A stretch of DNA of 63,576 bases, counting the filler, from Asterionella formosa (lineage: Eukaryota), in NCBI GenBank assembly GCA_002256025.1. It is 6 parts of 6 records of this genome, joined end to end, with 100 filler letters (N's around TTAATTAATTAA, not from the genome) between each part and the next. Parts side by side here need not be neighbours in the genome. Positions count along the whole stretch, not along the records: positions 1 to 28,066 come from NKIB01001314.1; 5 more parts are not named here. The stretch is one strand, 5' to 3'. Numbering within the stretch: the stretch's first letter is position 1; the number at the start of each line of letters is the position of its first letter. The notes under the pieces were generated by a model, which made no database searches, had not been told where the DNA came from, and saw only the letters and a list, made by a program, of their open reading frames with translations. Position numbers and translations under genes: made by a program. This document shows, in pieces, positions 1 to 63,576 of this stretch.

Positions 1-340
1 TACTAGTGCCTACGAGGACAAAAAGAATTATAGCACGTTACTTTGTCTATGACAAGAAAATTATTGGGTGTTTGGTTCCACCTCGAGAAAAATGTACAGG
101 GGGGTCCAGCAACCATAGGGGGGGTCCAGGACAATGAAGTATACGGTATTCGAGATTTTATGATGCATTCGTTCAACAGACAGGTTTGCCGGTTCACAGC
201 AATGATACCGGTACTACTACCGGTACCTCGGTAGCAGGTAGTTGAGTTTTAGCTAGCAGCACGACTCGATCCGTACAAATAGTGCATTTCGTTCCCTCAC
301 CGATCTGATCATGATGCCGACAACAAGAGGAGTAGAACGA

Positions 341-1216
341 ATGGTGTCCGAGAACGACCAGGAAATTGAGCTCTTTTCGAATGCCAAAGAACGGCAAACG
401 TACGATGATCAAGCCAATCTTTACGCCATAATCATGGCAACCGAGCATCTGGAACGAGCGTACGCTCGGGATGATTTGACGCAGAAGGAAGTGAGTTTTA
501 GTGCGCGTAGGTTGTGTTTTGGTCGTTGTCGGTGAAATAAATGTTGTGCTAGATATACCGGACTTAATGCCTAGGAAAAGCGCAACACTTGGAACTTTAA
601 TATTGCTGACAAAATAAAAATGCTTGCCTTGTTGTTTTCCCCATCAATTCAATAGTACACAACAGAATGCAACAAGCTCATTTCGCAGTTTCGATTAGCT
701 GAAAAGGCAGCGCTTGGAAAGAATATGACGACAGAGTAAGTTTTGTATCGTACGGGGTTGCATGTGCAAACCCTTGTTTAGCATCAAATGTTAAACCTTT
801 CGTCTCGTCTCATCTCCTCCAGAACTTTCATGCAACTCTACTCCATGGACTGTCCACAAGCTACCGAACGATTGTTGAACATGGGAGTGCCAGAACCCAT
901 CAAAGGAAGCTCTGGATCAGTCGCAATTAGTGTAGCCGAGACAGTGCAACATTTTATCACGACGATGGATGCAGTCAAGCTCGAGCAGCGGGCCGTGGAT
1001 GAGCTGCAACCATTGTTGAGCGATTTAATGGATTCGTTGACACGATTGCCAGAAACTCCGAACGACTTTGAACCAAACCGTAAGGTACAACAGTGGTTAC
1101 AAAAGATGAACGCGTTGCGTGCTGTAGATCAGATTGATGAAGATGATGCGCGACAACTCTATCATGATTTAGATAGTGCCTATACAGAGTTCACTCGTTA
1201 TTTGAAGAGAAAGTAG
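341..1216 (+). CDS. VPS28: ESCRT-I subunit VPS28, 3 exons (341-490, 656-735, 823-1216), ~207 aa; upstream ATGs at 311/314 are possible
   Basis: Motifs YDDQANLYAIIMATEHLERAY, YTTECNKLISQF, AETVQHFITTMDAVKL, VDELQPLLSDL and RQLYHDLDSAY. GT-AG introns 491-655 and 736-822 keep the frame. Confidence 0.93.
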
Positions 1217-1353
1217 TGAGCCCTGCATAAAGTCACGTGCAGCGAACCATAATAAGCAAGAAACCAGCTGTGCCAGAAAGATTACTATGAATAACAAATA
1301 GCAGCTTAGTTATCTCAAGAGACTAGACTAGCAGTTGCTTTTCTCCGTTTCAT

Positions 1354-2944
1354 TCATTCCTCGGCCTTCTTGAGTCCTACCACTTTCAAGAACTTACCGA
1401 AGGCCTTTTTGGGGTTGAAAGGAGGATACTTCTCAACGAGCGAGCGGTCAAAAGTCTTGGGGGCATTCACGGGGATGTATCGCCAAATCACCGCAAGAAT
1501 AGAGCCAGTCAAGGCCATCCACACAACAGAAACGGCCGAGGGAACACGGGCGGCATACTCACCAAAATGTAGTTTGGCCAACAAGAAACCAAATGCACTC
1601 GACTTCATTGAGGTCTCAATCGCCATGGTACGGCACGCCACTTCTCCAAATCCAAGCATACGAGGGAGGGCATAACCGACCAAACCACCCATCAAGTGAA
1701 GCAAAAAAACGGGCACCTGAAGCGCGAGTCCAGCGTTCAAAATGGGTCCAGCGACTTGAGCGACAGCACTCGCAACCAAAAGACACGTGGAAGCGACGCC
1801 AACAACAGGGGCAAAAGGGAGAATGGCTTTGACCAACCCAGGGAGAAAACGATTGAGGGACATTCCAAGGGCAATGGGGGCCAACACGACCTAATGCATG
1901 TAGCGACATGAGTGAAAAACACAATCATAAACACATTGACAGGAGCTTATAAGCACCACATACCTGAAGAGTTGAGACAGCGATTCCAACAGCATCGACA
2001 GGAACTACAGTTCCAAGAATGGCCTTGCAAATTAATGGAGTGAAAACGATCGCTCCCAAGGTGGTAGCAGTTGTCATCAGCACTGAAAGTGCAACATTTC
2101 CACGGGCAATATAAGTGCAAAGGTTACTAGCCTGTCCACCGTTGATACTTCCAACCAAAACCATTCCAGCCAATAAAGCAGGATCCATACCAAAAGCTTT
2201 CCCTAGTCCCAGGGCTAGAACAGGCATCATCGCGTAGCAAAGCGCGAACTGAATGAAAACTGAATTAGGGCGAGAGGCGACCTTTACAAAGTCTTTTGGC
2301 GTCAATGTGATTCCCATAGAAAGCATCAGAGCTGCCAGGGCAGCTGTGAAATACTCGGTAGTGAACCATGCAAAACTTTGAGGTGACTTGAGAGCAACAC
2401 CGGTGAACAGGACCGTCCAGAGGGGAAACAGGTTGGTGGCCAAATCAGCTGCCTTCACATAACCTTCGAAGATCTTTGTTCCCAACGACTTTTCTTCCGA
2501 GACAGCAGCTTCAGTCTGTAGAGATTGATAGGTTAGTGGAACATAGCGTGACATCCCGTCACCTATGCATACATGTTGGGATAAGCCAACAGCGACTGGC
2601 CTTCCAATTTCACAGGTATCAAGGGCGTTTTAACCGCTTCACTGAGCTTTACAGAAACACTTACCGACATGCTCAAGCATGTTCTGGAATAATTTGGTAT
2701 CTTCGAGATGCGCGTGGAGAAATGATGCGTGGTAACTGCTGGTTTCTGTTGATCATCGGAGGAAAAAAGCCAACAAGTGTGAGAAGCACGAATAAGCAAG
2801 TGGAAGGAATCTTTCCCCATTTCGAATCAAATCATTCAATTTTGAGGAACCTACCACCGAAAATCCATTCGAGCGAGCATATGGAGTGAAAGCCGCCCCC
2901 ATGACGGGGAGAAGGACTAGTGCAAGGGCCGCTGAGATCTTCAT
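1354..2944 (-). CDS. Bile acid:sodium symporter (BASS/SBF) family transporter, probably plastid-targeted; exons 2944-2855, 2745-2665, 2515-1964, 1890-1354, ~419 aa
   Basis: Motifs MLSMGITLT, GGQASNLCTYIARGNVALSVLMTT and RTMAIETSMKSS. Signal peptide ends in GAA-FTP (ASAFAP-like). All three introns are GT-AG and phase 0. Confidence 0.9.
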
Positions 2945-3467
2945 GGTGACAGTGTCTTATTTTGAAATATCCGTTGATAGGTTCAACGATGGATGATGAT
3001 GTTCAGGAGATCTTTCAAATGTACATACGACCGGTACCTGGTACCAGTGGATTATAGTAGCCACCTGGTACCGTACCAGGTACCGGTATTTAAATAACCA
3101 TCGCATACCGTGGGATCCTCGCTGGTAAAAATGCCACGAGCGTCTTTTGTCCACAACGTAATTGGGTAATGAGTTCAAACAGGGACTTGTCGATGTCATC
3201 CTTTCTTTGCTACAGTATGTAATGGTCCCCTCAGCTGTCCGCCCTCCCAAGAAATCAAAATATCATATGTACTTATGTACGGTACATAAAAAAATTGCAC
3301 AGACAAGAAGACAATAGGCACACTTATAACCGTTGGTAACCGCCATTGGCTAATTCGTTCACAACTAGGCATCATCAGCGTCCCACGCTTACCACAACAC
3401 GGTTAGAAGCGGCGGCAGTCGGTTGTTTCGGTCCCGCTGCTGTCCTTTTTGGCCTGTCCACATTGGG

Positions 3468-5335
3468 ATGAGACCAGCGTTACCAAGGCAAAACGACGGT
3501 AGAGGCAAGCAGAAGAAAGTAGACGCAGCGCAAGAAGGAGACGAGACAGATCCTTTGCTTTCGTCTGGACTTTATCCGGTTAGAACGATAAGACGGCGAT
3601 CGCCATTAACAGCAACCTCTCTTCCTATGAGATACTCGGATGCATCACAACAGAGTGATGAAGTCGATCGCTACTCTCATCAGCCGTCACAATATTCTTT
3701 GCATACCGACGACACTGCTGGTCAGTTTATGCCAGATGGAACGCTCGGAACAAGGACAGAAACGACTTCTTCAAAGCAGGAGCGACACAACCGAAAACAT
3801 GGCGCTCAAAAACCGGCTCCTAATAAGCCTTGTAAGGAGAGTAGCCCCCCACTTCTTGAGATACCCGAAGAGATTTATGCCATTCGAAAGGCAGCATTGC
3901 AAGTGCTGAAGCCATTAACCGCATCGTGGGTACGTTTCATATATCCTCATGTCTGAATATTGAATATATACATAACGCTCATTTTAACGCCAATTCTGCT
4001 TGTTTGGTTTTTGTCCGATTCTCCGAATTCTTGAATAGTTGGTTGTTTCGGTTGGATTCGCCCTTTCTGTACTTCTCGGGATGGCGAGATGGACCCGTCT
4101 CATGACAGAACTACCCTATTGGTTCATCTTAATACCGTCATGGTGTTCTCATGTTGGGTTGCTTTGGTGCCATATCAAATCGGCACAAGCCCTTTCCAGA
4201 TTTATCGCCGAGGCCAATGACAACAGGCAGCGACCAGATTCCACAGATCACTTTGATCGTACCGAATATTTGCCACTATTGCAGCGATCACTTAAATTTG
4301 GATTGAAGACTGGCCTGCTATCTTTTTGCACATTTGTTTTTGAGGTATTGATTTATATGAAGATTGCCAGAGGGCACATATCCCTGGCGGTGGCATTCAC
4401 CCCAATATGGATATTAGTGGTCGGAGGAATACTAGATGGTATCGTGTGCAAGTCGCAGCATTTTTTGAGAGTCTTCTGTTGGATTCTCATTTGTACAGCC
4501 ATGGTTTTGAGCGTCCTGCGAGTGGATTACGGGATGGAAGATATTCGATGGAGAATTGTTGTCAGCCCCATTGTGGCCGTCTTGAGCATTTCATCAGCCA
4601 CATTGATTTACATTGTCTACGGACACCAAGTGGGATATTATAGATTGACAGAGTCACAGCTGACGGCTGGCATCCTATATTCTATCTCTGCGCTGATATG
4701 CATTGTGTTGGTGGTTGTTATTGGGGAAGTCATGCCGCTGACACGTCCAGTAGAGATCGAAACCAGAATGTTTGTTGTAATCATGGCCCCTATGATCGTG
4801 TGCCTGACCGGAATGGGTGCATATGCAGTGAGTCGAGACGAGTTTGGTCGACTACTCCTCTATGGAGGTCAGTCAACGGTACATCCCATGAAACTGAAAT
4901 GGGAGGCCAACGGTTGGACTAGTGTACCTACAAGGGGAGTCACTGTTTTGGCCATGTTTGGAGAAGTGAGGTGCGTTTACTTCAATGTTGTGACTGCTTA
5001 TAATGATTGATAATTTTGTATCTCGCAGATATGCTGACAAGTTTCCTTATACTAGCTACCGGCCGCTAGTGAAGGAGCCTGGTATGTTATCATTTTGCAT
5101 GTGCTGTTCATGTTACCCTTATGAAGACGAGGATGAAGAAATTGATCAAGATGCCGAAAATTGGCGATTACATCCATATTTGTCAACAGCGATCACTCAG
5201 CATAAACCAATTTTCCTTCGGGGTCGGAGCGGCTATGATGCCGATAACGCCTCCGAATCACAACGGTCATCAAGGCAATCATCGCAAAAGTCGTCAAGAG
5301 AATCGTCAAGACAGTCCCCTGAACACTCCGTATAG
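3468..5335 (+). CDS. Multi-pass membrane protein, TMEM185/FAM11-like; exons 3468-3929, 4039-4970, 5056-5335, ~557 aa
   Basis: Hydrophilic N-terminus followed by ~8 hydrophobic helices with repeated YWFILIPSW / LAVAFTPIW / WRIVVSPI motifs. GT-AG introns join three ORFs in frame. Confidence 0.7.
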
Positions 5336-5585
5336 CGTGAGTCAGGCAGTTGACAACAAGATGACAATGTGGAAAATAAAATTGACATGAACTGACTGAA
5401 TCAGTCAGTGTGATAACAGATTTCATCTAGCAATATCATCACATTGAATACTTGAATGCGATTTGAGACCATTGTTTGCAGAAAGCTGAATATTACGTGT
5501 TCAAGCCTCCCATTGAACGAAAAGAAATGGTGCGAGATTAGTACTATAAACATTGACTTATGAGCCTTGCTTTCTACTCAATAAT

Positions 5586-7199
5586 TCACGAGTATTGCTG
5601 CTTGATCTTCTTCAAGATATTGTACTCTCTACCAGGGAATTGTTCAAGTAGTTTGGTGACTTCAGCAACTTTGTTAGGGGCATTTGCCTGCACAATCGCA
5701 ATACACTGTTCCGCTGCAGAAAGTACAGGGGCATATTCATCATTTTGATCTTCGCCATATATTTCGTTCATTGATCTTGGAGGAGGACTCTCCGTCCAGA
5801 TTCTCCAGGTTCGACTTTCGTCGTGAATGCGAAGTTGTAGGTCATTACCAGGAGCCTGTCTTGCTTCTTCCAAGAGGGCATCCGCCGTCAGAAAGTCCTT
5901 TTCCTTACGAGCAATATCTCGTTTTTTTAGGAGACCGTTGACAAGATCAGGATCTACACAAGCGTCATTCTCACGAGTTGTTGGAATTTGACGCCATGCT
6001 TGAAGTCCGCCCCATCGACCGTCTCCCTTGACACTTGCCACATTATCTGGCACCTCTTTGCCATCCCAAGAAATCCACCACATTTTAAGGCGGTCATCCA
6101 AGTGCACACCATAACTCTTCTTCAGCTGATCACGCATATCATCAGATGCATCAAAGTTTTTGCGTCGACGAGCACTATCCCTAGCCTTGATCAATGATCG
6201 AATTCCCTTGTATTCATGTTCGGCCAAGTACTCGAGCTGGGCTTCATCGGCGCATTTCCATGTTGACGGAGGGGTCGGTCCATCCCCACCACCTGGCGAA
6301 ACACTTTTCAAGGAAGCGCCATTCTTGCCCTCTTGAACGTCTTCTCTAACATACAGGGCAGCTCCATCTAGAGGATGATCTCGCATAATTTTAATTGCAT
6401 TTTTGGCCATGTCAGTGGATTCAAACTGAACAATCCCATGACCTTTGGACATTCCAGTCATAGGGTCGGTCGAGACGGATGCAAAGACGACAGAGCCAGC
6501 AACTTTGAAATGATCCTTCAAGTCCTGCCAACTCGCGGAAAGAGGAATGCCTTGCACAAAGACTCGTGTGCCCCGAAAGTCCTGTCGAAAGTTTTTGTCC
6601 AGTTTCTGTTCTTCTTCATTCCTACTGCTCCGAGGAGTTGGTGACATATCGGGATCAAACCTTTGATTCTTCTGCATCCAGTTGGTTCCCAGCATGCTGG
6701 ATTGTTTGGATCGCTTTGGTACGCGACTTTTCCAATCGGCCTTATTGTTGTCGCTGTCATTATCAGAATCGTCGTCGTCCGAGTCTTGTTCGTCGTCCGA
6801 TTCATCTCTGGGTTTCACAACCTGAACCTTTGGGGGACGAAGAGTCCTGCTGGATCTACTAGTGGGAATAGCAAATCGCCGCTGTGCGCTGTTTGGCGTC
6901 TCGCCTTTGGTCGTGTCTCGGAGTTTCTGAGTAGAATCTGAATCAACCTCATCGTCATCCTCAATAGTAAAATCCTCTGGAGGAGGAACTCTGTTCGATG
7001 ATGCAAACAGGGGATCGACAAGGTTGTTTGACCTTTTCGCAACGGTAAATGCACCTCGGATGGGAGCCAATCCAAAGGCACAATAAGGCGTGCTATCCAC
7101 AGCCAGAAAGCAACACACTGCCCATAGGTTGGGGCGATATGGCTCAATCCTCATACTTCTATTCCTCAACGAACCAACAATCTGTCGAGCACGTAGCAT
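5586..7199 (-). CDS. RRM RNA-binding protein with two CysRS C-terminal-like helical repeats; alternative start 7154; possibly organelle-targeted
   Basis: 537-aa ORF. RRM RVFVQGIP..SWQDLKDHF..SKGHGIVQF. Repeats ARDSARRRKNFDASDDMRDQL and KRDIARKEKDFLTADAL. Confidence 0.85.
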   Translation of the reverse strand: MLRARQIVGSLRNRSMRIEPYRPNLWAVCCFLAVDSTPYCAFGLAPIRGAFTVAKRSNNLVDPLFASSNRVPPPEDFTIEDDDEVDSDSTQKLRDTTKGETPNSAQRRFAIPTSRSSRTLRPPKVQVVKPRDESDDEQDSDDDDSDNDSDNNKADWKSRVPKRSKQSSMLGTNWMQKNQRFDPDMSPTPRSSRNEEEQKLDKNFRQDFRGTRVFVQGIPLSASWQDLKDHFKVAGSVVFASVSTDPMTGMSKGHGIVQFESTDMAKNAIKIMRDHPLDGAALYVREDVQEGKNGASLKSVSPGGGDGPTPPSTWKCADEAQLEYLAEHEYKGIRSLIKARDSARRRKNFDASDDMRDQLKKSYGVHLDDRLKMWWISWDGKEVPDNVASVKGDGRWGGLQAWRQIPTTRENDACVDPDLVNGLLKKRDIARKEKDFLTADALLEEARQAPGNDLQLRIHDESRTWRIWTESPPPRSMNEIYGEDQNDEYAPVLSAAEQCIAIVQANAPNKVAEVTKLLEQFPGREYNILKKIKQQYS

Positions 7200-7793
7200 T
7201 AATGATGAAAACGGGTCGATTATTAAGAAATGGTCTTGTGTAGCTAGCAGCAGCAGTAAATCTACGATATGCTGACAGCTAAGCTATAGGTGAGTGATGG
7301 GCAGAACGATTTGTGTTCTATTGAGGCAGACTGGCCTGATGATGGAAACGAAATGATTTTTTCTACAATCATTTCGTGGTGATGAAGGCAGCTATGTAGT
7401 GTGTATGCTGTACAACCTGGTACCTGGTACCAGGTACTAACTAACTTTACGATACTATAGATTTACTGCCAGTATTCATACATGAGGGACCCTGGCAGTC
7501 TACCGTACCTGGTGCTACCAGGTACCTCCTGGTACCAGGGTACCAGGTACTGTATTTGAGTGTCTTTGGTGTGGATAAATACCAGTAGGCAATGAGCTTA
7601 TCGTGCCACCGGTATACCTAGCACCGGAACAGAGAGCGTAGCTACATGACAGTACCTGGTACCAGTACTCCCTCATCATGAGTGGCCCTTCCTTGCATGT
7701 CATTCCTAAGATAGTTTTCATTTAAGACCACCTTCTATACAACGCGAAAACTGGGAGTAATAACAAACAGAGCATTACAGGGTTATGATACCA

Positions 7794-8609
7794 TCATTCC
7801 GCCTTTTTCCAATAACATACCAATTCTTTCCCAGATCTACTAGGTACACTGGCTACACTTTCAAAGGGATCTCCGTCCATAAAAACTCCATGAGGCCCCA
7901 ATACTTGCTGGTAATCTTCCACCGTTACTGGAAACGGAGGTCCCACCATGCGATCTGCATCAGGAAGAATGGGAAACATGATTGTTAATAATTGACCGCC
8001 TGTGATTAATAACTCCGCCGTCCGACGCCCCCATGCGGGTCGGAGATTTGGCGGGAGTGCACAGAAGAATGTATAGTCATAGATAAAATCAAAAGTGGTT
8101 CCGTCGAGACCGGAGTCGTGTCCCCTCTTGGTCGAGTACATTTTCGCCCAATCGTCAGTAAAGAAATCACCCACCATGAGGTTTACTACAGTTGTGCTGT
8201 CGCTCGGATAGATACTGTCGTGTAGTACCTGTTTGGCCCGATCCAATGATGTGGGTGAAATATCAAGGCCAACGACGACGACAGTTCCCTCTGTTGGACT
8301 GCTGCTACTCCTACTGGCGTTACAAAGGTTTCGAAACGTCGACAAATCATAGCCAGCTCCACATCCAGGAACAAGTATGTGCCTCGCATGAATGGGACGA
8401 TCAGTAAGCTCCTTCACTAGCAAAGGTGTGGGTGACTTTAGATCCCATGGAGTCAAACCATCCTTCCACAAATCATCCCAATTTCCGACATTCCGTCCTC
8501 GTACCTGCTCCACACACTTCATTAGCGTACCGGAACCTTCACACATTGTTGTGAGCTGACGACGGACGAGGGGAATTATCATGAAAGAACAAGTTCGTGA
8601 TCTCAGCAT
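7794..8609 (-). CDS. SAM-dependent thiol/halide methyltransferase (TPMT/HOL family); start codon uncertain
   Basis: Motifs WDDLW..GLTPWDL, LVPGCGAGYD (motif I), GLDIS, GDFF, FDFIYDYTFFCALPP and GPPFPV. Confidence 0.88.
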   Translation of the reverse strand: MLRSRTCSFMIIPLVRRQLTTMCEGSGTLMKCVEQVRGRNVGNWDDLWKDGLTPWDLKSPTPLLVKELTDRPIHARHILVPGCGAGYDLSTFRNLCNASRSSSSPTEGTVVVVGLDISPTSLDRAKQVLHDSIYPSDSTTVVNLMVGDFFTDDWAKMYSTKRGHDSGLDGTTFDFIYDYTFFCALPPNLRPAWGRRTAELLITGGQLLTIMFPILPDADRMVGPPFPVTVEDYQQVLGPHGVFMDGDPFESVASVPSRSGKELVCYWKKAE

Positions 8610-10305
8610 GATGGGGGGTCCTGCTGTTGGAATTGCTGGAAACAGTCGACACAATTTTTTTCTGAAGGAAAAAAGTGAGAACAGGCGTCAAGAGGGAACC
8701 ATGGTGGATGTACTACTACAAAATTGTTATTACCGTTACCAGCACTCGGAGCACCATGCCTGAAAAGGTATGTAGGAGGAGAGACTGCTTACCGGTAGCT
8801 ACCGGTATGTTGCGATTGAAGAAACACCATACAGCATAAGAATACCAGTAGACTGTACCTGGAGGATTTTTGTGCTATACGTACCCTGGGACCAGGTACT
8901 GTACCAGGGTACCAGGTAACTGGTACCTGGTACCAGTATCAAGCTGAAAGCAATTGCGAATGCCGGTTATGGCATACCGGTACTATCTTAGAATGCATGG
9001 TGCCTGCAACATACCTGTCCCTGGTACCTGGTACCAGTAACTGGTACTCAGCGAAAGAGTTCCGGGTAAAATGATTCCCGTGGCTGTGTTTCCACACATA
9101 ATAGTAAAAACCGTCTTCTATCCCGACCTTCAATCATGTGTCACCATTCTGGCAGGTTCAGTACCTGATACCTGCAACTGGTACCACCTGGTACCATTGA
9201 TGATGAGAATAGCTATGACGTCAACTGCCAGCTTCTACAGTACCAGGAACCAGGTGATTGGTCTCTCATCTGTCGTGGTGCGAAGCGAAGCAAGGGTCAA
9301 CCACCAGGGTGGACAAAACTCATATCGACTGCTGTCACTACATACATATTCCGTGTAAGAAATGGTGAGAAAATCACAATCAAAATTAGGTGCAAACCTG
9401 CAAAATAAGTAGCAGGAGGCAATCAGTCAAAGCTGCGTTGCCGAACAATGTGAGTCAACAAAGAATCGAAAGAGCTGCCACCACCAAGTCCACTGCTGCA
9501 CTGCTGCATCGTATTGGGCCGAGCAACGAGACAGCGCTTTCCTGATCTTCGTTGTCATGAATCGATCGCGTCCTCTGATGCCGCTGTAACTTTCATGCAC
9601 ACGAAGTTCCGTGGGATCGCGAAAGATCGTTCGTGTAGAACTCTACTTGACTTGTTCTGTGCGACTTTTTTTGTGATGTGCACTTCGCCCCGAAGCAGGA
9701 CTTGTCATCACTACAAAGTCCATGTCTACGAACGGTCGGTGATGATTCCATCCATGATATTTGTACGTGCATTTGTACAGGACGATACCGGTACAAAGGA
9801 TTGTATTCTATATGTGGACATGAACGAGATCTGATGTTCCGGTATGTTGGCAATCCTCACCCAACAAAAGAGTCGCCTCGACGCCATTCTCGCACGTGTG
9901 TGTGTAACTTCTGAATTCTTCGTCCCAAGCGCTGTTTGCTGCGATATTTAACACTGTTGGTGTTGCTACTTCTGCTGCTGCTGCTGTTTCTGTCACTCAC
10001 GTCTGAATTTTAGAGCAGAAAGGGTTCACAGACGGAGTGAATCGTCGTTCTCGTTGCTCATTGCGCACAACTGTCGCCTCGCCTATGTTTGCAACTGATT
10101 GCCTTTCTAGCTCACACTGCTGCCCTGCCCTGCCTCGCCTTGCCTGCAACTCGCCAGATAGGAACCCGAGAGGATCCAAGCACTTCATGTGAGCGGTCCG
10201 GTGGACGATATATCATACATAGTACACATACATAGATTCGTCAAACTGTCGGACACTATCGCCTCTCCACGAAGTATTGTTGAAGCGGCAGCACCCACCC
10301 CGCAA

Positions 10306-12113
10306 ATGGCCAAAGAGAGCGTGAGAGCCACTGAGGGGAAGACCCCAGTTGCCGTTGCCGAGGAGGAGCCAGGCAAGCAAGATCGAACATCCGTAGCACC
10401 CGTGTCAGACTCGGCGGACGCAATCAGAAATTCAGGGAAGTCAAAAGACAACAACTGTCCGGCATCTCCCCTGGCTCAGCCGCAGCAGTATCCTCAGGCA
10501 TATCTCCCACACTTGACCCCTCAACCTGGCGCTGGTTACTACCTCTATCACCAGCCTCAAGTCACGCCGGAGCCTCCTTCCCCGGGCGGGCTTTACACGG
10601 ACGTTACGTCCTTTCTGAGACAACAGGCAGCTCTCAATCCATTTGGGACCTCGCACTATGCCAGCGCTATTCCACAAGCACCCTTATCGCCTAATGGACG
10701 AAATACGGCTGGCATGATACCTCCTCCGTCGCCGCTTTTCCCGAGGCAAAATATGGACGGCTTGGAACCGTCGATCATGTCGAGAATGTCGGCGCAGCAT
10801 TCGCAATCTGCCATGTCCTACATGACGTCTCCTCCTTTGGGACCTATGGGAGCAGGATTTGGACCTGTCTATCAAGGGTATGGGGGAATTGGGTATACGT
10901 TGAATGGTGATACTGCTGGGACTGACGAGAACAGCACCGGTTGGAATATGAGGTATGCATTTTTGTTTGTCAAATTCGTCGTTTCCCCAAAGGTTAGCTA
11001 ACTGCGGTTTCCTGGTTCATTCCCCGTCGTCACAGTAATCAACAAGCGCAGAATGCAGGATACCCTCAAGCATCTCCCCAGCTTCAAAGTGTCATGTATG
11101 GACAGCCAAGCGGCAGCAATCGCTCCCAATCTTTCGACGAGATGCTGCCCCCTTCGATGCTTGAGCTTCAAGACCAAGCTAATTTGCCCTATTCTACTTA
11201 TGGTATCAGTCAAGGTGTTTCCGCTGGGATTCCACCGGGCAGTCCCATGTTTACACATCAGACTCAGCCGGCCTGGGGCTACGGGCATACTGCTGAAATG
11301 TACGGTGCTCCACAGTCACCCTTGCAGCCTCGTCAGAATTCGATGTCAGGCTACCCAGTTATGGGTCATCCTGGTGTGAGGCACATCCCCTTAAACCCCT
11401 ATGGTGCAATGGGATCACCACAGATTGGAGGTTTGCAATTTTTCCCCGCAACGTCTCCTGGCCCTCCTATTCAAACAACAACATCCAACAAAGGGCCCGA
11501 GGGGTCAAATCTCTTTGTGTTTCACATTCCGAATCATTTCACAAATCTCGACATGTACAGTCTTTTTTGTCAGTACGGAAATTTGCTAAGCGTACGTATT
11601 ATGGTGGAAAAGGATTCTGGACGCAGCCGTGGGTTTGGTTTTGTGTCATATGATACTCCGGAGGCTGCGGCGATGGCAATCAAGGAATTAAATGGCTTTG
11701 CGGTAAGTCAGCCGTCACTTTGTTTCCCATTTATTTTCCTCAAGAATCTCGAACTCATGTCTCTCTCTCTTTAGATTGGAAATAAACGGTTAAAAGTTCA
11801 ACACAAACAGATTCGTTCTAACGATCAACAGAAAGGATTCACTGATGGGGGCTATTCATCGCCTGGCGACCACCATGGAGGACTCTCATCCAGTCCTTGG
11901 TATGATGCCGTGACTAATTCTGCTCCTCCAGTAGGATACGCAGACCATGACGAAGGGAATCATGGTGATGAGGGCCCTTATCCGGGCCTTCCTGTTCTCG
12001 ACCAAACAACCATGAACATGGCACGAACAGCTGGAGCAACTGGGCAGTCGCCCCTTGCCACTATGGACCCACTTCGCAATGCGCTTCCAGATGTAACTGG
12101 GACAGTGGAATAG
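10306..12113 (+). CDS. RNA-binding protein with a single CELF/BRUNO RRM3-like domain after a long Pro/Ser/Gln-rich region; exons 10306-10952, 11036-11702, 11775-12113, ~550 aa
   Basis: KGPEGSNLFVFHIP..GNLLSVRIMVEKDSGRSRGFGFVSYD..AIKELNGFA|IGNKRLKVQHK. GT-AG introns restore the frame. Confidence 0.88.
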
Positions 12114-12430
12114 TGGGTCAGTAGGTGATGGGTGCACATACAAGCTCATGGCGAATACCCTAATAAGCAGGTTGCAATCTTGACATGTCTGTTCCATTTT
12201 GGTTTATCTGCATGCCACCCATGAGAACAAAGTCAAGTAAAAGAATTAGTTGTAACCTTGTTTTTATTTTGTTGAACAGCTAGAAAGAATTCCCTCTCTG
12301 TATCTTTTGTTTTACTAAATTTAGTGAAACAACAATGTCATCCCCATTCTTGTTCACCTATAGTCTTGGACTATCATGAATGAAGACAATTATTAGTTCA
12401 GGTTTCTTCAAGACAAAGGGGTCCTTAAAA

Positions 12431-12680
12431 GGATGTGGATCAAGCTGGGTTAGCCGCTTGGGTGGCTGCAATTACTGGTATCGGGTTCGATTCCAACATT
12501 CTCCACCTGCTTTGTTTATGTAGTCCCTTCGGGTTCCGGGTTGTGAGGCAGACAACAAGCAGGTCTAAGGCCCTCTGGGGGGGGGCCAAGTGTTTCCCAA
12601 TCTCCACAATTGTTGAGCGAGTTCTTAAACAATAGCGTACATTAAAATTTACTGACTAATTTTATTTAACTTTAATTTGT
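12431..12680 (+). mobile_element. Putative tRNA-derived SINE or structured ncRNA, copy A
   Basis: A-box-like TGGATCAAGCTGG, B-box GGTTCGATTCC (12484-12494), tRNA-like end CATTCTCCA, hairpin 12505-12564, further small hairpins and an AT-rich tail. Homologous to 38183-38309. Confidence 0.6.
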
Positions 12681-13065
12681 AACAGTTATCATTTCATATC
12701 GATGCATCCTTTCGTGTGTTGTGCCACCTCTTGTTCACTGTATATATGAGTTCCATAATTTCACTTTCACTGACCACCATGTCGACTTTCCTCTCATCTC
12801 CTGATGACGACAATGATGCCATGAGTGAACTAAAGCATTACAGAGAGACGAAGAAAACTTCAGCTTTTCTCAACAAGTCTTTGATCAAATCAGGGTAGCT
12901 AGAGCGAGGATACATGCTGGACTTGACAGAAAATTCACAATGAGGTATTGCCCTCCAAGACTCTACACTCCAAAACAAATGCCATCAGCGGCGCTTGCAT
13001 AGCTTGTTGCCCAATCATGCAATGTACTGAGTCAACATATTCCCAGCACTTTCAACAACAAGTTT

Positions 13066-13293
13066 GTGTCAATCCCCATGAAGATGGAGGTGAAATCAAT
13101 CATGATTTTTGATGAAATTAAAAATCGAATTCAAAAATTGCAAGAGCAATTGGCAGCAAGCCCAACCTATTCCCGACTTTCAATGAAAGGCTTGTATCAA
13201 TCCCCATGGCGGGGACAGAGGTGAAAGGAATCAAGTTTTCGATGACATTAAAAATAAATTTCAACAGTTGCAAGAGCAATTGGCAGCAAATCC
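13066..13293. repeat. Imperfect direct repeat, two ~100-bp units ~128 bp apart
   Basis: TCAATCCCCATG..GAGGTGAAA..GATGA.ATTAAAAAT..TTCAA...TTGCAAGAGCAATTGGCAGCAA occurs at 13066-13162 and 13194-13293. Confidence 0.75.
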
Positions 13294-14399
13294 AAATGTA
13301 TTGCATCTGTAGATAGTGAAAATGAGCTGCCAGCAGTGGAGATAGTGGACTGTGTTTTGTCTGGAAAATAAATTCCATGATGACGCCATTGCTGTACAAA
13401 GGATATTGCATTAATGAAGGTCCATATTTTCATCTAAAATGTATTTTTGTTCAATGCCAGTGTTGATGACATAATAGGGATATTACATCTAACAAATAAA
13501 TATGTAGAATGGTTAAATGCACTCAGTTTCTTCATTTTGCTTTATAATCAGCAACCAATACAGGCACTGCAAATGAATTGATAGTGCCACCACTCACATT
13601 GTATTGCAGGTGGACTGTGAGCAAGAAGGGAACATCACAACATCAACCAAAGCAGGCAAGTAGTGAGCATCTAATATATATTTAGGATGATTGATGTGTA
13701 AGTATGTATGTGCATACTGGTACCTATTTTGGTGGGAGCAAACCCTTTTGAATATGAGCAAGCACGAAGACTTGAGATATTCCAGAAAATTCTATGTAGG
13801 CATTCATGCCTATAGATCATCTTCTATAATGCGCTGTCATTTAAAACTGTAAAAATTTGTGTTTGTGTTATTGGGTACAACGATTTGTGTTTCAATACAC
13901 ATGCTATATGGCTGGGTGCATAATTGAAGAGCATAAAGTGGTACAAAACATTATTTCTAAAAATATAGCTAAATATTTTTGTGCAATAAATGTTTTTCTC
14001 TCAAAACCATCACCATGTTGATTGCACTCAGTTGGTTCCCTCTGCTTCCATTTCATGCCCTGTGTTTTCTTTGTTTCCCAAGAATAGTGATGTCGCTTCT
14101 TTGCATAATAAAAGCGTCACAACGTGATTATTAGGGGTTTCAAGGCAAATTCGAACTGGAGAGATGATGGAAAATATTGAAGTTGGATCGCTCAACAAAA
14201 GACCCAAGTTGATGCACTCAACTGAAGCTGATACTCCCTCGTCCATTGAAGCCTCTCAATTAGCATCAACAATTTCGGATAAAATAGAGCAAGAGTAAGC
14301 TTGTCCGAACACAAAATCTTGGAAGTCAGGTGAGCATATCATCGAATTTTTATTGCTGAATACTTCACGCAAGAGGTTAATGCTCCAAGGTACATTTTA

Positions 14400-15800
14400 C
14401 AACAGAAAAATCTGAACTTCTAGATTTACAAGGTTTAGCTGTCAAGAAAAAAGAATTTGATTACAGTGACCATGATGGAATCCCTATGGTAGAATACCAT
14501 GTGGACAACTTAGATACCTCACCAGATCTTCCAAGAGGAGGCAATTGTTGTTGGAAAGAAAATGACGAGCAAACTGTTATGATTGTTGGACAGGATGAAG
14601 CAATATTAAAACAATTCTTGTTGAATTCCAAGATGTGGACAGGTATGGATGGCAAGAGACCCTAATAACGAAAGATTAGGCAGGAGTAATGATCAGCCCA
14701 TTTATCACTCAAGAGCATGGCTTGATACAAGAAATTGATGACAATATTCTTACAATAGTCTAAGCCAAATGATTTGGAGTGAGTTATGCAGATGAGGAAG
14801 CTGCAATTGATGTACATGGGAACAAGAAGAAGAAGCCATTGACAAAAATTCTCCATTCTTAGTCTACTTTGATTATGGAGAAAATTGGGATGGCTACTGG
14901 AATTACAATCACATGTTGTGTCAACTCGAAGACAGAATTCATTTACTAAATGTGATGCATTGACAATATAAGTTTGTTTATCTATTCAGCCATTCAATTG
15001 GACACAGTAAACATAGACCTGATGGATTGAGTTCAGTCAGAATGAAATACCTATGGTGGAAAATGATTGCCCATGCAATCTACAATCACTGAACAAAAAG
15101 CAAGATTCCTTGGCCCCTTTCAAAGACATTTACAGCCTGGTCAAACAAAGCACCAAACAACCAACCTGATGATGTGGGCCCATGTTGGATGACTCCTCCT
15201 GAACAAGAAGCAAGTTGACATGATACCATCATTGGAGTACCCAGGGAAATGCAAAGAAGTCCAGCTCAATTCATTTTTGATCTTGCTGCTAAGGGAGCCA
15301 ATACTAAAGGGAAGAATAATTTGATCTGCTGCTCTTCTGTCCATAATATCATGTGCCAAGTTCAATGCAAATCTTAAGGGTCAAGGAGGATTGGGAAGGA
15401 GAACCAAAGAGATTAGTTCAAGTGCTTTGGGAAACAGGATTAATTGATGGAACAAAGTTGAATAGCTACACACTTACTGCTTGAAAATATTCATTTGGCC
15501 TAATGGAGAGAGAGGGCGCAACACCAGTCTTTGACATCCGATGTCCCTGCGCTCTGACTTCTTGAATGAACAAGGCATGATGTAGGTGTGAAATACATGT
15601 GGGCAGCCCATGTGCCAAAGGCACAGACCAGAATCTGGCATTGAAGGAGAAGAAGAAGAAATCGAATTTCATGGCAAGTGTTAAAACATGTTTGTCAGCA
15701 GAAGTTATTACAGGAGCCTAAATATCATGGAAAATTTCTTGACAAGCTTGCCAGTATATGTTGGCTTACTAGCACCATGCTCTTGATTCTGGCTTATTTG
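14400..15800 (+). mobile_element. Degenerate DDE transposase remnant (IS630/Tc1/mariner-related); boundaries approximate
   Basis: Fragments IVGQDEAILKQF (from 14582), DYGENWDGYWNYNHMLCQLED..FVYLFSHSIGHSKHRPDGL (14862-15047), VLWETGLID and CSDFLNEQGMM, interrupted by stops and frameshifts. Confidence 0.7.
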
Positions 15801-16533
15801 AACCAGAACTACAGCAGTAGCAGCACTCCAAGCATGGCACTGTCGAAATTGATGACCTTAATTTTTATTATGAGAGAGAGCCCGAAATTTCTGTATCATT
15901 AGAGCGAGCCCAGTAAAAACGAATACAAGTTACATATTGTAATGTCATTAAACTTTATTCGGAGAAACTATCGTCTATAGTTTGTATGATTGGGTCATTA
16001 TGTTATGCAGAAGTATGAATACCGGTTCTACATGAGGGAATCCCTTTGCTTCCTGATGAGTTGACGAGTCATTCTGCTTTGTTGTACAGCAGGTTGTACT
16101 TAAGGTCACCATCTGTTCATCAGGCATTTTGAAATTTCATTTTTAACTAACTATATACACCGATGCTTTCTAATGCAATTTCAAGTCACAATCTATCTAC
16201 ATATGTACAACATGGATACACAGTTACTCCGACATTCCATGTTAACTGGTAAAATACCTCTTTCCTAAGGTATGGTCCCAAGTACATGGTACCGGACGTC
16301 TATTCTGCATTTTACATAAGTATCTTCTTTTCATCTAGTATGTACAAAGTTCTGTTCTTCGTCTTGTTGCCAAACCGGTAAAGTATCACTTCCGGTATAT
16401 CATTCCTAGTGTGGTTAGTTGTTTGTTCGTTTTCTCACCGGCTTACTTTGCGGTTATTATCCATAGGCTCTGTTTGACTGCGGTAGTAACAAGCGTATAA
16501 ACTGCATACAATAAGGAAGCAAATAATAGAGAA

Positions 16534-18320
16534 ATGAAACATACAGCTCGAAAGCGACGAGGAGCAACAGCGAGGCTAAAGTCCTTGCTCATGACTGGCG
16601 GCAATAGGCTCAGTGTTTTGGTAATGAGTGTAACTATCGGAGGATTATTAATCCTAGCTTTACTTCAGAGCTCTTTCTTTTGGCCTTCAAGTAAGGAAGC
16701 TGGCAGGAAGGTTATGACAGATCATTTGAAGGGCCTGCGGATCTGGGATGAGCACCGAGAAGAGTTTCTGGAACAATTAAGTAAGGAAGTTAGCCTAAAT
16801 TTGTGCGCCTACCTACCAAGGCGAAGTACAGCAAAGGAAATATGGATGAACTTCATTGGTGCTGTGTTGGCGTCTTCGAAACATCCAGATGATTCAAAAT
16901 TTATTCACGAAGAATGGACTAAACAATTGCTTTCTGAGCTATCTCCTTCGCTCCTTGCGAAGACTTTGCATTCCGTGCCGCCAGGGGAGAGTACACAACG
17001 GATTTTGGAAATTATTCAACGAAAGCTGAAGAATCCAGAAAACGCACCGCCCCTTCGTATTGCAGTTGTGGGTGGGAATTTTGCAGAAGGTGAAGGCTGT
17101 GATATTGCATCAGTTCAGGTACCGGAAGGTTCGGTAATGGCGAATCCCTCCTTCTGCGCTTGGCCGTATAGATTACAAGGATTTTTGAATGCACTCATGG
17201 GTGGTATAAAATGGGTAGAAGTGACAAATATGTCGGAAGAGGGAACTGATACTGGATTCATGACTCCATTGATGTAAGTAGCTTTGGCTTCGTATGCTTA
17301 TCTTAAGCTAAAAATGCGTACAGCACTTTTGCTAATATCCATCGCCTTTTCTGACGTGACATTAGTCGCAACTGGATCTATCCTTTCAACTTGACGCCTC
17401 ACGGACCCGATATCATTGTTAATTCCTACGGGCGGTATGACTATGAGAAATATGGAAGAGATCCGAATGTGAAAGTGGAAGATACGGTTCAATCCGAAAT
17501 GAACACCTTTTTGCAAGCTATTGAATGGTCACATCCATGTGGTCCAAAGCCATTGCTTGTACACATGGATGATGTCGGAGTTTCATTAGACAAGCTCAAT
17601 ACGATCCTTTCGATTCGGCACTATGATGCCTTTGAAAAGGCAATGGCCGCCGATTCCCATGCACACAAGCAGTTTGCAATGGCGGGCCATATGGCCATGG
17701 CATGGGTAATTGCCTTCAATTTTCTAGAAGTTACCCTCCAACACTGTGCCAATGCATCACATAAACTGATACCGCCAAAAGAAGAAGTTAATGACACAAT
17801 ATGCCACGATCCTTCAACGGGAGATGCCACATGTCCCTTTGCCTTTTTTGCCGGACCAATGGGAACAGTTCGAAAGGTGCCAGAATTGCAAAAGTATATC
17901 CAGCCATTCTTGATTCATAATAATGGCTGGAAGGTTATCAGTGATATGAGCACTGGATGGTCACGAAAGACTGGTCTAGTAGCAGTTGAACAGAAGGCAA
18001 ATATTCTTTTTCGAATTTCCGACATTCAAAAGGAGGTTCGCTACTTTCACCTCATGACGCTCAAGAGCAACAAGGAGGCGTGGAGGGATGGCAAGGCACG
18101 GTTTAGAGTCGCAATTTTGGATCCACAGGACAAAGATAAGGCGTCTGTGGAGGCACAATTCGACATTGATGGCTATCACGATAATGAAACAGATATTACC
18201 TATCATTTCAGTATTGATCTTGGGGATCAGAAGGCGGTCATTGGCAGCGACGTCATACTTTCAATAGAGATGCTTCAAGGAACCGGCTTCAAGATTTTGG
18301 GACTCATGTTTTGTTCATGA
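16534..18320 (+). CDS. Type II membrane protein with an SGNH-hydrolase-like domain; exons 16534-17273, 17366-18320, ~564 aa
   Basis: N-terminal TM helix, LRIAVVGGNFAEG (block I-like), GPDIIVNSYG (block III-like) and GHMAMAWVIAFNFL. GT-AG intron 17274-17365. Confidence 0.7.
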
Positions 18321-18362
18321 AACATTTACTATAGCATCCTTTAGTTTCCTTTACTTTGAATT

Positions 18363-20105
18363 TTAACTGGTTCTCGCCAAAGCAAGTGCCAGAAATCGAA
18401 TGGCTCGGTAAGCGTCGTTGTCATTCACGACTGATGTTGCGTTCATCCTTTCTCCTAGACCAGTGGCTGCCAAGTATGCATTCTTCCATTCTTCCACATC
18501 CAAAAGGTGATCTTCCTCCGTAATGAACTGCAAAACTTTCAAAAGTAAATCTAAGGATCCATTTCTGTGCATTTCCTCAATACAAAGTTGCTCTTGTGCC
18601 GTATTGACAGTATGACCAAGAAGGTCGCAAGCATAAACTTCAATGAGTCCACCATCGCCCGAGTATATAAGAACAGGCAGGGGAGTATTTCCTTCCTTTA
18701 TGTTAATATTTCCCGCTGTAAAACCATGTAGGTATCGAAGTGCTTCACCATCCTCTTCGTCGTCCTTTTCAGGAAACAGAAAGACCGGTACAGCGGATTG
18801 TGTTTCGCTTTTAGACGCGATCGGCAATAGATACGTCGTCCCTCCTCGTAGGCTACACGCCAAATGCGGCCCATTAGTGAGGTTGACCTGCCCCAGCCCA
18901 ATTGCTGGGAACTGCATCAACGCTTGGTTAATGTCATTTTCGACTCCCCACAAGAGAGATGGCTTCTCGTTGGCCAGGACGACGTTGGAATGCAAGATGG
19001 CGACCGTGCCATCGGAAAGCACTGTGGCAAAGAAGCCCTCGCCGGCGACCAACCGATCGCTGCCCATGCTAGCGCGACCACTTTGTCTCCGAGGAAGCAT
19101 GTCGTCAGTAGACGAATCTACCAACTCCCTGCCTTCGCCTGGCCAAATAAGGTAATCTCGGAGCGCTAAAGAATCTATGGACTCATTTCGATTTTTCCAA
19201 TCATCGGCGATCGTTGAAATATCAAGCACTTCCAGTGTTGAGGAGGACGTTGGCTTGCCTAAACCCTCGTGAGGGGGAGGCTGTCCAATGCAAACCGCAA
19301 GGTAAGGCGTTCTGCCGCCGCGATCAATGGTTGATATAGATAGAATGCATGTGTCAAATGCACCTCTCCACACTAACTTGATAGTCGACTGGTTCCATGA
19401 AGGAATGCGCTTGTTTTCTTGTTCAATGACTGGTACTGTCAACTGCCAGGCAGCGAGGCAGCCAGAGCGATAACTGACAAACACTGTGCCATCATTCTGA
19501 ATGCAAACATTTGAGGGAGAGAGCGATCCAGTTTCACAGCTAAATACCAGTTTCGGCACATTGTCTTCGTCATTGTTCACATCAACTACGTGCATCTCCC
19601 CTTCGCAAGTCAATGCAACAACATGTTCTGACTCGTGACCTGCAACTAGGCAACCAACAGCAAGTGCCACAACCGATCCAGAAAGCTGTACAACATGCGT
19701 TGGCAACACTGCATCTCTATCTAGCTGCTGCTTTCGCAAAGCTGCCTTTTCTTGTGAGCCTGCAAGTCCAATCTGGGATTTCTGCTCATTGTACTTGAGA
19801 GAATAAAACAGAAGCCGACTATCGTCTGTAGCAGACATGACATAATTGAGCAAAATCAGTGGTGCCACGGGAGCAGCACCGGCATAGATTGCATGATCCG
19901 GAGATAGCTTGGGGTGCACGAGTGTACAGATACGGCAAAATGTCCTCGGTTGAAGGGTTCGTAGTTGCCAAACGCCATGCAGTGGAGACGACACGGAGGG
20001 TGGGTGATCCAATCCTCCTGCAACCACTTGGGTTCCTGCTCGACGGCGGCGATGACGCTGTTGCTCCTGTTCATTGACAACTACGTGTTGTCCTCCTCCT
20101 CCCAT
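18363..20105 (-). CDS. Hypothetical protein, 580 aa, possibly beta-propeller-like
   Basis: Uninterrupted ATG-started ORF with many short beta-strand-like segments (VVALTCEGEMHVVDV, VFVSYRSGCLAAW, ATVLSDGTVAIL). Confidence 0.7.
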   Translation of the reverse strand: MGGGGQHVVVNEQEQQRHRRRRAGTQVVAGGLDHPPSVSSPLHGVWQLRTLQPRTFCRICTLVHPKLSPDHAIYAGAAPVAPLILLNYVMSATDDSRLLFYSLKYNEQKSQIGLAGSQEKAALRKQQLDRDAVLPTHVVQLSGSVVALAVGCLVAGHESEHVVALTCEGEMHVVDVNNDEDNVPKLVFSCETGSLSPSNVCIQNDGTVFVSYRSGCLAAWQLTVPVIEQENKRIPSWNQSTIKLVWRGAFDTCILSISTIDRGGRTPYLAVCIGQPPPHEGLGKPTSSSTLEVLDISTIADDWKNRNESIDSLALRDYLIWPGEGRELVDSSTDDMLPRRQSGRASMGSDRLVAGEGFFATVLSDGTVAILHSNVVLANEKPSLLWGVENDINQALMQFPAIGLGQVNLTNGPHLACSLRGGTTYLLPIASKSETQSAVPVFLFPEKDDEEDGEALRYLHGFTAGNINIKEGNTPLPVLIYSGDGGLIEVYACDLLGHTVNTAQEQLCIEEMHRNGSLDLLLKVLQFITEEDHLLDVEEWKNAYLAATGLGERMNATSVVNDNDAYRAIRFLALALARTS

Positions 20106-21665
20106 GCTAGCTCCGTTTCATTCCACGCGAAGTCACAACTTGGCACTTGAAATTATGACATTATGCCTTGGCGTGCAATGGTTAGGGTTGCGTATTCTTG
20201 GCAAGATATCAAGTCACATACCGGCTACTACGTAGCTATGCCGGTTCCTCGTAGATCTATGTACCTGGTACTCGTTCCCGGGATCATACATAGTGGTTGG
20301 GGTACCTGGTACCTGGTACCAGGTAAATGATGTGATATGGAGTACCGGTACATACGTGACATGATTACCGGTACCCTGCTACCTGGTACCAGGTACTTAC
20401 TACCGGTCGGCCAATGTTAGACCATACGTATGTACATCAAATACAGTAGGCTTTGTCCATGTACCAGTACTCCTACGTATGTATTGTTTAAATTTTAGGC
20501 TACCGGTATGTACGATTGTCATCACATTGTTGCTCTGGTGATCACATACTAACACATATGATACCGCTTCGTACCAGGTACCGTAATAAAAAAATAAGTA
20601 AAGCAAAAATATAATCTGTGGGTAATCAATCGTCTCAGGCTTATTTTGCCGCAACGTCCTTGCCCCAAATACAGATATTGCTATGTACTTCCGCATAGAA
20701 AAGGACTCACAGCTATGATCTGTATCCGTTCACGAATGAATGCATTGACAATGATCTACCGCCGGTAAGCCGGCACACTTACATCGTCCAGTATACCGGT
20801 ATGGATATGATAGAGGTGCACGATGGGTCCCATACCCATAACGGCGTTCGCTTGTGGTAGACCTTGCTACATACATCAAGAAGACATCATACCGGTACTT
20901 TTATCCATTGCACGAACTTTTGATAACACTTACTCACCTACTATTGGACGTGCTTCCAAAGATTTTTCCTGCTAGCTAGATTTAGATTTGTTGAATGGAA
21001 GACAGGATGATGGGGTTGTGATTCACATCTAGCTACAGTTCAGTAAGTGGGGCGGAGATAATGTAGGAAGCTGACAAAGAACTCATTACAGATATAGGCC
21101 GGTGGTCCTTCTCAAAAATAAGTTTGAGCCTCTCAAAATGCTATCATGAGTGAACAATGATTCTATTCAGTGAGGTAATATTCATCAATTTAATAATTAA
21201 AGGTACAATTGTAGAAAAGAAAGACAAACACCACTTCCAGTTGGAGTAGAAAGTATAATGTGCTGCTCTTCTTGTATGCGTGCATGTAGTTAGTGTGCAG
21301 TATCATGAAGCGTGGTATTGATTATGTAAATAACATTCAGCAGTTGTTGCCATGTCACAAGTAGCCCAAAAAGAGATCGACGTTGATGAATTAAATCATC
21401 AAAGTTGAAGCGAATATACAACTAGTTGGCAATAGCCAACATCTCTTGAAAGTCCAAAAAAGTTCCATTCTGAAAACCCATTCCCCTCGAGACATTTCCC
21501 TTGATTCTCGACTTGATGTTTCATTGACAACGTTTCCTGTGTGTTAATATACAATGTGCAAAGTGCGCATTCATACAAGAAAAGTAACACAGTAAAAGAT
21601 CCATATCTATTGACAGCGGCATTTGCAATCTAATGCACAATAGGAGATGCCCCCCGGGCGATCAC

Positions 21666-22502
21666 CTAATACCAAGTCAAGGATCCACTCCAGAAGGAGT
21701 CGTTGTCAAAGAAGACGTCTATGTTCGTTTCTGTTCCAGAACATGGAGAAGTGATCTTTACCATTTCTTCAGGATTTCCAAATGTCTCGATCTTGTCCTC
21801 GTGCAAAACGACAACACGAGAAATGTGGTGGCGGCCACCAGCTTGGTCAGAAGTAGCGAAAAGGTTGCTTAGCTCTTCAACGTCGACGGGTGTAGTCGAA
21901 GGGTCGACGTCAAGTTCTGCGAGCAGCTTGCGTTCCAAACGATATTCTTGACGAAATCTGAAGAGAGGAGCAGGATACATAAGTGAGAACCAGTATCTCA
22001 GGACACTTAGATTGATAAGAAATCAATGAACAACAGGACACATTCATAACAAAAAAAGGTGCCAGTCCCTGACTTCAGTCCACATTTTGAATTCTAAAAA
22101 AAGGTGCCAGTCCCTGACTTCAGTCCACATTTTGAATTCTAAATAAATCGCAACAGCTCGCAGATATTGCCTTTCCATTTCTTACCTTGTAAGTTGTTCC
22201 GGAGAGTAGAAAAGAAATGGCACGTCCTCGATGGGGGTCCGTGGGCACTCTTTAATCTCCGTTACTAAAGAATCCGCAAAGGATACCCTGCGATCGCTTG
22301 AAAGGGACGAACACTCAGTCGATGCAAGGGAACAGCAGTCATCGTCGTAGGATTCTACAGGCGACGACTGTTGGTCCTTGGGATACGATACTTCTACCCA
22401 TTCATCCTCGTCCACTGGATTGGATTGAAAGTGATGAAGAGGAAGAGTCGGCGCTCTACTTAAGACTGTCAACAAGGCATCGCGTTCAATCTTAATAGTC
22501 AT
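21666..22502 (-). CDS. Hypothetical 202-aa protein with an RVSF motif; exons 22502-22186, 21957-21666
   Basis: A GT-AG intron (22185-21958) joins two ORFs in frame, giving RRVSFADSLVT..RT..LFYS..TRFRQEY. Confidence 0.75.
22051..22140. repeat. Perfect 45-bp tandem duplication inside an intron
   Basis: AAAAAAAGGTGCCAGTCCCTGACTTCAGTCCACATTTTGAATTCT at 22051-22095 and 22096-22140. Confidence 0.95.
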
Positions 22503-23173
22503 GATGAAAGGAATGCTTGATTCGTTGTCGATTGAAAAACAGCAAACGGTCGTGTTTCTTAATTTTTTCCGAAAAGCAAGGGGAGAGCACAAAATATGCG
22601 GTGAGAATTTTATGTTCATGACCTACAATTGGTTTCCTTCTACGTGGTTGACAGTAGCGGTCTGGTACTTCTCCTCAAATGTAAAAGTTGTGCATGCCAG
22701 TGTGTACCTAGTACCAGGTTCTAGGCAGAAAGTTTACAGTAAATGCAGGTATTTGTTGCACCTACATAGACTGCCAAGTACCAATCGCTTTCCTCGTGCA
22801 TCCGAAGCGAGGGATCGATCTTTGTATTAAATGTATGTAGGAACAAAAGTACCGGTATGTGATAATGTCCCTTTTTATATCCTTATCCATTGTGATTGAA
22901 TTCTTAAACAGAAAAAAGGGAATGGTTTTGATTGGTTACTACCAGGAGTAGGTGCTTCTGGGGTTTTACCGTCGCTTCATTCGTTATTGGCGAACACAAC
23001 TCCTCGGTGCAAACACCCCTCTCATGATTTTACCATGAATGGAATTCAACGCTCCTTGCTCTTATAAAAGCAAGTAGTGCAAAATTATCAAGCTATATTT
23101 CTCCAAGCAGTACCTGCTACATACAGTATGTACTACCGAGTGCTCTCGAAAATAGTTCCACAAGTGTACAAGC

Positions 23174-23431
23174 CACCAGGTACCTGTACTTTAATGGAGT
23201 CGTACCAGTTACCGGTACCGGTACCAGAGACCTGGAATTCCCTGAAAGAAAGGTGCACGTAAGTACTGGTATCATCAAAGCAACATTACATCGACCATCA
23301 TTTCAGACACATTCCGCAAGCATTGCTGCCATACCGGTACCAGGTATGTGGTACCAAGTACCAGTACCAGGGTACCTGGTACCTGATACTTTACTTAATA
23401 TGGTACCCTGGTACCAGGTACCTGGTACCGG
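23174..23431. repeat. TACC(A/T)GG / GGTACC palindromic repeat array (one of ~15 intergenic clusters)
   Basis: Runs such as GGTACCTGGTACCTG and GGTACCAGGTACCTGGTACCGG. Confidence 0.85.
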
Positions 23432-26400
23432 TTCTCTATGTTGGATTAACCTTTTTTTATTTTAGAAAGAGTGCAGAATAAGGAGGTTGGGGTCATTTTC
23501 GTATCAACGAGGTCATTGAATTGATTGTGGTTTCACCGCTTTTGTATTGTGTTCACGAATACAAGAAAGCAAACTGTAACACGAGAATACGACAATACTT
23601 ACTTGAAGGCCCGGTTATCCAGAGATTTAGCTTGATCTTTTCCCATGTGAAAACGTGTTTTACCGGACCTTCCCTGGTAATGATACTCGATCATGACTTA
23701 ATCCTTCCTTTCTAATGAATGCTTGTCCAATGTCCTCACTACATTATTAGGGATGATAGAAACAATCTACTGACGGCAAGTATGAGCTATCAACCATCAC
23801 CATTAGTACCGTTATCGTTTTCCAACTCGGCGTACCAGGTACCTGGTAGGTGAAAGTGGACAGTCGCCAATTTATGTTTTCAACGCACCAGGTTACCAGG
23901 AACCAAGTACAGGTACGCCATTACCTGGTCTACCAGTCACTCCCAGGTCCCATGGTACCTGGTACCAGGTATCAAACCTTGAACTCCTACAATTGTTGTA
24001 CAACTCCCCTGGAGTAAATGGTAGTAGAGTACCAGGTAGAAAAACCTACCGAGTAATACGACATAGTATAGCCTCGATAGAGATAGATGTAGTCAACATT
24101 ATGACTATAGCTAGGTAGACTATTTCTGGTACCTGGTACTCCCTATTTGGACTTTTTGAATACTTGTAGATAGACTTGCATTGAACCATACTAACCATAA
24201 ATTAGCATACTTTCAATCAATAATACATACAAACGAAACTAGCTAGCTCAACAGATCTGGTATGCAAGTCTTGAGAGCATACTCATCACTTCGTCATGCA
24301 GCATGCTACAACACAGAAATCTAGCCCTAACAACAAATGGCCTAGTGCTAGGCATTACCTCTCTAAACAGTTGCCACTGTGCCTGGCCTTAAGTGTAGGG
24401 AGTCATAGTACAACAATTCCTGAATTGTTTAAGGGACACCTGGAATCAAATTTGACTTAGCTACATGCATGTTGAAAGTTACTTGCACCAATTCTCATCG
24501 AATTATTGAACTATTCAACCAAGAGGGAATATAACATGATTTCAGAGTCAGGATTCAATCTGGCATATATTTTGGTAATGGTTTACCTGGAAGACTAGTC
24601 TACTGGTATTATTAGATGACTGGTAAATCTATACTAGTACTAACTACTTATATATCCTGCTACATACCCCATATAATACCAGCATAAAAAGAGCATAAAC
24701 ATGACCGGAAGGTCCGATTCCAAGACTACCCACCAGTGAACGGATAATACAGTTCGACATAAGCCTGCATGACAGCCAGTATGAAAGACTGGCTTCTTTT
24801 ACCAATATTATTATCATTATCAATATCTCCATACAAATACTGGTACCTGGTACCAGTATTCCTATTCTTAAGAGTTTATGAGAAAATTTAATTGTCATAT
24901 GTGTGTATACTACATGTATCACAAATGAAGAGAATGTACAGTCCTGCCTATTTATCTCCTCATGAGGAAAACCAGTTTTGATGATGCTGGGTTGACCTTA
25001 GAGTAATATATTTTGACTACGGGGCAAACTTTCTCTTGTTCGGCGGTTTGAAAATAAATTATGAAACAGTGATTGGTTTGCTGGTTCGTGTTGCTCTGGT
25101 ATAACACTCCACAACATTTGTTCGACTTATCACACCCACCAGTATTGAGTTCTCCAGTACTCTTTTCCATCCAATGTGCCCTAGTACTAGTATGCTATTC
25201 TGAGGATCAAGTGTATTCATAGGGGGATACAAATCGACAAGATATTGCTATTTTTGTCGAGTTCCCTATTGGGGTTCATATTTCGAATAGATGTATAGCT
25301 GGGTGCATCATGAAACTACATTGGGTGGCCATCGTAGCTACCAGTACAACATAATTCTAGCTACCAGTGCAACATAATTTTAGCTTGACTAAACTGTTCT
25401 ATGATTCATATGAACAAATTTTATGTACACGTGCATCCGCAATCTTGTTGTTGTCATTGTGTTCATCCATGATGAACATGAAATCGAAGTCCATTGCACA
25501 GCAAGCAATGGGTGTGAAATTGCTGTTGTATCTTCATTGTTGCCTCAATTGTAACTACTATATGAACTTATTTGAGCCATAGCTGTACAGTTTCAGCTCC
25601 AGCTTGCTCACTATCAAGCTCAAGAGCTTTTCCATGTGAAACCTTTGGTCATGTGAGCATAGATCTGCGTGCCCATCACAAAATATTTCATATATATAAA
25701 AAGTTTGTGACGTCCTGTGCCGCTCCCTGTGTTCACTAGTAGCGCTAGTCATGGCGGAAATAAGGCTATTTGAAGCGGTGTGGGAGGATGTTCTATTGTT
25801 GAGTAAAGCAACAGAATAATGACAACATGGTGGATGTGATTATAGCATGCCAATCAAGGCGCAAAATATCACATACCGTAGGTTTAGGGTTTATGCTAAT
25901 ACCAGGCTGACAGGGTCTACCCAGTGGCCCCAAAAATTGCATCCAGCTAGCCATTATTCATAGAAATGTATGGTATTTTATCTACAGTATAAATCGACTA
26001 ATGGTACCTGGTACTGGTAATTGGCCTTATGTGGTCTAGTGCCAGGGTACCAGGTGTACCAGGTACCAGGGCCAGTCGGCGGGAATGACTTCATTGTTAT
26101 ACCGTTATCCGATGTGACGAGCAGGAAACGTACTGAAGTCCTGCCTGCCTTTCTAACTACCGGTGACATATCGTTCCACACTGATGGATATGGGGATATA
26201 TTTTTCTTGTTTTGGCGGTTATTATTAGGTACTCTTTCGTGTTGCACGGGTATTTACGAATCTTCAGCACTATTTGTTCGACTTATTACAGCCAGTTTTA
26301 TATTCCCTGGTCCTTGATGCGAAGCCCACTTTGTTGCAACCACTCTTCGAACGGTGCTCGGTTGGTCGCTCTATGCGAACTATCCATCAGCACCAGACCT

Positions 26401-28066
26401 AGTAGCTACTAATAATAATTGCTTGTTGTGCTTTCAATCAGCATATGGAAGAAGAGTTCGCAATGGTAGCCGTGCATGTTGGTGGGTCCGAAGCTGCCTA
26501 CACAGTTAGCTAGTAGCTACTACTCCTAGGAACATAGAAGCATCAAGGGATAGAAGCATCAAGGGAAAGAAGCCCACTTGACAAAACAGTTCGTTCATTT
26601 GATTGATGTGTTCGGTTTGTTCATCCTTTATACGATTGATTAGAAGCTGCTACTATTAGCGGAGAAGAATCCAATATTATCGACTGCAGCAGAAATACAA
26701 CCTATCTAGCAAGCTACTACTAGGTAAAGACTGGGATTGTAGGCAGCATAAATGATTCCCATCGCCGTATTCTTTGCTTGACTTGACATCAGTGTTCGCT
26801 TCCATACAAAGAATGCCTGTATAGATGAGATGAGCAGGAGCTACTATCTAGTAAGCTTGAAGCTAGAGCAAATTTCACCTTCAAATATTTCTCGCCAAGA
26901 AGGTTGTATCATAAAATAAGTTTCCAACACTCTGCAGCGCACCATCATCAAAGAGAACAACTTCATCATCACTTTACTATACTCTCGCCGTTCTAGCAAC
27001 ATCAACTCACACACGCAACCACCACCATTGGTAATCAAAGTTTTACTGCAACTACAAACTGCAAACACCTACCACCACTCTATCCACCACCAACATCGAG
27101 TGACCAGCACCAGACACTATGAATCTCAACTTTTCCCTCCTTCTTTTCGTCCCCTTGATTGTTCTTGACACGATCTCAGCAGGTCAGTAGACTGATGCAG
27201 CGGTGCAAGACTTGGGTCTGCTCGATTTTATTACTCGTTCATTGTAATTTCATCGGGGGGTCTCCATGGAATACCAGCTTTATTCGGAATACCTTGTCTC
27301 ACGACAGAGTGGTCGATCACTGCGAGGAATCGAGAATCCAAATGGAAGCCAGATGACATCAGCAAGCTACGTAGGAACCTGTTCCCTGGTACCCTCGTTC
27401 TGACAAATGCCAGGGGTACCAGGTACCTGGTGAAGTATCTAACTAGAAGTAGTAGTATTTGTTGAATATATGAGCTTATTTGTTAATCCTTGTGTGTAAC
27501 TCGTTCTCCAAGTCGACACCAAAGTATACAATGAGGGTTAGTCGAGTTCTCTCATTATTGAGTTCTTATACATACATGATATAACACTAACCCTATATAC
27601 ATCTGTATTGATGCGCAAGATCGCTCACTCTCCCACACCAAGGGAAAACCTTTTACCTTTGAAAAGGTTTGATGTAATGGATATTAATTCAGTCCGTAGT
27701 ATGCATAGTTTGTTGAAAAGTAACTGGACCATTGGCATATACTTGAATAAATAGAATAAGGACCTCGTCCATGGTTATCCAAGGTAGTAGGATTATCCGA
27801 TAGGATTAAAACCTCATCAACAACCTTGTAATCGCAAGAACGACGACGGAAAGTATCACGACGTAGTCATTTGTCAATTATCACTTATCGACATTGATAT
27901 CCCAATATCAATTACATATCTATAATCAAATCATGTTGTAAAACCCATGTTCCTGGTGAAAATACACAATGTACTATAAATAGTAGCTCGAGCTGCATAT
28001 GATGCAGCAAACTGGTATCCACAATATTCTGAACTTGAAATTCCTTGATTGGAGGATGAGCCTTTA

Positions 28067-28166
28067 NNNNNNNNNNNNNNNNNNNNNNNNNNNNNNNNNN
28101 NNNNNNNNNNTTAATTAATTAANNNNNNNNNNNNNNNNNNNNNNNNNNNNNNNNNNNNNNNNNNNN
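28067..28166. other. Assembly gap with artificial linker
   Basis: 44 N + TTAATTAATTAA + 44 N. Confidence 0.97.
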
Positions 28167-28825
28167 GTCTCCATTGGAACTCTTATTTTTTATTTCATTT
28201 CTAACCCAAAACAATTTTTTCTATTTCTCATTTGATGCTTCTTATTACATCGTATTTCATACTTTGGTTGCTCCAAACATCATGTTCAATTTTCATTGAT
28301 GTTGCATGTTACAATCATTCTCGTGTGTTTTACGCTTGTTGTACCATCTCCATGCATATTACCGTTATTTTGGTTGTCATGCTAAAATCGGCAATTTTAT
28401 TGCCGAAAAATTCGATGTGCCCCATATTGCCCTTAAATAAAAATTACTTAAGAAATTACTTAGAGACTAAAAATTACTTAGAAGTACCCGAATGGCAAGA
28501 CGATAGCTGGAGCGGGAATTGCTAACAACGATGTACTCGAAACAGCAATGGAATAGTCATAATATTGTAGTTCACCTTTATTCACGACAAGGTTCCCCTC
28601 AACAATATGTACCTTCAGGAGGTTTTATGTACTTTATGTATTACAAAAATATTTATTGCAGTTAAAAAAAAATTTCATACCGATATGTTAAATAGTCCAC
28701 TGTGTAGAAAGTATGTAGGGAATAGGATGATGCCATCATCGTGTCCTCCATCGTAACTTCCTACCGGTACGACCATGTAACCAGGTTCTCTCCATGTTCC
28801 GGTCTGTTGGTCGCGTTCATCCATC

Positions 28826-31444
28826 ATGGCTGGTGATTCCAAGCAAAGTCACCGATTCATTGACAGTTCCTATCGGGGCTTCTTGTACTCGTCATTGGCT
28901 TTGATCGGTCTTTATTGGTTCTCTGTCAGCTTTTTCCTTGCAAAGAGGAGCCTATCGAATCTTTCTGAATGTTTTGACGCTGTTTCCCTTTTGCAGGGTA
29001 GTTTAGGCCTATCAGACCAAGATATTCTGATTTTGAAAGCTCAGAAGCTTTTGTCTAATGGAAGTGGGTGTTGGATGGACCGGAAAGTAGATTCTGTTGC
29101 CATTTTGGTGATCGATGCGCTTAGATTCGATTTTGCGCGACATCATCTGCCACGATCGGTTGGTTCTCGATTATCGAGTTCCTCTTCGCAGCTTCTACAG
29201 TTCGTGGCAGATCCTCCTACAGTCACTATGCAGCGTCTGAAAGGAATGACGACCGGGGGCTTACCAACTTTTGCGGACATTAGTGGCAACTTTGGAGGAG
29301 CGTCCATCGAAGAAGATACCTGGGTAAATCAGCTTCGTCGAGTATCACCTTTGTCTCGAGGTCTGTCAAAGCATAAGAAACTAGCTTTTGTGGGAGATGA
29401 TACTTGGATTGATCTTTTCCCCACGCAGTTTGACGAGGCTCACCCATTCCCGTCCTTCAACACTCGGGATCTCGACACAGTCGATAATGGCTGTCGCGCG
29501 CACCTCCCACGCCTGCTAGAGGAGCTCCGACACCACAAAGTCGAACTCATTGTCGCTCATTTCCTTGGCGTCGACCACGTTGGACATACGTATGGACCTC
29601 TGAATCAACACATGGATGAAAAACTGAAGCAAATAGACAACATTCTTGACACGACTTTGGAATTCTTGGACGGAACAACAGATCAATGTTCAGTCGCTTT
29701 TGTTTTCGGCGACCATGGAATGACAAATGACGGAAATCATGGTGGTGGAACTGATGAAGAGATAAACGCGGCTCTGTTTGTGCATTTCTCACCAGCTTGC
29801 GGAAACATGTCAGAACGCCGCATCACTGGGATTGAATTGGGAAGTCACGGAGAGGCAGCTTTTGAATCTATTAGTCAAATTGATTTAGTACCAACGATTT
29901 CACTCCTGATGGGACTGCCTATTCCGTTTGCAAATCTTGGGGGTATTGTGCCTTCGCTGTTCCCTCCTGTGTTTATTAATGGGAAAGAACAATCAATCCC
30001 GAGTTTAGCAACATCCTTAGCTTTGAATGCAGCTCAAGTCTGGAATTACTTTATGCTCTATTCAAAGACAGCGAATCGACTTCCAAATCTTCCAGAGTTG
30101 CAAGAAATTTTGGACGATGCCGTTTTAACCTTCAAAGAAGCATTGTTGCATCCGGAAGGCCAAGATTCCCTGGTTTATAGGAAAGCGTGTGCGAAATTCA
30201 AGATCTTCCTCCATCAGGCAACACAACTAGGCAAGAGAGTATGGACACGGTTTGACACGATGGGCATGCTTGGCGGTGCCTCTATTATATTCTTTGTTGT
30301 ATTCATGAATTTTCCATTCAACCTGAAAATCATACATTTGTGTCAAGGGCACTTTTTGGAAGCCGCCTTTTGTGGTGCTTTTGTCATATTCCATACAATT
30401 CTGCTCACGTTTAGCAACTCTTATATTGAAGGGGAACCTCTTGTTGTCATGTTCTTCTTATCTGTTTTGTCCATTTCAATATCTGTAAGGTTGCAGGCAT
30501 CTTCGATAGGAGTTAAAGGCAAATCCCTCTGGTGGTTGCCGTTGGCAGTTCCACTCTGTTCTCGGATTGGCGAGCTACTTGTCTCTGGTCATGGATTGGA
30601 TCCATCCATTCGACATCATCGTGTTCACAATTCAACTTTCTTCTTGTCAGCTTTGGGTGCTTTATTGGTGTTTCGAATATGGATTTTTCGCCGGTTGCAC
30701 CTTCCTTCCTCGTTACATTTCTTGCTTGACATCGCGACACTCCTCTTTGTTGCCCAAAGCTGGTGGGAGAAGCGCTCAGAGGACGTGAGTCGAAATGGAT
30801 ACTTTTCATGCCGTGTTGCCCTGGTACTTCTGGCAATTGGAATTCCAATCTCTGCCATTCAGGCAATAATACCCAAATCGCATCGATCTGCAGCAGTCTC
30901 CTTTTCCTTTAAATTTTTGATTGCCACAATGGTGGTTACTGGTCCATCAACCAGTGCATCTGTTATCCTATTTTTGCTGCAATCGTACGCTGTCTTCCAA
31001 ATTTCCTCCATGCAGGGCGAATCCCTGACAACAGCACCGGTTTTGGCTTGCATTTGGCGTTTTGTGATCCGTCACATATTCTTTGTCACCAACCATGCTT
31101 GTGCCTTTAGCCGCCTTCAATACTCATCTGCATTTATTGCCAGTGCAGACTTCAATTTCTTTACTGGAGGAATAAGCCTGTTTTTAAACACTTTTGGTTG
31201 GGAAATAATTGGATTACTTTGGGTTTACATGGCATCAAAGATTACAAGGAGGCCACACCTGTTGAAGTTTTACTGCTACTATCAGCTGCTGGAGACTGCA
31301 TTCTCCTGCATCTCAGTTTCTCTATTGAGACGACACCTCATGGTTTGGGCTACATTTGCACCCCGTTTCATATTTTCTGTCATCTTCCTTGGACTTCACT
31401 CTTTTGCTGACATTATAACATTTGGCATAGAGGCACTTGTATAA
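28826..31444 (+). CDS. PIGO: GPI ethanolamine-phosphate transferase 3 (PIG-O/GPI13), single exon, 872 aa
   Basis: Motifs ILVIDALRFDF, ADPPTVTMQRLKGMTTGGLPTF, HFLGVDHVGH, GDHGM and QIDLVPT; C-terminal TM bundle ending RRHLMVWATFAPRFIF. Confidence 0.93.
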   Translation: MAGDSKQSHRFIDSSYRGFLYSSLALIGLYWFSVSFFLAKRSLSNLSECFDAVSLLQGSLGLSDQDILILKAQKLLSNGSGCWMDRKVDSVAILVIDALRFDFARHHLPRSVGSRLSSSSSQLLQFVADPPTVTMQRLKGMTTGGLPTFADISGNFGGASIEEDTWVNQLRRVSPLSRGLSKHKKLAFVGDDTWIDLFPTQFDEAHPFPSFNTRDLDTVDNGCRAHLPRLLEELRHHKVELIVAHFLGVDHVGHTYGPLNQHMDEKLKQIDNILDTTLEFLDGTTDQCSVAFVFGDHGMTNDGNHGGGTDEEINAALFVHFSPACGNMSERRITGIELGSHGEAAFESISQIDLVPTISLLMGLPIPFANLGGIVPSLFPPVFINGKEQSIPSLATSLALNAAQVWNYFMLYSKTANRLPNLPELQEILDDAVLTFKEALLHPEGQDSLVYRKACAKFKIFLHQATQLGKRVWTRFDTMGMLGGASIIFFVVFMNFPFNLKIIHLCQGHFLEAAFCGAFVIFHTILLTFSNSYIEGEPLVVMFFLSVLSISISVRLQASSIGVKGKSLWWLPLAVPLCSRIGELLVSGHGLDPSIRHHRVHNSTFFLSALGALLVFRIWIFRRLHLPSSLHFLLDIATLLFVAQSWWEKRSEDVSRNGYFSCRVALVLLAIGIPISAIQAIIPKSHRSAAVSFSFKFLIATMVVTGPSTSASVILFLLQSYAVFQISSMQGESLTTAPVLACIWRFVIRHIFFVTNHACAFSRLQYSSAFIASADFNFFTGGISLFLNTFGWEIIGLLWVYMASKITRRPHLLKFYCYYQLLETAFSCISVSLLRRHLMVWATFAPRFIFSVIFLGLHSFADIITFGIEALV

Positions 31445-32669
31445 CATTAGAGTACCTGCACAAAGGGAAGAACAATGGCAAGTATGCCAATTGCATGTGA
31501 ATTTGGGTACAGTCTAGGTGGTGTTTAGACAAAAGCAGCATTCTCCTGGAGAAACCAGAATTCCAGTGTTGATTGCTTGAAAATAACGATTGTGTTGCGT
31601 GATGTTTGGAAAATTTTGGAAAAAATGCTTCCAAAATTCTGATGTAAAAGTGTGCTATAAAATATATTGCTCCAAAGTATAGATGCACCCCTAGTAAACT
31701 GTTCCATATGAAATGTGAGATTGCTCATCAAAAGGGAAAATTGAGCTTACAAGTACTTCAAATGAAGCATAATAAAATGATAAATTTTGGTTTTGATGCA
31801 TTTTTGAATTTGTATCTACATTTGCATTTGCATTTGAATGAATACCGAACAATTGATGGGAACTGAGGCTAGGATATTCCAATAATGGACAAAAAAATAT
31901 AGTTTTGAAATCGATTAGATTGTTTCTACAGTTGCATTTGGAGTGCTAGATATGTAGAACACCACCTCATTTTCGATCTGAGTTCTTATTCCGACATCCT
32001 CATCTGCTAATTCTAACCAATTATGAAAACAGGCCATTGCTAGATCGTGGAATGACTTTCTATGTTTCTTGATATACTCTGCTACAACAATGATCTAGAA
32101 CAAAATTTGATCAATTCAATTGTAACAAGATTTTTAGCTGTGGTTCTGATTACTTTTTTGATTTGCATGTGAAATGCCACCTCAGTCATCAAAATTTTAT
32201 GAATGGAACAAGCTCTCGACTTCGATATTTTGAGGAAGTAAAACTGATGAAACAATTGGTATTGATGAAAGAAAAATAATGAATCACTACTAATAGGTTG
32301 GTTTGAAACTACTATCTCTTACTTGGGGGTCTTTGTTGTTTTTGTCTGGTTACTTTAAGTGGAAAGCTTCAGGTTGGTAGGCTTGATAACTTCCAGCAGT
32401 CTTGCAAAAACAATATAGTTTAACAAATAATAACATAATTTAGCAAAACTATATTTATGAAAACCCTAGCTACACACAACCAGCTTACCAAGTGTTGGCG
32501 ACAATTCCAGTACTTTTTACCAGGCACCCTACCAACCGTCTAGCTATGGACAGCCGGTGGACTGCCAGCTTTTCCCTACATTTCTTTGGGAATGAATAAC
32601 AACATAACTCGACATCATGTTCTGCCTATCGTAACAAGAATAAATAAGAAAAAATATATTATATTTTAT

Positions 32670-34836
32670 GGAAAAAGATATTTCGTCCCCCTCTTTTTGA
32701 TAAACCCTTAATTAAACCCTAGCCTACATAGCCTTCATATAAACCACCAATATCTTGTTTGCCACACGAAACTCAGTTGGCTTCATGACGCTGCTGTGAT
32801 GGCTGCTACACATATGCATGCACATTATAGTGGTCGAATTGATTCTGATGGCCTCAACCAAAGCTTTTGGAACCTTTTGGAACCTTTTGGGGACAATACA
32901 GAGGAGGTAATGGATGGCCCTGTACAGGCATTTGACAGCTCTGTAACCGATGATACAGAGCGAATTTGCGCACTTGAACAATCACTCATCGAAACTCATT
33001 ATACATGATGGCTGATGTCAAGACGAGATTATTGTGGACCTTATCATCTTCTCAGGTTTCCATCAAAAGACAAACAGAGGGAAAGCGACGGCACCTCCCA
33101 ACAATAAGGACCTTGTCCACCGAAAATTCAATGGAGCAGAAACCAGACCAACGATTTTTGGAAGTTGCATCTTGGGCTCCTTGTCTGGCATTAATTCTCT
33201 TCAATCTACCTGGTACTTTTACTACCATATTGTGATGTAGTCCCCTCCCTGCTGCTGTGACAATTAGCAACCATGACATAGTAGTATGAATTATAGCAAA
33301 TGACATATATAAATATGATTACTACCATATTTTGATCTGTAGACTACTATGATAATCATTGAAATAAATGTGTACTGGAGTGTCTAATCTAGCTTGTCAC
33401 ACACTTCTGTAAATTTTTCCAACATGTTGTGTTATTTTGATATAGGTACCTGAACACCACAAACTGTTTGACCAGACTTCCAGATCATGTTGATTTCAGG
33501 AAAATTGAAAAGTTTCGGGTTACATACATTCCATCTGTTGCCATGATTTCTAATTTTGGTAACTCATTTGAGGAAAAGGCTGCAATGAGATTGTATTCAT
33601 CCAAAGACAAAAAAACTCGCTTTCCAAAGTAACATTTACATTGAGTGACAAGCGATTCATTGCAATGAGCTCAAAAATTTGACCATGACCACATGCATCA
33701 TTTCCCAATGTCCTTCCAAAAGAAAATATGATAGCCTAGTAACCCCAAAAGATACAAAGGCTTCAATTTTGTAAGCCTCCTCACCTTCATCAAAAAATGA
33801 ATGCTTCTTTTTCATAAAACACTCCATCTTCTGGTTCTGACAAAAAACAACAAACAGCAGACTTTGTGATACAATCAAACTCCTCTTTTCGTTTCTCGCA
33901 ACTTTTTAAGAGAACCTAGAATTGAGGGCAATTCAAGCCCTTCATATTCGTCAATAGCTACTAGAAGACTTGGACAAGGTCAGATTCCTCATTTGCAAGG
34001 GGACCTAACCAGTCACCTCCTCAATTGCCTCTTCTAATGACTGCCACAAGTAGAAACAATTGTCATAATCAGGTTGATATCTGTCATTCTCATCTTCGCT
34101 GTTGCTTTCTGTTTCATCTTCACTTTCATTCTCCAAAGCATCCATGATCTCTGCAATTTCTTCTGGTTGTCAGTTCTTCATCATTTGACATGTTCTTAGA
34201 GTGTCATTCAGGTTGCGCTTTGCTGATTGCAGTTCATGTTCATCCAACCGATTTTGTGCTTTCAAAAATTGCAGTTTGCAGTTTATACACTCTATATTCC
34301 TGTATCACTCTACAAAATCTGATCCATTGATGATTCCATTTGTTACATTGCTTAGCTTCAAAGATTGACCCTGAGTTGACACAACATTGTTGGGAGGTAC
34401 CATCGCTTTCCCTCTGTTGGTCTTTTCATGGAAGCCAGCAAAGATAATGAGGTCCACAATAATCTCGCCTCAACATGATCATGTATGCTGAGCAAGGGTT
34501 GATGAGTGATCGTTCAAAGAGCGCAAATGCGCTCTGTATCATCGAATTACAGCGCCGTAGAACGCCTGTATAGGGCCGTCCAGTCCTTCCTCTGTATTGT
34601 CCTCAATAGGCTCTAACAGCTTTGGTTGAGGCAGGCATCAGAGTCGATTCGAACACAATGATGTTCATGTATGCATATGAGTACTAGCAGCCGTCACAGC
34701 AGTGTCATCGAGCCAACTGATTTCTGTGTAGCAAAAAATATTGGTGGTTTATTTGAAGGCTATGTAGGCTAGGGTTTAAGGGTTTGTAAAAAGGGGGGGA
34801 CGAAATATCGAAAAGGGGGACGGAATATCTTTTTCC
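32670..34836. mobile_element. Non-autonomous DNA transposon with ~440-bp TIRs, Mutator-like (MULE)
   Basis: Ends GGAAAAAGATAT...ATATCTTTTTCC. Imperfect TIRs at 32670-33105 and 34386-34836. TSD TATTTTAT at 32662-32669 and 34837-34844. Confidence 0.85.
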
Positions 34837-35021
34837 TATTTTATGGAATGTAAAATAAGGAGCCCGCCAATGAAAAATGAAGCACGTGCTGCAAACTCTG
34901 CGGTGGCAATTTTTCTTTTATCATCAATACATAGTAATGTTGGTATTCGACCCAATCTTTGTTGTCGACACTAACATGGGTATGCTGTAAAACCTATTGA
35001 CTGCAAGTTCCTGGTGAGACC

Positions 35022-35939
35022 ATGGAAATGGTGCCAGCTGCATTACCGGTAGCTTCGTCGGAAGGACATTTTTCGCGAGTGCCAGACGATCTTATCCGCC
35101 TAATTCTTTCCTACTCTGACGTTTGTTCGTTAGGCAGGGTAGCCCAAGTCTCTCACTGTTTCTTGTCAACTTCTGCCTCTGACGACGTCACTTGGGCAGC
35201 GATCGTTGAGAATCGTTTCCATCTGGATACATCAAAGTCACGGACCAAGACTCACGGCGGGTCCACATGGAAAGAAGTGTATCACAACCTATCAAAGTGC
35301 AATCGAATCCCAAAGTCAAGATACACCGCCGCTCGCAAGATTATCTTTGCCAAAGGGGGTGGTGTCACGAGAAAGAGTAACTCCGCAGTGGCTGTTTGGG
35401 TCCTCCTGAGCCATACGGAAGACTGTTTGACCCGGAGGTCAGAATTTACTTCGCACGACGGGGAGGACTACCGGTGCTTCGCGAATACGCGATTTATTGA
35501 ATTCAATGTATGTGTTCAAAATGTCAAATCTGGCCAGGGAATCGTACATGTCAATATCATTGAGTCAACGTTGGAGCTCTTAGGCAATTCGGATTTGAGT
35601 CGCCCACTTCCATTCGGCTTGATGAGACCCCGTATACTCTATCGTAGTAGGAACGCCGAACGACTGGCTGAGCCAAATGGCAGCGTCGACACCATCAATC
35701 TTCACCCTTTCGAGTTTTGCGTTGTATCCATGAATTTCCCTTGCCAGAATGATGTTTACGAAACTGATGTCTTGTCAAGAGCGGTTCGCCTGTCAGTTCA
35801 CTTTTCTGTAGCAGGCTGCTGCAACACAAACGTAGCAAATGCTAAATTCATCGACGACTCCGAAATTTGGAACCACTATGTTGAACTGCCCGGTTCGTGT
35901 TTGACACTGAATGATAGATCTCTTCTAATCGCAGCCTAA
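35022..35939 (+). CDS. F-box protein, 305 aa
   Basis: N-terminal F-box FSRVPDDLIRLILSYSDVCSLGRVAQVSHCF..DDVTW..WKEVY. Confidence 0.8.
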   Translation: MEMVPAALPVASSEGHFSRVPDDLIRLILSYSDVCSLGRVAQVSHCFLSTSASDDVTWAAIVENRFHLDTSKSRTKTHGGSTWKEVYHNLSKCNRIPKSRYTAARKIIFAKGGGVTRKSNSAVAVWVLLSHTEDCLTRRSEFTSHDGEDYRCFANTRFIEFNVCVQNVKSGQGIVHVNIIESTLELLGNSDLSRPLPFGLMRPRILYRSRNAERLAEPNGSVDTINLHPFEFCVVSMNFPCQNDVYETDVLSRAVRLSVHFSVAGCCNTNVANAKFIDDSEIWNHYVELPGSCLTLNDRSLLIAA

Positions 35940-36009
35940 TTGATTATCATGGCAAAACGAAACTTAACCTTAAAATACTGACATAACCGTTGATAGTAAA
36001 GTATAACTT

Positions 36010-37368
36010 TTATTGGAAGGCATCATCCTCGTCGATAAAAATAGAATTAGGGGAGCTCACTTTGTCGCCAAGTTGCCCTTGCTCTGAAATGGACGAAGCC
36101 CCAGGATTTTCTGTGGTCATTGTTGGTGCTGAGTTGAACATTCCCTGCAAACTCTTCTTTGCGCTCAATCGCTTTCGTTCAGCGTCTATGAAAAACTTCA
36201 CGAGCTTACAACGCTCAGAGTGTGAATCGGCCTCCAGAATTTTCTGCATTGTGAGAGTTGATTCCAATACAAGGGGTTCAAGCTCAGCAGCCATTCGCTT
36301 TTGCAACTCTTTGACTTCCTGTTGTAACTGTGGAGAAAGGTCTTGAAAGCTGATCATGCTGGGAAGTTCCTCATCCTTAATACCTTTTTCTTTTCTGAGG
36401 AACGCTTGCAGTTTTTCTTGGAAGTCTCGCTGCAACTCATTCTGGCGCCCCACCAGACGCTGATCTACGTAGCTTTGCCACAAGCGAATAGTTTGCCAAA
36501 GCCCGTCTTCGCCTGGGCCGTCCTTCACAGCCAATCGATCAGACGAGGCCTTGGTGAATCTGATATCTTCCTCCAATTCATGTTGAGTCGTGACCAAACT
36601 AATGAAGCTGCTCCTCAAGGCTTGTTCATCTTTGGATGTGGCTGCACTCGCGATAGCCCCATAAACATCATTGCTCGCGGGTTGGACAGGTTCCTGGGTA
36701 TCGTCGAATATAGTTCCCTCAACCTTCAAGTACGTCTCTCTGCTGGCCCAGGCTTCTGGATTGATGACTCTGTGCAGCTTGACTCGACCCACGACTTTGT
36801 GGTTGCAAATGTACTTGATCGCATCGCCAGTTTGTTCGCTCACTTCCTTTAGATCTTCCAAGGCGAACAAAACGCCCGTCTGTGCGAATCTGCCTTGCTC
36901 TGTCGGATGCGACATGCTAACAACAAATCGTTTGGATCCATTCATGAGAATATCTGAGTACATTTGACGATACCGTGGCTCGAATATATTGAGAACATGC
37001 TGCGAGTTAGGAGTATAGACAATACCTCCTAGTGGGAAAAGAGGAAGGATCTCATTTCCGTCCTTAACAGACGTGATGACTTGCGACGATGACGTGAGAA
37101 CCGAGGGTAGCCACGACACTGAGTCGATTCCCTTTGACAAGGGTTCGCCACTGTCATCGTCGTCATCTTCATCGTCCACGGCGAGTTTGAGGGAAGTAAC
37201 TCGAGGCTTTCGATGTGTATCCTTCAATCCGAACGAAGCAGTATGGAAGCTGGTGGCAGAAGGCGACCTCGAGGTGGACTTGGCCGGAACAAAAGCCATT
37301 GCTGCTGGCAATAAGCCATTGCTTCCAGTAGCCGCAATCGAGAAGAGGACGCTATGCACAAACTTCAT
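36010..37368 (-). CDS. LON peptidase N-terminal (substrate-binding) domain protein, probably plastid-targeted; frame is open to 37500
   Basis: ILPLFPLGGIVYTP..LNIFEPRYRQM. Presequence ends AMA-FVP. No Walker A motif or protease domain is visible. Confidence 0.85.
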   Translation of the reverse strand: MKFVHSVLFSIAATGSNGLLPAAMAFVPAKSTSRSPSATSFHTASFGLKDTHRKPRVTSLKLAVDDEDDDDDSGEPLSKGIDSVSWLPSVLTSSSQVITSVKDGNEILPLFPLGGIVYTPNSQHVLNIFEPRYRQMYSDILMNGSKRFVVSMSHPTEQGRFAQTGVLFALEDLKEVSEQTGDAIKYICNHKVVGRVKLHRVINPEAWASRETYLKVEGTIFDDTQEPVQPASNDVYGAIASAATSKDEQALRSSFISLVTTQHELEEDIRFTKASSDRLAVKDGPGEDGLWQTIRLWQSYVDQRLVGRQNELQRDFQEKLQAFLRKEKGIKDEELPSMISFQDLSPQLQQEVKELQKRMAAELEPLVLESTLTMQKILEADSHSERCKLVKFFIDAERKRLSAKKSLQGMFNSAPTMTTENPGASSISEQGQLGDKVSSPNSIFIDEDDAFQ

Positions 37369-38182
37369 GATGAAGGTGTCAAAAGGACCGATACCGGTGG
37401 GCTGTTGAGAAACTTCAACAAATGCAGACTTGCGAGTCGCTGTGCAATGTTGTGCGGTGGCGGGATGCAGGGACTTGCGTGAAGAGAGCGAGCGGCCCAC
37501 ATTAATGTATTTACCGTACCAGGTACCAGGAACCTGGTACCGTAGTATGATAGATATGAATCAATCTTCGTCACGTGTGATGTAAAGGTGACCTTACGTA
37601 CCATTTCGACACACTTTTGGGGCGAAAAATCCTGTGCCATCCATTCTTTTCTTCGAAACGCAATTTTTAAGTGCGGAATCGATAGCTGACCTTCTTCGCA
37701 CTCAACAAAACTTTCGTCCGTTTAAAAACATATCGCATATTTATAAAAGTTATGGTCGTTTCCACAAAAATGTCCATTTTCGGGGGTTTCAGAATTCTTC
37801 CCCCCAAGATCCACGGGCACCGCCCGCACAACAACGTGGGCATTATAAAGTACATAGGAATACAAACAAGAAATAAAAACACGGTAGAAGCTCAAGAATT
37901 AACACGGTAGAATCACATGCTGACATGTAGGCTAGCGTGCTTGAGTTCTTCTCGACTTAAGTTTGGTAGTTTAAACTATTGCTATGGGAGTTAAAGTAGC
38001 CTTCTCATCTCCATAGAACACTACCCCTTATCATGGCTGCCTTGACATGAACATTGCCAAACATATAATCTGTCATTTTTGTCCCTCTGTCTTACATCCT
38101 CATCATTGGAGGGAGCTTGTGTGGATGAAGCTTTGCTCTGCATTGAATTAAACCAAGCATTCACTTAGAATGGATGAGATTT

Positions 38183-38309
38183 GGGGAATGGCTTAATTGG
38201 TTAGGACACCTCATGAAGTGGTGGTTTCAATTCCAGCATTCTCCATCTGTCTTTCTTTATGTACCAGTCCCTAGGGTTTCAGGGGGTGAGGCTGATGAAG
38301 AGACAGGTC
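38183..38309 (+). mobile_element. Putative tRNA-derived SINE or structured ncRNA, copy B
   Basis: GGGGAATG pairs with CATTCTCC (acceptor-like stem). A-box TGGCTTAATTGG, B-box-like GGTTTCAATTCC, and hairpin 38245-38308 homologous to copy A. Confidence 0.55.
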
Positions 38310-40452
38310 CTGTGGTACCACATTGAAGGATCAAGAAACTCCATTGTACCACCATGATAGCTAGCTACCTGAGCTAGTACTATTCATGCCAGAATCTGTT
38401 GCCGCTCTGCCTACTACACCACTTCCCAAAAATTTGACGGCATGGAACTTGCAGATCTGCAATTTCAACCAGTTTATTTGCCCAAGACTTGTATTCAATT
38501 TGTTGGGTATCATTGTTGTTTAACCACTAGTTTGCCTTAGTCTCCGCCCAGCCAAATTATCTCACTTGAGCTGTTATATGAGCTCTAGAAACTTATGCCA
38601 CAAGCCGATCCACCATTTCTGTGATTTATTTACTTGTTGGACAGAAGTGAGTTCCTGCAAGGAGAGCAATTAGTTAAAAGTGACTTCAAGACGACCGTGT
38701 ATCACTACCTCTGTTTGATGCTATTTATTTAATAGGTCAAAGGGGGGGAACGGGCCTCTAACCTCTTGGTCCTTACAACAGTGTTCAGTTGTCGATTGCT
38801 GCTCTTGCTTGGGAGGAAGTGTTTGATGATTTCTGTAACCAGGAGCTCATCGTCATGGGTTTTGAGACACACATCGGTGCCACATTGATAGCAATGAGGC
38901 AACCGGAGCCTTGAGAGGGAAATGGCAATCAGCAACACGACTTAGGACCGTTAGGTGCTCAGCAGTGAAGCTGTTGCCGAAATATGCCACCAAAAAACCA
39001 GGGAGGCGACAGTTTTCTTGCTGCTATGGGTGGCATGCACTGGACTTCTGTCCCCTACCCCACTCCCCCTACTGTACGTAGTGACCTGAGGTTGCTGAAT
39101 CCCCTGAAGAAGTTGGCTGCCCATGTTGATTCTGACATCTGAAACAGGAATGTAGAGAGCTAACATCCTTTTTATTTTTGTCGAAATAGCACCTCCAAAT
39201 GGAAATCAGGCATTTATCCTTTGTACTCCAAAGGCAAGGAATCATTATTCTAGCTACTGTTATTTCCCTCCTTGTAGATATGTATAAAATAATTAAATCA
39301 TCCATCTACATTTTACTTGAGAGGACCATTTTTTACTGCACACATGTTATAGATGGATCTGCAGCTTAGGGCAAGGCACCCTCTAGAGCAATTGAGCTGG
39401 AGAAAATTGTATGTTGGCAGGAGTCAAAATGGCCCCCACTGTTTTTGCCTTGACCTATGGAGTACTGTTACTGTCACTAGGGACCAGGCATTGTACTCCT
39501 AGATGTAGCCTTGAACAATTATTAGAATACCAAATTTTTTGCAGTTGGCGTCACTAATAAACCACAGCGAAGTCTCCCGACCAGATACAGGTACTTGGTA
39601 CCTGGTACCTGGTAGTGTCTACATATGTAGACAACCTGTTAATATTGCAGGTACATACCGGTACTACATGTTCCTGGGGTCATGCTGTCGAGGTCATGCA
39701 GCGGGACTTCCGAAGAAGAACACGTAACAAATAAGCAGCAGCTGCTGGTCATTGTTGTGAGCTTTGTTTACATTTAAAGGACTATCTGGATGTCATTTGG
39801 GATATGCCCAATTCCTGCCTTAACGAACAAACATTTCGGACCTCGTTGGCGAAAATGAGAATTGCTCGTGTCAAGGAATTTTCATCATCACTTGATATAT
39901 AATTGCGTCACTTTCGAATGTTACCTCATTTGGCTTATTGAAACCACAGATGTTCACCATCTGTTGCGATTTGATGTCATGGAATAAATTGCATGACGTA
40001 GTATATAGCCCCAACTGCTCTTATTCTTGGTTTCTGCTATCGATATAACCACCACCATATGTTCAGAGTTCTCAAAAGTGCGCATGAGAAGCTCAACAGG
40101 GTTTTTCTTTGTAGCAGATGCGTCCATCTGTTCTAAAATGTGAGAGGACAAAACAACCGATCACCACCTTTGGAGAACTGAAGTAGCAATCAAAGCATCT
40201 CATAGAAAAAAGCAATAAAGTGAAGCGCTCATTCAGGTACAGAGCTGCCGAAACAAGAAATAGAGGTGAAAGAGTAGATTCCGTAAAAGAGTCTCTCAAG
40301 TAAATTTGAAGATCAGAAGATAAAGTCGAACGTTCGTCACGACATTATTCTCGCCCCCACCCATCACGAAAACTACGCAACTAGTTACAGCTTGTTGTGC
40401 AAGATTTGCTCGCTAAACACTCAGCAAGGCAAGTCAGCTGGACAAGGCGGTG

Positions 40453-43288
40453 ATGCAACAACAAAATCATCACGCTCCAGCTCCGGTCGGGTATGCGCCC
40501 TTCTCCAGTAACACGATGTCGAACGGGCAGCAGGGCTACATGGCTCAACTCGACGCCACAACTGCAGCTCTCCTGATGAATCCGCATACAGCAGCAGCCG
40601 TTGCTGCAGTAGCGGCAGCAGCTCAGCAGATGCAGCAGCACGCGCAACAGATGCACCATCAACAGCAGCATGCTCCTGCCCATCAGCAGCACTTTCAAAT
40701 ATTGAGTACTATGCCACCTGGGGTGCAACAAATGCTCGCCAGTGGTCACTCATTATCACCTGCACCAGGATTAATGTCTAATTCTCAGGCTCAACATTCA
40801 GCGGCAGCTGATAGTTCGACCCCGCCGTCACCGCAACCTGGGCAACAGCCTTCACAAGCGTCACAAAGTCAGGGTGCAAGCATCAGTCTTTCACAAGTGT
40901 CCGTACCTGGGCAGCAATATCCTTTCGGAGTGCCTCCTCATGTAGCTGCCATGATGGGCTTTCCTCCGGGGGCAGCCCCTGAAACTAGTCCTCACGGTGC
41001 AAACATTTCAAATGGTACACCGACACCTCAACACACCATGCAACTTAGCTTTCCTTCTCCTGCTGCACCTGCTCAGACTCTACAGGCTCCACCACCCATC
41101 CCTAGCAATTCTTCGACAGTGCCTAGTGCAGCCCAAGTTTCTAGCGTTCAATACTCGAATGGTCTCCTCGTCAACATGCAACACTGGAAACTTCACCAGC
41201 TAGGTACGACTATGTTTTCATCATGCCGTTCTGTATCCACATGCGCAGGTACACTCACCCACAACGTTTGCTCTCTTAGAGGCTCATGTATCAAATCTTC
41301 AAAACAGCAAGCAGCCCGTTCCTCAACCAATCGCTATGCTGTTAGCAGACGCCCGACGAAAGGAAGACAAACGAACTGCCAAACGCGTAGCCAACCGTAA
41401 ATCTGCGTGCACGTCAAGAGCACGGAAAAAGGCGTTGGTGGAAGAAATGACCAGAACAAACGCGAGACTTCGACGACAAGCATTGATTCTGTCTTTGCTC
41501 CCTGATTTAGTAATTGCAATCACTGTTGAGGGCGAAATTACATTTTGCAGTGCGCAGGTATGAAGCCGATAGTCAGCCATGTTTTGCTTGCACTTTGATG
41601 TTTAGTTAACTCATTCATCTACTTTGCAGGTTGAACGAGTGTTACGATATCCAATTGATGACTTGCTTGGAGCGAACCTCACTGATGTGCTAGTCCCTGC
41701 GTCACAACAGGCCCTTAGCAAATTGATTGGCGAGCTCGTGGCTGCCGAGCGAGCGGCATGTTCAGGGGAGCCCACTGTTCAAACCAATCCCGAAAGTCCA
41801 ATGGAAGGAATTTCTCGTGACGGAGAAATCAAGGAAGACTTCGGAAATGCAACTAATGCCGTCCAATCTTTTCCGCTCTCTGTCGTCAAAGTCAAGCAAA
41901 ATCTTGTGTCTGGTGGGGAGGAAAACTCAGACCTTTCTACCAGTAACAATGGCGGAGTGAAGACAGAAAGTTCAAGGAATTGTGCTATTGGCGTCGACGC
42001 GCCCTCATTTCCTTCTGGGGAAGGTAACGGAGAAGGGAAGAGCCAGGATTCCAAACATTTTCCGAATATGAAGAAGGGACCAAAGGAATCCAGCAGCGAT
42101 GAATCATTCTCGTCTTGCTCAGATGCCAAACAAATTCGCAAGGCTAACGAGAACTTGAGTCGTAACGTGCGATGGCACAACGAACAAATGAATAAAAAAG
42201 TCAAGGCAAAACAAGCTCACTTGGACGATGTCCTAGGCGCCTTTGTGACCGCCAACAACGCCGATGCAAGACTTTCATCTTTGCAACATCGACCATTCGA
42301 GCCTTCGCCAAAGAAGGCAAAATGCGAGAACGAAAACGAGGAAGATTCATCCAGCTCATCTGATTCATTGCTAGCTGGACAAGAAGAAACACGAGGACAG
42401 AAAAAAGTCATGCAACCAAAGAGTAGACAAGATCAGAACTCATCAGACGACTCGGGCTATAGAGAATCCCATGAGAGTGCAAGAGAAGATACTTCGTCTA
42501 CAGAGAGCGAGAGTTCCAGCAACAGTCCAAATGGTAAGTTCAGAGAAACGCTGACAGCTTACAATTAGTTTTACAGAATCTTACAGCTTGTTCTAGGAGG
42601 TCGACCAAAACCGCTTGCACCGACCTGCAATATTTGCTTGATCCGCGACGACCTCACGACAATTTGGTGTGAGGTAACTTCTTCTATCAGAACGCGATCG
42701 CTAAGGGAAGAAATATCTCCTGAGGATGCCGAATTGTTCGGAGGACTTGGAAAGTCCACGTCAGGCTCAAGCGAGAAAGGCAACAACAAGACTGACTCTT
42801 CAAAGCCGTCTGGATCTGGACCCCCTGCTGATTCTTCAGATTCGACAGAAGAAGAGTCATCTAAAGATGAGATCAAAGAACTTCTTTTGTGTTTACGTCC
42901 CATCCGAGATGGCGAAGAAGCTGTGAGTGAAGCCTTGCGTTTCATTCCAGTTTCCTCCCGAGCTGCCCAAACTGAGACTGCTGAATCTGCAAATGCGATC
43001 ACTATATGTGGATCGACCCCTCACGCCTCTAACAGCAGCAACGGTGGCTCTGGTGTCGGAAAATCTGTCGCTTTGCTGTCACCTATCAAGCAACGACCTC
43101 CCAAGAAGCGACCAATGATGTCATTGCATGAGACCTCAATATCTGTCACAAAAGTATCTACTGAATCTTCGAGCCAAGAAGATGGGAGCAACAATTCACG
43201 ACCTGCCAAGAGGTTGCATAAGGACGAAGAAAGTGCAGAAAAAAGTGTTGTTGAATCTCTTATGTTGATGTCCAGCAACACGAATTAA
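40453..43288 (+). CDS. bZIP-PAS transcription factor; exons 40453-41203, 41280-41557, 41630-42533, 42597-43288, ~874 aa
   Basis: Gln/Pro-rich N-terminus. bZIP basic region KRVANRKSACTSRARKK. PAS segments LPDLVIAITVEGEITFCSAQVERVLRY..DLLG, CNICLIRDDLTTIWCEVTSS and ELLLCLRPI. Three GT-AG introns keep the frame. Confidence 0.88.
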
Positions 43289-43899
43289 GAAAGAAGATGA
43301 TTTTGAATTGAAACGAGGTCCAGTAGACTGGGAAATGGGTCATCTACAAAAAGCTATGTTCCACTTATAAATATTATTATTATATTTCACATTAGTAAGA
43401 GGATTTGATCAAGATGTTTTACTGATCCAGAGATTGCCAAAACTGTCACTCCTCCAATACAGTCCTAGAAAGTAATGGACAAGTCATTTAGGTAAATTGA
43501 AACTAAAAATTATGATGTAAATAAAATAATTTTTAAATATCTAAAGAGCATTAAAGCTATACCCAATAATTGCACTCATGCCCAACCAGGGTGGTGTAAA
43601 AAAATAGTCTACCAGTACCAGGTGGAGTGCCAGGTACCAGCTACCAGCTACCATCAGGTGCTCCGTACTCAAGTACAGTACAGGACCTATCAAAATGTTC
43701 TTCGTTCATACGGTACTCCTCCTGGCATGAATGGCTAAGAATGCTTCCACGCCTAGAGGTGCGTTTGGAATGATCCAATAAGAAATAGGGAAGAATACCC
43801 ACATGAATGGAAACAATTAGTACTTGTTTTATTTGTCTGTACAGTACAGCAGGACCTGTCTCCTTGTTAGTAATATATGTATAATTAATACCTTTTGCT

Positions 43900-45500
43900 C
43901 AACCAAATGCACCAATTCCCTATACACTTACCAAATATTTCATGTGCATATATCTCATCGGGGATTTTATATTATGTATCTGTCAGTCCACAAAATATTA
44001 ATAACAGTACACAGCCACCTGTCACACAAACGACCACCATGCCAAAGACAAGAAAGAAAGGAACTTCCAACAGCAAGGAGACCAAACCACTTCATTATGC
44101 TCAGGTGGTCATCTAATGCAATATGCTTGGCAGTGTTACAGAACTTGAACTTCAACAGCACACTATGAGTACAAGAGATGTCCACTTGTTCACTCAACCA
44201 CTCCTGGATTTGCTTTGGGCCTGCTTAGGCACCAAACGCAGGTTTCTGGATCTGCTAGGATGGCGAAAAGTGGTCAACAGTATCTGAATCAGTCCTACTA
44301 CAGCACCATCCCATGTGAATTTGAGGGACCATCACCCACACCCTCAAGGTTGGCTGTCTACTCCATCTCGATCTCAAAACAAAACTCACAACTTTCTTTA
44401 CCAGTTGAAAAACGAGTTCAAAGAATGGCATATAAGACAACAAAAATGCACCAAATATTCAGAAATTGAAGCAATCAAGGCAATCAATATTGGACAGCTC
44501 CCATACAAAGCAAGCGCATCATTAATGTTGTGAAGACTCTCAGAAGGTATACTTGCAGAAAGTCGGCTACTGGATGGTTAAAAAAGACAGGTGCTAGTGC
44601 TGTCACCGGCATATCCATTCTATCAGGAGATCCCCAGGCAGGCAATGTCGACTTAAATGTGTTAAAACCCCAATGGAAAAACGAAAGCTCGACGTCACCA
44701 ATGCTGGAGGTTGATCCACACATTTTTGGCTGTGTTGCTGATTGACCAAGCAACTCTACAAAATATGAGTCTCAATTTCATGTTGTCAGGGGCTCGAACA
44801 TGCAAAGTCGCTTGTGTCTGTCTGGTAAATCCATCATGGAAAATATTGTGCTGTAGAGATAGAACGTGTCTCATCAACAAGCATTTGGGCGGATCCCTAC
44901 CCTGAGATTTTATATAATTAAGTCCTAGGGCAGTCCGGGCACTCCAAATTGAGTCAGCAGACGACTCAGGAACCGCAATGGCTCCATACCACCAATGGAT
45001 GACAATAGTGATAACTCAGCTGTGGCAGATGGCATCAAAGGCGTGGGAGGAAAGTAACGCCACACACCCTTCACCACACACAGAACGCTCACATAGTTCA
45101 ATCCGAACAAGACTCACGTATGAGATGATACTACCACGAAAAAATATAATCTGTATTTGTGACCAGCACATTAGCTACAGTACCCCTTGCATTACATGCT
45201 GACGGCTAAAGCCGGCACTAGCTAAGAGGAGGTTTTGGAGAAAGCAGAGTTTCTTTTCGAAGATCTGCACTCCTGGCAAAAAGTTGTCAACTATACATCC
45301 AAAAATTCTTCAGCACAACCATTTGCCAAGCTGAAGACACTCCAAAGACAAAAATGGTACCACTATGGCCACAAAAATCTCATAGCACCAAGAAAACCGA
45401 TTTATTCACCGGTTGAAAGACAAGGTGAGGAATTGATATCTGCACAGCATGCTTAAGCACCCACAGAAATTCCTGACTCTCATTTGAGATATTTTATCCA
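43900..45500 (+). mobile_element. Possible highly decayed non-LTR retrotransposon fragment (RNase H end / C-terminal zinc-finger region); boundaries approximate
   Basis: Fragmentary peptides QLSLPVEKRVQRMA, LRRYTCRKSATGW and SPMLEVDPHIFGC loosely resemble LINE C-termini. Many stops; CpG-poor. Confidence 0.3.
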
Positions 45501-45863
45501 TCTTTTCCCCTTGGACTAGCGCCTAGAGTCACCATGTATGTTGGGCTGACACAGGATGAGTTTTGTTTCTTCTAAACTTGGGCCTAATTTGCCAGGAACA
45601 AGCAATATGCGGCCTCAATTACTACCTAATATAGAGTAATAGTTTCTTAATAAATCGTGTTATTGTACTTATAACAGCATCTTTTGACACGAGCCTTCTA
45701 TCAGAATTTGATCACAACATCCAGCTTCATCGATGAATGCTACTGAACAAATAGGTATGACATTGGATATAATTTGCCTCTAGTCGGAGGAGTCAAACAA
45801 AGATCCTAATTCACTTAGTCATAGCAGTTTTTACTGGCATCTTGCACTGGTACCAGCACATCA

Positions 45864-47733
45864 TGTTGGAGAATGTATTTTTGGAAAGAAAATCCCGGTA
45901 TAAATTACCTACCACATATTGAATCGAATGAATCAAGAAAGAATATGGTACCAGAGAAAACTCAGAATTCGAAAACAATCTACATCAACAGTAAAACCCA
46001 TAATTCTACTAAAACTCTTAGGAACGATTACAATGGATTACGGCAACATCGTTGTTCATATCTACAGCCTATTTGGTCCCTGGCGTGTCCTTAGAGGATA
46101 CAAGAAAGCATAGAGTGCTTCCGGACGCAATTTCAACAGTCTTAGTAGAATTAGCCGGCCAGGAAGAGCCGTGATATCAAAATCAACAACAGGTGGACCG
46201 TTGAGAGTCCGGAGACAAGATCTGAGGGTACCAGACCATCCAAAGTCTGAAGAAGCCGCACAAGGCGCATCATGAGTGGCAAAGGAAAGTTTACCAAGAA
46301 GGCTCAGACCAAGGGCAAGTTTCAAGCCAAGGGAGGGAGCAATATTGCTTCTCACTCCATCAAGAAGTCAGTTAATGACTATAACTACTACCTCGGATCA
46401 TCAAAGCAGGCATCTGATTATGAGAATACTACTGAGTACCTCATCAATCACATCAAGAAAGTGTTCAACTATGGCAACGACATAGGAACCGCGCTCAAGT
46501 TGTTAGAACCAATCAACACATCGGCATGGAAGCCAAGAATACAAGTGAGCATTGCAACAACAGAAGAAGATCGCGCTTCAGAGAATCGACAATATGAGAT
46601 TGAGTTCAAGGCTGACTATGACACCTACAGTAAAAGGGTACAGGCCTACGAAAATAATAATACCAAGACATATGCGTTGCTCTGGGAAAGATGCAACAAA
46701 GCCATGAAGAACAAGATTGAAGCGAGATCTGATTACAATAGGATCGAAAATAACCCAATAACATTGCTTATGGCAATTAAAGAATATGCACTAAATTTTC
46801 AAGAAAACCGATATTCTATGTTGATCATTTGAGATGCGATGAGAATGCTTTTATTTACAAAGCAAAAGGAAGGAGAAAGTCTACAAGACTACACCAAAAG
46901 TTTTCGTGTGGCATGAGATGTGCTTAAGTCACACATGGGAGGACCCATTATCCTCACCAAGTTCGTTGAAGCCATAGATGGATACAACGAGACCGACATC
47001 AAGCAACGAGATAAATTTCGTGAACAAGCTTTCAGTCAATTTATGGCCTATTTTTACCTCGATAATGCGGATAAAGCCAAATACGGATCAATTATGACCG
47101 GACTGAACACTCAACAATCACTTGGCAACGATCAATACCCAAAGACCATCACCAAATCAAATAATGTTCTCAGCAACCATCGGTTTGACGTAACAAATAA
47201 ATCCAACAGTCACAAGAAACCAGGAGATTGTAATAAAGAGAAAGAACAAAAGGATGCAGGGAAGGAAGACAAAGATGTGAACTTATTGTTTGCACAGTTT
47301 GAAGGAAAATGTTATTGCTGCAGTAGAGCAGGTCACAAATCTCCTTCGTGCCAAGACAAGAACGAACCCAAAGAGGAATGGGCTATCAACCAGGCCCAAA
47401 GTCATGCACAGGCACAGGCTTCTACATCGGAGACAAGTACAGTTACCTCTGTTAATTCCAACAACCCGCCGTCATCACAAGCTTCACAACGAGCAAATGT
47501 CAATCAATTTGGATGGGCGGGAGTTCATATGAAACTACAATTTTACCAAGCATCTGAGATGCATGACTGGATACTATTGGATAATCAATCAAGTGTCACA
47601 GTCTTTTGTAATCCGAAAATGGTTCAAAACATTCGAATGTCAACCAATGGAAGCATGCACCTGGCCACAAATGGTGGATCCATGGTCACTAATATGAAGG
47701 CTGATCTTCCACAATGGGGAGAAGTATGGTTTA
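45864..47733 (+). mobile_element. Truncated Ty1/Copia (CoDi-like) retrotransposon: candidate 5' LTR 45864-46188, then disrupted gag-protease from 46272
   Basis: TGTTG...CAACA-bounded segment precedes the ATG. Zinc knuckle CYCCSRAGHKSPSC and protease WILLDNQSSVTVFCN. In-frame TGA at 46830 and 46914. Homology to the second copy stops near 47733. Confidence 0.85.
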
Positions 47734-49348
47734 TGGTCAGTGACCAATGATGATGAATATGTAGAACTCCTGCATATAATGAACAAGATGCGGCATAGCA
47801 TACAAGAGGATGCACCAATGAAAATTTAACTGCTGAAAATTAAAGTTAAAAATATATCTAATGTTAGAGAAGTAATCCAAAATATCTCTAATATCAGAGC
47901 AGCACAAGGACGATATTATGTATAGCAGATCACCAGAATAATTTGTGTTATAATACACACATGATATAATATTTTTTTATTATCAGAGCACGCCCATTAT
48001 TAGGTTTTTCTGCACCTAAAATTCCAAGAACTGAAAAGGAAGTTTAACTTGTCTGTAGCCTTGTACCAGCATTTGTCTGGAGGATGAGAAAAAAAATCTC
48101 AATCATTTCCTGAATTTTACGTGCAGAATAACCTAAAATGACCCTCTGGGGCAGTTAATTGAACTAAAATTCCCCACCTTATTGAAAAGTATGCGCAACT
48201 ATCATTTCGTCAAAGCGAATTTGAGCTCTGCTAAGGCATTAAACATCCAGTGGCAATATGAACATTGCGTCCAATGCAAACAGTGAGAAATACCGCCCAA
48301 AACCCGGATGTACGACGTTGTTCTTCGGTCTTTTGCGAACTCTTGCGAACTTAGCGTACTTTTGCGGTCTTTTGCTGTTTTTTTAAATACCTTTAACATG
48401 GTACGAGTTCGATTTTAGATGAAACACAGTTTTTGTACATGACTTTTCATACTTTGGAGTTTCCGTCACCTCCCAGGAACCTGATACATCATAAATCTAC
48501 ATGCTACCCGGTACTATACTTCATACGGATGTCTTTTAACCATTTTCTGGAACTACTGGTATGATACCGTACCGGTACCTGTACCCGTTACAAGAAGCCT
48601 GGCTTTTGCTACTCCGCACCCCAGTCGTAACAGCAATTTGAAACTGTTTTCTATGTCGTATTCTAAGCAAAGCAAGCAGTTGGGGGCTGGAGTGTAAGAT
48701 ACCGGTACATCGAACCATGCATCTGCCCAACCCATCCATCTTATCGTGGGAAGCGAATGATGTCGAATCAAATCATACGAGCAGGCATACTCAATCGTGT
48801 CAGGCACCCGACGGCCTAGGTAGGAAGGAAAGCAAGGTACGTAACCCGCCGTACCTCGTCTTGTACGTCCAGGTTTTACGGTTCTGTACTACCCCGGTAG
48901 TTCTGAAACGCACGCTTTCGGAACTCCTTTTCTCCATCGAGTTTCGAAGAAGAACAAATGCCGTGCGGCCGGTGCTCAGACGAGAACAATCGTGAATGTC
49001 AATCAGTGATGTGGTAGTGCCAACTGGTGACCTGAGAGACTCTGTACAGTTACTGGTATGCTACAGCATTCCTTCTTCTCCTCAGTATTCACCTACATAC
49101 AGTCAATTCTGACTCGGCGGGACCCGGTTCCAGGTACTAGAGCTTCATAAAAACCGTACCTTGGCACTTCAGAATTGTGTGGAGTCTAATAACAGCTGAG
49201 CGATTGTGTCTACCAGTACGCATGTACCGGTCTTAGTACATAAACTACTTGCATATATGAAGGTTTATGGTACGTAATCCGTATTTACTACAGAATTGTG
49301 CAGGGCTACCGGTATTACGAATGCCTTACGTAGCCTTTGCTGCCCTTC

Positions 49349-49470
49349 GGTACCTGGTACCTGGTACCAAGTGGGGATACCTGGTACTGGTACCTGGTAC
49401 CAGGTACCCGTTGGCAAAACTATTTCCGATACTGCACATACAGTACTGGTACCTTGTACAATACCTGGTA
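49349..49470. repeat. TACC(A/T)GG palindromic repeat array upstream of the PI4K gene
   Basis: GGTACCTGGTACCTGGTACCAA...TACCTGGTACTGGTACCTGGTACCAGGTACC. Confidence 0.85.
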
Positions 49471-50029
49471 CCCACCCGGGTGCCAGCCCAACTGGGAGGT
49501 GCCACATGCATGATTGGATGAAAATGCCTGCCGCTCAGGGTAATTAAATAAATACTCCTAAATCAACAGTGTGAGAACGACATCAAGTAATTCTTTACGT
49601 GCCTTTTTTGGTATTGGTGCCCCGTTTTATTGACTCAACTCTCCTCCTCGTACAATCTTTGCTCATTCTTGAAACAGTCCGTTGTAGTTGATTCGCATTC
49701 AGGTCAATCGTTCTGAATTCATCCCCATTGTGGATCATATCACTGTAGCTGAGTTCATTGAGACAATAAAGCCAAGGAACTTGAGTGCGGCTATAGAAGG
49801 CGAGCATCGTTAGGCGCACGCAAGGTAAAATCTATCAGTAGAAGATATCTTTTGCAGAACTTTCCAGTAGAACAATTGAGAATTTTCATTGTCCTGGGTT
49901 CCCACACCATTTTGACCGGTGATCACCGCCTCCGCCGCCTCGGCGGTTCTATCTACCCATTGCCTCGTGCAACCCAACTCCCAACGTCGTTGACATCAAC
50001 ACACTATTCTGAAGACCCACGTCGCCATC

Positions 50030-52429
50030 ATGCACTTGCAAGTCCCCCAACATAGAAGTCACAATTCAGCCCTAGAGCGCAGGGATTTCTATCGAGATCC
50101 CGAGCTGAGCGTCCTTATTCGCGATGTCCATGACCAGCAAGGCCGGAAGCGACCTGTTACTGTCAAGAGCTGGTCAACGGTCAAGGACCTGAAGGATGGC
50201 ATTCAGCAAATTTTTCATGTTCCTCCTTCGGCGCAGCGCCTTTTCTTCGGACCGCTAATGTCACCAGGTGGGGAGCTGCCTAACCATCGAACGCTTCATG
50301 ACGCTGGTATCTACAGGAGTGGGGAGACGCTGCTTTTGGAAATCAAGGGAGCTGCCAAACTGGGGTCATTGCACAAGATATCATCGCTTTTGCCTACCAA
50401 TGATGTTTGTGTCTCCTCGTCCATGTTGGATTCGACACCCAAAAATCTAAGGCACATTGTGCATCAAGCTCGTCGCGGGTTCGCTCTTGGTCTCAAACCT
50501 GACCTCGTTCTTGATGGATCTGGGGGGGCCTACTTTCTCAACGACGCCAGAAAAGTTAAGGTTGCTGTCTTCAAACCTGCTGATGAAGAACCATATGCTG
50601 AGAACAATCCACGCGGGTATGTTCCTCAGGGAGATGCCACTCTGTCATTGAGAGAAGGTATTAATCCAGGTGAGCTTTGCCTTCGCGAAGTTGCTGCTTA
50701 TCTCTTGGATCATGGAGGCTTTAGCTCTGTTCCGATGACGACGCTAGCAGAAGCACGTCATCCTGCATTCAACTTGAATGGTGCTCGAATGAGTGTTGCG
50801 CAAGGTGGTGCTTCGCTGGGATCTCATTCTCTTGGAGCGCACTCACTCAAGGCGGCATCAGACTACAAAAAGGTTGGATCTTTTCAAGAATTTGTTCGCG
50901 CAGAGTGCACGATGGATGATTTGAGCCCAAGCAAGATTAGTGTTGATGAAGTTCACAAGATTGCCATTTTGGATATTCGGATCATGAATGCAGATCGAAA
51001 CGCCGCTAATCTGCTGTGTCGGAGGAGACAAGATAATTCCATTGAGCTCGTTCCCATCGATCACGGTTTCAGCTTGAGATCTATCGCCGATGTCAGTTGG
51101 ATGGATTGGTGCTGGTTGGATTGGCCCCAATTGAAAGAGGTAAGGGGAAATAAAAGATGATTTGCGATGTTGTATTATACCTGTTGATTGACTCGTGTCT
51201 CACACTGCCCACAGCCTCTTAGCGAGAAGAGCCGAGATTACATTCTCAAACTTGATATCGATGCTGACGTCGATATCCTGAGGGAGAAGCTTAATATTTG
51301 CCAAGAAGCCATCGACTACTTTCGGGCATCGTCTAAGCTTCTTCAAGAAGGTGTCAAAGGAGGTCTATCACTCTATGATATCGCAACTATGTGTTGCCGC
51401 AATGATAATCTTGGCGAGATTCCTTCGAAACTCGAGATCTTGAGCAACATGGCAATTGAATTGGCCACAACTGCTGTCGAGAATGGCCGTTGGCACCACA
51501 GTGCTGCCGTTAAGGCAATAGCTGAACAGCTTTCCCCTGTTGCAGGGGGAAGTTTGCTTTTGAACGCTGTTGGAGAGTTGCCTATTGAGTCCCGATTCAT
51601 CAAATCTGCCTCCAGTGCGAACTTTTCTTGCTTTACTTCAGATCTGGCTGGTGAGCTTGCTCAAGCTGAATTCAAAGCTGAAGTACCTGGAATGGCAAAT
51701 TCCTCCGCTTCGGACGAAAGCTCCGATGTGGGTGATGCAGTTACAGAACAAGAAGAGCGCGAAGAATGGGCCGCGGCTGTGATAGCCGATGTCAGCATGG
51801 ACCAGTCGATTTCTGTTATTCAACTTCAGCAGCGTCGCAGATCTCGAAGTCACTCTGTTGCCGAGGATGAGTCGGTCCTATCGTCGTCTCCCAAAGGATT
51901 CTGGTGTGTTCGTCCTGGGAATTCAGCTCTTGACGATAACTCATTCGACAACGACAGCTTCAGTTGGTCGCCTCGTGTGTCCCCTCACACTATTCCCCAT
52001 ACGATCCTCGACAGCATGAAGGACGATTTCCTTCCAATCTCTGCCCTTCATTCTGTCCCAGACCTTGGCCCGGATAGTTCCACTTCGCCGACAGTTACCT
52101 TTGCACCGGAAGCCCTTAATGGTGGCTTCCTTTCGCCTCCTCCATCTACCATCAATGTGACAAATGTCAATGCGGGGGGCATGACTGCACCTTTACTGAA
52201 GCGTGCGTCATCAGGTGGTGTTATAACACGCAGCAAATCATACTCCGCCTTGTCTGAGAATGGGCGTAGTTCGAGCTTGCTGAGCAATTCCTCTAGTGAA
52301 TACTTGAAGCATGTCACGCCTGGGGACGAGGGATGGAAGAATTACTTCACCAAGTTTGTCGACTTGGTAATTATCAGAGAGACTTTCGCTGTCGCTCGGA
52401 CACGAGAGGTAACAAGAGAGATGTGGTAA
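50030..52429 (+). CDS. Phosphatidylinositol 4-kinase type II / gamma-like with an N-terminal ubiquitin-like domain; exons 50030-51139, 51215-52429, ~774 aa
   Basis: Ubl [27 protein letters not shown]. Kinase motifs [50 protein letters not shown] and PIDHG. Confidence 0.92.
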
Positions 52430-52815
52430 AACGGATATCTATCCTAGGGAAAGGCCGCTGCATTCTGCATGACTGTTGAAAGACTGAAACAAATTCTGGA
52501 ATTTCAAGTCCATTCTTTTTTGTATTTTAAATGAATATACTGAAGCTTATATTATGTACAACCAAAATCACTTTTTGCTACCCGGTATTCGTTTTTACAG
52601 TGTTAGAGTACAGAGTTTTTGGATCAAACTGGTAGAGAGTGTTGAAAGGAATTACAGATTGTCCACAAAAACACTTCCATCTTGTGAGGTTCCAAGGCGA
52701 AATCTAAGTTCGCCTTCTAAAACCTTTCATCCGCTGCTATTGTTGAAAATCGTTGTCCAGCGCCCATTCTCACAACTTTGACCTCGTTAACTTCGTCATC
52801 ATTGTCCAATATTCC

Positions 52816-53706
52816 TTACTTTTCCGCCAACGCTTCGTTGAGTAATGCCAGCGCCACAGTATTCGACCACTGAACTTCCAGAAAATCTCCCTTCCGTAAG
52901 GCATCTCTCAATTCTTTCGATGTGAGTTGCTTTATAGATTGTCGTTCCATATCAGTCGCACCAACAATATCCGCGTCGTCTTTGATGGTATCAGCGCCTG
53001 AAACATCGTGACAATTAACCGCCACGAAGGAATTGACCCACCCCATCCCTCGATTCACGTCAGTTCGATAGCGACCTAGAGGAATTAAATCTCGACATTC
53101 TATTCCCATTTCCTCTTTGACTTCCCTAACAGCAGCAACCTTGGGGTCTTCGCCTGGTTCAATAATACCGCCAATGATGGCAAGCGATGTTCTCCCTTCC
53201 AGCGCATATTTCGCTTGTTGAAAGACCATAAACTCACGTTGACCAGTCATCCCATGAAAAGTGTTTGGCGCCTCTACCAGGACGTTGATACGATCGTGAT
53301 AATCAATCCATAGCCAATCGGAAATGACATCAGCCATTCCGGCGAGTTGCACGTGATGCTGCTGCACTCTCATCCATTTGGATTCCAAGAGGCACTTTGG
53401 TTTCCCCACTGTTTCTGTTGATGTGTATACAGTTCCTTTGTAGGCACCAAATGATATCAAGCAATCACTGGATGACTTGAGCGAGTTGAACACAACGAGA
53501 TCGAAGAACAAGTAGGTACCAAGTACTGCGGAAACAACCATCCATCGTCGCGACGGCGACGCAAGACTGGCAATGGATGGAATAAGTTGACTATTGTTGT
53601 GACTTTTCTTTTCGTTGTTGGACCGCATGTTGGCGCTTCCTTGGTGTAGAAGGGCTGTTGATAGTAATGGAGTCTCGTTGCTTCTTACAGGCACACGTCG
53701 TACCAT
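52816..53706 (-). CDS. Nudix hydrolase with an N-terminal transmembrane helix, 296 aa
   Basis: Nudix box GGIIEPGEDPKVAAVREVKEEMG; hydrophobic segment WMVVSAVLGTYLFFDLVVF. Confidence 0.88.
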   Translation of the reverse strand: MVRRVPVRSNETPLLSTALLHQGSANMRSNNEKKSHNNSQLIPSIASLASPSRRWMVVSAVLGTYLFFDLVVFNSLKSSSDCLISFGAYKGTVYTSTETVGKPKCLLESKWMRVQQHHVQLAGMADVISDWLWIDYHDRINVLVEAPNTFHGMTGQREFMVFQQAKYALEGRTSLAIIGGIIEPGEDPKVAAVREVKEEMGIECRDLIPLGRYRTDVNRGMGWVNSFVAVNCHDVSGADTIKDDADIVGATDMERQSIKQLTSKELRDALRKGDFLEVQWSNTVALALLNEALAEK

Positions 53707-54331
53707 GTGGAAACAGTTGCGTTAAGCAAGCAAGAAGCAAGCAAGAAAGGATCAGTGATACCTGCTACGAGCGATGTTCACCGACAGCGGAAATACAAAT
53801 TATTGTACATATGCCGCATGCATACCTAATACCTCCCCTCAGAACGACGCAACGACGAGAAAAATAGTTTAGCCTATTATCGGGTGTGCAAACGCAGAAA
53901 AGATTCCTAATTCCGGGCCCTCCCAATCCCTTATCCATGTGATGAATATTAGCCTATGATCGGTATGGTACATAAACACCGTATGCTTGGGGCCATTTGA
54001 TCACTGGGGGTACCAGGGATACCTGGTACTGTACTCGCACAATGCAACATACAGCGGTGTGATGACCACCTCCTACCAACGAGGAGTGGCGCAGCTACGT
54101 ATTTCATATGTGCCAGTAATACTGTACCAGGTATCTGGTACCACTCATCACGAGAACCTCCGCCCGTTCTGACTCAACCATCTCCCGATTGATTTTTGTA
54201 TGCATGTCATGGATGCTGTAGGACATTGGGATATCATTCTTCCTTTGCTGCCTCCCAGCAGTAGCAGCCGACGACATCACTACTAAGCCAACCTTCAACA
54301 AGCAAAGGAGAAACAACTCAACTTGTTGAAC

Positions 54332-55144
54332 ATGATAACACCCTTTCAAATCATTCGGGGCCTTCCAAAGGTTGCCTCCTCCTCCCTAAAATGCTTCGCC
54401 TCGTCGGCAAGTGATGCTCTTCCTTCCATCAAACTTTACCAATATGCCATTTGCCCATTTTGCAACAAAACAAAGGCTCTCATGATGTATGCTGGACTTA
54501 CTCCTGAAATTGTTGAAGTTAACCCCTTAACCAAGTCAGAGCTCAAATTTTCGCCTGACTATCGCAAAGTACCAATTGCGATTATCGACAACCAGCAAAT
54601 CAATGGATCGGATGAAATCATGGACGCCTTGCTGAGTAACGAAGCTATCAAATTGGCTCTCGCGTCCAAATGGACGAATATGAATATTGACGAATTCCGG
54701 GACAGCAAATGGACAACGTTTGCAAATGACGACCTGGCGGCGTTGCTGTATCCGAACCTTTGCCGCACCTGGACTGACTCCTATAAGGCTTTTGGATACG
54801 TACATTCCGTCACGAATTTCTCTACCGTTCAAAAGGTGTTGGTACAATGGATTGGATCATTTGCCATGTACATGGCAGCTTCGAAAATTAAGAAGAAGCG
54901 AGGAATTGCCGATGAAGTCAAAGCACTAGAGGAGGTGATGACGAAATTGGAAAACGATGGACTTGATGCTGGCAAAAAACAATTCGTGAGTGGAAAGGAA
55001 AACCCAAATCTAGGGGATATCGCCATCTTTGGGACGCTGCGATCGATTCAAGGACTTCCTGCGCATGAACAAGCTGTCACATCCAGAGACAGTACTGTGA
55101 TCCAAGAATGGTATGATCGCATGAGTCAACAAGTAGCAAAGTGA
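54332..55144 (+). CDS. PTGES2: Prostaglandin E synthase 2-like (mPGES-2; glutaredoxin/GST fold)
   Basis: Motifs KLYQYAICPFCNK, VEVNPLTKSELKFS.DYRKVP and PNLGDIAIFG. Confidence 0.85.
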   Translation: MITPFQIIRGLPKVASSSLKCFASSASDALPSIKLYQYAICPFCNKTKALMMYAGLTPEIVEVNPLTKSELKFSPDYRKVPIAIIDNQQINGSDEIMDALLSNEAIKLALASKWTNMNIDEFRDSKWTTFANDDLAALLYPNLCRTWTDSYKAFGYVHSVTNFSTVQKVLVQWIGSFAMYMAASKIKKKRGIADEVKALEEVMTKLENDGLDAGKKQFVSGKENPNLGDIAIFGTLRSIQGLPAHEQAVTSRDSTVIQEWYDRMSQQVAK

Positions 55145-55164
55145 ATTGTTTTTTTTAGTGACAT

Positions 55165-55908
55165 CTAAAGAACTCCCCCTTCACCAAACTCATCAATCAG
55201 TTCCTTCAGTCGAGGCGTCACCAACTCTTTCTCACTTTCATCCAAACGATCAATGTACACCCTGCCGTCCAAATGATCGTACTCGTGCTGGAAGATGCGG
55301 GCCTCCCAACCAGTGTATTTCTTCTTCATCTTCTTACCCTTCAGAGACAAAGCTTCCACTTTAATCCACTTGCTACGCTCAACTTTACCATTCATATTCG
55401 GAAAGCTAAGACAGCCTTCTGTTTCAATTTCCCTCGCATCACTAAACTCCACAATCTTGGGATTAACCAATACGACTTCCTGTAGCCATTTTGTTTTATC
55501 GCCTGCTTCATTGTAGACCATGAGGCGCTTGTTGACGCCCACTTGAGGCGCAGCCAGACCCACCCCTTCAGCAGCATACATTACTAGAAGCATTTCCTTT
55601 GCAATTTTTTGAATCGAGCCATCCGCAAGTTCTTCCTCCGTAATTTCTGCATTGGGGGCCCGTAAGGCCGGGTGAGGGTATTTAAGGACCCTCATATCGG
55701 TGCCCGCTACATCACCAGGATCGACTTCCTCTTTGAGGGATGACAGGAGTTTACTGAGATGAGCTCGTTCCTTTCGTTGAGAGAGAAATGGGGCCGTTCG
55801 ACTTGCAAACGTACGAGTCGATGGTTGAAACGCAATCACGGCGCTTCGTGAACAATATAACATAGAAATCATGGCAAGTGTCGATTGAGTGGTTGATGAT
55901 ACTTTCAT
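55165..55908 (-). CDS. PDF: Peptide deformylase, plastid-targeted (PDF1B-like), 247 aa
   Basis: Motifs GVGLAAPQVG, EGCLS and QHEYDHLDG. Presequence ends VIA-FQP. Confidence 0.93.
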   Translation of the reverse strand: MKVSSTTQSTLAMISMLYCSRSAVIAFQPSTRTFASRTAPFLSQRKERAHLSKLLSSLKEEVDPGDVAGTDMRVLKYPHPALRAPNAEITEEELADGSIQKIAKEMLLVMYAAEGVGLAAPQVGVNKRLMVYNEAGDKTKWLQEVVLVNPKIVEFSDAREIETEGCLSFPNMNGKVERSKWIKVEALSLKGKKMKKKYTGWEARIFQHEYDHLDGRVYIDRLDESEKELVTPRLKELIDEFGEGGVL

Positions 55909-56232
55909 TGCTTCGGTGGTGTAGACAATGAAAGAAGGAAAGGGATGAAGGGACCAATAGACTGAAATCGAGTGTCAAGGTTCTCTTGTCCGATACTATT
56001 AGCTACGTTGCATAACGGCTTCATTATAACAAGCCAACTTTTGCATAAAATGGTACATATATATATTTTATATTCCGGTACCTGGTACCAGGTATTTAAG
56101 ACATATGTGCACACCATCAGGGAGGATGCATTTGTGGTCAACCTTTTTTGACATACGGTTGCGCGCTGAATTTGAAACCCTACATAGCTCGAACTTGGGC
56201 TAAAAACATACGCACAAGTCAGAGAGTCTCGA

Positions 56233-56332
56233 NNNNNNNNNNNNNNNNNNNNNNNNNNNNNNNNNNNNNNNNNNNNTTAATTAATTAANNNNNNNNNNNN
56301 NNNNNNNNNNNNNNNNNNNNNNNNNNNNNNNN
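56233..56332. other. Assembly gap with artificial linker
   Basis: N-run containing TTAATTAATTAA. Confidence 0.97.
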
Positions 56333-56709
56333 TTCAACAAGGCCAATCCATGCTTGGCTTCTTGAATTGTGGACGATGGCGACACCATGGCAATAATATT
56401 TGATTCTTCCACTGCATCCTCCAGTAGAATAGAAAGAGGTGACAACTCTTCCTTATTGTTAAGAAGGTTCTTGTTGAGATCGGCATGCCATAGATTGCAG
56501 TCCACATCAATTAATGACATGGACTTTTTATAATTATTAGTATTACTATTCATGAATAAGAAGCGACGATGGTGGCAACGATACGAATAATAATGCTGAC
56601 TTTTGATAGTGGCAAAGCCCAACACGCCGAATGGGATACTGCAATAAGCAGCAGCAGCAGCAGCAGCAGCGGGTTTCCAGCAATGGCGACGGCACCACCA
56701 GCTTCTCAT
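56333..56709 (-). CDS. 5' fragment of a probable TatD-like metallohydrolase, cut by the gap
   Basis: Presequence with poly-Ala, then SLIDVDCNL..D..ILLEDA..NIIAMV..SST, resembling the TatD N-terminus. Confidence 0.5.
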
Positions 56710-57761
56710 ACTGATGATTGGATCATGGGATGGTCACATTTCAAATACATATAATTGCTGAATCTTCATTGATGGAGGCAGCCCATCTTGCTCGGCTGCA
56801 TACCGGTACAACCATATTTTCCTGACAAGTACTACTCCTACCTACTAAGTAGTAGTCTATGTACATCAATATCAGCATATTTCATACACCGTATACCGTT
56901 ACGACCGCTTTTAGTAATGGTACCAGGTAGCAAACAGCCAACACAAACCAACAACTGACACGAGCAATTTAAATATTTATGAAAATACCTGTACCTGGTC
57001 CTACCTATCTATGGCATAGCTAATCTTACTTTTCTCATTCTTTCTTCAGTTCGTATTTTTCTGACGTTGCGGACCCGGTTGACTATTATTTGTACTAATA
57101 GTAGTAGTACCGCTTGATATTACACGGATCAGTGACGGTTCCTGGCACAGAGTACCAGCAAGTTGCGGTCATTTTGCTTAAACTAACATTTTAATATGGG
57201 ATAAAGATAGCTAAAGTTTTAGTTTCAGCTTGCAGGTACCAGGGGGTCCTACCGGTACCCCGGTGTTCGATTGGCTGTTCACGTTGATTTCCTGAACCCT
57301 GTTACCTGGTACCTGGTACCTGGTTACTAGATACATACGGTGTCGTTGAGTCCGTCTTGTTGTTGCTGACAAAAGAAGCTTGTTTGTCCAACAAAGATCG
57401 CCAAGTTGAACTCGCCACCTGGAACGCAAAGAAACATGTTTGTTGGCTTTGGTCGTCAATACAGAAATAATACATGTTATATAGATCATGAATATATTTA
57501 TAATAAATATGAAAATGGAATCATGAGCTTTCCAGTATTTGTCTACAGCACCAGTATTACTATATTATTATGTAATGTGCTATTGTATATATTATATATA
57601 AACAATAGCACAATATAATACATACGCACTGCAATATCATTCGATGATGTTTCCTGGATTCTATCATCAAAACAACAAAATAATATAAAATTCATATAAT
57701 CGGCTCATCAGGCAGTGAATGTTATGTGTTTTGCCTTTGCCGCAACCCCAAAAGTATCACC

Positions 57762-58068
57762 ATGATGAGACTACTATTCTCTCTTAGTATTACACTCCTT
57801 CCTACTGTGGCCAGCTTTTCTGCTCCTCCACAGTATCATCATCGCACTGGTGTGTCACACCATCGTCATGCTGCAACACTCAATCCTGGTGATAATGTAA
57901 TGCTCATTGGTCCTGGCTTCCTTCAACTAGTATTGGCCAAGACATGCAAGGCAGCTGGCCTTACTCCCATCATTGTAGGACCTCAATCCAAATTAGAATC
58001 CTTCCAATCGTTGGTGAAGGATGATTCCATAATGATGACTATCGGAATGCCAGAAGTTGGCGAACCTA
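57762..58068 (+). CDS. 5' fragment of a plastid-targeted protein with a Rossmann-like start, cut by the gap
   Basis: Signal peptide ending VAS-FSAP; VMLIGPGFLQLVLAK. Confidence 0.65.
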
Positions 58069-58168
58069 NNNNNNNNNNNNNNNNNNNNNNNNNNNNNNNN
58101 NNNNNNNNNNNNTTAATTAATTAANNNNNNNNNNNNNNNNNNNNNNNNNNNNNNNNNNNNNNNNNNNN
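58069..58168. other. Assembly gap with artificial linker
   Basis: N-run containing TTAATTAATTAA. Confidence 0.97.
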
Positions 58169-58251
58169 ATATAAATTGCCAGACACCGACAAACTAACAC
58201 AACATATTACCAGTACCGCCTCGTTCGAAGGCTTGTTGCATAGCTTCCCCT

Positions 58252-59511
58252 CTATGCCCCAAGTGGCAGTAGACAAGGATCCTCCAAGGACAAGTGAGCC
58301 ATTGCATTCTCGGTATGCTCCCCCTTTACTACTGATGCCCATTTTCCAAGTGGACATGAAGGAGTCGTCATCCTGACGGCACCATCCAGAAGCGGGAATT
58401 CATGAATGTTGCAAAAAGGAGCAGCCGCATGTCGTCGACGCGTTCGTTTGTGTGATCGACGACGCTGTCTAGTGTCCGCAGTGGGAGAGGAGGACGAAGA
58501 TAGTAAACTTGCAACGGATGATACTTCATCAGTTGCCATTGTCGTCGTCATTTTTCCCAGGTCCGAAGACTGTGATGGCGAAATCGACAATGTAGGACTG
58601 CTGGAGGAAGAAGATTGATCGCCGATTTGGTCAAGACTAGTGTGTATCATTGAGTGAGGGTTGTGTTTTACTCGTCGTGTTGGACGTTTCTTAGTTCGCC
58701 TGGGATTTTCCGTCTCGGGCTCGTTCTGCTCCTCTTCCGGAGAAGCGCCAATCACAAATACCTGACGAGGTGGAATGCTTGGTCCTACATGCTCATCCTC
58801 CTGCCCTGCGGGATACGGCTGTGGGGAAACGAGATTGGGAGGATGAAGTTGTGTCGGGGTAGATGACATGTTATAATGGTAGTGGATAGCAAAAGGTGGA
58901 GACATGTAAAGTGGATATGTTTGCTGGAACCATGGAATGTGCTGCTGCTGCTGCTCCAGGTGAAATGGGGATCCTGAACTATGGGAGTGCTGATGCTGCG
59001 TGTACATGACATGATCACCAAAGTCAACAGGATGAATGTGAACAGCACCTTCTGATGACAGCGGCCGTGCTGGAGAGGCGACAGCGCCATCTTTGATGAC
59101 TTGATAGTTTTGATGGTGTGTGTTCAAATTGTTACAGGGAATGATCGCTCGACTTGCGTTCATGGTTACAAGTTGACTGGCTTCTACGGCCAAGAGCAAC
59201 CACTTGGTATCTGCAGGATCCTCCAGAGGCGTATGGAGCAACGCAGAACAAATAGCTCGTACCTTGGGAAAGCGTGCGATTATTTCTGCTGGAACGCCGC
59301 CGTCATGATTCCTCATCAAAGCAATGAGGAAGGCATCTTTCGCTAGATTCGCCGGCGAAAAGTAGTACTCAATTTGAGTGCAAAGGCGCTCGACTAGTAT
59401 CTCTCCAATGGGCGCGTTTTGTTGCTGTTGCTCACGTAGGTGCACCAAGCGCGAAGGTTCCATTCTAGAGCGAACGGGTTCCGAAGATTGTATCTGCTGA
59501 CTCGCCATCAT
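58252..59511 (-). CDS. La-related protein (La motif plus disordered tail), 419 aa
   Basis: La motif LCTQIEYYFSPANLAKDAFL..GGVPAEIIARFPKVR; C-terminal EFPLL and WASVV. Confidence 0.85.
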   Translation of the reverse strand: MMASQQIQSSEPVRSRMEPSRLVHLREQQQQNAPIGEILVERLCTQIEYYFSPANLAKDAFLIALMRNHDGGVPAEIIARFPKVRAICSALLHTPLEDPADTKWLLLAVEASQLVTMNASRAIIPCNNLNTHHQNYQVIKDGAVASPARPLSSEGAVHIHPVDFGDHVMYTQHQHSHSSGSPFHLEQQQQHIPWFQQTYPLYMSPPFAIHYHYNMSSTPTQLHPPNLVSPQPYPAGQEDEHVGPSIPPRQVFVIGASPEEEQNEPETENPRRTKKRPTRRVKHNPHSMIHTSLDQIGDQSSSSSSPTLSISPSQSSDLGKMTTTMATDEVSSVASLLSSSSSPTADTRQRRRSHKRTRRRHAAAPFCNIHEFPLLDGAVRMTTPSCPLGKWASVVKGEHTENAMAHLSLEDPCLLPLGA

Positions 59512-59904
59512 GGCGCGGTGGAGACGACGAACGTGTGGAAAGAAAATGAAGCGCTGGTGGCGAAATCAGAGATCACTGTGAAGGCGCTGACGGCGTGCGA
59601 GTTTGGACGCAGCAGAGAATTAAGTTCAAGGGCAACAACTGTCGCAACAACTGTAAACGTGCCCAAGAAACGAGAACGGACGCTAATCGTGTTTCTGCGA
59701 GAAGTGCTTGCGTCGGCGTCACTTCGTTTTCTGTCGCTCTGACTTGAGTGTCAACCTTTCTTTCCGCAACGATCACACCGCCTCAACTGCCAAACTCTAT
59801 CAACGGTCCTCTTTAGCTCTCTTGACTCGAAAGGAAATGACAAGTAATCAGTGAAACAGAATAATGATGTACTACGGTAGCATTCCATAACAAACAGTGG
59901 AGAA

Positions 59905-60004
59905 NNNNNNNNNNNNNNNNNNNNNNNNNNNNNNNNNNNNNNNNNNNNTTAATTAATTAANNNNNNNNNNNNNNNNNNNNNNNNNNNNNNNNNNNNNNNN
60001 NNNN
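59905..60004. other. Assembly gap with artificial linker
   Basis: N-run containing TTAATTAATTAA. Confidence 0.97.
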
Positions 60005-61740
60005 ATTAATTGATGGTGTACCCAAGGCATGAAATAGATCACGAGCTCGCTTAGCTCTCTGAAATTGACGTTCAGTGTAAAATGTTTTGTTTTCTTCAAG
60101 TGTATTTAACATTTGAGCATTCTCCGCTCTCGTTCTTGTAGTTGGCTTGAAAACATATAAGTTCATCCCAATTCTTTCAAATCGAACTGTTTTGTCAGGC
60201 AAATGAACAATGAATGCATCTTCTTTCTCAGAGTCATAGGTAATTCTGTACCTATCTGCCATTTCGGCATAACTGAAGATGTTTGTGATTGCCTTTTCAT
60301 TAAACCATACTTCTCCCCATTCTGGAAGATCAGCCTTCATATTAGTTACCATGGATCCACCATTTGTGGCCAGGTGCATGCTTCCGTTGGTTGACATTCG
60401 AATGTTATTAACCATTTTTGGATTGCAAAAGACTGTGACACTTGATTGATTATCCAATAGTATCCAGTCACGCATCACAGATGCTTGGTAAAATTGTAGT
60501 TTCATATGAGCTCCCATCCATCCAAATTGATTGGCATTTGCTTGTTGTGAAGCTTGTGATGACGGTGGGTTGTTGGAATTAACAGAGGTAACTGTACTTG
60601 TGTCGGATGTATTAGCCTGTGCCTGTGCATGGCTTTGGGCCTTGTTAATTGCCCATTCCTCTTTGGGTTTATTCTTGTCTCGACACGAAGGAGATTTGTG
60701 ACCTGCTTTTCCGCAGCAGTAACATTTTCCTTCTAACTGTGCAAACGATAAGTTCACATCTTCGTCTTCCTTGCCTCCATCCTTTTGTTTCCTCTCTTTA
60801 TCATTATCTCCTGGTTTCTTGTAGACAGATTTATTTGTTACGTCAAACCGATGGTTGCTGAGAACATTGTTTGATTCGGTGATGCTCTTCGGGTATTGAT
60901 CGTTGCCGAGTGACTGTTGAGTGTTCAGCCCGGTCATAATTGATCCGTATTTGGTCTTGTCGGCATTATCGAGATATAAATATGCCATAAATTGACTGAA
61001 AGCTTGTTCACGAAATTTATCTCGTTGCTTGATGTCGGTCTCGTTGTATCCATCTATGGCTTCAACGAACTTGGTGAGGATAATGGGTCCTCCCATGTGT
61101 GACTTGAGCACATCACGTGCCACACGGAATCTCTTGGTGTAGTCTTGTAGACTTTCTCCCTCTTTCTGCTTTGTAAATAAAAGCGTTCTCATCGCATCTA
61201 AAATGATCGACATTGAATATCGATTTTCTTGAAAATTTAGTGCGTGTTCTTTAATTGCCATAAGCAATGTTATTGGGTTATTTTTGATCCTATTGTAATC
61301 GGATCTTGCTTCAATCTTGTTCTTCATGGCTTTGTTGCATCTTTCCCAGAGCAACGCATATGCCTTGGTATTATTATTTTCGTAGGCCTGTACCCTTTTA
61401 CTGTAGGTGTCATAGTCAGCCTTGAACTCAATCTCATATTGTCGATTCTCTGCAGCGCGATCTTCTTCTGTTGTTGCAATGCTCACTTGCATTCTTGGCT
61501 TCCATGCCAATGTGCTCATTGGTTCTAATAACTCAAGCGCGGTTCCTATGTCGTTGCCATAGTCGAACACTTTCTTGATATGATTGATGAGGTACTCAGT
61601 AGTAGTCTCATAATCAGATGCCTGCTTCGATGATCCGAGGTAGTAGTTATAGTCATTGACTGACTTCTTGATTGATTGAGAAGCAACATTGCTCCCTCCC
61701 TTGGCTTGAAACTTGCCCTTGGCTTGAGCCTTCTTGGTAA
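60005..61740 (-). mobile_element. Ty1/Copia (CoDi-like) gag-protease polyprotein fragment; the frame is open across the whole contig
   Basis: QKEGESLQDY, zinc knuckle CYCCGKAGHKSPSC and protease WILLDNQSSVTVFCN. Close paralog of 46272-47733 without the stops. Confidence 0.9.
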
Positions 61741-61840
61741 NNNNNNNNNNNNNNNNNNNNNNNNNNNNNNNNNNNNNNNNNNNNTTAATTAATTAANNNN
61801 NNNNNNNNNNNNNNNNNNNNNNNNNNNNNNNNNNNNNNNN
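61741..61840. other. Assembly gap with artificial linker
   Basis: N-run containing TTAATTAATTAA. Confidence 0.97.
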
Positions 61841-62874
61841 TTGGACCCCAAGTTCAATGAGGCCAGGGGGGAGGGGGTCGACCTGAGTGGCTGGTGGATC
61901 GGCTTTGGAATAGGCCTGGAACTGCTGTTTGAGGGCAAAGATGACCTTGCCATTGGGTTGTAACCGACCTGGGTAAATGTCTGTAACAATGCGTGCAACA
62001 GTGAAAGAGAATCTTGTATGTGGTCGTCCATGTCGTTTTGTCGAAGGGACAAGGAAAGTGATTTTTCCAGAGTACCCATGGTAGGGACTAGTGAATTCCT
62101 CCCACCTACACGACGAATGGCATGGCTCATAATTGTCAAACTTTTTTGTGATTTGGATAATTTGGCTTCGAGTAGTGGTAAAAGCCTAGTTCCGACAGGA
62201 TTTGGGATTGTTTGTTCTTGACCAAGGTCATTTACATTTGTAGTAAGTGGAGCCAAAATCGCCGACGCATGTTGCGAATCTTGTAGCAGACTACTCAAGG
62301 TGCGATACATCTCGGGTGATAACGAAGAAACGTTACTCTCAATTGCGTTCAATATGACATTGGCCACAACGTCATTTGCCACTTTCTCTGCGGGTAGTTG
62401 CTTATAAAAGTGTCCGATAAAATTAGCAATGCATTGAACGAAAGTATTATTTCGTTCGGGTATACTTGAGCTTAGTAAAGACTCCATACATGCAGCGACT
62501 TGCTGATTGGAAATTTCCGCGGAATTGTTGGTCCCAAGACAAGTAGAAATCAGTTGAAGCGCCCCATCGCGACAGGAACAGTGAGGCAGGACAGCTGCCA
62601 CTAATTGTGCTGTCTGCTCAATAGTCTCCCCCAGTATCTTGGGCCCTGGATCTTCATTCTGTTGTATCAACGCAGATAGTTCTGCTAGTGTTGCTTCGAT
62701 CTCAGTGCTGTTATTACAGGGGCGTTGTTGTAATGGTAACTGGGCGAGTACTAGAAGTAGGCGCTCCCATTTTGATGTCAGAGAAAAGTTTGATTCTGAT
62801 TGATTTTCAGTTCACGTATTCGACCGCTCGACCTGGTCTCCTGGCAATCTGATGGCGCTATTAATGCGTCCCAT
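61841..62874 (-). pseudogene. Helical (possibly HEAT/ARM-like) protein gene with an in-frame TGA at codon 21; 3' end lies in the gap
   Basis: ATG at 62874 reads MGRINSAIRLPGDQVERSNT*TENQ and continues in frame into the 293-aa ORF. TGA is at 62814-62812. Confidence 0.5.
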
Positions 62875-63120
62875 CGGCTCATTCGGAGCACTACCACCGA
62901 AGTAACTTAATCACAAAGATAAGCAGAGTATCCAGAAGGAGTTGTTGGGAATAGTGTGGTGGCTATGTATGGCTTACACACCAATCCTCATCACCTCGAC
63001 AAGTAATGTATTTATTTATATAGCTACGGTATATATAAATATAAATATATATGATAAATTAGATAGTCATTAATATGTCATGAACTTAAAACTGTACTGA
63101 CCGGTACAGTTACATCCATC

Positions 63121-63330
63121 ATGGCCGCCGTCGACGACCCGTTTTCCGTCTTTGAAGATGCTGATGACAGTGACGAGGATGAACCATCTTGGGTATCACA
63201 GCAAATTATAAAGGAAGTGAATGAATGAATGAAGGCAAGATGATGAGAACGGATCAAGTCGAATCAGCAATGATCATGACAAGAGCAAGTCATCAACAAC
63301 AGAGTGTTCCGATCTCAACAAACACACTAA
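63121..63330 (+). pseudogene. Gene-start-like frame interrupted by five TGA codons
   Basis: MAAVDDPFSVFEDADDSDEDEPSWVSQQIIKEVNE*MKAR**ERIKSNQQ*S*QEQ. Confidence 0.45.
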
Positions 63331-63576
63331 CGATTGAAGAGGCTCATGAGGAATACAAAGAGTATGAAGCGACGATCAAAGAAGGAGAAAACACAAACTA
63401 AAATTATAAAGTGTTATAAACCATGCAATATTTAGTTCCGAGGAAAATCGGGAAGAAGAATTCTGTCGAGGTGACCACGTCAGAATTTCGGCCGGTCTGA
63501 TCAACATACCTGTATATTTATGTATGAAGAGATTAACATAGTCCCCTCAAGTGGTATTCGTGGAATATCTCTTGCA

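Follow-up and report, generated by a model that had tools for sequence, protein, structure and literature searches.

Genomic setting of the two loci

The window, by which we mean the whole stretch of DNA analysed here (63,576 bases), consists of six contigs joined together and is not one molecule. The joins are five N44-TTAATTAATTAA-N44 linkers, spanning 28067–28166, 56233–56332, 58069–58168, 59905–60004 and 61741–61840; since these connect separate contigs, distances across them, including that from copy A to copy B as described below, are not genomic. The coding content is that of eukaryotic host genes, encoding RRM proteins, TPMT, a LON-N-domain protein, a PI4-kinase, a peptide deformylase and a La-domain protein. 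All homologues of the ORF at 36013–37368 (minus strand) that bear an organism name come from diatoms, with Fistulifera, Pseudo-nitzschia, Nitzschia, Seminavis, Cylindrotheca, Chaetoceros, Mayamaea and Epithemia represented, and the host is a diatom. The sequencing runs that contain the copy A stretch are labelled as freshwater, lake and 'algae' metagenomes.

Copy A, placed at 12431–12680 by a first-pass annotation of this DNA, lies on the first contig, and copy B, which begins at 38183, lies on the second. Both are intergenic, and their features are described here on the plus strand. The gene upstream of copy A encodes an RRM protein; its 72-nt GT..AG intron (11702–11773) is removed in RNA contigs, and a contig from poly(A) RNA (X9) ends at 12266 and is followed there by A21, marking the poly(A) site of the gene and placing copy A behind it. 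A metatranscriptome contig (X10) that carries the splice of the same gene reads on to 12525, into the repeat. The X9 contigs leave, for example, 12300–12399 and 12600–12799 without RNA cover, a pattern to be read with the proviso that assembled RNA contigs cannot show RNA polymerase III transcripts, transcript starts, ends or strand, nor absence. Copy B lies upstream of the LON-N-domain gene, which is on the opposite strand and starts ∼815 nt away. No ORF of at least 80 aa overlaps copy A or copy B, and the element is short (under ∼700 bp) and non-coding. Among the 25 window ORFs that were scanned there is no reverse transcriptase, LINE or transposase.

Homology between the two copies

Smith-Waterman alignment of 12483–12565 with 38223–38309 gives a score of 65, compared with a mean of 18.5 and a maximum of 26 in 300 shuffles, and blastn within the window aligns copy A with copy B over 74 nt at 78% identity (E 1e-9). 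Outside these limits the likeness is lost. The stretches upstream of the T-arm, which had been taken as the 'heads' of the two copies, reach 14 where shuffles average 13.8, which is not significant, and the stretches downstream, the tails, reach 14 where shuffles average 15.9, which is not above chance. We conclude that the homology of copies A and B is real and is confined to 12483–12565 and 38223–38309. The homologous span comprises the T-arm with its B-box, the common ...TTCCA(A/G)CATTCTCCA end that follows it, and a hairpin module of ∼60 nt.

Two features singled out in the first-pass annotation are found as described. The common end TTCCA(A/G)CATTCTCCA is exact at 12491–12505 in copy A and at 38231–38245 in copy B; with up to two mismatches allowed it has four matches where 0.47 are expected, a number that none of 100 shuffles reaches. 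The ∼60-nt module is likewise homologous, with TTTATGT, GTCCCT, GGGTT and GTGAGGC aligning in both copies. The two loci are best read as old insertions of one family that have since diverged to the level of identity given above.

Further copies of the family

Evidence for other members of the family comes from contigs aligned to 11200–14199 at a likeness of at least 80%. Of the four sets, X1 and X4 are DNA runs from different studies, X9 is poly(A) RNA from a sample shared with X1, and X10 is a metatranscriptome. Summed depth in X1 is 665–852 over the neighbouring RRM gene (11200–12199) and climbs to 38,199 in the bin 12400–12499 and 277,545 in the bin 12500–12599; the corresponding values in X4 are 37.4 for the neighbouring gene, 691 and 4,371. 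The hairpin module of copy A is the deepest-covered part, with a summed depth of 200,000–569,000 in X1. Across 12482–12617 the summed depth in X1 and X4 exceeds that of the flanking single-copy gene ∼100–400-fold, a ratio that is not a strict copy number, being based on summed contig depth in metagenomes, where other organisms can contribute.

The contigs concerned are distinct from one another and from copy A. At least 82 X1 contigs over the hairpin have flanks unlike those of copy A. Within the hairpin, G replaces T at 12542 in 82 X1, 34 X4, 4 X9 and 6 X10 contigs, and a 1-nt deletion at 12530, present in 34 X1 and 14 X4 contigs, yields CCCTTGGG, comparable with CCCTAGGG in copy B. Since an excess of ∼100-fold is seen in two independent studies, together with dozens of distinct contigs, this is a high-copy family, and it appears to number ∼100 or more copies. 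The first-pass annotation had proposed a SINE family, and the search for further copies speaks in favour of that proposal: they are numerous in two independent DNA studies, and many of them have a tRNA-like head and a tail in common. Other members occur within longer poly(A) and metatranscriptome contigs (X9 and X10), with loose ends of 255 nt on both sides in X9.

The window itself contains two copies, by blastn and by covariance model. A covariance model of the core of copies A and B, run over the window with filters off, finds only A and B, the next matches having E values of 1.9 or worse and being unconvincing. A 20-mer common to A and B has matches at nine loci in metagenome contigs, all of them unrelated beyond the 20-mer and attributable to chance, and no further copies were found in viral contig and prokaryotic genome collections.

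The same contigs bear on the simplest alternative, that the two loci are decayed tRNA pseudogenes, or a chance likeness, and that there is no element at all. Both loci have T-loop-like motifs and neither ARAGORN nor Rfam calls a tRNA at them, as such a reading would have it. The two loci are, however, most alike in the ∼60 nt that follow the tRNA-like end, a part absent from any tRNA, and it is over this very part that the 82 or more additional contigs are found. We regard this explanation as improbable in the extreme.

The tRNA-like head

The head is seen most completely in copy B, where 38183–38245 forms a tRNA-derived structure. A 7-bp acceptor-type stem, GGGGAAU/AUUCUCC, closes it, and this closing helix is present in the minimum-energy fold. 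Inside this stem are a D-arm that includes the A-box-like TGGCTTAATTGG, an anticodon arm of reduced length, and a T-arm with one extra T in its B-box. In a permissive search this stretch aligns with the Rfam tRNA model over its full length (positions 1–71 of 71), at a sub-threshold 12.8 bits compared with a gathering score of 29 (E 9.1); the anticodon arm has 5 residues where the model has 13.

In copy A the tRNA-like part is limited to 12483–12505, a T-arm with a perfect B-box GGTTCGATTCC and an end, ...ACATTCTCCA, that resembles an acceptor 3' strand. Its only match in the Rfam tRNA search is an 11-nt stretch of the T-loop. The first-pass annotation had ascribed A- and B-box motifs to both loci; this is correct for copy B, which has a good A-box-like and a B-box-like motif, whereas in copy A the B-box alone is found, a head and A-box not being recognisable. 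The presumed head of copy A, at 12431–12482, is single-copy DNA without significant likeness to the head of copy B or to that of the family. An X1 contig at single-copy depth spans 12346–12524, from which it follows that this 'head' is unique DNA. With 12431–12481 single-copy, at shuffle level in alignment with the copy B head and without a tRNA match, the tRNA head claimed for copy A is not borne out. The stretch 12431–12482 is either a strongly diverged or rearranged head, or the flanking DNA of a copy that is truncated at its 5' end.

What a family head looks like can be seen where other copies part company with copy A. Just before 12482, 25 X1, 12 X4 and 3 X10 contigs leave copy A with a common, differing sequence. 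The consensus of these loose ends is CTTAGTTGGTTAGCTCACCTTCCGAGGTGG (agreement 0.91 in the 25 X1 contigs), in which a D-loop-like AGTTGGTTAG precedes the B-box and which includes a 5-bp stem with a tetraloop; it resembles CTTAATTGGTTAGGACACCTCATGAAGTGG, found at the equivalent place in copy B. Internal A and B boxes in a tRNA-derived head are thus present in copy B, at sub-threshold score, and in the loose-end consensus of the family. The likeness of copy A to the family begins at the T-arm, so that copy A is 5'-truncated or rearranged at ∼12482; copy B would be the near full-length member of the pair.

Neither locus is a functional tRNA gene. ARAGORN finds no tRNA gene in the window, no Rfam family, tRNA included, reaches its gathering score anywhere in the window, and the anticodon arm of copy B is cut to the 5 residues noted above. 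The permissive Rfam matches to ST7-AS2_1, SNORD24 and sR43 are at chance level (E 0.54 to 9.5), and a C-box-like TGATGA in copy B is absent from copy A.

A tRNA-like stretch next to a conserved module might also arise in another way, as the complement of the primer-binding site of an LTR retrotransposon, with the hairpin module as the end of the LTR. Read on the minus strand, the element does give the module followed by TGGAGAATGTTGGAATCGAACCC, complementary to a tRNA 3' end. The conservation of the family, however, extends across the anticodon-arm-like hairpin and the D-loop-like sequence, and copy B aligns with the entire tRNA model, far beyond a primer-binding site; the ORF scan, moreover, finds no gag, pol or reverse transcriptase nearby. 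An LTR origin is accordingly highly improbable.

The hairpin module

The module that follows the tRNA-like part is 61 nt long in copy A (12505–12565) and 65 nt in copy B (38245–38309). In copy A it is closed by an 11-bp stem with a 1-nt bulge, in which 12505–12516 pairs with 12554–12564; in copy B the closing stem has 14 bp and a 2-nt bulge. Both closing stems, as drawn at first pass, are recovered in the minimum-energy folds, where ACCUGCUU.GUU pairs with AACAAGCAGGU in copy A, and AUCUGUC..UCUUUAU pairs with AUGAAGAGACAGGU in copy B. The inner part of the module is a different matter. An inner CCC/GGG hairpin had been described as kept in both copies, but it is not the same structure in the two: the minimum-energy inner pairing is UUCGG/CCGGG in copy A and UCCCU/AGGGG in copy B, and use of the first G-run would leave copy B with a loop of 2 nt.

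Arm consensus fragments from other copies extend this picture. The 5' fragment reads TCTCCACCTGCTTTGTTTATG... and the 3' fragment ...GGCAGACAAAAGCA, and these can pair with each other, as CCTGCTTT/AAAGCAGG plus GT/AC over a bulge. The closing stem is thus a feature of the family and not of copies A and B alone.

The first-pass annotation had further held that the closing stem changes on both arms together, through an extra T-A pair in copy B and a G-C to C-G swap. The extra pair stands: columns 28 and 81 of the alignment each hold an inserted base, one per arm. The swap does not hold as stated, since it hinges on where the gaps are placed; in the MAFFT alignment 0 of 11 pairs are changed on both sides. 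In that alignment, which compares two sequences only, 21 of 22 cells are paired, three pairs have a change on one side, one is broken and none is changed on both sides. The six folds calculated for the two copies show no extra stability over dinucleotide shuffles, with z from −0.91 to +0.04. When mutation is simulated with 12 substitutions and 6 indel positions, the load seen between the copies, the 14 closing pairs survive in 2.4% of 2,000 trials (p 0.024) in the direction from A to B, and the stem is kept in 5.0% of trials (p 0.050) in the direction from B to A, values that derive from a crude null model and n=2. With this crude null and two sequences, the simulation hints at descent of A and B from master copies in which the stem had been retained. 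The claim of a co-varying hairpin whose fold was under selection is not upheld by two sequences, an alignment-dependent change, z values near zero and a borderline simulation, and we take the evidence that the hairpin was kept by selection as suggestive.

These results also bear on whether the loci could be multi-copy functional genes, transcribed by RNA polymerase III, for a structured small RNA with a selected fold, the hairpin perhaps being freed by RNase Z. The placement of the hairpin, which begins at a discriminator-like A right after an acceptor-type stem, would suit such genes, as would the retention of a long closing stem under the substitution and indel load simulated above, and the origin of the additional base pair of copy B by insertions on both arms. 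We nevertheless consider this very unlikely. Fold energies are close to those of shuffles, no pair is altered on both sides in the MAFFT alignment, and the inner hairpins of A and B are unlike each other; neither a head nor an A-box can be recognised in copy A, and there is no Rfam match. Hundreds of diverged copies with indels, some of them within longer RNAs, fit a mobile element better.

A related possibility is that the element encodes a tRNA-like and hairpin RNA, transcribed by RNA polymerase III, whose hairpin is functional and selected, either as a recognition structure in retroposition or as a small RNA freed by RNase Z. This too is distinctly unlikely. Were it true, the paired insertion and the possible G-C/C-G swap would be true compensatory changes in the master copies, and the family would be the first structurally defined, high-copy diatom SINE with an RNA element under selection.

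Extent of the unit and its ends

Behind the hairpin module, copy A has a tail at 12566–12617, with a run of nine G residues inside it, that belongs to the family unit: one X4 contig aligns over 12482–12617. At the G9 run of copy A, behind 12582, the match to 30 X1 contigs ends; these continue with a common CCAAGTGCGACTTCACAACCTCCACA... (agreement 0.88), which resembles the sequence of copy A itself at 12583–12615. In copy B a possible diverged tail can be placed at 38310–38345 from its likeness, by eye, to the family tail, its alignment score being the sub-shuffle value already given for the tails (14 compared with 15.9). The family unit accordingly consists of the tRNA-like head, 12482–12617 and possibly more, and is at least ∼190 nt in length.

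The ends of the unit carry few marks of the insertion process. Comparison of the 5' flank with the 300 nt behind either copy gives no target-site duplication of at least 8 nt, the copies being old and their 3' ends undefined; a single 7-mer direct match near copy B falls within the presumed tail. No A-rich, simple-repeat or LINE-like 3' end can be defined. A terminal inverted repeat spanning the whole unit is not seen, the inverted repeat closing only the internal module of 61–65 nt.

It is here that a different kind of interspersed repeat has to be weighed, either a MITE or other non-autonomous DNA transposon, whose hairpin arms would be inverted repeats at the DNA level and not RNA structure, or a fragment of a larger element with a captured tRNA-like piece. 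No target-site duplications, tail or LINE partner have been found, an inverted repeat of 11–14 bp bounds the module, and two X1 contigs jump from arm to arm (12513>12556 and 12519>12552), all of which would speak for a repeat of this kind, as would the 1.6 kb behind copy A, which is also high-depth repeat, with up to 131,782 in the X1 bin 12700–12799. The sequence of the family, however, continues past the inverted repeat on both sides, and as far as the unit can be traced no terminal inverted repeat is seen to span it. Its 5' part is tRNA-like, with D-loop and then T-loop motifs in the right order and at the right spacing, which is the signature of a SINE head and not of a MITE. The 1.6 kb behind copy A looks like other elements, since the repeats there begin at separate break points, with loose ends before 12665 and 12776. 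On balance we judge a non-SINE repeat unlikely.

We consider it probable that both loci are insertions of a tRNA-derived SINE family of a diatom. For such a family, the unit order would be a tRNA-derived head with a shortened anticodon arm, then the ∼60-nt module, whose closing stem of 11–14 bp would start directly behind the discriminator-like A, and then a tail of at least ∼50 nt. Master copies would be transcribed by RNA polymerase III from the internal promoter formed by the A and B boxes, and a partner LINE would supply the machinery for reverse transcription and insertion of the SINE RNA. The hairpin would be an ancestral feature of the family RNA, retained by copies A and B as well as in the consensus fragments of others, and it may serve RNA stability or recognition during retroposition.

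Relation to known elements

SINEs of tRNA origin have a type 2 internal promoter for RNA polymerase III and are organised as head, body and tail. The family described here resembles them in being short and non-coding, with a tRNA-like head that has A and B boxes, a body that is not derived from tRNA, and many copies, of which diverged and apparently 5'-incomplete examples lie in intergenic DNA and within longer transcripts. It departs from typical members in the anticodon arm, which is cut to a 5-bp stem and a tetraloop, and in the hairpin that lies directly behind the tRNA-like 3' end. Of the further marks of such SINEs, target-site duplications and a tail type have not been found at copies A and B, which are old and lack defined 3' ends, nor has a LINE partner among the 25 ORFs scanned.

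The tRNA-like domain followed by a hairpin also recalls the TMERs of murine gammaherpesvirus 68, which are units of tRNA-like and pre-miRNA sequence transcribed by RNA polymerase III, with pre-miRNA stems of ∼22 bp. By analogy, RNase Z could in principle free the hairpin here. Unlike TMERs, however, the stems in this family have 11–14 bp and large interior loops, and the element is a high-copy repeat of a diatom genome.

Among stramenopiles, fifteen infSINE families are known in Phytophthora infestans (Whisson et al. 2005, as cited in the available text of PMC5063351); our family is likened to these by description. SINEs have also been listed in diatoms. The Phatr3 annotation of P. tricornutum has 13 'putative SINE' copies amounting to 1,454 bp (available text of PMC5859163), SINEs were identified in the v2 assembly of Cyclotella cryptica, with roles described as 'poorly understood' (available text of PMC7466962), and a SINE class with 45.8% GC is given for Pleurosigma pacificum (available text of PMC12803021). 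The host group and the broad class are the same in these cases as in ours. As far as the available text of these papers goes, the entries are putative or are totals for a repeat class, with structure and tRNA origin undescribed and, in P. tricornutum, a very low copy number. The present family has apparently ∼100 or more copies and a defined head and hairpin, and is set apart from them on the descriptions in those texts. The suggestion made at first pass that the element is undescribed in diatoms therefore needs qualifying: SINEs are already listed there as putative or class-level entries, whereas no characterised tRNA-derived family was found in the literature as far as its available text extends. 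A described and structurally defined diatom SINE family of tRNA origin was likewise not found in that text, to which the search was confined, so that the family may match a repeat already catalogued.

A diatom SINE family with a clear tRNA head, a hairpin and apparent copies in the hundreds would be a concrete case for study. It would allow work on retroposition driven by RNA polymerase III, on the LINE partner and on effects on neighbouring diatom genes, and would give a marker for strain and population studies of Asterionella formosa, a freshwater species. Only a functional hairpin would make it a new kind of biology.

Other repeats in the window

Several other repeats were noted in the course of the analysis. 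Behind copy A, 12600–16000 is a low-GC block (39%) of other high-depth repeats, in which the X1 bins 12700–12799, 13200–13299 and 13800–13999 have summed depths of 78,000–132,000 (the first of these being the bin cited above). It includes a 60-nt direct repeat at 13106 and 13236, 130 nt apart and 85% identical, and the two ORFs tested in the block have no Pfam domain.

A palindromic motif with 7-nt periodicity, GGTACC(A/T)GGTACC, has 43 matches in the window at up to one mismatch, compared with 0.02 expected. It forms intergenic clusters, for example at 3033–3084, 7419–7663, 8908–9035, 20301–20582 and 23350–24140, with further clusters at 37515–37541, 39590–39609, 49349–49408 and 57301–57320. 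Several of these lie 150–600 nt before start codons, such as those of the LON-N-domain gene and of the ORF at 18366–20117 (minus strand). One possibility is a promoter or boundary motif, another a microsatellite-like repeat of the host diatom.

Two contigs have the same ∼1.4 kb in opposite orientation, at 46291–47733 and 60301–61740, with 913 nt at 94% and 522 nt at 92% identity. The likeness reflects either a haplotype or duplicate contig or else a dispersed repeat that contains ORFs, and the ORFs at 46251–46829 and 46917–47747 have no Pfam match. Nested inverted repeats (45 nt at 96%, 76 nt at 79% and 132 nt at 78%) at 32712–33105 and 34386–34779 surround ∼1.3–2 kb and represent a candidate foldback or DNA-transposon-like element. 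Finally, a 45-nt sequence is perfectly duplicated in tandem at 22051–22140.
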